A DNA stretch of 63,989 nucleotides, the filler included, from Craspedostauros australis (Eukaryota), in NCBI GenBank assembly GCA_030167865.1. It is 7 parts of 7 records of this genome, joined end to end, with 100 filler letters (N's around TTAATTAATTAA, not from the genome) between each part and the next. Parts side by side here need not be neighbours in the genome. Positions count along the whole stretch, not along the records: positions 28,119 to 50,239 come from JALAGF010006421.1; 6 more parts are not named here. One strand, 5' to 3'. Positions 1-63,989 of the stretch are shown here, piece after piece. Each line of letters starts with the position of its first letter. Position 1 is the first letter of the stretch. Under the pieces are notes generated by a model. The model worked only from the letters and a program-made list of their open reading frames with translations, made no database searches and was not told the DNA's origin. Position numbers and translations under genes: made by a program.

Positions 1-222
1 TGTCTTATTTGGTCTTGGTTGTGTCAGACAGAGATTCAGGAACTCGATTGCGTCAGTCTCTAATCCTGACGTCTTACCTAAGTGATTCCTCTCATCCATA
101 TATATCTGGTCTTGCTCCTCTGCTGACGTTCATGCTCTGCTCCTCACGTTCCCGCTGACGTTAGATTCCTCTCGATCGGTAGATTATTTGTTTCTGAAGA
201 TTCCGAGATTCTTTCGTCATAT
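1..222 (-). mobile_element. Second copy or continuation of the same putative LTR
   Basis: 91-222 is identical to 649-780. The two copies diverge abruptly after ...TTCGTCATAT (222 vs 780). Confidence 0.55.
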
Positions 223-258
223 CCATAATGATTTCGGCCTGGTACTGGCCTACGTGGC

Positions 259-333
259 TTGTCTCCCCAGGCAAATTGGAGGTGCAATTTGTCTCCACAG
301 GCAAATTGGGGTCCATTTGTCTCCACAGACAAA
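259..333. repeat. Three imperfect ~29-30 bp tandem units (TTGTCTCC(C/A)CAG(G/A)CAAA...)
   Basis: Units visible at ~259, ~289 and ~318, within the 223-598 segment that interrupts the LTR copy. They resemble subterminal repeats of a DNA transposon. Confidence 0.6.
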
Positions 334-648
334 CTGCGACTCAACGGACTCGCCCAAATACGCTTTATGAGAAGCCGTTTTTTTTTCAAACCCTTTTTCG
401 CTGGCCAGCTCGACTCACGACATGCCTCATGTCTTAGTTCTATAATAATCGCTGCAGTTGTGGTAATTGAACAAACAATAATCATTATTCGTGCTCCACC
501 CTCCTTGTCGTGTCACACCGTTGCCAGGATTTTGGTGTTGTTGTCAGGAGCGTGGTGGATGACATCGAAATCAAAAAGTAAAAGCTCATTACCTTAGANN
601 NNNNNNNNNNNNNNNNNNNNNNNNNNNNNNNNNNNNNNNNNNNNNNNN

Positions 649-934
649 CTCATCCATATATATCTGGTCTTGCTCCTCTGCTGACGTTCATGCTCTGCTC
701 CTCACGTTCCCGCTGACGTTAGATTCCTCTCGATCGGTAGATTATTTGTTTCTGAAGATTCCGAGATTCTTTCGTCATATTCGAGGATTCTGCTGTGAAT
801 TTTCCGTTTTCGGGTTTGGAACATTTGATCGTGAGAAGGAGTTCTGGACAAACAAATATGTGTGAGCAGTCATTTGCGCAACTGTGACCCCTACCGGGTC
901 ATACACGAATCTGAATATTCGTCATGTTCCAACA
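649..934 (-). mobile_element. LTR of an LTR retrotransposon (end fragment) inserted into the adjacent host gene
   Basis: Minus strand starts TGTTGGAA at 934, a typical LTR terminus, exactly where the coding character of ORF 899..1384 ends (...ATC AGC GAC|TGTTGGAAC). 649-780 is repeated exactly at 91-222. Orientation is inferred, since LTR ends are inverted repeats. Confidence 0.65.
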
Positions 935-1384
935 GTCGCTGATGATGATCTGTGCCAGTTGCTCGTCTGACAGGTTGAGCTGCTTCTGTTCCGTTGTGCA
1001 TGTGGCGGCGACGGCCAATGCAGCCATGGAATGCATCCATGCACGTCGGGATGTCGACGTTGATGGCAGGGATGGTGTGGCGTCAGCGTTGGCGGCAGTG
1101 CTCCAGAGAGGATCGGCAGGTGTGGCTGCATCCTGGAATGATTGCTGTGGCACGTTGGATGCGATGGCTTGTCTGGCGTTCTGAAGGAATGCGAAACGGG
1201 ATGCCGATGGTTGCTCGGACTCGAACATGGTGGCGAAGAGCTGGGTGTTGGNTGATGNTGGCTGTCTTGTGGTGAATGCCTGTGCTTGGTTGTTGGCGCA
1301 TGGTGCTGCGAGGACGAGGAGTCCAAGGAAAAGGGAGAGCTTGACGCTGGATGTGGTTGGCTTGTTGTTGCTGTTGCTGTTCAT
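935..1384 (-). pseudogene. 5' part of a nucleus-encoded plastid (probably thylakoid lumen) protein precursor, truncated by the LTR
   Basis: Hydrophobic signal peptide ending AQA-F (diatom ASAFAP-like cleavage), Ser/Thr-rich transit region, then twin-Arg + hydrophobic stretch SRRAWMHSMAALAVAAT (Tat-like). Only a short mature part (KQLNLSDEQLAQIIISD) precedes the LTR junction. Confidence 0.65.
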
Positions 1385-3420
1385 GATTGTATTGTGTGTG
1401 TGGTGTGTATTGTGTGTGTGTTATTATTTGTTGTTGATTTGGTAGAGTCTGATTGTCCTCTTTTGCTTCGTTGTTGTTGTTGTTGTTGTTGTTGTGGCTG
1501 TTGTGTTTGTGTCGCTTTTGATTTTGTGGGGAGAGAGAGGATGGACATTGGAAGAATCCACACCAACGCACAGTCGTGCACATCCACAACCACAACCACA
1601 ATGGAGAAGACTGTACAGAGGGAGAAGAACAACACGTGGGTGTTGGAGTCATGATACTCCATGCAGAATCGCCATTCACAGCAACGCCACCAGTTTGATC
1701 AATCCCCACTTATCGTCTCCGTTCTCCCCACGAAACTCAATTTTACCAATACCGAAATGTGGAGAAGCGATCTGGTTGGTTGCCGAAACACGTCATTCAC
1801 CAGTTCATACAGCTCATACCAACGGCGAACATTTTGCTGTCCACACACAAACACTCAACCAGGCCCGAACAAGGCAAGAGCAATGATACAACAACACCGG
1901 TGAGTGGGGAGAGGCTGGTCTTGTGTGGTGATCCCAATCCCAATTCAAATCACATACCACATACCAAGCAATGGCAGAGTGGCAACGCAAAACTCCTCAC
2001 CATGCAGATCAGTCCATGGATGCCATCACATCAAGCAACACAAACCAGCACGATACTGCCTTATGCCGGTCCGAACCATGGACATCCTCCTGATCGTGCC
2101 ATCCTTCCTCCTCTTCTCTCTCACCATGTATTCATACTCGGACAGATGCGCACGTCTCATCATCCCCACAGACAACCTGCACATGTTCGAAGTATGCACA
2201 TGCAACCCAGTAGTCCAGCAGCTTTCATGATGATGGAGCATTGACAGGGAACAGCAGCTTGAGCACCATCACCAATCGTGGGACACTTGAAGACCAGCTA
2301 CTCTGTGTACCTCGCTTTTTGAGTCTGAGTATGACGTACAGTTGTGACGGGCGACTGTGGAAGCATCCTCAATTGCAACTGCAAAACCGAGAACAGAGAC
2401 CCGCACACAGTGACAGCCTGATGGCAATGCGACGTCTCGCGTGCTTTCTTCCATCGTTGTCATCGTCATCGTCATCATGGTGATACGGATCCAATCATGC
2501 AAACCAATACCATCTTCGCCATGCATACCATGCATACCATGCACCCTCCGCTCTGCAGTTGCTCTGCAACCAGTTTGCTCCATCTTGTTTGGTGAAAATG
2601 TGAACTGTTTGAGTCGTGACGGGCCCGTTGTCTTGTTGTTGTTGTTCTCTTGGGTACTTGTAGCGCAATGATGATGATGTTTGCGGATTTATGGGGTTTT
2701 CTCCGAGAACCAATTAACAGTTGGAATGGGCAGGATAAGTCATTCACGACCAGCACGCCCAACTGTGCATCTCGTGTTGTTGTTGTTCTTTGTGTGGGGA
2801 GAAGCCCATGTGGTTTTTGAAACGTGCTATTCGTGGTTGGGCGTGAGATCATTGGAGTTGTGTTGACGAAAGACTGATAGAGGCTTCTGATTGGCCATCA
2901 AGGATGGACGTGGCAACGAATTCATGACAAACCGGTGTTCCTGTTTCCAAACGTTCAGTGAAGCTCACTTTCACCACACAACACCACAACTTCGCGTGCT
3001 TTGCGAGTGCTCGCTGCTTGTGGCCTCACGTGTATTTCCTGTGTGCCGAACAAGACCAATGCTTGGGGATGGAAGTGTGGTTGAGACTGCTCCAGGGCGT
3101 TGTGTTCTCTGCACTTCATGACTGGAACCTGTATGACAGATTGCGGAGGTTGCCTCTCCTGAATCGGCAAGCTGGCACCTTCTTCATCCTCTTGTGATGT
3201 CTGTGGGAAAGCAAAGCAAAACAAAGCGGATCAACCTTCCTCTCACAAAATACAAATCCATCCACTCCGCAAACCGCAACAGCAACAACTACAACAGCAA
3301 CAACAACAACAACAACAACAACAATCAAGAGAATACAGCCGCTCCACACACACACACACAACACAATCCAACAAGGGCATCCAACAAAGAAGAACAACAA
3401 TAACACTAACCGCAACCGCA

Positions 3421-4777
3421 ATGACAGCATACAACAACACGACGACACTCATCACACTCACGCTGCTGTGTCTGTGCAACTCAATCACAAACTGCCAAGC
3501 GTGGGTGACACACAACACACCATCGGCGTCAACAACATCAACCACACACACACGACAAGGACCGCCGCCAGCCGCCACGGCAACTCACATCAATCCACAG
3601 CAAACGCACGTCCTCGTTCTNCCAGGCTTCGCAACCGCAGCCAGCGACTACGTCGATGACCTTGTTCCCAACATCGCACAGCAAGCCATCGACGCTGGAT
3701 GGTGGAGCAACGACAACAACAACAGCAACAACAACAGCAACGATGACGACATGACCAACGCAATGGATCACATCCACGTCCTGCCACTCCAGCGACATGA
3801 TTGGGCACAGACCATTGCATTCGGCATATGCGATCTCGACTTCATGACCTTCAAGGCACCAGCAACCAACTGGGCGTACCGATGGTACCTTCAGAAGGTG
3901 GCCAAGGAGGTGAAGAGAATCCAGGATGTCGCCAAGGAGGAAGGCACGACCGCCAAGATCATCCTGGTGGGACACTCCGCCGGTGGCTGGCTCGCAAGGT
4001 GAGTTTGGCGCCGCTTTACTCCTGTACGACTGATATTGTGCGACTGCTACTGTGCGTGCTTCAGGGCTCTGCTCTACTCTGCTCTTCTCTACTCCATTCA
4101 TTTCACTCACACTATCAACACTCGCGTTCTCCCTCCACACATCATGCATCATCACATTCATCATTCGCCTCCTTCCAACCAACAGAGCCGCTGTCGGATA
4201 CGGAATGGATGACACCAACGGCAAGGATCTGCAGATTGACATCGACAGCATTCTGGGAATCGTCACGCTCGGGTCTCCCCACATCCCATGCCCCAAGNNN
4301 NNNNNNNNNNNNNNNGACATCACCGGCGGTGCACTCCGTATCGTTCACGACACCTTCCCAGGTGCCTTCTTCAACGACCGTCTCTTCTACGTGTCTGCTG
4401 CCGGATCTGCATTGAATGTCGAGCAGCAGCAAGCGCACATCCCTTCCCCAAACACCATCACCTCACAGCCAGATGCTGATCACATGCTTGCGTACCAATC
4501 GTACAAGTTGCTGTCCGGTCAAGGACACCAGGACGGCGATGGCATCGTCCCTGTCCCGCTTGCGCACCTGGAGGGTTCCAATCTTCAGATCACCTTGGAC
4601 AACGTGTACCACACCTCCATGCTGCAGAATCAGCATCAGCATCAACATGAGCACGATCAACACACATCTCCCACATCCGAAGCCTCGGAATCGAGATGGT
4701 ACGGATCGAAGGAGATCGTCCAACAATGGTTCAGTCCTGTTCTGCACAAGGTGCTGCCAGCGATGATGGTTCAGTAG
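3421..4777 (+). CDS. Alpha/beta hydrolase (PGAP1-like lipase/esterase), 2 exons, with N-terminal signal peptide
   Basis: Exons 3421-3998 and 4186-4777, with GT..AG intron 3999-4185 (GTGAGT...AACAG) joining WLAR-AAVG in frame. Nucleophile elbow ILVGHSAGG, VTLGSPH, acid motif DGDGIVP and His in VYHT. Signal peptide ends CQA-W (possible plastid targeting). Confidence 0.85.
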
Positions 4778-7161
4778 CTTGCTTTCCTGCGCTTAGACTT
4801 GAAGTCGCAGATGCAGTTGCAGCCAATCGCTGAGCGAGTGCGCAACCTCGAATACCATCCGCAGTACCTACACTGCCCGTCTACAACAGACACACAATTT
4901 TCACCATACACAAACATATCATACAATAGAATACCCCACAATAGAACTCCATACAAGAGAATACCATGAGTGTACGAATGATGATGGTCGATGCGTCCAC
5001 TACACTCATGTGGACGGCAGAGATCCTGATTTGACATCATTCCGTTTTGGCCAATTCTACGATCACACAGGAATGCTCAACTGAACTCCATCGTTGCATC
5101 CGTTGATTCGAAGCTGGATGCTGCCTCGCTCCCTGTATTGATAGCGCATAAAACTTCAGATTGATGGATGCCTTCGAACATGCTTCATCCAGTGGTTCAA
5201 TGATGTTGCTCGGATGAAATACGCACAAGAGAGAGGAGTTGGAGAGGCGATTTGATGGTTGTGACGGATCTTTGTGGATGCTTTTATCGACTCATTTGAA
5301 TGGATCACGCACTTCGATCATGGAAGTTAGGGACTCATTTGCACACGACCAAACAAGAACAAAAATGGCGCGCAACATCACCAAATTTGTGGTTTCTCTT
5401 CTTGTTCGCCAGAATGGCAGACGCAAGATGAGACAAAGGCTGAAACGGTGGGGACGGCATGAAGAGGAACGGACATGGTCGTGCGGTGTGGTGTGGGACG
5501 AGGAAGGCAGATGAAGGCGGAATGAAGTGCCACTGCTATTGATGAGCGCCGATGAAGCGCGGCGTTGCCAATGATGACCACATGACAGTCGCGTTGACAG
5601 ACATCCATCGAACAGTGAAGAGAAGAGAAGAGATGAGGTATGAACGTAACCGAGCATGACGGGACGTGATGGGACGACAAGCAACGGCCATGATCAGGAG
5701 AAGGTGATGCGAGAGAGAGACATGGAGAAACACAGAACACAGCATTGCTCCTGCAAGCATGCCAGCAACGCATTCAACGATCTCATGACGACTCCATCAC
5801 CACGAATGAAGTCACGATGATCACGATGATCACGATGATCATGATGTGAACTTCCACAGACACAGCTCATACCACCATGGTCAGCGGCATCATCAATATC
5901 AGGTATTGCACAACGAGGATCGATGGTCGGCAACCGACATCGCAGAGTCAAGAAGACTGCGGATGTGCAACACGAACCACATATGCTGGTCGTCGGCAAT
6001 ACTGCAGCAACCGCGGTTGTTCGACATGCTCCATAGCAGGATACAACACATCTGCACGAAGCAGAGAAGCTCTGCAAGCGTGCCTGCATGTCGAGCATGT
6101 CGAGCATCCATAGATGGAGGATGCTTCCGCATGGCCAGCTCACGGTTGCCAACGCCGGTATTCGTACTTGGCACTTGATCAAGTGTCATGGGTTTGACAA
6201 CACACACACAGAGACAGACCAGGAATTCGGAAAGCAATGATTGCCGTTGCCGATGAATCCAACATCAGTTCTGCCATGGAGGCAATCATTGCATGCCAGG
6301 CGACGATAGAGGAGAGGATTGGCAAAAATGACCAGCTTGTTCCCCGCAATCTACATCCAATGGAAATGAGAACATCAGGCAACCGATGTCATGAGTACCA
6401 CACAGCATGTTCAACGAGTCACCCCCAATGAAGTCCCTCAAGGGCACAGCAGTGCGTTGTGAAGGCTTGTAGCCATCAACACATCAGCAGATTCGTGGCA
6501 CAAGTTCCAACGCGCCGCCTGAAACGTAGCGAACTGGAATGGATGTTCCTGCTCTACCTTGGGAGGGCATGTGTTTCGTTTCGCATCCTCCCCATACACT
6601 CTTTGCCTTCCCGAACGGTTGCGGTAGAATTGGCTTGCGTGACCTGTGTGGCAGTGACATCAGGCAAGAATATCGGACTTGATTTCGAGTGAAAGGGATA
6701 TGTGCTTGATCAGTTGCTATGTATGTCATCCAGAGACGTTGGCGATGAATCTGCTCAAGGCTCGGCTGTGCTGATGTTCCGTACTCCTCGCTAGTTCACC
6801 ATCGCACCAACATCTATCGGATCTTCCCATCAGGTCGAGATGTCACAATACCGGACCAACAACATAACACTCTGGCGATTTTAGTATGCAGCAGAATACC
6901 ATCCACAACACTACGCACAGCAATCGCAAAACAAGCACAACCTGCAAATCAACCTTCGTTCTTTTCACTGAATGCAAGCAAAAGGGTTGAACTAATGAAT
7001 GGCTCGACATGTGCGGCGTGCCATTGAATGGATCACTGATCATCTGCTTGAATCATTGTTACTAGTACTACTCTGATTCCTCATCTATTTCATCTGATTC
7101 ATCTTCTTCATCGCATGACATGCTTGCTCATCAGTCTGCTATTGCTGCTGTTGTTGTTGCT

Positions 7162-8550
7162 TTAGTTCTCTTCCTCAGCTGTGCCGTCGCTCTCAGCCAC
7201 CCTGGAGGAGGTGATGGAACGCACGAAGCGCAACAGCGCGACGCGATCCATGTACGAATCCACCTGCACAGCACCCTCGTCTTCATCCACAACCTTGTAC
7301 AACTCCATCATAGACATGCCACCATATTCATCATCACCTCCATCGGTCACCATTCCCTCACTGCAAAGGACATGAATGCCTCCCATCAGTTGAGGATGTT
7401 GAAACAACTTGCCGAAATCTCGACGAGCGAGTAAAGTCTGCATGTTTTGAGCTGCCATCCTTGTTGCCACGTCTTTCAGCAGTGCACAGTTATGCTGATC
7501 GGCGAATATCAATGCATGCACCATGGTGTCCTGTGTGAGATGCTTGCGGGCCAACTCCGCTTCAAGAACAAGCTTGAGTCGCCAGAAGCTAAACTCGTTC
7601 GCCACAAGGATCAACTGTTGCAGATCGTCCTGTCCATTGAAGGAGAGGGGTGACTGGTCCATGCTATCAGGATCAGTGGTGTCATGGGTGTTGCCATGGG
7701 TGTTGTCATGGGTGTTGTCATGGGCGTTGCCATTGGCGTTGTCGTCGAAGGATATCTCACCTGTGTAGATGCATTGGAGGACATGTCGAACGTGTTTGGG
7801 TTGAAATTTGGGAAGAGGGACAGTTGCTTGGATGGAGGCCGCACCGTCATCAGCGTCGTCATCAGCGTGCTGACGTTGGATTCCGGAGTCGAGCAATGTC
7901 TGAATGGATGGGACGGTGACCATGAGGACTCCACTGTTTGCCTTGATCGGTTGTTGTTCCTCGCCTTCTCCGCACAGGAAGATGATGTCTGCCTTGGCTT
8001 CGGTGAGAACAGCGGTGCGACGATCTTGACCGATGCTCATGTTGGTCGTTGTGCAGACTTGAGAGATGGTGTGGTTGGATGGTGTTGTAATGATGTTCGT
8101 GTGGTTTTGTTTGTGCATTTGCAGCTGCATCTGCAGTTCTGAGTTGCAGTGAACGAGACTGTTGATGATCGATCTCATCATCTTGATTTGATGGTTCGCT
8201 TTGATCACATCGATGGGTGTTTTGTTGTCGCTGTTCTTGATGTCGATACTGGCGCTGGTTGATTCGATGAGGTACTCCGCAGTCTCTACCTTGCTGGTGG
8301 AGCATGCGCAGTGAAGGGGAGTGTGATATCCGTAGTTGATGCAGCTAACATCAGCTTTGCATTTTTCAACGAGGTACTTGACGCACTCCAGGTGGCCGTT
8401 GTTGCATGCCCAATGAAGGGGAGTTGAGCCATACGCATCCTTGACCTCGTTGACATCACCTCTTTGGTTTTGCTTCGTCCATTCTTTCAACACCGAAAGG
8501 TCACCCCCCTTGGCAGCGCCAAGGAGCTGTTCGTTCGAAACAATCGGCAT
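7162..8550 (-). CDS. Ankyrin-repeat + BTB/POZ domain protein (462 aa)
   Basis: Ankyrin motifs GSTPLHWACNNGHLECVKYLV, YHTPLHCAC and NKTPID. BTB-like ADIIFLCG...VLQCIYTG...LILVANEF, then BACK-like helices (VHALIFADQHNCALLK). Confidence 0.88.
   Translation of the reverse strand: MPIVSNEQLLGAAKGGDLSVLKEWTKQNQRGDVNEVKDAYGSTPLHWACNNGHLECVKYLVEKCKADVSCINYGYHTPLHCACSTSKVETAEYLIESTSASIDIKNSDNKTPIDVIKANHQIKMMRSIINSLVHCNSELQMQLQMHKQNHTNIITTPSNHTISQVCTTTNMSIGQDRRTAVLTEAKADIIFLCGEGEEQQPIKANSGVLMVTVPSIQTLLDSGIQRQHADDDADDGAASIQATVPLPKFQPKHVRHVLQCIYTGEISFDDNANGNAHDNTHDNTHGNTHDTTDPDSMDQSPLSFNGQDDLQQLILVANEFSFWRLKLVLEAELARKHLTQDTMVHALIFADQHNCALLKDVATRMAAQNMQTLLARRDFGKLFQHPQLMGGIHVLCSEGMVTDGGDDEYGGMSMMELYKVVDEDEGAVQVDSYMDRVALLRFVRSITSSRVAESDGTAEEEN
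7676..7742. repeat. 12-bp coding tandem repeat inside the BTB loop (GNAHDNTHDNTHGNTHDT)
   Basis: Repeated (G/T)CATGGG(T/C)GTTG units, about five copies. Confidence 0.7.
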
Positions 8551-10419
8551 GTTGAGATGATGGTCGGTGGTTGTTGGATGATTGCAAGTTGGATGAATGT
8601 TGAACAGTGGTTGGGTTGATGTTGCGCAGATATTGGCTGATTGGTTTGATGCTCTATGGTACTGTATGATATCGTGCCTCTCTGTATGAGATGGAAGACG
8701 TTGATTTTATGGTCTAATTTCGCCAGCGCTCGCATGTACGCGCCTTTGGTATGCGCCTTGTGTTGTTGTCTCGATTCCATGGTTGTCTCGCTTTCTCTCT
8801 CTCTCTCTTTCTTCAGGTTTTTCTGCGCTTGATGTCTCTCCTTGTCTTCATCTCTCGATCGTTCCCTGGTTTCGATACCAATGTCATGCACTCATGAAGG
8901 AGGGCCATCATAGTGTCAGACAGTATCGTGGAAGGATGGTGCATGTCCTTGTTGTTGTGTTGAGGTTTTGTTGAGCCGAACATCAAGCGGAGATGCGAAC
9001 GGGAAGGATGATGGGTACCGTGGGAATTCCCAGCGGAACCAGTTTTGTGGACAGCAAGAACACAGTGAGAAAAAGGAACCCTCGACTAGTACGACCATTA
9101 TGTGATCAATGTTGTTGTTGAAATGTCCGGGTGCTGTAGACTTGTTGGTAAAAGTAGACTGTTTCTGTTGAGGGTTGGTAACCTTTTCTCTGTCAGAATT
9201 ATGAGCTATTCTATTTCCGATTCTGCTCTCTCTCTCTCTCTGCTGCTCTGCTTATCGTGATCTCGTGTTGTACATCAGCCACTCTGCTGATCTTATCTTG
9301 TGTATCCATGTTGCTTCCAGCTATGGAGCAATCCCATTCGTACTCGGAACCATTGGCGCATTCATCTGTGATTCTATCTTGCTCACAGATTGCAATGTTG
9401 ATGTTCCGAATCTGAACACATAAGGACACACATGGGGAGTCCTCCAATGTCAAGGTGTTTGCAAGTGTCATGTTCAATCTTGCATTCTGCACACTGGGGT
9501 AAAGTATTGAGACCACTACATTCGGTCACAGTTTCGGTCGTGGTACAGACACACGATTCATCTGACCTCTGTGAGTTTTCAGTCTCGATCCGAGTCCCGC
9601 CTTCGTCTGGTCGGTGACGTCATGCCAAATCTCGACATGTTGTTGTCACAAAAAGAAGCACATCGAATGTGAGGGATCATCATTTGTGGCGACGCGTTGA
9701 TTCGAATTGTTCGTGCAATAGTTTCATTGGTCCAATTTGACAACTATGACTTCGCTTCATGTGGACGCGCCAAGATGTGTGCCGAATCTGTGTGTTGGAG
9801 AAACACTCCATCGGCTTCTTGTTCGAGTACAACAGGTCCTCGCTCATCAACGCAAGCCACAAGGACAATCACAACCGCATTCATTGGAAGCCATGAGGTA
9901 GTCGTAACACGGGAAGTCCAGTCTGTGGCGCGGCTCGTTGAGGCCGCACCTGGACAATGCGCGATGCTTTACATCCACTCAACGTGAATAGAGGCAATGG
10001 GTTGGACGACCGTTCCCAACAAGTTTGGCCAGCGATTCATCCACGCTCCTGATGATGGAGGAATGGGAGAGGACGACCCTGCTTCCACATGCACATACTC
10101 CGGCGCTCCATCACTCATCCGGTTTTGATGCGTCGATCTTGCTTGAAAAGAAGTGGGCGTGATCCATTGTAAAGAAGAGGGAAAGCGACACCCTTCACAT
10201 CAGCCAGTCCGAGAGTCAATGCACTCCAACAGTCACCAGACGTTTCATCATCGTCGCTGCTGCTGCTGATGCTGCTGCTTATGATGATGCAATCCCACTC
10301 TCGTTGCAAAGGATGGCATTACTTTGCCTCACTTTGAAATAAAAAAGAGGCATTCCTTGGGACTTCCTGTGAGAAACATCTGCAACTACAACAACACCCA
10401 AACACTTCGACGTCTCAAC

Positions 10420-11247
10420 ATGAAGCTCGTCGCCACCACCGTCCTCATCTCTGTGATGGCATCTGTCTTTACTTCATTCATCGACGCTGTCGGCAACATC
10501 TGCGGCGTCCATGCCAACTTCGGAATTGGTCGAGTACAAGGTCCATCGTTGGGAGACTGCATGGTACGATGTATTGAAGAACAGCCCGCACAAGTCCTGC
10601 TGCATCGTGGACAAGTGCGTGATCGTCCATGACCCACCTTGGTGCAGATGCGTGTGCGATCGAAGCGAAGCAGACACTGCACCACGTCCGCATCGCCATG
10701 CATGCAAGCGCGATGGAGAGGGGAGTTCCCATCATTCTTTCCCGGGGGTGTTGATATCGATGGTGGTAGTTGCTTGGCCGAGCAGAAGCGCGGGAGGCAT
10801 TGTATCATATCTCTTTGGCCATGCATGATATGCAAGCAGCATTGAGCAGAGTGTCGCCAGGCTTGGGCTGGATGTTGAGCTCAGTGATGGTAGAGCACTC
10901 GAAGGTATTGTATGGCACCACATTTCTCCATCAGGCATGTGAGAGTCGTTGGACCATCGCCTCCACCGTTCCACAATTTATGGAGAGTGGCGCGGTGGAA
11001 GCATCGCCTCGGGATCGTGCGGGTGACACTGCTCTGCAATGCATTTGCGCACCCAATGGCAGAAGTCGCGAGCAAGATTGTGGGAAATCGTCTGGGGAAG
11101 TTGAATCTGGTGTTTGAATCGAGTAACGTGAAGGTGAATTTGAACATGGGGAACAATGAAGGAGACTCTGTGCTTCACTGTGTGGTCAAGGGAAATCATG
11201 CAACACTGGTCGAGTATCTGATCACGTTGGAGGAAGAGGTGATGTGA
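10420..11247 (+). pseudogene. Degenerate ankyrin-repeat gene with a frameshift and an internally inverted segment
   Basis: Plus-strand ankyrin motifs YGTTFLHQAC and RDRAGDTALQCIC, then in another frame NNEGDSVLHCVVKGNHATLVEYLI. Minus-strand motifs at ~10640-10865: PGDTLLNAAC..MHGQRDMIQCL and NDGNSPLHRACMHGDADVVQCLL. Confidence 0.6.
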
Positions 11248-11803
11248 TCGTTCGCACCTGATGGATGTCCAAACGTACGGTACCAATACCCATCACTTAC
11301 GTGGTTTAGCACAACATGTCGAAATAGAACATGATGAAAACAACCAACCACTCCGAACGAAGTTCCTCAGCTTCGCAGAATCAAGTCTGGCGAGGGCAGA
11401 CACGCTTGGCGTTTGTGAATTATCTCCAATTCTCTCTGTGTGGTACGGGTATGGTATTATACTACACATACTATTACGAGTACTCTTCGAGTTATGATCC
11501 TTCCTTGCGTAGGTGTCGTCGCCCACGTATGGTTTGCCTTCTATGTTCGTTGCAATAGCCGTGCAACTTGGAGTCGTTCGATTCAAACACAAACGTCAGT
11601 CCAGTCCACCGATCGTGATGGCCAATGGCGCCAACCATGGATGTCAAGGAAACGCTTCGCAAGGGCAGTGGCAACAAGATGAAATGAGATGAGACGAGGC
11701 AACAACCAACAACCGGAGATCGGATTGTGCTGCCATACTCTCCGTGTCCTACATTGCGCGACGATAGGCTTGCTGCCGACCAATTGAAAGAGGAAGAACG
11801 ATC

Positions 11804-13054
11804 ATGGCTCCGTTGGTCCCACCACTCATGTGGATCTTTGGGTTGGCGACCACGCCAGGATGGTCCGATCTGGAAACGATCCTCCCGGCGACGCCTGCGC
11901 CCATCTACGACAGCCTCGAGGCCGTGCAGACGCGGGCATCTGAGGATCCCCGGCCCGTGCTGTTTCGGGACCGCCAGGGCCTGAATCCCTACTGCCAGCA
12001 GGTGTGGCTGGGCCTGGAAGCCAAGGGCATCGATTACGTGACCGTTCTGGTGGACGACGACAGCGGCGATCTGCCCAAGATCCAATGGCCGGACGGCACG
12101 CTGGACGCCGGCGATTCGCTGTCCCTGCTCAAATCGATCCAAACGAACTACCCCGAGGACGGCCCCGATCTGTACAAGCGCATCTCCAAGGCCGTCGACA
12201 ACGTCGGCTGCAACATCGTGCGTTTCCGCGGCGTCTTTCCGCGCAACACGGACGACGCGATGCACGCGCCTTTTCTGTTCCGCGATGGCGAGCTCGTGCC
12301 CAAATCGAATCACATGGTCAGCTTAGAAGAGACCGACGAGGTGCTGGAGGAGTACGATGACGGGCCGTTCCTGTGCGGCGACTTTCTGAGCGCCGCCGAT
12401 ATTGTGTGGGCGCCATTCTTGGAACGGTACGCGGCGCAGCTGCCGTTGGTTCCTTTGGATGATATGACGGTGGCGCCGGCGGCATTGCGCCCACGGTCCG
12501 ATGCGTACGAGGCGATTGTGGAATGGTGCGAAGCGATGGAAGAGCTGGTGCCGTCGTACGTGTGCCGCATTGGAGGCGATCGGTACACGTGGGAAAGGAC
12601 GTTCGTGGAGGCCGTGAAGGACGGTCTCGTCCCGGCCGTGAAGCTGCGCAATCCCAGGAACCGCAATTATGCCGTGCGCAACGAGCTGCGCAAGAAGCAG
12701 CAAACGATATGGTCGTCGTATATCTCGGACAGACCGTACCTGTGTGCGACGCCGGAAGAGGAATGCGTGGCATTTCATATTCGCAATCGGCAGGCGCTCG
12801 TGTCCGATATCTCGGACGGCGCGGGCTTGACGCAGGATGAGGCCGATGAGGCCGTTCGCGAAGTGCTCGGCACTTTGCTGTCCATTGCGAAGTCCGGCAG
12901 CGACGATGAGGCAACCGCCGTGCAGGAAATGTCCGAGGCTGCACGGGTCGTGGCCGTTGCTCTGGACGAGCGCATGCGGGCGCCCCGCGATGTAGGCATC
13001 CTTCCAGCGTCGACGCTGCGGCATCTGGTCAACACGATCCGGGCGCAGTCCTGA
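11804..13054 (+). CDS. Glutathione S-transferase-like protein (thioredoxin-like N domain + helical C domain + C-terminal extension)
   Basis: 416-aa GC-rich ORF. VLFRDRQGLNPYCQQVWLGLEAKGIDY matches the GST-N start of Cys-GST/DHAR-like families. GPFLCGDFLSAADIVWAPFLER is the GST-C N-capping box. Confidence 0.85.
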   Translation: MAPLVPPLMWIFGLATTPGWSDLETILPATPAPIYDSLEAVQTRASEDPRPVLFRDRQGLNPYCQQVWLGLEAKGIDYVTVLVDDDSGDLPKIQWPDGTLDAGDSLSLLKSIQTNYPEDGPDLYKRISKAVDNVGCNIVRFRGVFPRNTDDAMHAPFLFRDGELVPKSNHMVSLEETDEVLEEYDDGPFLCGDFLSAADIVWAPFLERYAAQLPLVPLDDMTVAPAALRPRSDAYEAIVEWCEAMEELVPSYVCRIGGDRYTWERTFVEAVKDGLVPAVKLRNPRNRNYAVRNELRKKQQTIWSSYISDRPYLCATPEEECVAFHIRNRQALVSDISDGAGLTQDEADEAVREVLGTLLSIAKSGSDDEATAVQEMSEAARVVAVALDERMRAPRDVGILPASTLRHLVNTIRAQS

Positions 13055-13743
13055 AATGGATGGTCCTCAGTTGTACGAGAGTACTCGTGCGCAGAGTAGA
13101 GTGGTATGATGGTGCATCGAGGAGATACTGTAGACAGTAGCACAATCGAGGCTTCGAGATGCAGCTTGCTTACAATCGCAATCATTAGAGTAAGTTGGAA
13201 CAAAGTAAGCAAAGGTTAGAGTGATGAAGGGAAGCAGGGTGCTGTGCAGTATGGCGTCTCCAAAGAGAGACAAAGGGAGAGCGAAGAAGACGGGGTTGCC
13301 TGTCTCTCTATGAGTGGTCGGTACTATTATGATCTACTCGTAGTCGTATGGTAGTAAGTCTAGCTCTATTCTTCATGATGGATGACAAATGTGTCCCCAA
13401 ATCGATCGGAAGATTGCGATGTTGCATCCGATGACAAGATGACAAAGACGCTGTGAATGTTCCACCAATGCGCCAATGCACCAATGCTCAAAGCGCAACT
13501 GAACAGCAAATGGAGGATGAAGATGTGAATCAGAAAGACACATCACTCCACATTAGAGAATAGAGTTTAATAGAATAGAGTAGAGTAGAATAGAATAGAG
13601 CACCATCGCGTACTTCATAGCGTAAATACACGATCACTCGCACTAGCACCAGCAACCAGCACAAGACCATCGACCTTGGCTTGATTCCACCACCGGCGGC
13701 GGCAGTGAACTGCAGACGCTGCACTCCAACTGCGGGCGCCACG

Positions 13744-15537
13744 ATGCACAATCGCTTGCGAAAGGCCAGTCGCACAGCGCCACGCAGCAACGGCTTCGCG
13801 CCTTCCCCCGCAATCCACCACCCCAAGCGCCGACGCGGACATGGAGCTGCTGCTGCGAAGACCGTTGCAGCGATGCTGGTGGTCGCTAGCATGCTCGCTT
13901 GCGCCGTTTATCACTCGAACACCGATGCAGGTGGAGGACAGTCTCAAACCGACGCTCTCGTGGATGATCGGGCTCAACGCAACTTCGGCCAATGGCTGCT
14001 GCGATGGATTCCCGATCGGCGCATACCTGCCACGCCCACATCACGAGACGGACCGAACGATGACAAGCTCCATGCCATGAATGCAGCGATCGTCCACAAC
14101 GCCGATGCCTCCCAACCAACGTGGGTGCTGAATCCGGACCTCCTGCCCTACCTGCACAACGATCCCTCGGATCCCACGCACCGCTTCACGAACGCGCTGC
14201 TCGCACCCAGAGGACGCCATCGATCCAAGATCTCTTGGCATGGCGTCTATTTTCGGATTTCGCGGCGCGCGCAGTTGCGATCCGGGGGTGGTTTCCTGCA
14301 GGACAGCGACGCCGGGATGGACTGGGAACGCGAGTGTGACGAGCTGATGACGAGGCACGGCATCGCAGCGGACTCCGACCTGCCAGGTCCCAAGATGGAT
14401 TATACCGGCGCGCGGCATTATGCTTACACTTATCCTCGCGTCGACGTCGATGTTGCAGCCAGCAAGCAGCGTGCTCTGGATGGAGCCTATCCGCCGCTGC
14501 GCCCGCTGCACGAGATCATGAACGATTGGCCCCAGGACGAAATCGACGCCCCGCCTTTGCCGATCCGCGAGGATCTGCAACACTTCGATTTCCAGGACAA
14601 GCAACAGCTCGAGCTCGCCACGTGGTACCGCGATGAGGCGAAGCTCCCGTTCAAGCTCACCAACGTGCCGGATCTGCAAGAGGCCGGATTCAAGTGGACC
14701 GATCACTACCTCACGCAGCAATTCGATTCCTTGGGCGCGCGCACCAGCGAGGGCACGCCCACAACCAGCGGCAAGTGCCAGGAGTCGAGGAACAACTTCT
14801 TCGTCTTCTTCCAGGCCAATCTCTGGGATGTTGACACGATGGGCATCCCGCCGACCAGAAACAACGACTGGACGTTCAGACGATGGTCGAGGCACTCCCG
14901 CTACGCCGACGCCACCGGCTTGCATCCCGAACAGCCTCACTTCTACTGGCAATCGGGCGTGCCCGCCGGAGAACGCCACGCCCCATCGCAAGATGCTTGG
15001 ACCTTCGTGTCGCGCGATCTGCCGCTGCTCAGCAGCCCCGACCCCACATTCGTGTCGCCGCGTCCGGACGAGCAGAAGGGCATCCAGTGCCGCTTCGGTG
15101 AACGCGGCGTCACGGCTGCCATCCATTACGATGGCGGTCAGAACATGGTGGCGATGATCCACGGCGCGAAACGATACGTCCTGGCACCGCCGAACCAATG
15201 CTCGAAGTTCGGCATCGTCACGACGCATGATCATGCGCTGTTCCGTCATTCCATCCTCAATCTGGGCCACTTGAAGGATGAGGTGTTGCGGCACGCCGAT
15301 ATGCCCGAACAGGAACGAGAGTGGTTGCGGCATTCTGCTGGTCATGCGCAGGCGGTCGAAACGGTCCTCAAGGCAGGCGAGGTGCTGTTCATCCCGTCGC
15401 ATTGGTTCCATTACATCATCTCGCTGCAAAAGAACGCGCAGTGCAACGTCCGAAGCGGCGTGTACGCGGACGGTTCGACGACGTTTGGTGGGCAGCGGGA
15501 TATTCTGGCGGATTCTTGTGATAAATTGGCCTCCTAA
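13744..15537 (+). CDS. JmjC/cupin-like Fe(II)/2-oxoglutarate oxygenase with N-terminal membrane anchor
   Basis: First ATG at 13744. Basic N-terminus then hydrophobic TVAAMLVVASMLACAVY. JmjC core: CRFGERGVTAAIHYDG (HxD), GAKRYVL, LKAGEVLFIPSHWFHYI (distal His). Confidence 0.85.
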   Translation: MHNRLRKASRTAPRSNGFAPSPAIHHPKRRRGHGAAAAKTVAAMLVVASMLACAVYHSNTDAGGGQSQTDALVDDRAQRNFGQWLLRWIPDRRIPATPTSRDGPNDDKLHAMNAAIVHNADASQPTWVLNPDLLPYLHNDPSDPTHRFTNALLAPRGRHRSKISWHGVYFRISRRAQLRSGGGFLQDSDAGMDWERECDELMTRHGIAADSDLPGPKMDYTGARHYAYTYPRVDVDVAASKQRALDGAYPPLRPLHEIMNDWPQDEIDAPPLPIREDLQHFDFQDKQQLELATWYRDEAKLPFKLTNVPDLQEAGFKWTDHYLTQQFDSLGARTSEGTPTTSGKCQESRNNFFVFFQANLWDVDTMGIPPTRNNDWTFRRWSRHSRYADATGLHPEQPHFYWQSGVPAGERHAPSQDAWTFVSRDLPLLSSPDPTFVSPRPDEQKGIQCRFGERGVTAAIHYDGGQNMVAMIHGAKRYVLAPPNQCSKFGIVTTHDHALFRHSILNLGHLKDEVLRHADMPEQEREWLRHSAGHAQAVETVLKAGEVLFIPSHWFHYIISLQKNAQCNVRSGVYADGSTTFGGQRDILADSCDKLAS

Positions 15538-16276
15538 GCATTGGAGTGCGTGTGGGGCGTCTGAGCGGGCATTGTGTGTGAAGAAGGATGAGGATGGCGA
15601 TGGATGACATCCATGCTCATGGTGGATGGGAGCTTCTGAAACGGGGAGCAAGCAGAGATTGGCCAATGCGACACAACGTTGGCAACACGTCACTTCGCGC
15701 TTGACCTTATGACGTGGCCATCACGTCCATCAGCAGAATAGAATAGATAGAGCAGGGCAGAGTAAAAAGAATCAATTCAATGTTTATTTCCGTTTGATCT
15801 TGTGTTATCCCCTTTGACTGCTGCCGATCATCCGTGTTGGTCACGGAGGACAGAAAATGAAGGAACTGCACGAGGTGCTCCAACCATCTTCCACTCTTTG
15901 GGTGTGACCATCATCGTTCGCGTTCTCGCACACTTGCACAAGCACACGTGTGTGCTGGAGTAGATGTTAGCAACGCTTCTGCTGCTCTGTTGGTGGTGCT
16001 GATGTGTTGGTGTTTGATGTTGATGCTGATTGCGCCGCAACACAAGAATCGCCTCTGATCCTCTGCCGAGGGTGCTGTTGTACTCGTGTGGAGGAGGCGC
16101 CTTTTTCTCTCACGGTCATACTCACATCACATCACATCACATCAGCGGCAGGGCATGGTTGCGTGATGCCTGTGCGCATGCGTCTCTTCACCTCTTGCTT
16201 GCACAATTGATCGACCGATTAACCTCTTCATTGATTGATCGATCGATTGGCCAATGCTACCGAAGCCGGCGTTCAC

Positions 16277-19200
16277 TTAGAACGACGCAAATAGGTCCTG
16301 CTCGGGCGGAGTGAGTGGTGCCTCCTTGGAGACTTCCCTTTCTTCCCGTGAAAAGTCCTCGAAATGAGATGCGTCCAGTGGATTCTTGATGTTCGGGATC
16401 CACGGTGCCTTAAGTTCGTACCGGAGCAGAGCATCGAAGTCCATGGGCGCGAACCATTGATGCTCCTTCACGTCGTGGTATCCGCGTGAAAGATTTCCCA
16501 GTCGTGACGACTGGCGACGCACAAGCAGCTGCTTGATCAATGATTTGGCGTCCTCGGACACGGCTGGCGGGCATGAGTACTTGACCATGACGATGCGCTT
16601 GAAGAGGGAGACCTGGTCGGTTCCGTAGAAGTAGAACGGAGATCTTCCGACCAGCATTTCGTAGATCAGGACACCGAAGGACCAGTAATCGACAGCCTTG
16701 TCATGACCCTTCGACATGATGATCTCTGGCGCCAGGTACTCTGGAGTTCCGCAGAGCGTGTACGTCTTGTCGACGACCACCTTGGCGAATCCAAGATCGA
16801 CCATGATGCAGTATCCCCGGTTGTCGATCAGCGCGTTTTCCGGCTTCATGTCTCGGTACACAATGTTGCGCTCGTGCAAATGTCCCAGTGCTTCCAAGAT
16901 GCAGGCGGCGTAGAAGATGGAGGCCGAGTTGGTGATTCCATCGCGCTTGTCGGTGTGCACGACGTTGAAGAGCTCGCCTCCCTGAATCAGCGGCAGGAGG
17001 AGGTACAGGTTGTTCTTGTCCTGCATCGACGAGATGAGTCCCAGGATGAACGGATGGTCGATCTGGTTCATGATCTGCTTCTCTCGGAGCACTCCCTTGA
17101 CCTGGTTGGCCTGGATGAGCTGGCGCTTGGAGATGGTTTTGAGGGCGTACGGAGTTGGCTCCTTCATGGCTCGGTCAGTCACCAGCCACACCCTACCGAA
17201 TGCGCCTGTGGTTGCCGTCATTGTATGTGTGATGCGTGAATCGTTCGTCCATGAGTTGAGTTTCATCAACGCGGTGTATCGGCATGTAGCAGAAAACAAA
17301 AATATTGCAGAGTTTGATTGTGTTTGGTGAGAAATTGGAGCAAATGGCAAAACAGCGATTCCAAGAGCCAAGGCATGTGCAACATGACACAAATGCGGCA
17401 CAACAGTGTACCGCAGGTTCTGGTACAATCTGCCAACCGAGGAAGCGACGCAAATACCACGAAGCAATTGCGCGGTAGAGCAGAGAATCATCATCGGATG
17501 TGTGACACTATTCATCACTCCTGACGATGACACCACTATCTCGTCATACCGTACGGACAAGCAGACAATCGACTTACCCATTCCCAAAATTCGGTGTCGC
17601 TTCAGTGCATCGAGCGTGATGTCCGTCTTCATTCGCGATGGTCGCCAGCGGATGTTCTCGCCCAAACGCTTGACGGTGCCGATGACGGTCTTGATGTCTT
17701 CGCGGCTGAGCATCCACACGGTGGTGTCTTCCTCACAGACGGCGGCGGACCCCTTGGACTTGTTCTTGATGGCCTTTTCGCCGTAGTAGTCTCCACCCTG
17801 CTTCGTTTGGCTGTCTTTCTGCAAGGTCAACTTCCCCTCCTTGACGATGACGATGTTCATGCGTCCTGGGATGGTGTCGCCCTTGGAGTACTTTTCCTCT
17901 CGCAGACAGGTGACCAGTTGGTCGTACTCGATTTCCCGCAGCGACGAGTTGGCGAAGAGAGGCACGCCCTTGAGGAATCGCTTCTTGTAGCCGTGGCCAA
18001 GGATGACCTCGAGGCTGCCGATGGTCTGCTCGAATGTCTCTCGGTCAATGGCGAAGCACTCGCAGTCGGTGATGGCAGTAACGTTGGCGGCGCGGGGTTC
18101 GCCTGTCATGAGAGCACGCTCACCAAACCAGTCGCCTTCCTCGAGGACCTGGTCGACGAATTTGGAGTCTCCCATTCCAATGTCGTGCACCTTGACGGAT
18201 CCTTCGTTGACGATGTAGAAGATGTCTCCGACATCGCCCTTGTTGACGATGCGCTCACCCTTGCTGAATTTGAGAGTGGTGAGGATGGTGACGAACTTGT
18301 TGACCTGGGTGCGGTCGAGGTCCTTGAGGAGGGGGACCTTGGCAAGGAGGGATTGCAGGCTGGCCTCATGGTCCTTGGCCTGACGTGCAAGCAAATGGCG
18401 GAAGGTGAGCTGATCGACCTTCCAGAGCTCGACGTCGGTCTCGGCCTGGCAGGTCGCCGCGCGTGGGGCATCGTAGAGAAGTGCCAACTCGCCGAAGCTG
18501 GCGCCGCGCGCGCAGCTTCCTACATGCTTGTCGTCGGCGATGAATGCGACGGTTCCGGACTCGACGATGTAGAAGAAGTCCCCGACGTCACCCTGCTGAA
18601 TGATGATCTCGTCCTTCTTGCCGGACTGCTTCTGCATGGCGTTGATGAGGAGGGTGCGTTCATTCTCGGTGAGGTCCGAAAAGATGAAGTTAGTGCCCAG
18701 AACTTCATCTAGGAAGTTGATGCCCTCGATGGATTTTGGGTAGGAGGGTGCGACATAGTCTGCGGAGAAGTCTAGAGGCTGCGCGCGGATGGTGGCGCGA
18801 TTGCGTTCAACGCGGGCCTTGGCGGCCTTGGACTGCTGCTGGATCTTGTCCTCGCGCTCCTTGATTTTCGTGCTGTCGCCCTGGTTCGTCATGTCGTCTG
18901 GATCTGTTTCGTCGTTGTTGTTGTTATCGTTGTCTTTGTTGGCGGCGCTGGTCGCTGGTGCTTCGTCTGCTGGGGTGGATGTGGAGGCGGTTGCGTCGCT
19001 GGTCTTGCCTGCCTTAGTCTGCAGCAGTTGGAACAGCGAATATCGTTGGGAACACGAGTACGAGGATGAGCAGACGTACGAGCATCGGTACCGTTGCAGA
19101 TGTGCATGTGAACAGGGGCGACAGTTGAGGTATTGTGTGGTCAATAGATGATGTAAGAAGTCGTAGCAGTGGAGGTAGATACGTCCCACGCAATGATGCA

Positions 19201-20338
19201 TCACCGAGGTTTTGGTTGGGACCGACGGTGGTGGTGGTGACAACGGTGGTGACAACGATGGTGACAACGATGATTGTGGCGTACACCAAGGCCAGTCATA
19301 GTTGTGATCATCCCGTTCCAGTTGGATGCGAGGGGCGTCATCATCGTTGCGATCGTCGTTGTTGTCGGTGTCGATGTGAAGGCCACATGTGAGAGGTCCC
19401 ATTGATTGCAAGAGTCGTTGAAGGGCCAACATTTGCAAGTAGGTTCGGCGGTGGCGGTGGTGGGTTCGTTTTGGTTGTGTGGGGGCGTTCGGATCAGATG
19501 GGGGTGACAGATTGTGGATACGGATACAAACGCAGTCGCAAATGCAGTTGCAAGAGCATGCGTGTGGTAATGCAGAAGATGCAATGAGATTGGAGGGGGA
19601 GAAGGAAGGTGAGAAATCAAAATCAGTCGGTTGATCCGAAGCGCCGAATGCATCGCAGACTGGAGATGGGGCGTGATATCCATCATGTTGCTGGCTTGCT
19701 TGTTGCACGATGGGAACACCGCACCAAGTTCCAAGTGCGGTGCTCTGTCGATGCATGCGCCTGATTGCTTGCCTGTCGGCTTGGCTTGACCCGGCCGCAG
19801 TTGGATGTGTGAATCGAATCAAATCAAATTGAATCGAATCCAACCAGCCAAACAACCAACCCAGCAAGAAGCAAACGAGCAAGTAACCAGCGAACATGGC
19901 GAAAATGGCACGCCTGAGCACAGCAGCCAACTGTTGCGTGAATCATCTAGCAACATGGAGGCAACTGCCACCAACACCAGACTGGCGGCAAGCTGGCTGA
20001 TGTTGCGAAGCCTCTCGCCCTCCCATCCTCATCTTGATGCGCCCGATGCGCAAGCGGAGTGATCCTCGATCATCGTATGCCCCTGCCTTGTCTCAACGCA
20101 CCTGATCCTTTGGCTGTTCTTTCGTGGATTCGCTCTTCTTGTTGCTGTCGCTCGCTGCAGATTTTGCGGAAGGATCGACGCTCTTGGTATCCTTGGCTGC
20201 TGCTGCTGGCGTGGCTTTCTTCTTGCTGCTGCTTGCGCTCTTGGAGTCGGTTGCTGCTGTGGGTGCCTTCGGTGTCGATCTCTGCTGCTGCGCCTCTACT
20301 TGAACGGGTTCACTTGGCTTGCCACCGCAATTACCCAT
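16277..20338 (-). CDS. Single-chain cyclic-nucleotide-dependent AGC protein kinase (PKG-like architecture), 3 exons
   Basis: Exon 1 20338-20102 (MGNCGGK..., acylation motif), intron 20101-19019 (GT..AG). Exon 2 19018-17578 has two clear cNMP-binding domains (FGELALLYDAPRAAT, FGERALMTGEPRAAN) and a degenerate third. Intron 17577-17206 splits GMG|AFG. Exon 3 17205-16277 is the kinase (YALK, YRDMKPEN, DLGFAK, TLCGTPEYLAPE, AGC tail). Confidence 0.9.
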
Positions 20339-21183
20339 CGTCGGCTCCTCGGCGTTGTCGTATCTGTCCTTTTGTGGACACGAGCACAAAACCTTCGGGG
20401 TCTTGCTGTGTCTTGCTGTCTGTCTGCGCTTCTGTGCGTGTGTGCTGTCTTGGTTGCGCTGTCTCGTGTCATGTGCTGTACAGCGGCGTCTTGCCGCGTT
20501 GTCTGTGCCGTGGGTATGTAGTATTCGTACCACGCCTCCACATGCACCGCTGTTGTTCCAGGCGCCAACAACAACAAGAGGCAGCTGGATCTTCTGTTCT
20601 GGATGCGAACCACACACGTGCACGCGAAATGGAAGAGCAGCTGGCGTTGTTGAGGTCTCTCCTTCACAACCGCAAGTCGAGAGATCTTTCGTGTGACACT
20701 CGTCACGACAAACGGAGATAACGCTGCGGACAGCAAAAATGACCCTCAATGACCCTCGTCCGCCACGAACAACCTCTTGCCACACACGACTCAGTGAGGC
20801 GAAGGCGCGGTCCCGTTCTGTTGCATTTGCATGATTCAATACGGGATCAGTCATGCCTATTCAAGTCTACGAGTATGTAATTCTATCTAGAGAAATAGAA
20901 CGTGCGAGAGCGTGAGAGAGAGAGACCATGGAGAAGAGCATGATAGATGGGAGCGAAAGCGTTGTGTTTGGTATGAATATGAACGTACATTTCTGAAGAA
21001 CTATCTAATATATTCTACATTGTATGTTATGGTCAATTCAAATCTCGACTTCGCACTTGAGCTTGCGGAATAGATTCGATTTGGGATGAGTTGGATTGTG
21101 TCTGTACATTGTCGTTGGCGTGCTCGTGGAATACGGCAATTGCAAAATGAATGTACCCGTTTTTTGCCAAACTCAGCAGCAAT

Positions 21184-21275
21184 CCGGTGATAGCTCAGTT
21201 GGCAGAGCGTTTGACTGTAGCGGGTTTCACCCTGAGGTCATCAAACGGTCACCGGTTCGATTCCGGTTCACCGGA
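21184..21275 (+). tRNA. trnY-GTA: tRNA-Tyr (GTA) with a 19-nt canonical intron
   Basis: Acceptor stem CCGGTGA/TCACCGG + discriminator A, D-arm TAGCTCAGTTGGCAGAGC, anticodon GTA at 21217-21219, intron 21221-21239 after position 37, T-loop GGTTCGATTCC, T-rich Pol III terminator downstream. Spliced length 73 nt. Confidence 0.95.
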
Positions 21276-21954
21276 CTGTTTCTTTTTGGTCCACGTTTCA
21301 ATCGTCGATACGGGCGCCAGCAGCCTGAAGAGGAAACGATCCTTGAATTGTGGTTGTCATCACTCATCTCTCTGCTGCTCTGCAACATTCTATTGTTTTT
21401 CAATGTTGGGAGCCCCCACGTCTCCGTTCCCGTTCTACGGATTGCGAAAGCTTGGTTGTCGTTCATCGTTCGGCGGTGCCCCTCATCTTTTCTCATGGTT
21501 CTTGCATACTCGTACAGTATCATGTTTTGTGGATGGATCCGGCGAAGTGTTCTGCACCCCACCGAAGGGCTGCGAACAGTTGCACACAGGTGATACCGAT
21601 GACGACAGTCGCGAACAACAGAGAAGCTGCACAAACTTCTCAAAAAGCGTGCGACCGTGTGAACAAGTCCAATAGATTTGCGCCTGGCCGCATGTTGGAT
21701 GTCGCGGCTCGGCGGTGCCATGTATCTTTGATCGTGCTCTGCAGCAAGGTGTTCTGGAGAGACGGCCTCCACGACCACGAAAGTACTATGTGGAGCAGCA
21801 GCAATAGTTCTCCGCATGAGAATTGTTCTCAGGCACATCGAAAGGAGGACGCCGAGGGTGGAAGCATCGTCACCTTGCGATCAATTGCGACCACAAAAGA
21901 AGTGTTCATACTCGTCGGGTCTGAAGTACTACCTCCAGGTCGCAGTTGATGCAC

Positions 21955-22141
21955 TCACGATAACACTAGTTGTGGAGTTTTGGCCCCTTGTTGTCACTGG
22001 TTTGCTTGCTTTTGGGAGAAACGGCGATTGGATANNNNNNNNNNNNNNGTGTTTGCTCTCGCTGATCCGTCTTCTACGTCACAGGGAACGTATTCCACGT
22101 CATGAGAAACGAGTCACAACAGAGGAAGAGACATCGTGTGA
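21955..22141 (+). repeat. ~187-bp repeat (putative long TIR or end of a DNA transposon), inverted copy at 50624-50810
   Basis: TCACGATAACACTAGTTGTGGAGTTTTGGCCCCTTGTTG...GAAGAGACATCGTGTGA matches the reverse complement of 50624-50810 with scattered substitutions. Confidence 0.75.
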
Positions 22142-22316
22142 CTCTTCCTCTGCAAGACAACGTGATGACTGTGCGAAGCAACAACAGAATGTGCCAGGCC
22201 AGGACAGCCAACAACACTCCACGTTGACCAGTATCACAATGGAAACCAGCAACATCCAATCGTCTCGGAATACGACGAAGCGCATTGGCGATCTGTACGA
22301 CGCAGATGACAGTGCT

Positions 22317-22417
22317 TNNNNNNNNNNNNNNNNNNNNNNNNNNNNNNNNNNNNNNNNNNNNTTAATTAATTAANNNNNNNNNNNNNNNNNNNNNNNNNNN
22401 NNNNNNNNNNNNNNNNN
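22317..22417. other. Artificial scaffold linker N-TTAATTAATTAA-N (also at ~28063, 50284, 56124, 58329, 62753)
   Basis: The same all-frame stop oligo embedded in N runs, six times. Confidence 0.95.
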
Positions 22418-22499
22418 CAAGTGCGCATGAGAGAATAACGGGTGAACGATGCACATATACACGTACATCTTGACATATACTCACATGTACATCTCGACA
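22418..22499 (-). mobile_element. LTR start (TGTCGAGATG...) nested in another LTR of the same family
   Basis: Reverse complement begins TGTCGAGATGTACATGTGAG at 22499, as the plus-strand LTR does at 23028. Runs into the gap. Confidence 0.75.
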
Positions 22500-22962
22500 C
22501 CTGTATCCATGATTTTGATGTCCTTCGGTCATCGGATCTTCACCACCTGTTCTGACTTGGAGACAGATGTCGACGTGGTGACATGATGACATTCTGTCGA
22601 CGTCAGTAGGCGTCCTTCTGCTCTCCAGATGTCATGTTCCATTGGTGATGCAGCAGTCTGTCAGATGATATTGTCATCTGGGGTTTAGTTGGGAGGTACC
22701 TCGAGCTTCGCTCGATACCATACGTTTCCATTGATGGATGGACGGACGATGTTCTAATTCTCTCAGAAATCGTCGATTGCAAATTTCCTCCAGAAATTCT
22801 GTTCATTTTCGTGTGTTCCATTTGTGATGTGATTTTGACAAATCACAGCATACTAACCGCACGAATGTAGTTGTACTGTCCAAGCATGTATTAGAGAATA
22901 ACAGGTGAACGATGCACATATACTCGTACATCTTGACATATACTCACATGTACATCTCGAAA
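22500..22962 (-). mobile_element. Diverged LTR copy (5' ~460 bp), interrupted at 22500
   Basis: Reverse complement aligns by eye to 23028-~23478 with many substitutions. The terminus reads TTTCGAG instead of TGTCGAG. Confidence 0.8.
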
Positions 22963-23027
22963 GGAGACTCCAAGAAGAATCGAAATAAAAACATAATGAA
23001 ATCGCAAGCAGAATCGTAACCACCACC

Positions 23028-26000
23028 TGTCGAGATGTACATGTGAGTATATGTCAAGATGTACGAGTATATGTGCATCGTTCACCCGTTATTCTCTCAT
23101 ACGTACTTAGACGGTATAACTACACTCGTGTCGATAGTATGCTGTGATTCGTCAGAATTACAGCGGAAATGGAACACACGAAAAGGGGCAAGATTTCTGG
23201 AGGAAATTTGCAAATAACGATTTCTGAGAGAATTGGAAGATCGTCCGTCCATCCATCAATGGCACCAAGAGAATCTCGAGGTACTTCCCAACTAAACCTC
23301 AGATGACGATATCATCTGACAGACTCATGCATCACCAATGGAACATGACATCTGGAGAGCAGAAGGACGCCTACTGACGTCGACAGAATGTCATCATGTC
23401 ACCACGTCGACATCTGTCTCCAAGTCAGAGCAGGAGGCAAAGATCCGATGACCGAAGGACATCAGGATCATGGATACAGAAGGTGAACTTCAAATGGTAA
23501 GTACTCATGGAGTAGGAACCAGTACTGAACGAACGGAGTGTCGAATGCGNNNNNNNNNNNNNNNNNNNNNNNNNNNNNNNNNNNNNNNNNNNNNNNNNNA
23601 TGGTAAGTACTCATGGAGTAGGAACCAGTACTGAACGAACGGAGTGTCGAATGCGGAGTACGCATCGAACACGGAGTATCGTGCAGCACGAGCACACGAT
23701 GTTGAGAGAGAGAGAGAATACAGAGAGGAGCGAGAGAGCATCTCGCGTACCGACTCATAGTCGGAGACTGAATCTACGAAACAGATTGAAGCGCCGAGAG
23801 CATCGGGCAAGAGAACAAACGGACACCAAGAGGATCAGAGTACCAACTAATGAAATAGCAAACGAACGACTATCAACCAACACCATCTTCCACGATCGTA
23901 GGTTACCGTGAGCGGAACTTGCCAACACGTTTATAAACGATAGATCAGGGCGAGCCCGCGGATCGGATCGTTCGAGGAAGACAAACATCATTCAAGAGCA
24001 ACAGACTGAATGAGCGAGGAAGAGGAATTGAAAGACATCCCTCTGTCCAATCCGGTTATCAAGAGAGAAGAAGGTGCGAGTGAGACTCGACTTCAAGAAC
24101 AGAAGGAAGCAGCCGCGGCTACTGTCCTATCAGGCGCAGAGGCAAGTGCAATCGACGAGACTGAAGAAGAACGGTCTGCAAGACTACATCGCAAGGAGAA
24201 GAGCATTCTCAAGGCGATCAAGCAAGAGGAGACTGGTGTGACGAAGAGCATTCGCACAGCCAAACAGAGTGGGAAAAGTGAGACACCACCAGGAGGAGAA
24301 TTTGTGACGAAAACAATCTCCGCGCAACAACAAGCAAAATTCGAAGAATCAACAACACAGAAACAGACGGAAATCAAGGGCGCGAGCGCACCAACGACAA
24401 AACAATGAATCAACATGGCAACATCAGCCAACATGAACAAGCGACGCATCAAGGCGCTGATGTTCAGCGGTGAACAGGAAGACTATAGCGCATGGGAGTC
24501 CCAAGCGAAGGCATACGCTCGTGCACAGAAGACGAGAGACGTNNNNNNNNNNNNNNNNNNNNNNNNNNNNNNNNNNNNNNNNNNNNNNNNNNAAATCAAG
24601 GGCGCGAGCGCACCAACGACGAAACAACAAACCAACATGGCGACATCAGCCAACATGAACAAGCGACGCATCAAGGAGCCGATGTTCAGCAGTGAACAGG
24701 AAGACTACAGCGCATGGGAGTCCCAAGCAAAGGCATACGCTCGTGCACAGAAGACGAAAGACGTGATGTTGGGCAAGACCAAGATACCAACGATGAAGGA
24801 GATCGCGGCAGCCGCTGATGAAGACAAGGAAGCGATGGAGGAGATCTACAAATTGGGATGCGACTGTTTCAGCGATCTAATCCTCATGATGGATGCAGAG
24901 AAAGGAAAAGGGAAGCAGGCCATCCAGTACATCAACCAATGCATCTCCGACGACTACCCCGAAGGAGACGCACATGCAGCGTGGAACATTCTCGCGGAGA
25001 CGTTCCGACCATCCGATGCGGTGACAAAGATCAAACTCAAGCGCCAATTCAACAACAAAAAGATGAAGAGAGACACGGACCCAGACACCTACATCACGCA
25101 ACTCGAGAGTCTACAATCGCGTCTCCACGATGTCAAATATGAGATCACGGACGAGGAAATGATCATGCAAATCCTCAGCACGGTGAGCAACGAATACAAA
25201 ACTCACATCGTGAACTTCCAACACCAACTCACGTTTAACCCAGAGCTGGTTACCATCAACGCGATCAGAGGAGTACTCCGCACTGCATACGCTACGCACA
25301 GAGGAGGCAAAGCATACGTCGACGACTTCCAAGACAGCAACACGAAGAGCAACGATACCGGCTNNNNNNNNNNNNNNNNNNNNNNNNNNNNNNNNNNNNN
25401 NNNNNNNNNNNNNGCACCAACGACGAAACAACGAACCAACATGGCGACATCAGCCAACATGAACAAGCGACGCATCAAGGCGCCAATGTTCAGCGGTAAA
25501 CAGGAAGACTACAGCGCATGGGAGTCCCAAGCAAAGGCATACGCTCGTGCACAGAAGACGAAAGACGTGATGTTGGGCAAGACCAAAGTGCCAACAGTGA
25601 GTGAGATCGCGGCAGCCGCTGACGATGCTAAGGAAGCGATGGAAGAGATCTACGAGCTGGGATGCGACTGCTTCAGCGATCTGATCCTCATGATGGATGC
25701 AGAGAAAGGAAAAGGCAAGCAGGCCATCCAGTACATCAACCAATGCATCTCTGACGACTACCCCAAAGGAGACGCACACGCAGCGTGGAACGTTCTCGCG
25801 GAGAAGTTCTGACCATCCGATGCGGTGATGAAGATGAAACTCAAGCGCCAATTCAACAACGAAAAGATGAAGAGAGACATGGACCCCGACACCTACATCA
25901 CGCAACTCGAGAGTCTACAATCGCGTCTCCACGATGTCAAATACGAGATCACGGACGAGGAAATGATCATGCAAATCCTCAGCACGGTGAGCAACGAATA

Positions 26001-28018
26001 CAGAACTCACATCGTGAACTTCCAACACCAACTCACGTTCAATCCAGAGCTGGTTACCATCAACGCGATCAGAGGAGTACTCCGCACTGCATACGCTACG
26101 CACAGAGGAGGCAAAGCATACGTCAACGACTTCCAAGACAGCAACACGAAGAGCAACGATACCGGCTTCGCAAGCACCGGTAACTTCAAGGGTACTTGTC
26201 ACAACTGTGGCGTGTATGGCCATAGATCCGCCGATTGCCCAGAACGCAAGAAATCGAACAGCAAGAAAAACAACAACAACAACAACAAGATGAACGGAAA
26301 GCGCAACAACAATCGCAACAAGGGAAGCGGCTTCAAGGGCAAATGCAACTACTGCGGCATCTTCGGACANCGCGAGGCGGAGTGCCGAAAGAAGAAGTTC
26401 AACGAGAAGAAGAAGGCCGACGAGCAGGCCAACACAGCAACACAAGGACACGACAAGAGCGGACACGAGATGGTACTCTCAGCAAAGGACATGCCGCTCT
26501 GCATGTTGGTGTCCGACGACTACATTGAAGACTCCTTCTTCGATAACTTCGAGTGCGTCGGAAGTGATGACGAAGTGCAGGATGATGAGATCATCCCGGA
26601 GTGGCTCAGTGAGGAGCCAATCATCCACGAGGTGGATCCAAGACGCGAAGTGNNNNNNNNNNNNNNNNNNNNNNNNNNNNNNNNNNNNNNNNNNNNNNNN
26701 NNCACGACCTGATCGGTCCATACGGCGACGAAGCTGAGATGGACGAGGCCAACGATAGCCACATCGAAGAGGCCATGAGCGATGACGACGACGCCGACGA
26801 GGACGGCGCAGATGAAGACGACGAGGCGAACCGCGACGAGTTGTCTCCTCCTCAAGCTGGGAGACACGAGAGAATGGGAACCTTCATCAATCAAGACGAA
26901 ACGCGCCGCGCCGCGGCGCCTCCTCCTCCAGCAGCGGGGAACAACAGATCGGGCATCTTCNNNNNNNNNNNNNNNNNNNNNNNNNNNNNNNNNNNNNNNN
27001 NNNNNNNNNNNNNNNNNNNNNNNNNNNNNNNNNNNNNNNNNNNNNNNNNNNNNNNNNNNNNNNNNNNNNNNNNNNNNNNNNNNNNNNNNNNNNNNNNNNN
27101 NNNNNNNNNNNNNNNNNNNACAGAGACAGCATTGGTGATCCAGAAGCAACTCATCTTCGATGCAGTGATGGAAGCAGGAGTGAGCCTGTTCCCAGGAGTG
27201 GAACGAGGAGTACTCAGACCGATATGGGTCAACATGATGGGATCCATCCTATCCGAGAACTTCAGATTGATCGAAGAGATTCTCGCCAATTCGGTTGTGA
27301 TCAATCGCATACTGGAAGCAGCCAAGACAGAGACGATCCCAGAGACGGATCTNCATTACATCCTTGGAGGATGTATGCGCGTACTCTTACGCGAGCGTCC
27401 ACGCGTCCACCCATANGATCCAGTCACAGGATCTCATCAAAGCAACACGATTCCATCGGACTACGCGCAACTACCCGATGACATGGATGACGGAGACCAT
27501 CATCCTCCATACAACGAAGATGGAGTTCACGAAGACGACGACGACGGCAGCTTCAACGACGAAATAGCTGCGGCAGCTGTGGAGCAGCTCCACGAGCTGA
27601 GCACCAAGTACAAGGACAAAGTCAACAAGGACACCTGGCTTGCCGATAGCGGAGCTTCGTGTCACATCGTCAACTCAGACGCCGCTCTCTTCAACGTGCG
27701 GCACATCAAGTCCTTCGTCCAAGTGGGAGACAGCACNNNNNNNNNNNNNNNNNNNNNNNNNNNNNNNNNNNNNNNNNNNNNNNNNNNNNNNNNNNNNNNN
27801 NNNNNNNNNNNNNNNNNNNNNNNNNNNNNNNNNNNNNNNNNNNNNNTGAACCTTTTCTCCACGAACAAGGCTCTGTACAACGGTTACCAGCTTGGTAACA
27901 ACGGCATTCTGATGGACATCATCAACGGATCCGTAACGAAGATCGTGTTCGATCGAGTCTTCCCCACATCCAACGGATTCATCACGGGAGTGCAGATGCA
28001 TCCCATCATGCCAACAGA
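23028..28018 (+). mobile_element. Ty1/Copia (CoDi-like) retrotransposon: 5' LTR, gag, protease; composite of several copies
   Basis: LTR starts TGTCGAG at 23028 (3' end uncertain, ~23882-23892). Gag from 24010: FSGEQEDYSAW, UBN2-like helices, two CCHC knuckles (CHNCGVYGHRSADC, CNYCGIFGXREAEC). Copia protease WLADSGASCHIVN and NLFS motif. Gag start is repeated three times across gaps with SNP differences; stops at 24406-24408 and 25810-25812. Confidence 0.9.
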
Positions 28019-29879
28019 NNNNNNNNNNNNNNNNNNNNNNNNNNNNNNNNNNNNNNNNNNNNTTAATTAATTAANNNNNNNNNNNNNNNNNNNNNNNNNN
28101 NNNNNNNNNNNNNNNNNNCGAATGAGGATGATGATCACGACGAATTACACGGGAGATGCTGCTGACCCTGCAACTTGCATTCTGACAGAACAACATCTCG
28201 TCATCATCTCATAAACCGAGAGTTCAATCAACTCAACAACGCAAACCAACTAAATCGACAACTAACGATTACCAATTTACCTCCAAACCAGAGCCCACGA
28301 TCTCACCACTGCACACGCCGGTCTCACAGTGCTGACATCTGGAACCAATATCACATCGGGCAAGTGAACGTGGCGTGATGGCGAGTGCGGTTAGGTACTT
28401 GTGTTCATGGTGCATGGGCGCGGTTGATGCAAACCGGCTGGGGCTTTCTGCCGTCGCGCGCACACACACAGGGAGAAAAGCACATCATTCCCAAGGTTGC
28501 CGTTTGCCATTGTCGGCATCAGATCCTCTGCAAAGTCGCTCGTGCCTCGTAGTGCCGCGCCTTACCCACCTGACATCGACACGTACAGATCCGACCTCTC
28601 TGGAGGAGAGCGACGCAATCTTGCTACGCCAAACAAGGCAGCGAGCCACTGTATCAACCCAGTGTTCCGCGAACGGGTGTGCCGTGATCCCTTGGCATTG
28701 GTTTGTGCGTTATTCTGTGACCAACACAAAGAAAGGGCAGGACAGCAGAAGTGAAAAAGCCCCGCCAGTATGTGTATCATGACGTTCGCGATTAAGTGTC
28801 GTTGCTTGCGCCATTGCGCGTTCGCATGACGATTGGAAGATGTTTTTCCGCTTTCTGAGAGGCGAACGGGCCTTGCGATCGGGCCTTTTGACAACTGTTG
28901 GCGCATCGGATAAATCTTGCAGTTTCACAAATGTATTGGGCTTTTCAAGGGAGTTTGTCGATTGCAACGGAGTGGTCCATCACAAGTGAAGGGTGTCGAA
29001 TCGAACATCGGAATCTGATCGGTGACGCTCTTGCGTTCTGGTACACATTCTACGTGTGTATGATGTGTACGTTGGTGCCGTTGACGAGAAGCACGATACG
29101 GTACTGGCGGCCCGTCAAAGAAATGTCCCGCGGCTATCCGAACACAGGCATAATCAGGCGGACATGGCCTCGCGAAAGTGTCGCCGGCTCATGCCAAGAC
29201 CAGAAGAAGCGTGGACAGCCAATCAGAATTGGCGCAGTTTTATCACAGAAAGACCTTTGCAACTGGCACGTTTAAGTTCGGCACGGCGCACACCATCATC
29301 ACCCAATGCACCAACAACGACACGTTTGCCGATACGATGGTGACAAGCACATCGTGTCAATCACTCCACCAAAAAGACTTTTTTGACCATGTGGCGGTGT
29401 TCCGTGGGTGGTTTGTGGCAGAGAGACTGTGATTGTGCGCGCGAGGACTGTTCGCGATGGTCCAATTTCTCGCCACCGCATTGCCGTGTTGTTGGTGCAT
29501 GGCCACGCAGTTCGAGCACCCGAGACAAAGGTGAACACACGGCAACAACACGAGGATGACAGGAAGGACATCAGCGACAAACCAGGCCAAGTGCACGAAA
29601 CAGCACCATGACAAAACCGCGAAAACGAAACGCCAAAAAGCAACAACAAACAGAATCACCTTCGTGGATGGACACAAATCACAAATTCTGGAATCAGAGC
29701 TCCCATACTTCCGAACACCACCAAAGCCGCAACCAACAACCAACAACCGACAAGCTCTCTGCGCAACATCTGCAACATCTGCAACAACCATACACGTAGA
29801 ACGAAGGTCAACTCGATAGACAACTGGATAGACGACCCGATAGACAACAGCCGTGTGCAAACAACATAAACACCACATC

Positions 29880-32626
29880 ATGAGCGAAGAACAGAAGAAG
29901 CAAGAAGAGCAGCAACGCCAGCAGCTCATCCAAACCATCCTGCTCCAACAGAACCAATCCTCGACCCCCGGAGAAGGCTCCATTGATGGCAGCCAGCTGC
30001 ATGAACACATGCTTCAGCAACACCAGCAGCCATCAGGAGGCAGCACAGGAGGATGCGGAGACTCGTCAGATGGACATGACGACGAAGACGTCGAGAACGG
30101 ATTTGAGATCCCCCAGCGATTCACCAAGAGCGGTCGCAAACGCGCAGTTCCGTTCCCCATGAAGGTAAGCAGCCAGCTGCAGCGCTCGTGGTGCCTGAGA
30201 TACAGAGAGCGAGTGTGTTTGTGTTTGCAAGTGTTGTATGTGTTGTATGTGGCAGGCTCTACGTTGCGTCTTGCCGCGTGCAAGGTCCATTCATCCCATC
30301 CCAGCCAAATCCCGCCAAAGACAAGTCCCACACCATCTCCACGGCCCCAAGAAGAAAGAAACGTGCTTCGCCGACTCCGCGAACCCACTGCAGCAGCAAC
30401 AACCACACCATCATCACTGCCGCAATCGCTACCACAACCGTCATCACCAACCAAAGGAAAGGAGAGGAAAGTCGAATTCCAACCCACGGCTCCCATCACG
30501 TCCTGGGGCCTTCCGCGCAAAACACCACCTCATGTGCCAGCAACCAACGAGTCTCAGAACCACATGATCAGCATCGACATCGACAGCGCAAGTGCAGCTC
30601 ATCGGATCAGACGACATCAGATCAGACTGCAGCTATGCTTGGCCTTGCTCGAGAGGCTGCTGTTCTCATGGGGCAGGATGGTCACTGGCGACTCCAACGA
30701 AGGAAAGAAGACACCCAGCACAAGCACGCACAAGCACAACCAGAAGCACACACGAAGCCGAAGATTACGCGCAAGACCACGACCATGATAAGCAAGCAAG
30801 AAGAGCACGGACAACAAGGGACAAGGCAAAGAATGGACACGCAGCGAAGACTTTGGCACGCTGCGCAACCCACTATGACCGCCATGCCTTCTGTCTTGAT
30901 TTGTCTTGCCTCGATTTTGTCTCGTTTTCCTTTGCTGGAATGCTCTGCTGCTCTGACATGCAAACGAACATCCGAGTTCACCACCGCAGCACAGCAGCGC
31001 ACCAACAGGAACGCCTCCGCTCATGCCAGTCACCCCCCACGTGCTGTGGACATGTGCACATGATGGCTGGGAGCATTCTGTCTCCTGTGTTGCCTTCCGT
31101 CACGGAGGCAGAGCAAGTCTTGTGCTCGTTTCCACGACCAGCCACGAGTCGTGGCATTCCACCACAGAAGTCCCTTTTTGTCCCTGATACTCTACTTGTG
31201 CCTTTCTTGTGGGCGCGGGTACGAGTACGAATCCGAATACTTTTCTTCACACCCTCACACATTTATCCTGTTCCCTGTACCTTGCTTGCATTCTTGTGCC
31301 TTTGTTGGTTGTACGTGCATTGATACTCTCGTGCACGTCCGGCTGATGGGCGGAATGACATCTTCGCTTCCAACCGACACTCCACACACGCCGATCCGGG
31401 GCAACTTTGTCGCTCGAACATCACCTCCACCATGACAACAACAACAACAACACCAACAACAACTGCCACCAACGATGAACGATGAACGATGAACGATAAA
31501 CAATCCGCAGCTCATGAAAGTCTTGTCCAACAAGAAGTTCAAGCACATCATCACATGGATGCCAAGCGGCAAGTCCTTCACCATCCTCAAGCCAAAGGCA
31601 TTTGTTGCCGAGATCCTCCCGGAGCACTTCAAGAGCGCCAAGTACTCATCCTTCACCCGCAAGCTCCACCGATGGGGATTCATGCGACATTACCGCGGCG
31701 AAGAGGCGGGTGCCTTCTACCACAAGGACTTCCAGAAGGATGATCTCGACCTCGCGGAGAAGATGACATGCCACAAGGTTGAGCCGTCCAAGGCCGCAGG
31801 AGTGGTCAAGAAGACCATGGGCGGAGTGCAGAAGCTGGATGGCATGCCAGGGAGCCTTTCGGGTCTCGTCCATCTGGACGGCATGGACAGAACCGGCCTA
31901 GGCGAAGACGACATGAAGCAGCCAAGCCTCGCGGGCTCCCTCGCCAACCAGGCCATCCAGCGGCAGCAGATCCTGGCAGGCAACATCCGCAACGGCCTTG
32001 GAGGCAACATGGGCGCCATTAACGGCGCCATCAACGGCAGTCTCGGGGCTGGATTCGGCGCCAATGTCGCAGGTCACTCCCTCCCCAACATGGAGCAACA
32101 GAGGGAGCAGCGACGAGTCCCCACCTCGCTCCCACCGGACATCATGCTCCAATTGCAGCGGCAGCAGCAGCAACTCCGCATCTCGGAGCAACCTCCATCG
32201 CAGCAGATGGCCCCCACCCTGGACGCTGTCATCGAGCTGGAGGTCAACCGCCGATTAAAGGAGCGCATCCGCATCGCGGCTTCGGCACGCCACCACCAGT
32301 CCCTCATGCAGGGGCAGGCGGGTCTTTCCGCCACCAACTCCGCGGCTGCTGCAGCCCAGGCACGCCATCAGCACCAGCACGCGCACCATCATGCCCACAG
32401 GGGCGCCGGTGCGCAGCCATCGGCGTCCACCTTGGCGTGGAACAACATCCAAGGACAGACCCTGCGCAACGTGCTCGTGCAGATGGAGATCGCCAAACGC
32501 CAAGGAACGCTGGATCCCACTCTCCTGGCCCTCGCCACCGGCAACTTCTCCAGGCTCGGTGGCAACAACAACAGCGGAGAGGAGGACCTGCCAAGGACGA
32601 ACATCCAGGGAGCCAGAACAGCCTAA
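29880..32626 (+). CDS. HSF: Heat shock transcription factor (HSF DNA-binding domain), 2 exons
   Basis: Exon 1 29880-30164 (...RKRAVPFPMK), GT..AG intron 30165-31510, exon 2 31511-32626 (LMKVLS...IITWMPSGKSFTI...FKSAKYSSFTRKLHRWGF...FYHKDF). Q-rich C-terminus. Confidence 0.92.
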
Positions 32627-33341
32627 GTCCCCCGCGCCAATGTGGCGATGCATCGATGCGCGCATATCCGACGCCGTGCGCTGATTGCCGCCCCGTCGCT
32701 CCTACACATGTCTCGCCGTTGTGCGCGAAGGAGCATGTGACTGAAGTTTGCACGTGGTGCCGTGATGCCATGCTGCACTCTCATGTACGCGCATGGCACG
32801 CACGTGGCACATCCCGCACTTCTTCAGTTACATTCACCTTCGTGTCCACCCAAGATCACGGCAAGACGCGTACATGGACAGGAACAGCGCCGACGAGCAG
32901 CCAGCACCACCAAGGCATCGCCCACCAACTCCATTCATTCGTGTGTTTGTGTACGCGAATGTCCGCATCCAACCGGCGCCATACACACCTCGTGAGCTGT
33001 GTGGTGCATGAGCTCTGCCCGGAAACAAGATATTTTAGAACGGTGCAAGTACAACACGACAGGAGACAAGGATGCGGAAATGCGCGAGGTGAGAGGGCGC
33101 GAAGCACTGTCGTGCAAAGCACTGGCTTATCCCTCTCGCCAACAGCAACGGGTGGGGAGTTGGGTTTGGGAAAGCACACCGAAACCAAGAAGAGCAGAAC
33201 GCAAACAGATCACAGACAGAACAAAGACAGCGCCGACAGTAGAAGACTGTCAGCCACTGTGAATATCACCACGGCGAAGAAGCGCCACGGGAAGATGGGT
33301 CAAGGGTCCGCCCAAACACGGACTTGATAGAGAGCATAGCA

Positions 33342-33388
33342 AGATACGATACGAGATGATACGATACGATACGATACGATACGAGATG
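33342..33388. repeat. (ACGAT)n pentanucleotide microsatellite
   Basis: GATACGATACGAGATGATACGATACGATACGATACGATACGAGATG seen directly. Confidence 0.8.
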
Positions 33389-34154
33389 AGTATACCTGTA
33401 GTGGAAGAGATAAATGGGGAAAGGTAACTACCGATAGATATAAATCAACAGAGTTTGAAGAAAACACTTGACAGCGGCGCATGGAGGCATCAGACAGCTT
33501 TCGCACTCGGCTCCCTCAGCGTCCTGTGCAGTTCCACCACTCCAGAACCAATGTGAACTGCGACATCACGCAGGAGCCGAGTGTGAAGTGCCTCTAATTG
33601 GTCTGCCCAAGGAATTCTCGTGATGTCGGAGCCTGTCAGTGCGACTCGCGCAGTTCACCAGAATTCTGGTGGTGTTGGAGTCTGTCAGTACGACTACTTG
33701 CGCAGTGTATCAGAATTCTCGTAATGTCCGAGGCTATCGGTGGCTGTTCCGGTGACAAACGGCGCAACAACAATCCCCCATGTTCACAGCCTCTGCACAG
33801 TCGGAGATAATCACAATAATCACATCGTCACATGCACAACACAGCACGCATCGTCTCCCGATCATCATGGGAGCAATCAATCGAAGGAATTCACCGATTG
33901 ACGGAAGCTTCAAGTGAGAGAATTATATGTCCAATCGCCGGAGACGGGGCGAATGGCTCAGCCAGATGTGGTGTCAGCAATAGATTGCTCTGCACAACGA
34001 TGCTTACCACACGAGCTTTCACCTTCCCAACTGCTCACAATTTCAGTTCGAGGGCCAATAGGTTCACAAATCAATCAATTCAACAAGATCAAAGCAACCG
34101 CAATACCCATACCACATCTGATCACGCTCCTTCGCATCGGCAGCATTTTCCAAC

Positions 34155-37100
34155 ATGAGTACCCAATCACCTCCCTCCAATATCAACCCCGGCATCGCCA
34201 ACGGCAATACCACTGCGCACGATGTCATCCAGCAATCCATCCAGAACAAGTCCTTCATCGACCACATCAAGTTCGTCGTCGAACTCAAGTCCGACACCGT
34301 CTTCTCCACCTGGTACAACGACAAGGGAAAGGCAACCAACAACTACACCTTCCAGCAGCTCTGGGATGAAGCAGGACATTGCGCCCATCTCCTCCGCAAC
34401 GAATGGGGCGCCAACAAAGGTGACCGCGTCGTCCTCTGCTATGACTTCGGTCTGCACTTCTTCGCCGTCTTTCTGGGATGCCTCCGTGCAGGCGTGACTG
34501 CCGTGCTGGTCTATCCTCCTGGGCCGCCGCTCGTCAAGTCGCTCACCAAGATGACCAAGGTGATCGAGGATTGCGCTCCGGCATTCATCCTCACCCAGGC
34601 GACCATCAAACTGCTCCGGCTCGCCGATCGCGCCAACCCAACATCCAAGAGCCGCACCATGTGGCCAAGCGGGGTGAAGTACCAAGTCACTGATCGTATC
34701 ATCCGCCACGACTCGTTCGTCACCGACAAGAACAAGATCAACAGCAACAACAACAATTCCAAGCAGGTAAAGAAAGGCTTCTTTTCCAACCTCGTCTCTG
34801 GCCGTTCATCGTTGGTGCCACCTTCATTCGATGAACCCAACATCGCAGGATCGGATCTGGCGTTCCTTCAGTATACATCTGGAAGCACCGGTAACCCAAA
34901 GGGCGTCATGATCACACATGATGCACTGAAAGCCAACATCGAACTCACCCAGAACTCTTGGTTCAGCATCTTCGAAAAGCAGCTAGGCCACAAAAGCAAA
35001 ATCCCACAGCGCATCACATCCTTCTCGTGGTTGCCACAGTACCATGACATGGGCCTGATCCCAATGGTCATTGCTCCATTGGCTGGGGGTTTCCACGTGC
35101 ACATGATTTCACCAGTGGCATTCATCCAGAATCCCTTGCTTTGGATCAACCTCATGTCGCAGCACAAATGCCATTTCAGCGCTGCCCCCGACTTTGCCTA
35201 TCAGCTGGTCATCCGCAAGTTCAACGAAATCAAGCAGCAGGCTGGCAGACGATCTGATCTCATGCCGCACTTGGATCTGTCAAACACGTTTCATTTCCAG
35301 AACGCCGCCGAGCCGATCCGGCTGGACACGGAAAAGCTATTCTCTGATGCATTTCTTCCATACGGTCTGCGCAAGGACTGGTTCCTCTCGGCATATGGCC
35401 TGGCAGAGCACGTGGTCAGTGCCTGCTGCATCCACGGGCTGCGCCTCTCGACCATCCGCGAGGGTGAAGATCTCCATCAGTTTGTTGCGGTTTCGCAGCG
35501 CAAGAATCAGGACCCCTCCACCGAGATCATCATCGTGGACTCGGACACCCGAGTACAACGTCCAGACAACGTCACAGGAGAGATCTGGATCGCGGGGCCA
35601 TCAGTCACCGCCGGGTACTACGGTCAACCAGACCTGACTGCAGAAACCTTCCAAGCTGCACTCCAAGGCGTTTCATCCGACACCAATACCGATCGTAAGA
35701 CGTACTTGCGAACAGGAGACTGCGGATTCTACCAAGACGACTATCTCTACATCTGCGGACGCAAGAAAGACATCATCATCGTCAATGGTGTCAACTACTA
35801 CCCGCAAGACGTCGAGCACGCCGTCCAAGACGCATCGTCTGCCGTTCGTCCTGGTTGCGTCGCCGCCTTCTCCTACGACGACTCAGGCAACGACGGACAG
35901 CTCGAGATCGTCTTTGAGATCCGAGCCAATCATGCCGACGATGCCGCAACAGTCTGTCAGGAGATCAGGCAGGCTGTGATCGATCACATCGGATTGACAC
36001 CTGTCACAATCGCAGCCGTCAAGGAACGCACGATCTCCAAAACAACAAGCGGCAAGATCCAGAGACGCCAAAATCGCCAACGTCTGCACGATGGAGACCA
36101 GAAAATGGTCTTGAACTTCAGCGCAAACTCAAATTCAACCACCCAAATTGCACAGGATGGCGATGTCAAGTCATCACCAACCGGAATCATGTCGGAAAGG
36201 AACGCAGACCAAGACGAAGACCTCCGAAGTAAGACGTTCAATGAAATCATCACGAACGCAACGGGATCGCAAGTCAAGGGAGATGAAACGTGGGAGGATG
36301 TTGGATTGTCATCCATGGGGGAACTAGAGCTCCGACAGTCACTGTCAAAATGGTACAGCACCACCCTCCCTTCGAATTGCTTCGACATGTTCTCAACGCT
36401 CATGGATCTTGAAACATTCCTCGAGACATCGCACGGAGAACCACTCCCAACGCGTCTTCCGACGCTCAAGAGACTCATCAGCCTGCGCAACGAGAAACCG
36501 CTTGCACCGCTCGCATCCACCACCATTCAGTTCATCGGTGTGCTCGTCATCCTCTTCATATTCGCACTTCCCATCGTGCCCGCCTACGAGATTGGGAAGG
36601 TGCTGGTCAACGACGATCGTGCCTACGAGCTCTTCTTCATTGGCCTCTCTCCGTACGTGTGGGTGTGGTATCCACTGGTCGTTCCGTTCTGGGCCATCAC
36701 ATTCACCATCGAAGTCGTTCTCGCAAAGTGGATCGTCATTGGCAGATACAGAGAGGGGTACACCAGCCAGACCAACATTTACTTTCTTCGATGGTGGTTC
36801 GTGGATCGGCTTGTGCACATCTGGGAGAGCTTCCTTGGACGCTTCATCATGGACACCCCTTTGTTGGTGTTCTTCGATTACTTGATGGGAGCGAATGTGC
36901 ATGCATCATCGAGCATCGATACATTCATCCGTGAGTTCGACCTCGTGAATATCGGCCCTGATGCCACGGTGAGCGAAGGTATCCGGTGTCGCATGTTCGG
37001 TCCGTGCAAAGACGGCTGCCAAGGCCCCACCTTGAGATTCCGCAAGATCCAAGCTGGAGCAAGTGCAGATATCAAGGGCATTCTTTGTCCTGGAGTCAAG

Positions 37101-39443
37101 GTTGGGTCCAACTGCCAAGTCTCTCACACGTCTGTGCTGGTGGAAGGAGCACAAGCACCGCCCAACACTACCATCCGCGGCAATCCAGGTTTCATCCATG
37201 TCACATGCACACATGGAGCCACAGACGCAGACGCTGGCAGTAACAATGACAGTCTGGAGATAGCGACAAACGCAACTCGCCCCACCACACAATCCACTGC
37301 AGGAAATCGCAGATGGATCATATTGGGTGCGATGAAAATGCTGTGGTTGCTGATGGAACTTTACTTCGCTTTCGCCTGCTTTCTGGTGGTCGACATCCTA
37401 GTCCGGGATGAGTTACCAGACTGGAGGTATGCGAGGCTGCTCTATTGGATTACTTCCATTGGTCTAACTTCCACATTCTTCATCGTTTCCAGCATCATGC
37501 TCAAGTGGGTGATGATCGGCAAAAAACGGCCAGGCCCCGCATGTCAGAGCGTACCATCTGAACTTGCCAGTTGGGCATGTGACTTCCACTACAGCCTCGG
37601 AGGCGCCGTGCTATATGGATTGACATTTCACTCATTGATCTGGAATGTCATCCTCTTGGCATTTGGGATGGACATTGATCTGCAATCGCATGTCTCAGCA
37701 CATGCCTTCCTTCCATCTCAGCTGGACCTCATCACAGTCAAACGATCCTTCGTGTCCAAATCTACCTTCGACATCAAACAGGATGGCCAATACAAAGCCA
37801 TCAAGGTTGAAGACAGCAGCATCGGGTTGAACGTGGTCTGCGGCCCAGGAGTGACAGTCAGCAAATCCCTGGTGTCTCCAGCCACTTTCGTCACCACCGA
37901 CCTGGTCCACGATCAACACGACCCGAGAAATGAACTTGTCACATGCTGGGAGTTGATACGGATCATCCTCCTGAACACGATCCTGTATGTTAGGAATTGA
38001 GGGTACAACTTTGTCGGAATACCCGTGATTGCCGCACCTCCCAACATTGTTCGTCACAGCTTTGAATATTATTCATCACATGTTCAGAGACTATTTGTCA
38101 CACCTTTGTATACCATGTCATTATGACTATGACTAAGCATACGGACGCGATTGATACCTGTATAACCGCGAGGAGGATAGCCTGTCCTCTGGTAACGTAA
38201 GGAAAACACCCATGGCGGATCAGGAGGTCCCGATACCACGCCAACCATGTCAACCATCCAGACGACGACGTCGATCAGAAGAGCATGTCCATGGGCAAGT
38301 GACGCACCTTCTTCAGAGGACAGCACATGCCTCTCCTGCGGACAAGAACATCCGCAGGTTTGGAACATCAGAAAGGATCAGAACATCCGCAGGATTGGAA
38401 CATCACCAAAGATGACATCGATCATGAGACGACGATGTCGTGGGAATCAATGACGGAAACATGAGATAGGCAAGTGCTCAAGACTGCAGATCCCTACCAT
38501 GCAAGCGTAGACAGCTACGACGATGCAGAGACAAGGAAGCAAGAACAGAGCATGATGAANNNNNNNNNNNNNNNNNNNNNNNNNNNNNNNNNNNNNNNNN
38601 NNNNNNNNNNNNNNNNNNNNNNNNNNNNNNNNNNNNNNNAAGAGAAAGTGAGATTGTGCTCACAGTTCTAAAACGGTACAGTTTCTAACAGCAGATTAGA
38701 TCTTAGTACTAACTATAACCCCGGATTTCCAACACCTGTACATCATCATGCTAGTCATGGTCGCTGCCAGCTTCATTCCAGCATTCGAGCTGTGGATGAA
38801 TGTCGTCAAGCCACAGACGCCGGTGGGTGCAGTGCCGGTTGTCGTGGTGTGCGTCATCATCCAGACCGTCGTTTGGCTCATCCTGTTGCAAGCAGTTGAG
38901 CTACTCACGCTAGCAGGAAGTGACAGCCGTACCGAACCATGGTGCGTCCCATTGTACATGGTCTACCAATCCTTGTGCTACTCGGTCCAAGTCTGGTCCT
39001 TCGTGTCGCTTTTGTGGGGCACACCAATGATGAATGCAGTGCTCCGACTGCAGGGTGCAGATGTACAGGGAAGATTGCTGTACTTTGGCTTCCGGATCTA
39101 CGAAGCTTCTCTGATGATATTTGGTGATGGGGCTGTGGTGGACGAATCAGGCATCTCTGGCCATTACGGCATATTCTCAACGATCACTCTGGGAAAATGC
39201 TACATCGATGGCATCATGCATCAAAGATGCTTTACATTGACTCGGAGCGTACCAACAACCCAAACTGCATGTCCAAGCACGATTGAGTACGGCCCAGGCA
39301 AGATGGTCGGCGATTTCGGGCCATCAGGCTTGAAGCAGCTGCACGAGCCGTCGCAGCGATCAATCAGCGATGGATCGTGTGAAGAACTGTCGGCAAAATC
39401 AGAGCAAGGAGGACCAGGCGATGCGCAAGCAGCTTGTGTTTGA
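34155..39443 (+). CDS. Fatty acyl-AMP ligase + carrier protein + three TM/beta-helix modules (Pls-like NRPS terminal region); interrupted by an LTR in this assembly
   Basis: FAAL motifs LQYTSGSTGNPKG, SWLPQYHDMGLI, NAAEPI, AYGLAEH, GEIWIAGPSVTAGYY, YLRTGD, GRKKDIII, KTTSGKIQR. Carrier motif DVGLSSM. Membrane modules with KWIVIGRY..FLRWWFVDRL, KWVMIGKKRPG and LWGTPMMNAVLRLQGADV, plus hexapeptide-like stretches. Removing 37988-38740 joins LNTILY-IIMLVMV in frame: 34155-37987 + 38741-39443 = 4536 nt, 1511 aa. Confidence 0.88.
37988..38734. mobile_element. Solo LTR, or collapsed full LTR element, with 6-bp target site duplication CCTGTA
   Basis: Starts TGTTAGGAA, ends TTCCAACA. CCTGTA at 37982-37987 and 38735-38740. 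Internal duplicated GAACATCCGCAGG(T/A)TTGGAACATCA and an internal N gap. Confidence 0.9.
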
Positions 39444-41559
39444 TTGCTCAGCCAGAATCACAACGGTGTAAGCAACTCGCTGCGAAGTACTTTCTCTTGG
39501 TCGTGTGGTAGCTGCGACTATTTGTATCAGACACAATTCTGCGGATCCGTTCTTTGGGGCACACTGTTGATGAGCGTTTCGCAGCGGCTCTTCATTCTCT
39601 CCGCCGCCGATGCTGCTGTACTCCAGAGTATCGCATTGCTGCCAGTGCATTCATCAGCCATGATTGCATTCATTGCAGACAACAGAAAAGTGATGACAGG
39701 TGTGGCCCGCCGACTGTGTTGGCGTTTGCCACAGCGCGGGCTTTTGCGGTTGGCGAATCAGCCAGTACCGCCTCGCTCATCATCAATGTGGTTGTTGCCG
39801 TTGCGGTTCCCGTCGTCGTTGCTGGAAGTGGATGCATCCAGCCAGCGCCACTCGCACGGTGCAAGACACGGCTCACCACCCTCGCTGCGGCTCATCTTGG
39901 AAGAGCGGCACCGGACGCTCCAATGCGAGGAACTGTCGCAAGTCGAGTTGCCGGAAGGAGTCGGATAGCGTTCGAAGTTGCAGCAGTATGAACGAGAAGA
40001 AGAGCAGATGGAAAATGGGAGACGACCAACTACCATCCACCAGCCACCACCAACCATCAATTAACCAAGAGTCAACGTGGCACAACAGCTCGTAAGGACA
40101 GCGAAAAAGACAAAAGAGATCTCTCCTTTCACTTGCTACCAGCATTGAACCAGCAGCATAGTACAAGTAGGGCCACAACTCTGAGACCCCCATTTAACTC
40201 ACAATACATCAATGAACATAGAATGAACCCTGTACATCCGAACACATCACCAATTGCCTGTCCCCCAATGCAAACGCTCTCTGCACGCACACAGATACGT
40301 AGGGTACTCATGCGGATGTACTCGTGTTCAGTGGAGCACGAGTATAGTGCACACGCATGATAATCTTCATGACAAAAGCAACCAGAACAGCGTCCCCATA
40401 GTAGCTTTTGTTTCATGCTGCCACGTTGCCTGCAGCATACGAATATACATAGAGTACTCGTAATGCTCTGCATAGTGCCACAGACTTGTGGCATCATCAT
40501 GCATGATATAGATAGATCCTGCCCAAGTTCGAACACCCGCCGCAACCCCATGCCTCATGTGCCATGCCTCATGCATACTCGTACACGTGCAAGCCATGGG
40601 ACATCACTTCCTTGGCTCTCCACGCTTTGTTTTCACAGTCCATGTCCAAGTACAGACGCTTTACATGATTGTCCCAATGCCGCAGACCTGAGGCATGCAT
40701 CTTCGTCTTTGTCCCATGCTCCAGTTGGTCCAACATGTCCAACGCGTCCGGTCGCAGTATCTTGGCCTGATCCTGCTTCACCGCCAGCTTGATGATGTCC
40801 TGCTTCATCTGCGCCATCAGTTTGCAATTGTTGCCATCATGGAGAGCGATCATGGCCAACAGTTCCTCGTTCTGAGAATGTGGTTGCTCAAATTTGGTAG
40901 CCAGCATGTAGGTACCATGCAGTTTGCTGTCCTTCTTGCCGGTCTCCTGCTCGATTCCCCCAAATGACTGCTCCAAACTTGCCATAATAGAGCCCAAACG
41001 TAATGGCTGTTGTCTTGTTGGCTGTTGTTTAGCTGTAGGGCAGAGGCTTGATTGACAAGCGGGTCCAAACAAAAGTCTTCTGTTCCACAAGTAGTCAATT
41101 GAGAATACTGGTAGATGGTGAAGAAACGTGCGGAATATGAGATTAGTGCAATGATTCTTGTTGGTGTGACACCTTGTGTGGGTTATCCTCAGAAAAGGGG
41201 TCATAGGGTTTGCGTAGATCCAGTACCAGGGGAAAGTTTCCCTCCATCAAGTTGGGAGCGAGTCAAAGGGTTTTGGTGCGCGTTCCCACGTGGTGCCGTA
41301 CCATCGATCCAGCAGTCTTGTATCGGCATCAAGTTTTCCGCGGGGAGGGGTTCCAGTGGCTGGGTTATCGGAACCCTCTGATTTCCTTGACACGGGTTCC
41401 AAAGATCTGCTTCAATGATCCGGATCTGTCCCCAAACGTGGTTGCCGATGGGATGTGGGTTTGATCTACTGGACTGCCATCTAGTTGGATGATTCGTAGT
41501 GGCTCCCACTGAGGTAGTTACTAGTTTAGCTCTATTATGCAATCTGCGATTGCAGCAAA

Positions 41560-43320
41560 GCCTCATCTGCTCTGCTCTCTCAGAGACAGCGCGGTATGCA
41601 AAGGGCAACTCACAACGCACGCCGCACTGTCTTGTGCTGGATTTGGACATGGCGATTGCCTGCTGATGCTTCGGATCGAGAATCTCGCTTCCCAACGCCC
41701 GCTCTTGGAGCCAAAGTCCATGTGGAGGTCGAACACCGAGGATTCGGTTTCGGACAGCTTGAGCTTCGTCGCTGCCAAGTCATTCCGTGATGATGCGCTG
41801 ATGATTCGCAGAGGGACTCGAGCTCGCGGATCCTTCCTTGTCCCATCACAGCAGGAGCGGCCATTTCATGTCATGTCATGTCATGTCATTGAGGGATGGC
41901 GCACCGCATCGATCGTCTCCGCACCACCTTGCGATCTTTGCATGGCGTTGCTGAGATATGCCTGCAGATTCAGGATGGCCACACCCTTCTGCTCCATTGC
42001 ATCCTACTGATCCGCCAAGCTGCGTTCCAGAAATCCAACGCGGTTCTGCAAGTCGCTGGTCAGACCCATCTGCGCGTTCTGGTTCTGGTTTTGATTCTGG
42101 AAATGGACAGGGGCCTGATCAAGCTGTCGCGACAACGAGGCATATTGATCCTCAAGAGCCTGGCATTCTCCAGCCAGCCTCTGCATCTGCATCTTGGCGA
42201 GACCATCTGAGTCTCACTTGCAACCTTGCTCTCCTCGAGGTTGGCAAGGTCATGTTGGAGACCTTCGATGATGTCATCCAGCATTGCTTGCGACTGTCCA
42301 GCATGATTCATTTGGTCATGCAGGTCATTACGCTCTTGGGTGCCTGTTTCGAGCTCTGTCGCAGACTGCAGATCCAAGTTGGTCTGACAAAGAGCTTCCA
42401 CTTCTTCATCAGCAATTGTATCGCCGGACCGCGACGCAGCCCGAGCATGTCCCAACTCGATGATCGCACCGTCCCTCTCTTCAGATGCATGCTGCAGCTT
42501 GACAATGAAATGTTCGCTGGAATTCATCTGCTCTCCTTGAGGTTGGCAAGGTCACGTTGCAGACCTTCGATGGTGCCATCCAGCCTTGCTTGCGACTGTC
42601 CAACATGATTCATTTGCTCGCACAGCTCGTTGCGCTCTTGGGTGCCTGTTTCGAGTTCTGCATGTAGACTGCAAACCCGAGCTGATCTGACGAAGAGCCT
42701 CTACTTCTTTGTCAGGCAACCCATGCTGGACTGCGACACAGCCTGCGAATGTCCCAACTCGATGATTGTGGCGTCTCTCTCTCTCTCTTTGGTTGCATGC
42801 TGCAGCTCGATGACGTGATGCTCACCAGCATCTCTTCACTCTCAGCCAGCAAGACCTCGTTGCCTTTGTTGGTCCATTCTTTGGCGTCAATGACTGCTTG
42901 CAGTTCAATCTGAAATGCATCAAGGTGTGATCTGGCCTACTGTATAGCAGAGGCAAGGTCACTTCCACGGCCTGGATTGGAATGCTGGTGCATCCGCGTG
43001 ACTGTTTGCTGCCTTCAACCTCCTTCTCTGCTTGCTCCTTCGCCGCAATGGTCACTTGCTCCGTAGTACAAATCGTGGAAATCTCCTTCTTAGCATCGTT
43101 GGTCATCACCTCCTTTGCCTCGAGCAGCTCCACAATGCGTGCCTTGTCCTTGGTGGACTGCGAATGGAGCTTAGTGACCATCAGAGCATGATAGCTTGCG
43201 ACAGTTGCCGCATGAGAAGCTTCTCGATGTCGACTCGCACATCCCCATTTGGTGTCTCCAACCCTCCCACAAGCTGCTTCCCTCCTGTGTCCATGGCAGT
43301 GAGGCTTTTCACGCAGGGAC
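41560..43320 (-). pseudogene. Degenerate coiled-coil protein gene with an internal ~300-bp tandem duplication
   Basis: Several short minus-strand ORFs rich in E/Q/L/K/A heptads in different frames. 42227-42528 and 42529-42820 are diverged tandem copies. Confidence 0.45.
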
Positions 43321-43524
43321 AATCGTGTACCAAGGCTGATCGAGCAACCTGGACAGACTGGAGCAATGGTGCTTGTGGTTGGATTGGATTGATCTCCGAA
43401 GATGATGATTGAGTGTTGTGAGCAGCTGGTCCAAGTTTGGCATTGTTGAGTTTGCCGGTGTTGGATAGTGTTGGACAGAGTTGGATTTTCGTGTGCTGTT
43501 GTGACACAATCCAGAAGGGATAGC

Positions 43525-44508
43525 CTAGTGCCTTCAAGAGGCGCCTGTAGCCAAACAATTTGGCTACAGTTGGCTACAATTGGATCACAAAAAACTGCTC
43601 TGTAGAATGTAGTACATTTTCTACGTAAATCCCGAACAAAAACAGGCCAAACACAGCATCAACCGTAGTCCAACTCTCCGCACTCAGCTCATGTGCGTGT
43701 TCCTGTACTCATCTTGATTCTATATCATTAAATGGCGTTTATATATACAATCCTAAAGTTTGGTGGCTGTTGCTGTCTTGCTCGGTGAGCATTGATGTGA
43801 TCCGCCAAGCACCCCCATCATTCACGGACGTTTTTTGGCTTCTGGTTGGCATGTTTTCTTGTTCTGATTGGTCCAAAGAAGTGTTCCAACCATCGCTGAC
43901 GTCATGATGACGCAAGCATTGGAACAAGAATTCGCCAAACTTGCCACCGAAATCGGGGATCCAAGTGGTCAAATATCGTTCCGATCTCCATGGGAACACT
44001 AAACGCAAGCATACCAACACACCATGGCAATCCAACAATGTATAGATCATATGATTGTGACCGCCTCGGAGAGGGGATTCTACAATGATACGCATTGTTG
44101 CGAATGAGCCAACGAATGCTCAGCGCGGAGACTTCAAAGATGGAGAGTCGAATTTCTCGAAAAAGGAGGCCAGATCCTACCGGACTCCTGTAGAATTCTA
44201 CGTGTAGCAAACTGTAGCCAACGATATCCAAAAAACAACCGGTCCGTCCTTCGTCTGAAGGCAAAACCACACCAAGGGGGTCAACAAACACAAAAAGATC
44301 GACGAGATGGTAGTAACAACATAGTAATGATATCACTTGCCTGGATAGCCCTGGCTCTTAAGTTTACGTAGATATGAAGAGATGCTGGATTGAGTGTCTA
44401 TAAAACGAAGGCGGAGTTTGGGAAAAACTGATCCAAAATCTGTAGCCAACTGTAGCCAATTGTAGCCAAAAATCGCCAATTTTTTGGTCTGGCTCTTGAA
44501 GGCACTAG
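43525..44508. mobile_element. MITE-like non-autonomous TIR element (~980 bp)
   Basis: Perfect inverted CTAGTGCCTTCAAGAG (43525-43540) / CTCTTGAAGGCACTAG (44493-44508), including a TA or CTAG target duplication. Clustered TGTAGCCA/TGGCTACA subterminal motifs at both ends. Confidence 0.8.
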
Positions 44509-47500
44509 TTGACTGCCAGATTCGAGGAATCTGATGGTGAAGTCAACTTGGGGCGACCGTCTGGGGATTAGTAGTGAATGACAATGAAGTAGATTAGTGT
44601 TGTTGTGCTGATCTTGAGTTGTGCTATTTGTTATTTGAATAGTCTGCATTGTGAGTTGATCAGTTTGAGATGCAGGATGAAGAAACGATAGTCAGTTTGA
44701 GTAGTGTGGCTCTGCACTGACCTTCAGAGGTTCAGTGCTGAGGGCGGACGGGTCCACTCTTTCTCTCTTTCTCCAATATCTCATCGTAGTTGTTCTACGT
44801 TCAAGTACTAAGCTTTGACACCTTGATTGAGGTTGAGATTGAGAACACAGGTTGTTGAGCCGAGGGAATTTGATGTAGGATTCCCTGCATGTGTTGAAGC
44901 AGGGAAGATCTCTTGACTGTTGTCGTGCAGGGTTATCAGGTTGGTTAGCTGACAACGGAATTCAGGTTGGCTGCATTACAATAGTTCAGGAGAGCACATA
45001 GTTCCCAGGGTGTCTTGATCCCATTGATTCGGATAGTATTTGAGTCAGTGGTGATTCATGATTGAGTGTGGGAGAAGGAGGCAAAAGAGTGATTGTTCTG
45101 TATTTGTTGGTGGGAGGTTTCGCGCCAAAATTTCGCGCCAAAATAATTTCATGGTGCGACAAGGAACACACTGAGTGAAAAGTAGCCCGTTCTTTAGATG
45201 AACTTCAACTGACAGTGATGGACCCATGCCATTGTTTGTTGTTACCTCACTCTTGTCCCATTGTTGGTGTTGCTGTTCTTTTGCGCGGTGTCCCATGTGT
45301 GGCCCAGTGTGCATCCCATTGGCTGGATTGCTGATGTTTCATGTGGCGTCCCCTTGTGTGTCCCCTTGGGACGTTGTTCCCATGTCTGTACCCGTTTCAG
45401 CATTTCTGATCTTTCATATTGTGACCATTGCTCCTTCCCTTCTGGATGGATGTCTCTGTGTCCATACCCATTGTCAGCATTGTTGATGTTTGTGTATCGT
45501 CCCCTTGTTCAACCCTGTAAATTGTGTGATAATCGAGCTTGACACCAAGTAGGTGGACACCCTGGTGGAGCTGGCAGTGATCATGCCATGCATGCATCGA
45601 CGAACGGATCGAAGCTGCTTGGGATCATGCCATCATCATTGTACTTGCCCATGTTATCATCATGTTGACTGAAGGCATGAGATGCGCTAGCAAGAGTAAA
45701 TGTGGAGGCATCTGCTTGCTTTGTTATCTTGCTGCCCTGCTGTCTCCTTTCAGAACATGGTCAATGATGATAATTCTCTTTCACCACCAAGAGCTTGATG
45801 GCCCCCATCACACTCCGGTTACTGCTATCAAGATCCAAGGTTTAGCCGAAACCTCTCACTTACATGGAGCTGTTGTGGCTGAATTCATTCATACCATCAC
45901 GGAATGTGCCCAGCTCTTCCTCTGACAATGAACTGTCGATGGGGTCCACTGATGGATTCATGGTGTGTCCTGCTTTGTTCTGGACAGGTACGTCATCCAC
46001 AAGCGGCAACGTGAGAAGTGTCATTGTGACTGATCATCATAGTCATTGTCAACGGCAACGTCCCCAAAGTTGTCACTGCCATCGTCGCCTCAGCCATCCT
46101 GCATGTATCCATCATCGAAGTCATTGCCGCTGATGTCCATGTTCATGTTGGCATTGCTGAAGCCGTTTGATGGGCCAAAGAAGCTCATCTTGCTTCACGC
46201 AATCCGACCTGAGTATGGAGCCTGTTGTTGTGCATGTGTCTCGTTTGGGTGCTTTCCGATTGAGCGCGCTGAAAGTGAGGAATGGCCAACCGCCATTGTG
46301 CCAAAGGACCGAATGGAGGATTTATGACAGGAAAGCAGGGTGGAGCACATGTTCCCAATTGAACTCAATCTCTCTTCACTTCATCAACTCTGCGTTGTTG
46401 TGCGTTGCTGTGTGTGGGTTCGTGGCGTGTGTCCGCACGCCATGGAGTGCCCAGCATCGTGGGCTGCTCAGCATCGCGGAGTGTGGTGCTGTCTTCGGTG
46501 GAGTTCTCGCAGAGTCGCCGCGTTGGTGAGCATGGACGAAGGGATCGTGCCGACCTCCATCCACCCCAATCACTCGATCTTCGTGATTTTTGGCGCAAGA
46601 TCGTGTTTTTGTGTCGTGGATGACAGTTCGCATCAGATTTCTCGATCGGCGAAATGACCCAAACAGCGAACTGAGAGCCATTTGCATTCTCGTTTCCGCC
46701 CGATCCAACTTCGCCGAATGAGTGTTTTGGACAACACACAACAAGACGGGAAGAGAGTGCACAACTCGAACAAGATCAGCAATCCAGTATTCCAACACCC
46801 GAAGCTAGAATGCATCCGAGCACCATACTCTACTCTACTTCACAGGTACTCATTGTCAATCGTTATCGCTATCACCATCAGCATGGTTATATAAGTGATG
46901 TTATCTTGCATGGAGCACTTCATGCCACTCTACATTACTTCACCACTATGTCCGACTTCATGACCACCACCATCTCATCTTCGTTGATCATGTATGTTCT
47001 GCTGCTGCTTGTTCATGCTGGCGAGGCTTGCACGAAGAGGATCGTTGGTTGGATGACGTTGAAAACAATAGTGTGTGGTGTGGAGACGGCGTACTTGTGG
47101 ATCTCTTTGCCTGAGGCTCATCTTCTGTGCCGTTGTTCTACCATGCAACGCTCGGCTTCTTGCCTGGAGCGCACAAACTAAGAGCAAGAGGAGCTGTCAC
47201 CGTTGTGCGTGCCACTGCTGCTGGTGGTACTCGGCGTGCGTCCGAAGTTTCGGTTCGACATCGCACGCTGATGCAACGGTGGAAGTGATTTCGGTGCTTC
47301 CAAGGGCGCGAAATCGTTCCTGGAGGCCGAACGCGATCTAACAGATGTCGAACGCGAGGTAAATCTGGAACGATGCGAACGATGTCTAGCGGTATTGATC
47401 TTGCAGCGACGGGCGCGGCTGGATGAGTCGAGTTCTGTGACAATTGTGGCAGCGAAAGCCGATCGCTTTCGTTCCACTCATTTGGTAGATCGATGTGGGC

Positions 47501-49154
47501 TTGCTGGCCGCTTGTCAACGAGCTGCTTGTGATGCGGAAGATGTTGATGGTCAAGGAGGTTGGAGATTTCTGGTTGCCCAACACATTTTGCATTCACAGC
47601 TTACATGGTAGTATTGTACGTAGTCGTAGTTATCTCGCTCATCCCTCAAGGGGATCATTTCAAGCATGTCCAGTGATGACTGATTGAACAAATACTCACC
47701 ATCGCAGGCTAATTCATTCATGTTGGCGGCATTGTTGCGGTGAGCTATTGTAGTTGTAAACAACGGCATGCACCGTTTGGAGCTGCTCAAGGGTGACTTC
47801 ATGACTCCCATGAGGATAGTGAAGACGGAGTCGACCAAGGAAGAGAGGGGGTGCCTCCGGAGGCTGTGGTGCCATCAGGACCGACGAGGGTGATCATTCT
47901 GTGAAGCACGAGAGTCCACCGAGCTGACGCTTGTCTCTCTCTTGCATCGTTCTTGGCCGATCATGCTGCTGCTGTTGGTGTTGCTCTTGTTTGTGATGTG
48001 GGTGTTGTGCATGATATTCATTGATTTGCTGAGTTGCTTGCATCTGAGTTGTTGGTGATGCTGATGCAGATGCTGATTTGTGAGATGAGGACTGGTGGCA
48101 ACGAAGAGACTTGAGGATCTCGCACAATGAGGACGCCACAAGATGGATGGGATTCATCGCCAATGCTGAGAGTAGCATCCATATACACGTGAACACCCTG
48201 GTGCGATCGTTTGGATGTTGCGCAGGCGTTCGCCACGAGAAATCGATGTTGTTTGGCATCTTCAGGGACGTCGCAGGTTCTCAACTACAAAAGTGTCTTT
48301 TGTTGTGGAGGGACCATTCATGTTGTGGTTGGAGGCATCCGTGGATGCTGGTGCTCTCGTCTATCGATGGCTCATGGGACAACCACTGTGGCAATATGAG
48401 TGATGGAATGCTGGAGTATCGGCATATGGAAATGGGGATCATCCTATCCCTCCATCATCAGGAGCGCCGATGACTTGCTGGTCAAACCTGTTGGGAACAC
48501 AATCGTTCAATCCACCGCCTTTATGCATACTTGTAGTAGTACAACGCATCGCGCATTTCCCATGTGCGGTTCTCAGGCAACCATGTTGCCGATTGAACTC
48601 CTTGGGGGATATGCGTACATCGTGACGTGCGATGGTTGCAATTGAGATTGTGATCATCTTGGTGTTCTCCCCATCACATCATCGCTGTTGGCGTCATCAT
48701 CACTTTCGTGGTTGTTTCGAGTTGGCGATCAGAGATCTCATTTGAACGCCTTTCTGACGTGTCCTTCTCATGAAAGAAGCTAATAATGTACTTAATTGAC
48801 GCACAGAATTCGTGTTCTCGTGTTCGCAACAGCGATGTTGTGGGGGTGTGTCGTGTTCTGTTCCTTCTTCTCGTTGTTGTGTGCGCCAGTTCGTACAGAG
48901 CAAAAGGAAGGATCCGCACTCTCCGGACAGCGCTGGTGTCCTCTCCCAAACCAGGGGAACCGCGGTAAAGACCATATATTGGTCGGTTTGCCGATGGGAC
49001 TCCGATAGTAGTCCAAGTAATCCGTTGCAACAAATTAGACTATCTAGAAGGTACTACCGTAGACAACAAATCGTCCTAGTGTGATCATGGTGATTAGAGT
49101 TATTCGTTAATAGTGTTATTCTTGTTCGTGTGTTGAGGGGTGGTCGGGATAGTC

Positions 49155-50239
49155 TCACTCGGTCTCTGTGCTGTCGTCATCGCCCTTTTTCAAGTTCGCA
49201 GGTGCTGGTGTGGCTTCGAAATCGCTGTCGCTATCGCTGTCCATGTGGAGGTCGATCAACACAGCCTCACGCTTTCTACGCTTCGTTTTAGCGATGCGCG
49301 GTGCGCGGGCGCAGGAGGGGACAGGAGGCGGCACCACAACCGAGACGGGGACAGGAGGAACAGCCGCTGGGCTGGAACGGCATGCCATGGCACGGNNNNN
49401 NNNNNNNNNNNNNNNNNNNNNNNNNNNNNNNNNNNNNNNNNNNNNNNNNNNNNNNNNNNNNNNNNNNNNNNNNNNNNNNNNNNNNNNNNNNNNNNNNNNN
49501 NNNNNNNNNNNNNNNNNNNNNNNNNNNNNNNNNNNNNNNNNNNNNNNNNNNNNNNNNNNNNNNNNNNNNNNNNNNNNNNNNNNNNNNNNNNNNNNNNNNN
49601 NNNNNNNNNNNNNNNNNNNNNNNNNNNNNNNNNNNNNNNNNNNNNNGAACAAATGTGACTTCGTCCTCCCCAAGCGAGGAGTAATCATCCCCATCCATTG
49701 TAATGCCCGCGGAATGCTTAGTTGTTTTATTCTCCGCCTTGCGCCCGTAGCGTGCCAAGTTGGTGGCACTGTGCACCACTGGATTCGCGGAGTACACCGG
49801 TACCAACCGAACAATCAANNNNNNNNNNNNNNNNNNNNNNNNNNNNNNNNNNNNNNNNNNNNNNNNNNNNNNNNNNNNNNNNNNNNNNNNNTGCATCGCA
49901 TGATCTGTGGTCATCTCAAAACGATCACTCACTTGGATGGGGAGAATCTCCCTGTGAATGCGGTAGGGTTGGGGGTGTCCGCGACACATCCTGCGAACAG
50001 CAAGCGCGTACGACTCGCCCCGCTCGCGTTGTCCCTGAAAAGAACGCATGTTGAAGTGTGTAGGCAGCTTCTTGTTCAGGCGGTCAAGCAGCTCCTTGTC
50101 CGTAGCTGCAGTGGATCCGAGTTCGTGGTTCTGCTTCAACCCCACCTCCAAAACACGTCCTTGCTCCTTGATCGACGCTTTGACGTCGCCGTAGCAAGTC
50201 CCACCTGGCAACTCGAAAGTAACTTCAAGCACCTCGCCA
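49155..50239 (-). CDS. Gapped hypothetical protein, possibly the accessory ORF of a DNA transposon
   Basis: Open frames across gaps: beta-rich LEVTFELPGG...GRVLEVG segment, then Pro-rich, basic (KTKRRKR) and acidic tail. A CAG|GGGAACCGCGG end-like motif lies downstream at 48952-48965. Confidence 0.4.
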
Positions 50240-50623
50240 NNNNNNNNNNNNNNNNNNNNNNNNNNNNNNNNNNNNNNNNNNNNTTAATTAATTAANNNNN
50301 NNNNNNNNNNNNNNNNNNNNNNNNNNNNNNNNNNNNNNNAAATAAACCAGGATGGCATCCCCCTCTCGCTCATCCACCAAAATTTACATGGCGGTTCCGC
50401 CTATGCGCTCAGATCTTGCACTGAACCGCTGCTTGTCGCAGTGACGATGATGCCGTTCGACGGCGCTTGAGGAGTTTTGTTGTGTTTCTCCATTGTCGTG
50501 TTGTTGTGTTGTGTTCGGTGTTCTCAAACAGTTTTTGCTGTTGAGGCCATGGAGAAAACCCACAATTCTACCGAATGTGCCCATCAATGAGAACACTTTG
50601 CGAGTCCCGAATTTCGCCTCCAC

Positions 50624-50810
50624 TCACACGATGTCTCTTCCTCTGTTGTGACTCGTTTCGCATGACGTGGAATCCTTCCCCTGTGACGTAGAAGACGGAT
50701 CAGCGAGAGTAAACACGAAATAGCTCTAAATATNCAATCGCCGTTTCTCCCAAAAGCAAGCAAACCAGTGGCAACAAGGGGCCAAAACTCTACAACTAGC
50801 GTTATCGTGA
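50624..50810 (-). repeat. Inverted copy of the 21955-22141 repeat (putative transposon end)
   Basis: Reverse-complement match to 21955-22141, ending ...GTTATCGTGA. Confidence 0.75.
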
Positions 50811-50892
50811 CCCAGTTTATGGTTTGGTGCAGGTCGTATTGTGGGAGTTGGAGATCATGGTGTTTGTGTGGTGTTCTGTGGGAAGTGCGTGA

Positions 50893-51547
50893 CTGGGGCT
50901 TCCGCTAAACTAACGGACATGGTGGCGCGGACGTGTTGTTAACGGACTGACGAACAATGATAGTCGTGAGTGCGATTGTATTAGTCTTGGTTGCCATGTC
51001 CTTCCGACATTGTCGTCGCCACTTGCGACTCGTATCTGTGCGATGTCAAAAAATGCCCTATTCAGGGCACCTATTCAAAACGTGCCTTAAATAGGGCATC
51101 TTTTCTCCCTCATCCACACGTCGGTGTTCGCAGCCAATTGGACGACAGAAAGAGCAACAGCAAATCTAGTGCAACAACGTGACGACAGAGGATTATCAAA
51201 GTCATGTCACGCCAAGATGACGATAAGTACTAATGTTCTGATTCGTCATTCAGAGACGTCCACATTGTTCCCCGTTGATGGTTTTGTGGAATGTGCCCAT
51301 CTTGGCTGGGCTATTGTGAAACAAAACGTGCCCTAAATAGGGCATCTTTTCAAAACGTGCCATAAATAGGGCATCTTTTTTTCGCTTTAGGCTAGAGACA
51401 GTTCAATCACGGATTGATAAAACCATAAAATCCAAGTACGACATTCAAAGCAGGACTAAGAATTTCGCATTCACGACTAACATTGTCCGTTAACCAAATA
51501 GTGATGCTGTTCGTTAGTCCGATAGTCCGTTTCACCGGAAGCCCCAG
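50893..51547. mobile_element. MITE-like element with GGG-starting TIRs (PIF/Harbinger-like) and internal palindromic repeats
   Basis: CTGGGGCTTCCG (50893-50904) / CGGAAGCCCCAG (51536-51547). About 100 bp of looser inverted similarity inside (AACGGAC, TAGTCGTGA.TGCGA, TTAGTC). Four TGCCCTAAATAGGGCA-like palindromes between 51054 and 51373. Confidence 0.6.
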
Positions 51548-52260
51548 GCAGTTGGACGCACACCCAGCGATCCAACACAGTTTGGCACACGCACGAACTA
51601 TCGAATGACTCAATGGACTCAAGAACATCGAGTTCGATCGCACACGTATTCCTTCTTCGTGTTTCTTTCGTGTTGTTTGTGTGTGTGTGTTTTGTGGTGG
51701 ATGTCGAGAAGGATCCGCACCAACCAGTTCTTCCACGACAAACCAGAGTGCGATCATGGAACAGAGAAACAGAACGTGCGAACAAGACAACAACAACCTT
51801 GCTATTCCTTGCAGCAGCTTGGTCTCATACCATCAGGGAGCAGGGAGCAGGGGAAATAGTCGTCGCTCAAAAAAAAAGGCTGTTTTTATGCACTTGTTCA
51901 CGAGCATTTCCCCGCATCAGACTGATACGACCAATGCTGTCTTCAAGTAGCCCCCGCTGGGGTAGTATCAATCGAGACACGGTGCTACACCCAACAACTC
52001 ACTTCTGCGCGGCGCACAGGTGTCGTGTCGTTGTNNNNNNNNNNNNNNNNNNNNNNNNNNNNNNNNNNNNNNNNNNNNNNNNNNNNNNNNNNNNNNNNNN
52101 NNNNNNNNNNNNNNNNNNNNNNNNNNNNNNNNNNNNNNNNNNNNNNNNNNNNNNNNNNNNNNNNNNNNNNNNNNNNNNNNNNNNNNNNNNNNNNNNNNNN
52201 NNNNNNNNNNNNNNNNNNNNNNNNNNNNNNNNNTCGCAAAACAACTCGACGCAATCCAAC

Positions 52261-52525
52261 ACCACATCGCACAACATGACAGAGCATCCCACAGCATCGC
52301 ACAGCATCCCACAATGCTGTGCCACATCACACAACCTCACACAACCTCACACACCATCGCACACCATCGCACACCGTCGCACACCATCGCACACCATCCC
52401 ACACCATCGCACACCGTCGCACACCATCCCACACCGTCGCACACCGTCGCACACCATCGCACACCGTCGCACACCATCCCACACCGTCGCACACCATCGC
52501 ACACCATCCCACACCGTCGCACACG
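52261..52525. repeat. 10-bp minisatellite ACACC(A/G)TC(G/C)C
   Basis: About 19 in-phase 10-mers from 52331 to 52520, with degenerate units on both sides. Confidence 0.95.
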
Positions 52526-53048
52526 AGGCAACGCAACTGCACACACCATCACTCAGCATCACTCAGCATCACAGCATCACACAACACCGCGCGCTGTTAC
52601 ACGTCGACACAGCACGTTTGCACTGTCGACGTATTGTTCATGAACGGAGTTGGCACCTGCCCCCTCTGTTTTCTGACCGACCAACTTCGGCACATGTGTG
52701 TGCCTGCCTTGCCTTGCTTGCATGGTGTTGTTATCACATCGCTTGCTTGTCCATCCAATCTCCTTTAGATTGAACTCGTTTGGACCTGGGGTTGCATGGT
52801 GCCTGTGTGGTTGGCTCTCTCCTCTTGCCAGTCTGTATGTTGCCTTCGTTTTAGCTTCGATGTGGGTGTGGATCTCATGCGGTTTCGCGTTCCATTCCGG
52901 ACATTGTTGATGCTGACAACAACTCCACGTTCATGCACATGAACACAATGCACGACTGCACAGTCATGTTGACCGCATCGCAGAGCGATGTACTAGATCA
53001 GAGAGTAGTTCGGTGTGTTAGTCAGTGTTCTACATCAGTTATCGCTAG

Positions 53049-54154
53049 TTAGGTAGTCCTACTGTCGTTTGGGTCGGCCTCCATTACGCGATCCAGGTGC
53101 TCGCCGAGTGCCTCGCGCAATCTCATCCGAGCCAGCTTTCGTTCCACCACCGGAAAGGGATCGAACAGTGGAGAACCACCCACAAGCTCAATTTGCGTAA
53201 TGGTGGCAACCGCATTAAAGGCAAGAATGTGTTTGTCGGTGTCATGTCGCCACGCATTTCTCATACATGCCCAGTGCTTCAGCCGTCGGTTAACAGTCTC
53301 ATGTCTTGCACGCAGAATCTTGTCAGTGACGTACTTGGGAGGCAAAACGCGTTCATCCCCAATGTATCCTTTGTCGGCGACAACAACTTCGCCGTCCATC
53401 AGCTTGTTTTTTAAACCGAAACGGAAGATGCTGAGATCGTTCCACATGCCACAAGGAAAGGGTCCATTGGTCCAGACGATCTCTCCACCAACAATCGAGA
53501 GGGCGACCTCATACCGGACACCTGGACCCTTGAACTTCTGTGAAAACCATCCCTCTGTGAACGGTTGCGGTTCTTCGATGCGAATGTCGACTCCGTCAAC
53601 AGTGACAAGCGCTTTGTCGTCTTCGGACACTCCACGAAAACGATTGGGCCAGTGAATCTGCAGTATTTATGCGTGACATGTTAGTGCTTTGTTGGAGAAG
53701 TGAATGGAACACGAAAGAACCAATGTTGATCAATTTGCGGACTTACCACGTCCTGCTTTACTCGGCTCACTAAGTCCAGCATGATCCAGACCCATTTGCG
53801 GAGTGTGGTGCGATTTGTGCCCAACCACACAGACAGAATGGCCTCTGTGGAGTACTGCTTCAGAAACGCCGCTGTCCAAAGAATGTGCTTCGCCTGCATG
53901 TCATGCCGACATAGCCCAGCTTGTCCGATTTCATTCCACAACGTGTGTAGAACCGTTCCTGTTGTGCCAAAAAAGGAAAGAAAAATTCGTTGATTATCTG
54001 CTGTGTTACCGAGTCGCTTGATCTCTTCCATGCTGAGGGAAACGTCAATGATGGACCAACCCAGCCAGTCGAAGGTCCCGGGGGTGAGCGCGTACAGGGG
54101 TAATCCGTCCGACATGTTTCGGCAGGCGCTTTTTCGGTTTTGTGACAGTTGCAT
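53049..54154 (-). mobile_element. DDE_Tnp_4-type (PIF/Harbinger/ISL2EU-like) transposase gene, 2 exons, apparently intact
   Basis: Exon 1 from 54154 (or 54115) to 53747 (HILWTAAFLKQYSTE...RTTLRKWVW). GT..AG intron 53746-53658. Exon 2 53657-53049 (IHWPNRF...VTVDGVD, WFSQKF, GPFPCG..NDL, VVADKGY, RARHETVNRRLK) carries the D-D-E residues. Confidence 0.88.
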
Positions 54155-56179
54155 AATCCCAACCCAACTCGAGCCTGGTTTGAGATGATTTACTTTTTAT
54201 CTTGTGTCGGTGTCAGCGTCGACAAGCCACTGCGCGCTGTCGTGCTGACACCAATACCAGACAGCCGCCACCTCCGCGGTGGGTGCCGTTTGTTCCTACA
54301 AACGTGAATCATTTGCTGTTCTTCGTGTCAACACATGAAGCGTGTGCACCCGTCGCCATCTTGCGCTGCATGACGAACACAACGACCTCCACATCGCAAT
54401 CAAACGTGAAACAATAATGAGAGGGAGCCATCATGTAGTGCCTATTCACACTATCATTTTATCATGAAGCCACAACATTGGACATGGTGGATGCTCCTTA
54501 CACAGCTTCCTGTCTCTCGCAGGCGTACAACATATTGGATTCAGAGCACATACATGTAGTAGTGCACTTGTGATTGTAATTTGCTGATAGAGCTAGTTGT
54601 TCCCGCAATGTGCCTTGTCTTTGCGGGATCGAAAGCAAAACTGCGTTGTTACGAACAGTGCCACAAATGCAAGACTCCATCGCTGCTTCACACTACCAAT
54701 TGTCTTATCCTTTGGAATCCTCTGCTTTGACATGGCGAGCCAGGGAAACGTCATTCATGACGGAGACAGGCCAATTTGCTTTCGTCACCAGCATTTGTGG
54801 TGTGGCATGATGGCTCTCCGCGCGACAGGGTTGATGTCACAAAACAGACCATCGGCAGCGGCACTTAATCACCATGTTTGTTCTGTACGACATGGATTGC
54901 CCAGCTCTGTGATGACACGTATACACAACATGTCCCTCCTTGGCGACGAAAGATGTACAGTCTCGGTCGTTTCTCCCCAATCTCACTCGTGTTTCCCTGC
55001 CATGGCGTCACATTGCGTTCGCTCATGCAACTACGATGCCAATGATGGCACTTGACACTGGACGCAGCTGTCATTCCGTGGTACTTCGTGTTGTTGTTCC
55101 TATCCAGCAAAGATATCACTTGAAGTTGCACGGCGGACAATATGCTGTTACTTTTGGGTGATACGCGGAAAAAGCTCTACCTTGTCGACGGAGTTCCCTG
55201 CATGGTGAGGGACTGCACCGATGTTGGTGTCATCGCAGCGAGGGGCGGGGAAACTCACGTCACGATTGACACCGACGCTCTCTGACATCTGCAATGTTCC
55301 ATGATGTCAAACAACTACGTCCACGGGCGTGCCACTCCATCCTCACGGATCTCATTGACATGATCTGACGCGGGTCATGCGGTAGGGCACAGCACCTTGC
55401 GTAGCATTGCCAAATTTGTGATGACGCGTGCTGTATCCAAGCATTCCAAGATGGATTATTCGCGGGGAACAGAAAGGTGCAGTAGTACTGATGCATGCAC
55501 ATTAAACACCTGCTGTGGTCGTGTCTTGCATGCACCTGTACATCCCAACGACGACGCGTTATTGCATTCCATGCCATTGGCGGAACAAGGTCATTTCTCC
55601 TTCCAGTGCTATCGCAAACGCACCAACCACCCCGCGATTCAGGATGACGATGCACAAAGTTCTCCATCGAGGGTGCTGTCTGTCTCTGGCTCACACTTGA
55701 TGCCGGACGCGTGTTGGTGGGTGCGGGGGACACGCACTCTCGCCTTCCACGATTGCCTTCGCGACGCACCATTCTCCACGATGACGTCGTCTTGCATTAT
55801 TCCACCTGCGCAGAGGCACGTCGTGCACAACATCAAAAACGTCGAACGCATCCCCCCATGCGCAAATGCATGCGCGTGCGGATGCTTGCACTGCAGATGA
55901 ACCATGCATGGGCTGCAAACGCACGAAGAGTGCACTGTATTCGCGTAGCAACATGTACTGTGAAACCATGTGCACTTTCCATACACTGTCCGTGTACACA
56001 GATCGACGTCGCATGCGCATGCACTGCACTTCACGCACTTTTCGTGCACATGCACTGCACTGCACTGTACCGCACTTTTNNNNNNNNNNNNNNNNNNNNN
56101 NNNNNNNNNNNNNNNNNNNNNNNTTAATTAATTAANNNNNNNNNNNNNNNNNNNNNNNNNNNNNNNNNNNNNNNNNNNN

Positions 56180-58284
56180 GTAGGTCACGTCATGGATGAC
56201 GGGTGAGTAATGCTCTTGGAAGTCCACTCCTGCGATTTGTGAATAGCCACATGCAACGAGCCGTGCTCGATGTGTGCCGTCACGTTTCAGCTTGAAGACC
56301 CATTTGCACTTGCAGCACCTGCGGCCGCGTGGGATGGCGTCTCGTTTGATCTTGCTGTATACCTTGCGTGTGTCCATGGAGTCGAACTCCTTCTTGATGG
56401 CTGCTCGATATCCNTTCTGATGNATGGGATCTGGGTGATTGAAGGCTCCATCGAATGTTGTTGGTTCGATGTGCTTCTCTTGTTCNTTGTTCTCGTCCTG
56501 CATCGATAGTCCGATATCGATCGCTGGTGCATCGGTGATGATTGCGTTCATCCCGTATAGTCCTGTTGTGCTATGGTGAGTTATTTCGATGTCTCCTTCA
56601 TCCACGATTTCTTCGTCATCTGTAGTTTCGTTGTTGGAGTCGTTAGTCACCTCGTCATTGAGTTCGTCACTCGTGTCATTGGATGATGGATCGCTCTCAT
56701 AGCCTTCTTCCTTTCGACCTCGTTCGTTGAAGTCTGCGAGCTCACGCAGAGCTCTGGGANNNNNNNNNNNNNNNNNNNNNNNNNNNNNNNNNNNNNNNNN
56801 NNNNNNNNNNNNNNNNNNNNNNNNNNNNNNNNNNNNNNNNNNNNNNNNTTCTAGCTATGTCACGCTTGCTTGGCTTGCTCGGTGGAGGTCCGGATGGTGT
56901 GCCATGTGTGGACCTTGCTGGTGTGTTCGGAGGAGTGACACCTGTGTCGTCGTCGGCTTCGTCGCCGGATGGTGTGATCTCGTCATCCTCATGATTGGAT
57001 TCGCTCCAATCTTCCTCGTTGTTATGGATTAGTTGGGTCACTGCTCCATCGTCCTCATCATCCTCANNNNNNNNNNNNNNNNNNNNNNNNNNNNNNNNNN
57101 NNNNNNNNNNNNNNNNTATGTCACGCTTGCTTGGCTTGCTCGGTGGAGGTCCGGATGGTGTGCCATGTGTGGACCTTGCTGGTGTGTTCGGAGGAGTGAT
57201 ACCTGTGTCGTCATCGGCTTCATCGCCGGATGGTGTGATCTCATCATCCTCATGATTGAATTCGCTCCAATCTTCCTCGTTGTTATGGATTAGTTGGGTC
57301 ACTGCTCCATCGTCCTCATCATCCTCATCATCACTGTCTGATAGGATATGGTATCTGTTGTTATTAGCGAAAGATACTCTCTTTGCTTTCGATGTTTGAC
57401 GCGTTGCCGTTCTTGGCGTTGCTCCCTTCCGTCCGATGGTTGTGAAGCCGTCTGCGTCCGTTGTCTCTGTTTCGTTGGATATGTTCGGTGCTGGTGCCCA
57501 GCCACGGAACTGTCCGTATGATTGGTTGAGCCACTTAATGTCACGTGAACAAATGAGTGACTTGGTTGATGGTCTGTACATGTTATAGACCCCTGATGCG
57601 TGTTGGTGTGCATATCCGATGAACACCATCTCTTCTCCTNNNNNNNNNNNNNNNNNNNNNNNNNNNNNNNNNNNNNNNNNNNNNNNNNNTGATGGTCTGT
57701 ACATGTTATAGACCCCTGATGCGTGTTGGTGTGCATATCCGATGAACACCATCTCTTCTCCTCTATTCTTGAGCTTGGCGGTAATCCCGCCGTAGGTAGT
57801 CTTCACAACACCCACCTCTCCGAAAGTGCGGAGTGCATCCGCGTATGGTGGATCGTTGCCGAAGAATTGTCGNNNNNNNNNNNNNNNNNNNNNNNNNNNN
57901 NNNNNNNNNNNNNNNNNNNNNNNNNNNNNNNNNNNNNNNNNNNNNNNNNNNNNNNNNNNNNNNNNNNNNNNNNNNNNNNNNNNNNNNNNNNNNNNNNNNN
58001 NNNNNNNNNNNNNNNNNNNNNNNNNNNNNNNNNNNNNNCCGTTCTGTTGCGGCGTGTTCGATGCCGTGAATTCGAATTTCACGTTCAGTCCTGCATCGAT
58101 GAGAATGTCCTGCGTGGATTTGTTCTCTCCGCTGTTGTCACCTCGGAGGATGATCTGTTGGTCACCTGTGTGTGACTTGATCGTTTGGATGAATCGTTTA
58201 ATGTACCCTGGTTGATCACTCTTGTTCTTGAGGAAGAAACTCCAGCAGTGATCCGTGCAGTCGTCCACGATCAGGGTCCAGTAG
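56180..58284 (-). mobile_element. Ty1/Copia pol fragment (integrase, linker, start of RT), gapped
   Basis: VDDCTDHCWSFFLK, LRGDNSGEN, TASNTPQQNG, LRTFG..KLKNRG..FIGY (GKGY-like region), EPTTFDGA, CKWVFKLK...RARLVACGYSQ. Segments are duplicated around gaps. Confidence 0.9.
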
Positions 58285-58383
58285 NNNNNNNNNNNNNNNN
58301 NNNNNNNNNNNNNNNNNNNNNNNNNNNNTTAATTAATTAANNNNNNNNNNNNNNNNNNNNNNNNNNNNNNNNNNNNNNNNNNN

Positions 58384-61293
58384 NGGGCCGCGACTGCACC
58401 ACTCACATTTTGGTGTCACGCAGTGCAGCACGCTATCGACGTATGGAACTACACGGCCAAAGAAAGCATTCAGTGGCGCACTCCAATCGAGATGTTGCGA
58501 GGCAACACACCGGACATCTCCATGTTCCGATTCACGTTCTTTCAGCCAGTCTGGTATTTCGAGCCGATGACGAAGTTTCCGCACCACCCATTCAAGCCGG
58601 GGCATTTCTTGGGGATTGCATGGGACCATGGGGACCCTTTCACCTATCACATTTGGTCGCCGAAAGGCGAAGACGTAACCAAGGGCACGTCCCTGGTGCG
58701 CAACATCGTGAAACCACGAATCGCGGAAGACGCAAGTGCACCGCAAATTACCGACGAGGAAGTGCAACGAATTGCACGCCTCGATCTGATACACTATCAA
58801 ACCAATGGCGAATCGGGGCAGCGGGCACGAACCAAGACTATGCCGGCGCAACTTGCTCGACAGGTCCGCGAGGCCATCGACGCAATTGCCGTGCGGTCAG
58901 GGGCGGCAGCTCGAATCCCTGAAGCAGGGCCACCGGAGGTCAGGGGCGTCGCGGTAAATGAAAACAGCACTCCCAATGAAGACCGATGGTTCGGTCAGCC
59001 GAATGTCATCGCAGACGACGATGACGACCGCGACAGCGGGCCCACGGGCGAAATATCCGATGACGACGGGGACGATGATCGCCCCACTGGCAACATCTCG
59101 AACGAATCCGATGATGACGAACCGGTGAGGATCCCAGATCCACCCTCGCAACGGATTCAGGGGCGTATCGGCACTCTGGCTGAGCGCGAGCATGACGAAA
59201 TGTTCCAGAATCAGATCACCAAGGACGAAACGAACGATCCAGCCATCACATCTGTCGCAGGCCATTCATTCAGAGACGGACATCTCCACCTCAACGTGAA
59301 ATGGGACAACGACGAGACGCAATGGTTCAGATACGACATCCTGAGGGCAGACCATCCCGAGATCGTAGCGAGATACATCATCGCAAACGAACCGAAACGG
59401 CATGACAGACACAATCGGCAGTCGACAACAATGCTGAAATGGGCAAAGCACGCCGTGCGCGCGATCCGACGACGCATGAAACGCATCGAGCGCACGCACC
59501 AATTCACAATTGACGACGACGATAACATCTCCATTCTGAGGCGCATACGGCCAGGGAAGAAGAAACCAAAGAAGGACTTCTTCGCCACCGTGTTTCAGTA
59601 CGGAGTGGAAGTGCCGCGCAACATGAAGCACGCACTCCAACTCGACAACGCGAATGGAAATACACTTTGGCGCGACGCAGCCAAGAAGGAGATCGACGCT
59701 CTCATCGAGCTCGACTGCTTCGAGTTCCATCCATCCACTCATCAACCTTCCTCCGACTACCAGAGCACCAAGCTACGGCTAATCTTCGCAGTCAAACAAG
59801 ACCTGCGGCGCAAGGGGCGTCTGGTCGCCGGGGGCCATCTCATCGAACTCGCTGACAACATCAGGGTATACTCGTCCACAGTGAAGTCCACCAGTGTTCG
59901 GATACTCGACGTCATTGCAGACGCCAACAAGCTGAAGCAATTATGCAGCGATGTGGGCAATGCTTTCGTCAACGCATACACCAACGAGAAGATCTACGCG
60001 AGAGCCGGAAAGGAATTCGACCACCGTGAGGGCCAGACAATCGTACTCAAGAAGGCGCTGTATGGACTCAGATCGAGTGCGCAACGATTCCACGCTCACT
60101 TCGCGAACACACTCTCGTCCATGGGGTTCTCCCCATCACGACACGACCAAGATGTATGGATCAAGCTCAGAGACGACACTGGCTACGATTACATCTGCAC
60201 GCATGTCGACGACTTCAAGATCGTGGCCAAGGATCCAGATCAATACATGAAGTCCATCCAACAAGTCTACACGATCAAAGACATTGGACCACCCAAATAC
60301 TACCTGGGCAACGACTACTCCAGGAACGACAAAGGCAAATGGAGCGTCGGATGCGACAAGTACATCGCCAACGCGCTGGACAAAGTCGAGCGACAACATG
60401 GCAAGCTGCACGAACAGCAAGTGCCGATGCGCAACAAGGATCATCCGGAGACGGACGATACCGAACTACTAACACCTGATGAGCACCAGCAGTTCCAGCA
60501 GCTTATTGGCATGCTGAACTGGGTCGTTCAACTTGGACGTTTCGACGTCGCCTTTGCAACCTCTTCACTTTCTCGATTCACTGCAACACCTCGAAAAGGA
60601 CACCTTGTGCGAGCGCTCAAGATCTGGGGCTACCTCAAAGGGAAGTCCACACTCCGAACACAAGTCGACTCCAGACCCATGATACTTGACAACTTCAACT
60701 CAACGCCTTCCAACCCAGAGCTGGTGGCACAAATGAAAGAAGAGTATCCTGAGGCGGCGGAGGAAATCGACGACCGGTCGCCCACGCCGATTTACCCGGA
60801 ACTGCCTATGTATGCATTCGTCGATGCAGACCATGCACACGATCTCGTCACACGGCGATCCAACACTGGGATCATACTATTCCTTGGCAGGACTCCTGTG
60901 TACTTCACAAGCAAGAGGCAAACATCGGTTACCACGTCAACGTACGGCGCGGAATTCAACGCTATGCGGTCAGTGACGGAGGAAATCATTGCACTACGAT
61001 ACGCGCTCCGTTCGCTGGGAGTACGCGTCAAATCACCCGCGGTCACATTCTGTGACAACAATTCTGTAATCTCGAACACGACCATCGCAGACAGCCTACT
61101 GCAAAAGAAGCATGTGGCCATCTCGTTCCATCGGGTCCGTGAGGCCGTCGGCGCCGGGATACTGGTCCCAGTACACGTCCCGTCGGTCCACAACTTCGCT
61201 GATATGCTCACCAAGGCATTGGCGAGGCCACAACTAACACTTCTTGTCACCGCTCTCTTCTATCCGGGTCTACCTCGAGATCAAGGGGCGTGA
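58384..61293 (+). mobile_element. Ty1/Copia (CoDi-like) pol 3' part: integrase C-term, chromo-like domain, RT, RNase H; open frame
   Basis: 956-aa open ORF: TPDISMFRFTFFQPVWY, YGVEVPRN, RRKGRLVAGGH, DVGNAF, KALYGLRSS, HVDD, RNase H FVDADHA...STYGAEF...FCDN...NFADMLTK. Confidence 0.95.
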
Positions 61294-61439
61294 CAACTTT
61301 CTCTGTACCTTCTTACCTCTNTACTAATCATATTAGTCACAAATACTGGTCGGGGGTTTGTCTTCGGACAACTCACAAATAAAGAACAAGAGCTCCGACC
61401 AGGGCACGCAACAACGGGCCAATACGTCTACAGTAGTCA
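61291..61439 (+). mobile_element. Probable short 3' LTR (~149 bp) after a short polypurine tract
   Basis: AAGGGGCG directly precedes TGACAAC, where the pol stop TGA is the first LTR bases. Ends GTAGTCA at 61439, a near-inverted repeat of the start. AATAAA inside. Confidence 0.55.
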
Positions 61440-62808
61440 CTTGTGCACTTTGACAAATGCGATCACAAAGGTAGTAACAGAACAAGCACACCACAACGAC
61501 AGAGGCGACGACGACAATGTCGGATCATGTATGCATGCGAACCAAGTTGTTTCTGATATGTGATAAGTGTCCATGGTTGCTGTTGCGTTGTTCACAAGCG
61601 GNNNNNNNNNNNNNNNNNNNNNNNNNNNNNNNNNNNNNNNNNNNNNNNNNNNNNNNNNNNNNNNNNNNNNNNNNNNNNNNNNNNNNNNNNNNNNNNNNNN
61701 NNNNNNNNNNNNNNNNNNNNNNNNNNNNNNNNNNNNNNNNNCACGACGCAGACAATCAGGCATGGAACGCAGGGACGATGACAGAATTCGCTATCGCACA
61801 CAAATTGCTTGCAGCTATTGTATTCTTATAGTACTGCACTATTGTACGGTGATAATCGCCTCTGCTCTACTGTACTTCACTCTACTATTTTGGCTCCATT
61901 CTCAAGCTGGCAGCTCGTGACGATCCTCAGCCTATCCCTCTCACTGATTGTATTCCGTGTGGAAGGCAAGGATTGCAACACTCGAGCAAAACTGTCACAT
62001 TCAACACGCCCACCCCACAGATCAACAGATGCAAGAGAGGTCCAGGGGACCACCCGATGTGATCGCGGCGGCCAAAAAACTGTTGCGGCTAGCAGTTGTC
62101 CGCCCCTGACTTTACCTCCCGTGCAAAAGTAGACACGAAAAATGCAACTGATTTGCGCCAGCGCTGGTCGTTCGAGTCTCGGCGGAATGGTTTGGCAGTG
62201 GAGCCCATTCTCGTGTTGTTTGTCTCTGCTCGATCCCTCAAAATGACAAATTCAACGTCTGTCCCACCACCAGGCTCGGAATCTCGAAAACGTGCTCAGA
62301 CGCCAGATCATGCAAACGGAACCAAGGAATTGGAAAAAATGTGGCCATTTGATTCCTTCTTCCTGCCAAAATTGTGTTGCGATTTGCACAATGATGGCTG
62401 CCACAACAGGAAAGGTCAAAATCAACCGACAACGACACGAAACACAACACAAGAAACAACAAAGGAAACGACGCTGCCGCCACCAGTCTCTTTCCGCGTC
62501 GTGCCATCAGCTCAGCAGATGAACATGACATCCCATGTTGAAGGGGAGCAACGCAGGTTGCGCAGGACTTTGTATTGACAAACTAAGCATCGCATTAAAT
62601 AGTATTCTATAATACAATGCTTTGCACACCACAGAATAAGTCATTGTGCTCCATTACATTATATTCTATAATACTGTGTTGTGTGGTATTCGCAAGTGTT
62701 GCTGTTGCNNNNNNNNNNNNNNNNNNNNNNNNNNNNNNNNNNNNNNNNNNNNTTAATTAATTAANNNNNNNNNNNNNNNNNNNNNNNNNNNNNNNNNNNN
62801 NNNNNNNN

Positions 62809-63989
62809 TGGAGTGCTCCACGCGAGGCCAGGCTCCCGATGAGTCCATGGTGGATGGCTGGCAGCTGCTCCTTCTCCAGCCTTTCGTTGATGTACGGCAT
62901 GTTCTTCATGACGTTGAACGGAGTCATCATCCCGATTTCGCGTAGGAGGAAGTAGAGGGTGCGAGCATCCACGCAAGTGTGTCTCTCTCTCAAGTTGTAC
63001 TCCTTCACTGTGTCGAGGCACAGCAGGGCAAGCTCGGAGCGCACACTGTCAGCCGGCATGGCGTTGCTCAATGAGTATCGCACTGCGAGTGCGAGNGACT
63101 CCTCCTTTGCNAGCATNGCGCGGCGTTCATCGCGTTCTTCGTGGGTNGTNGGTTTCACCACNNCCGTTCCTTCCGGTAGATCGATGAGGAATGGCTGGGC
63201 TGGACAATCGACGCAGTACGAGTAGATGTACCCTTGTTTGAAGCACAGTGGGCATGATGCCCATCCTTGGTACATTGCGCGCCCTGCTGCTTCGATCGTC
63301 TTCTCGATGGGAGGCTTGTTGGTGGAAAGCGAGAAGACAGGCTCTCTGCAGATGTCTTCCGCTCCGATCACCATTGCCACTTCATTGGTAGACTCCTCTT
63401 CGGTGCTGACGNNNNNNNNNNNNNNNNNNNNNNNNNNNNNNNNNNNNNNNNNNNNNNNNNNGTCGAGGCACAGCAGGGCAAGCTCGGAGCGCACACTGTC
63501 AGCCGGCATGGCGTTGCTCAATGAGTATCGCACTGCGAGTGCGAGTGACTCCTCCTTTGCCAGCATTGCGCGGCGTTCATCGCGTTCTTCGTGGGTTGTC
63601 GGTTTCACCACATCCGTTCCTTCCGGTAGATCGATGAGGAATGGCTGGGCTGGACAATCGACGCAGTACGAGTAGATGTACCCTTGTTTGAAGCACAGTG
63701 GGCANNNNNNNNNNNNNNNNNNNNNNNNNNNNNNNNNNNNNNNNNNNNNNNNNNNNNNNNNNNNNNNNNNNNNNNNNNNNNNNNNNNNNNNNNNNNNNNN
63801 NNNNNNNNNNNNNNNNNNNNNNNNNGCCACTTCATTGGTAGACTCCTCTTCGGTGCTGACGAGGTCTTCATCGTAGATGACCTCGTCGAAGAACCCGTCG
63901 TCATCGGTGGACTCGTCTTCGGACGGGAAGAGTTCGCGGTTGATGCGCTCGGCGGCGACCGCTGGTGGTCCGTAGTGACCATACACCCC
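62809..63989 (-). mobile_element. Probable LTR-retrotransposon polyprotein fragment (acidic spacer, CxxC-CxxC finger, helical domain), duplicated around gaps
   Basis: Acidic spacer, CPLCFKQGYIYSYCVDC, and a helical segment loosely like the gag-protease spacer at 27120-27400. 63012-63254 is repeated at 63462-63704. Confidence 0.45.

Follow-up and report, generated by a model that had tools for sequence, protein, structure and literature searches.

A Craspedostauros australis allele, interrupted by an LTR-like insert, from a protist family of candidate self-loading FAAL-carrier-Pls-like membrane acyltransferases

In the diatom Craspedostauros australis (GCA_030167865.1), a stretch of DNA of 63,989 nucleotides, filler included (the window), carries a gene whose product joins a fatty acyl-AMP ligase (FAAL)-type adenylation domain to a carrier domain and to membrane modules resembling those in epsilon-poly-L-lysine synthetase (Pls). 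What would such an enzyme make, and can this copy still make it? Our preferred answer, to which we give a probability of roughly 0.5 for both parts together, is that an LTR has recently disrupted this allele, which belongs to a protist FAAL-carrier-Pls-like family, and that the intact enzyme is a self-loading, CoA-independent acyltransferase. The features are listed below, with residues numbered along a 1511-aa reconstruction.

34155..37987, + strand: 5' coding part (residues 1-1277), from ATG 34155, with full-length homologue match
34242..36119, + strand: residues 30-655 or so, the FAAL-type adenylation domain, whose FAAL-specific insertion is shortened (Pfam, NCBIfam and PDB matches, model fold)
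35028..35195, + strand: predicted CoA-rejection elements W292, P294, M299, FAAL-specific helix S319-P327 and F347 (EcFAAL spacing, model helix, conservation)
36237..36431, + strand: carrier (ACP/PCP-like) domain, residues 695-759 (modelled helical bundle, structural matches of homologue P0009)
36312..36314, + strand: Ser720, predicted phosphopantetheine site
36507..37235, + strand: module 1, with TM1-TM2, two core helices and beta-helix 1 (family-specific R885, E891, R926, E927, R946; shared D929)
37317..37904, + strand: module 2, with TM3-TM4 and beta-helix 2 (K1117-W1118, D1143, D1191)
37944..37987, + strand: opening of module 3, where the insert cuts TM5 after its first part (TM peak 1272-1290 across the junction)
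37982..37987, + strand: target-site duplication CCTGTA, left copy, 6 bp
37988..38734, no strand assigned: 747-nt LTR-like insert, its 80-N gap (38560-38639) included
38735..38740, + strand: target-site duplication CCTGTA, right copy
38741..39443, + strand: 3' coding part, which completes TM5 and adds TM6, beta-helix 3 and the tail, ending in a stop at 39441-39443 (TIGR02353 match, homologue alignment)
39162..39164, + strand: His1419, predicted catalytic base, aligned with the His of Pls QTHLFEDR

As assembled, the frame that opens at ATG 34155 ends at a TGA at 37998-38000. Removal of the insert and one copy of the duplication gives 1511 aa with zero internal stops, so that an earlier note on this DNA, made from the sequence alone, had the length exactly right for the reconstruction, but the single frame it described is broken in the assembly by 747 nt. 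The motifs it had placed were all recovered where expected: WLPQYHDMGLI at residue 292 (nt 35028), NAAEP at 383, AYGLAE at 413 and GLSS at 717, with its Ser at 36312-36314. Homologue alignments, in which P0054 is closest to the reconstructed protein (46.6%), agree with its view that the frame is probably intronless. No pathway gene was found among the 20 and 32 neighbouring frames scanned, and the idea of a biosynthetic gene cluster was dropped; an Rfam search returned a tRNA only.

The insert is bounded on either side of 37988-38734 by an exact 6-bp duplication, CCTGTA, and has 667 called bases around its 80-N gap. Its ends (TGTT...AACA) together with the target-site duplication match the TG...CA ends of LTR retrotransposons (diatom CoDi/Copia), and in the part of the literature on diatom LTR families consulted (PMC2806351), 23/26 have TG/CA ends and their target duplications are heterogeneous. 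Neither a long ORF on the + strand nor similarity to the window's other copia pieces was seen in the insert, and blastn and tblastx found no second copy of it in the window. Judged by its ends, it would be an LTR-like element, either a solo LTR or a collapsed one. A 75-nt in-frame GTATGT...CAG segment (37985-38059) that contains the stop was first taken as an intron beside a shorter insert; this was ruled out, since the intron model still left extra residues, whereas the 6-bp duplication explains exactly 33 codons. Read-through across the insert opens a gap of 33 columns in 24/26 homologues, with 28 columns in one and a longer gap in another.

Because the insert, with its in-frame TGA, lies in the TM5 coding region of module 3, translation would end at residue 1281. 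His1419 lies beyond this point, and the Craspedostauros australis allele is therefore probably inactive. The reconstructed protein departs from consensus at only 2/131 conserved columns, so the gene appears to have been intact until the insertion. This near absence of decay also fits a locus that still gives the full enzyme, the insert being an assembly artefact, confined to one haplotype or spliced out, as do the 80-N gap inside the insert, five in-frame GT..AG pairs able to remove it, and, in the available portion of PMC2806351, the element Blackbeard, which has an empty allele in Phaeodactylum. We consider a live locus somewhat unlikely, however, as the exact duplication and the TGTT/AACA ends mark a real insertion, and each candidate splice drops 11-44 residues of TM5 (1467-1500 aa compared with 1511). 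The interrupted allele adds little alone beyond a natural null, and its value lies in the family; as the earlier note had hinted, any experiments on this interrupted and probably inactive gene call for an intact orthologue, examples being Seminavis CAB9522495.1 and Chaetoceros tenuissimus CTEN210_17552.

The adenylation domain is matched by Pfam AMP-binding (4.4e-55), by NCBIfam models whose top matches include PRK05850, fatty-acid--AMP ligase (1.2e-89), and by FAALs in the PDB (1e-78). An AlphaFold model of residues 1-772 superimposes on the olefin synthase FAAL 7r7e with a TM score of 0.90 (by target length), and the adenylation-domain tree places the protein among FAALs, separate from amino-acid adenylation domains. 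The FAAL models outscore TIGR01733 (amino-acid-type adenylation) by far, and the domain is not of the amino-acid NRPS type. The FAAL assignment of the earlier note is thus upheld.

Several features suggest that CoA is rejected. W292, P294, M299, S319-P327 and F347 are spaced as W224, P226, M231, 251-259 and F279 of EcFAAL in the portion of PMC8460268 that describes them, a correspondence mapped by spacing and not by superposition. By this mapping W292, M299 and F347 would be the bulky residues that block the CoA pocket, and S319-P327 the FAAL-specific helix, of which 320-325 are helical in the model. The prolines that would line the alternative pantetheine pocket are P294 (P226 in EcFAAL) and P121-P122, within YPP, in 37/37 close rows. 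W292, P294, P320, F323, P327, F347, K634 and S720 are likewise conserved in 37/37 close rows, and M299 varies (M 21, L 9, F 5). The FAAL-specific insertion spans 65 residues, compared with 76-77, by hand count, in LpFAAL and FadD28 and 51-52 in Pls-type adenylation domains; it is about half the usual length, and CoA rejection may therefore be leaky.

No Pfam model matched the carrier domain in the window. In the AlphaFold model it forms a helical bundle with Ser720 at a helix start, and the corresponding region of P0009 matches ACP/PCP structures, reaching Z 10.0 at an rmsd of 2.0 across 70 residues. Ser720 is invariant (54/54 aligned rows) and is predicted to be phosphopantetheinylated, in line with the earlier proposal of a carrier at this serine. 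The carrier always adjoins the C-terminal domain in close members of the family.

Family-averaged hydropathy shows six membrane helices in three pairs, and the three modules are homologous to one another by hhalign (98.9, 98.6 and 91.5%), with beta-helices 2 and 3 divergent. The model of the intact homologue P0009 (pLDDT 91.5, pTM 0.88) consists, after the carrier, of three repeats of two long helices and a beta-helix. The best fold matches of its module 1 are trimeric left-handed beta-helix (LbH) O-/N-acyltransferases (Z 11.4, rmsd 3.2-3.4, about 150 residues), and the left-handed form is seen in that module by Foldseek/VIA and in modules 2 and 3 by homology and DSSP pattern. By sequence, the best PDB matches of the C-domain profile are gamma-carbonic-anhydrase-like subunits; neither sequence nor fold searches of the PDB returned a full-length Pls structure. 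TIGR02353, a match that the earlier note had anticipated, is found in two parts of the window, but the scores (5e-19, 68.1 bits; 1.2e-4, 20.6 bits) are far under the curated cut-off of 423.1 bits. Intact P0009 scores 72.2 bits, four close relatives 37-72 bits and the true member P0044 692.6 bits. These matches, the P0009 model, the LbH folds and hhalign together bear out three TM plus beta-helix modules homologous to the Pls terminal domain, and Pfam finds no C, KS, TE or R domain, also as proposed.

QTHLF(E/H)DR is a hallmark of the Pls family. In the window protein, the module-3 motif is instead SGHYG. The Q, T and L of the motif are present in 14/14 Pls-type rows and are not conserved in the 133 others, where Q-T-H-L is replaced by x-G-H-x; the His alone is common to both (125/133 non-Pls and 14/14 Pls-type rows) and occurs only in module 3, modules 1 and 2 being without it. 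R926 (127/133), E891 (121/133) and R946 (121/133) are particular to the non-Pls group and suggest that its acceptor differs, and the C-domains of FAAL-type proteins form a clade separate from Pls.

The architecture is not special to diatoms. Intact relatives make up 83/277 proteins examined, including 23 named proteins of Seminavis robusta with both parts, and further relatives occur in brown algae, pelagophytes, choanoflagellates and chlorarachniophytes; in databases they are labelled FadD21 or hypothetical. FAALs from the same short-insertion clade stand at the front of FAAL-ACP-KS and FAAL-ACP-type III PKS proteins, which need acyl-ACP, and we count this in favour of the acyltransferase reading. 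Some paralogues have domains between the FAAL and the carrier: P0012, P0030, P0058, P0069 and P0158 carry FAD oxidoreductases, P0167 matches acyl-CoA dehydrogenase weakly, and P0122 has a KS. Extra segments of at least 170 aa number 53 among full-length C-domain proteins, with none in the window protein. A 400-aa insert of some paralogues had no Pfam, NCBIfam, PDB or Atlas match, and P450-like motifs in P0030 and P0069 were without Pfam support at E up to 1.

A recent bacterial (horizontal) origin, which the earlier note had wished to see tested by phylogeny, is not supported by the tree of the sampled sequences. Insensitive scans of genome contigs found no bacterial FAAL-Pls fusion with P0122 (0/26 stretches) and one stand-alone FAAL with P0089 (1/22), in a genome with a lone LbH match only; an equally insensitive plasmid scan gave no FAAL-Pls match. 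A metagenome scan gave one single-gene contig (1/65 stretches), and a search of longer proteins 2 matches among 2258 candidates. In the literature searched, no description of the FAAL-carrier-Pls architecture was found.

For the intact enzyme, we regard acyl transfer to a hydroxyl or amine acceptor as having about an even chance of being correct. The FAAL domain, recognised by its fold and motifs, would form acyl-AMP from a fatty or related acid; CoA would be rejected, as the CoA-rejection elements suggest, and the acyl group loaded onto the phosphopantetheinyl arm of the invariant Ser720. The three beta-helices, seated on the six-helix bundle, may assemble into a pseudo-trimer like the LpxA/maltose-type acyltransferases; the modules were modelled here, and the trimeric packing is taken from the published PosA model, the terminal domain of PosA being predicted to have the same pseudo-threefold arrangement in the part of PMC10522769 consulted. 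At the cytosolic face of the membrane, His1419 of module 3 would then act as base in passing the acyl group to a hydroxyl or amine of a separate acceptor, which the family-specific Arg and Glu of module 1 may help to bind. The role of His1419 is predicted from conservation and from the general enzymology of LbH enzymes, among which LpxA takes its acyl groups from acyl-ACP and works through a catalytic His. The product would be an acylated lipid, glycan or amine and not a homopolymer.

Retention of the whole Pls layout (six TM, three beta-helices, no TE, a conserved His and Asp) would also suit a polymerase that builds estolides, polyesters or polyamides from hydroxy- or amino-fatty acids and passes the chain through the six-helix bundle, and the FAD oxidoreductase, acyl-CoA dehydrogenase-like or KS inserts of some paralogues could add the second functional group. 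A plain fatty acid, however, lacks the second nucleophile, most members, including the window protein, carry no tailoring domain, and the residues flanking the His differ from those of Pls, which makes polymerisation unlikely. Of the Pls-like acyl chemistry in the earlier note, acyl transfer is the most likely form; the polyester it suggested is possible but not favoured, the Pls-specific residues around the His being replaced.

The substrate and the beta-helices can each be read differently. McyG and keto-acid adenylation domains are among the structural neighbours of the adenylation model, so the activated acid may not be a fatty acid; with the short insertion and pocket-lining positions that vary among paralogues, this would allow for activation of an aryl, keto, hydroxy or amino acid, with small amides, esters or oligomers made from it. 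We find this decidedly improbable, as the top sequence and structure matches are all true FAALs, some 10 or more orders of magnitude over McyG, in keeping with the tree. Only a slight chance is given to a membrane-anchored acyl-CoA or acyl-ACP synthetase whose beta-helices serve a structural or regulatory purpose, as in the inactive gamma-carbonic-anhydrase-like subunits that the profile matches best: the lack of the His in modules 1 and 2 and the divergence of beta-helices 2 and 3 would fit, but conservation across distant protists extends to the Ser, the His and a large number of polar residues, and the constant adjacency of carrier and C-terminal domain also speaks against it.

The accessible part of PMC12820801 puts diatoms first among eukaryotes in the number of FAALs per genome, at 2.9, with 16 in Seminavis robusta, and does not state the downstream partner that these feed. 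The present survey indicates that many diatom FAALs are fused to a Pls-type membrane transferase, a concrete and testable route to new acylated lipids or polymers in algae and protists that would bring acyl chains, besides diamino acids, within Pls chemistry. A bolder view, which we think doubtful, sees these enzymes as a class of eukaryotic membrane synthetases polymerising hydroxy- or amino-fatty acids without CoA, expanded in a benthic diatom to over 20 paralogues, with fused oxidative domains diversifying them; if true, the class could account for lipid polymers or surface coatings of diatoms and other protists whose source is missing.

Among known systems, Pls and the delta-poly-L-ornithine synthetase PosA, both homo-poly(amino acid) synthetases of TIGR02353, as far as described in the parts of PMC8506220 and PMC10522769 consulted, share the adenylation-carrier-membrane layout, six TM in three pairs, three beta-helix modules and the lack of C and TE domains, a layout seen here on the reconstruction and on P0009. 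K-W motifs, D929, D1191, G-T-P and the module-3 His are common to the window family and Pls. Their adenylation domain is of the amino-acid type and that of the window of the FAAL type, and the window protein differs further in lacking QTHLFEDR, in its sub-cut-off TIGR02353 score and in its separate C-domain clade. The sole characterised relatives with such a C-terminal domain are polymerases, which was counted against the acyltransferase reading.

FAAL and FAAL-ACP proteins (olefin synthase FAAL, Legionella FAAL, FadD23/28/32) resemble the window protein in fold, FAAL-specific helix, pocket W/M/F, prolines and fused carrier. In the window protein, however, the insertion is about 11-12 residues shorter than in solved FAALs, and the downstream partner is a membrane beta-helix domain and not KS, C, TE or R; the portion of the FAAL review available to us mentions no such partner. 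The uncharacterised plant HemY-FAAL-catalase proteins, from the part of PMC8460268 that covers them, are also eukaryotic FAALs fused to non-PKS/NRPS domains, but the window protein has no HemY or catalase domain, and that text, as far as available, makes no mention of a Pls-type domain. A Bidens protein, FAAL-ACP-hexapeptide, matches the C-domain profile in part. Trimeric LbH acyltransferases (maltose, serine and galactoside acetyltransferases, AntD, LpxA/LpxD) have the fold matched by each module, whereas in the window protein a single chain carries the three modules, which are unequal and each sit on a membrane hairpin, with the donor carrier and the activating enzyme fused to them.

The gene at 34155..39443 (+) is a broken allele of a family that joins a fatty acyl-AMP ligase (FAAL) and a carrier to a C-terminal domain resembling that of the polylysine synthetases (Pls). 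Its frame runs from the ATG at 34155 (+) for 1281 codons to a TGA at 37998-38000, a second open stretch closes at 39443, and the gene is interrupted by the following element.

37988-38734: insert of 747 nt, TGTT start, AACA end, 80-N gap inside, CCTGTA duplication on either side

The duplication is exact, and among lengths 2 to 9 only 6 gives a match. Taking out the insert and one CCTGTA copy yields a stop-free protein of 1511 aa, the length proposed in the earlier note, and the motifs it had named lie where it placed them. A 75-nt intron as the cause of the broken frame was ruled out by comparison with 26 homologues. Diatom LTR elements usually have TG/CA ends and variable target duplications (PMC2806351, part covered); judged from its ends alone, the insert would be LTR-like, and no further copy was found within the window. 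It falls in the fifth membrane helix, and the product predicted for the interrupted allele would end at residue 1281, without module 3, the last of three C-terminal repeats. In-frame removal of the insert by splicing would be possible with five GT..AG pairs, each at a cost of 11–44 residues. The reconstruction departs from consensus at two (N874, D908) of 131 columns that are ≥90% conserved in homologues, within the range of intact relatives, and since the coding sequence is otherwise so well kept the insertion is probably recent.

FAAL models rank first in NCBIfam, in the PDB sequence search and in the fold search with a model of residues 1-772 (pLDDT 87.6). FAALs are recognised by a helix of their own, by bulky W/M/F residues and by prolines in the pocket (PMC8460268, part covered), and in the reconstruction W292, P294, M299, S319-P327 and F347 are spaced as in EcFAAL, with YPP at 120-122; an 82-row alignment shows every one of these except M299 unchanged throughout its 37 closest rows. 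What would count against the assignment is the shortness of the FAAL-specific insertion: the span from YGxxE to GE(I/L)W, taken by regular expression with absent or nonsensical values disregarded, is 65 here, 63–68 in close relatives, 85–95 in two choanoflagellate proteins and 51-52 in Pls-type A domains, and by hand count 77 in LpFAAL and 76 in FadD28. FAAL-ACP-KS and FAAL-ACP-type III PKS proteins fall in the same short-insertion clade, which suggests that its members still load carriers. Two paralogues (P0035 and P0038) have a degenerate FAAL core, in which the WLP..HD motif is absent, and retain the carrier Ser and module-3 His.

The carrier Ser720 is invariant in 54/54 rows (the window's protein and 53 chosen close homologues). 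An intact homologue fragment, P0009, was modelled (pLDDT 91.5) as a carrier followed by a unit that occurs three times, made of two long helices, short helices and a beta-helix; these segments correspond to the six hydrophobic peaks of the window's protein, and the three modules are homologous to one another. Fold searches with P0009 returned left-handed beta-helix (LbH) acyltransferases, gamma-carbonic anhydrases and carrier proteins, covering chiefly module 1 and the carrier. No obvious signal peptide was seen by eye at the N-termini of 15 proteins, and since the helices are paired, all soluble domains would lie on one side of the membrane, presumably the cytosolic one.

The Pls-like architecture claimed earlier stands as to layout (general Pls layout from PMC8506220, part covered) but not as to family. 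The match to TIGR02353 is weak (68 bits vs a cut-off of 423), whereas the homologue P0044 reaches 693 bits and marks the group with the QTHLFEDR (QTH) motif, lacking in the window's protein, as true Pls-type. Among 277 proteins (276 fetched plus the window model, near-duplicates counted), 83 combine the FAAL motif with the full C-domain, and all 17 with the QTH motif are without the FAAL motif. His1419 is present in 125/133 non-QTH and 14/14 QTH rows of 147 aligned C-domains; D929, D1191 and K-W motifs are common to both groups, and R926, E891, E927, R946 and W890 are specific to the non-QTH group. In a FastTree of the C-domains (147 rows, 610 columns; five duplicates, partial domains and over-long segments excluded) all non-QTH domains group together (support 0.87), and the window's domain neighbours homologue P0054 (0.999), within a clade where every member with a name is a diatom. 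The predicted protein is thus of Pls-like build, outside that family.

With the C-terminal part as query, 53 proteins were picked up from 8000 scored candidates, and 904 representative clusters at E ≤0.001 (details from the best 150 of 904); the full-length query gave 698 at 1e-60 (details from 120 of 698). Relatives are labeled FadD21, D-alanine ligase or hypothetical. Both parts occur in at least 23 proteins of Seminavis robusta (labels assigned by hand), and also in Chaetoceros tenuissimus, Scytosiphon, Chrysophaeum, Mucochytrium, Salpingoeca kvevrii, Bigelowiella, Amorphochlora and Picozoa, names drawn from 30 clusters looked up. These relatives point to a diatom as the source of the window. 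The variant occurs widely among protists, with an expansion in diatoms. On the horizontal origin raised in the earlier note, the A-domain tree (134 rows; those without YTSG[ST] or too short removed, whereby several non-diatom members were lost) gives no sign of a recent transfer; in it five bacterial-named FAALs form a clade (1.0) separate from the window's. A second FAAL-Pls group lies on a separate branch, which indicates old paralogy. In a Parachlamydiales genome, a stand-alone FAAL (L002, 7956-9692) ends a co-directional gene run, and no Pls-type domain was found in that genome.

Some paralogues carry extra domains: FAD oxidoreductase, KS, hydrolase or unassigned ones. A conserved domain of ~400 aa (Y.AWN...KLL.P...R..SL) between FAAL and carrier in nine homologues (P0010, P0013, P0033, P0037, P0062, P0073, P0075, P0210, P0212) had no match in Pfam, NCBIfam, PDB or Atlas, and shorter related pieces are present in pelagophyte-type members. 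P0030 (Seminavis, 558-1470) and P0069 (1145-1992) have an insert in common, 37% identical between them, in which motifs like those of a P450 can be picked out by eye (ExxR, PxR, CPA), though Pfam gives no support for a P450; an FAD amine-oxidase-type domain follows these motifs. The same C-domain is fused to FAAL-ACP-KS-ACP in P0122 and to a C-terminal alpha/beta hydrolase in P0058, and occurs with a weak acyl-CoA dehydrogenase match in P0167 and an N-terminal WW domain in P0174. Related eukaryotic FAALs (P0213, P0208, P0229, P0223, P0227) are fused to type III PKS, KS modules or PF03982, which we take to be a DAG acyltransferase.

No pathway genes were found near the gene; its neighbours, with other features of the window, are as follows.

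29844-32626 (+): HSF-type transcription factor gene, just upstream of the synthetase gene, probably spliced
3163-3999 (+): weak lipase-like frame
7165-8706 (-): ankyrin-BTB-BACK frame
11768-13051 (+): GST frame
13621-15534 (+): JmjC/cupin frame
16280-19942 (-): cyclic-nucleotide-binding (cyclic-nucleotide-dependent) kinase frame
21184-21276 (+): tRNA-Thr(TGT) gene, 92-93 nt
24409-26712 (+), 56135-58328 (-), 58333-61293 (+), 53052-53666 (-): transposon pieces
22318-22417, 28019-28118, 50240-50339, 56080-56179, 58285-58384, 62709-62808: linkers, 44 N + TTAATTAATTAA + 44 N

The transposon pieces hold Copia-type gag, zinc knuckle, SH3 and RT, and a DDE_Tnp_4 transposase fragment. Nested long inverted repeats at 22501-23479 (arms of 221 and 237 nt, 88–93%) may be what is left of a foldback or DNA transposon, and arms at 21955-22141 match 50624-50810. 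Short near-identical duplications flank 50-N gaps; join artefacts of a draft assembly are likely.

A search of the literature by title or abstract start, its coverage taking in few subscription journals, found no description of the FAAL-Pls architecture, nor did the covered parts of PMC11837247 and PMC7073580. In the part of PMC12820801 covered, 16 FAALs are counted in S. robusta and FAAL-PKS is given for diatoms; five of its supplements have no match to TIGR02353, NRPS_term, LbH or Seminavis, and its other large tables may give the architecture. Plant FAAL fusions of an unusual kind are described in PMC8460268, with no match for the architecture in the covered part of its supplements. Pls homologues have been reported from lower eukaryotes (PMC10522769), in a paper where the word 'fatty' is absent. 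This variant of the Pls type, headed by a FAAL, is real and looks undescribed.

With domain order, folds and conserved residues established, the FAAL domain would form an acyl-AMP and load the acyl group onto Ser720 of the carrier, and His1419 may aid its transfer. A single transfer of the acyl group to the hydroxyl or amine of a separate acceptor is favoured (probability about 0.5), because copies of a plain fatty acid cannot be linked to one another, tailoring domains are missing from most members, and the surroundings of the His are unlike those in Pls. The same three points speak against polymerisation of hydroxy- or amino-fatty acids, which we consider unlikely. That the A domain takes a substrate other than a fatty acid seems more doubtful still, and that the C-domain is non-catalytic is the least probable of these readings. 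For single transfer, speculative candidate acceptors are glycans, lysolipids, sugar phosphates and diatom polyamines.

Among known systems, a pseudo-trimer of three beta-helices was predicted for the polyornithine synthetase PosA, with no structure existing at that date (PMC10522769, part covered); the modelled P0009 is like it in having three beta-helices, the pseudo-trimer packing being the PosA prediction. Pls differs from the window's family in the residues flanking the module-3 His.
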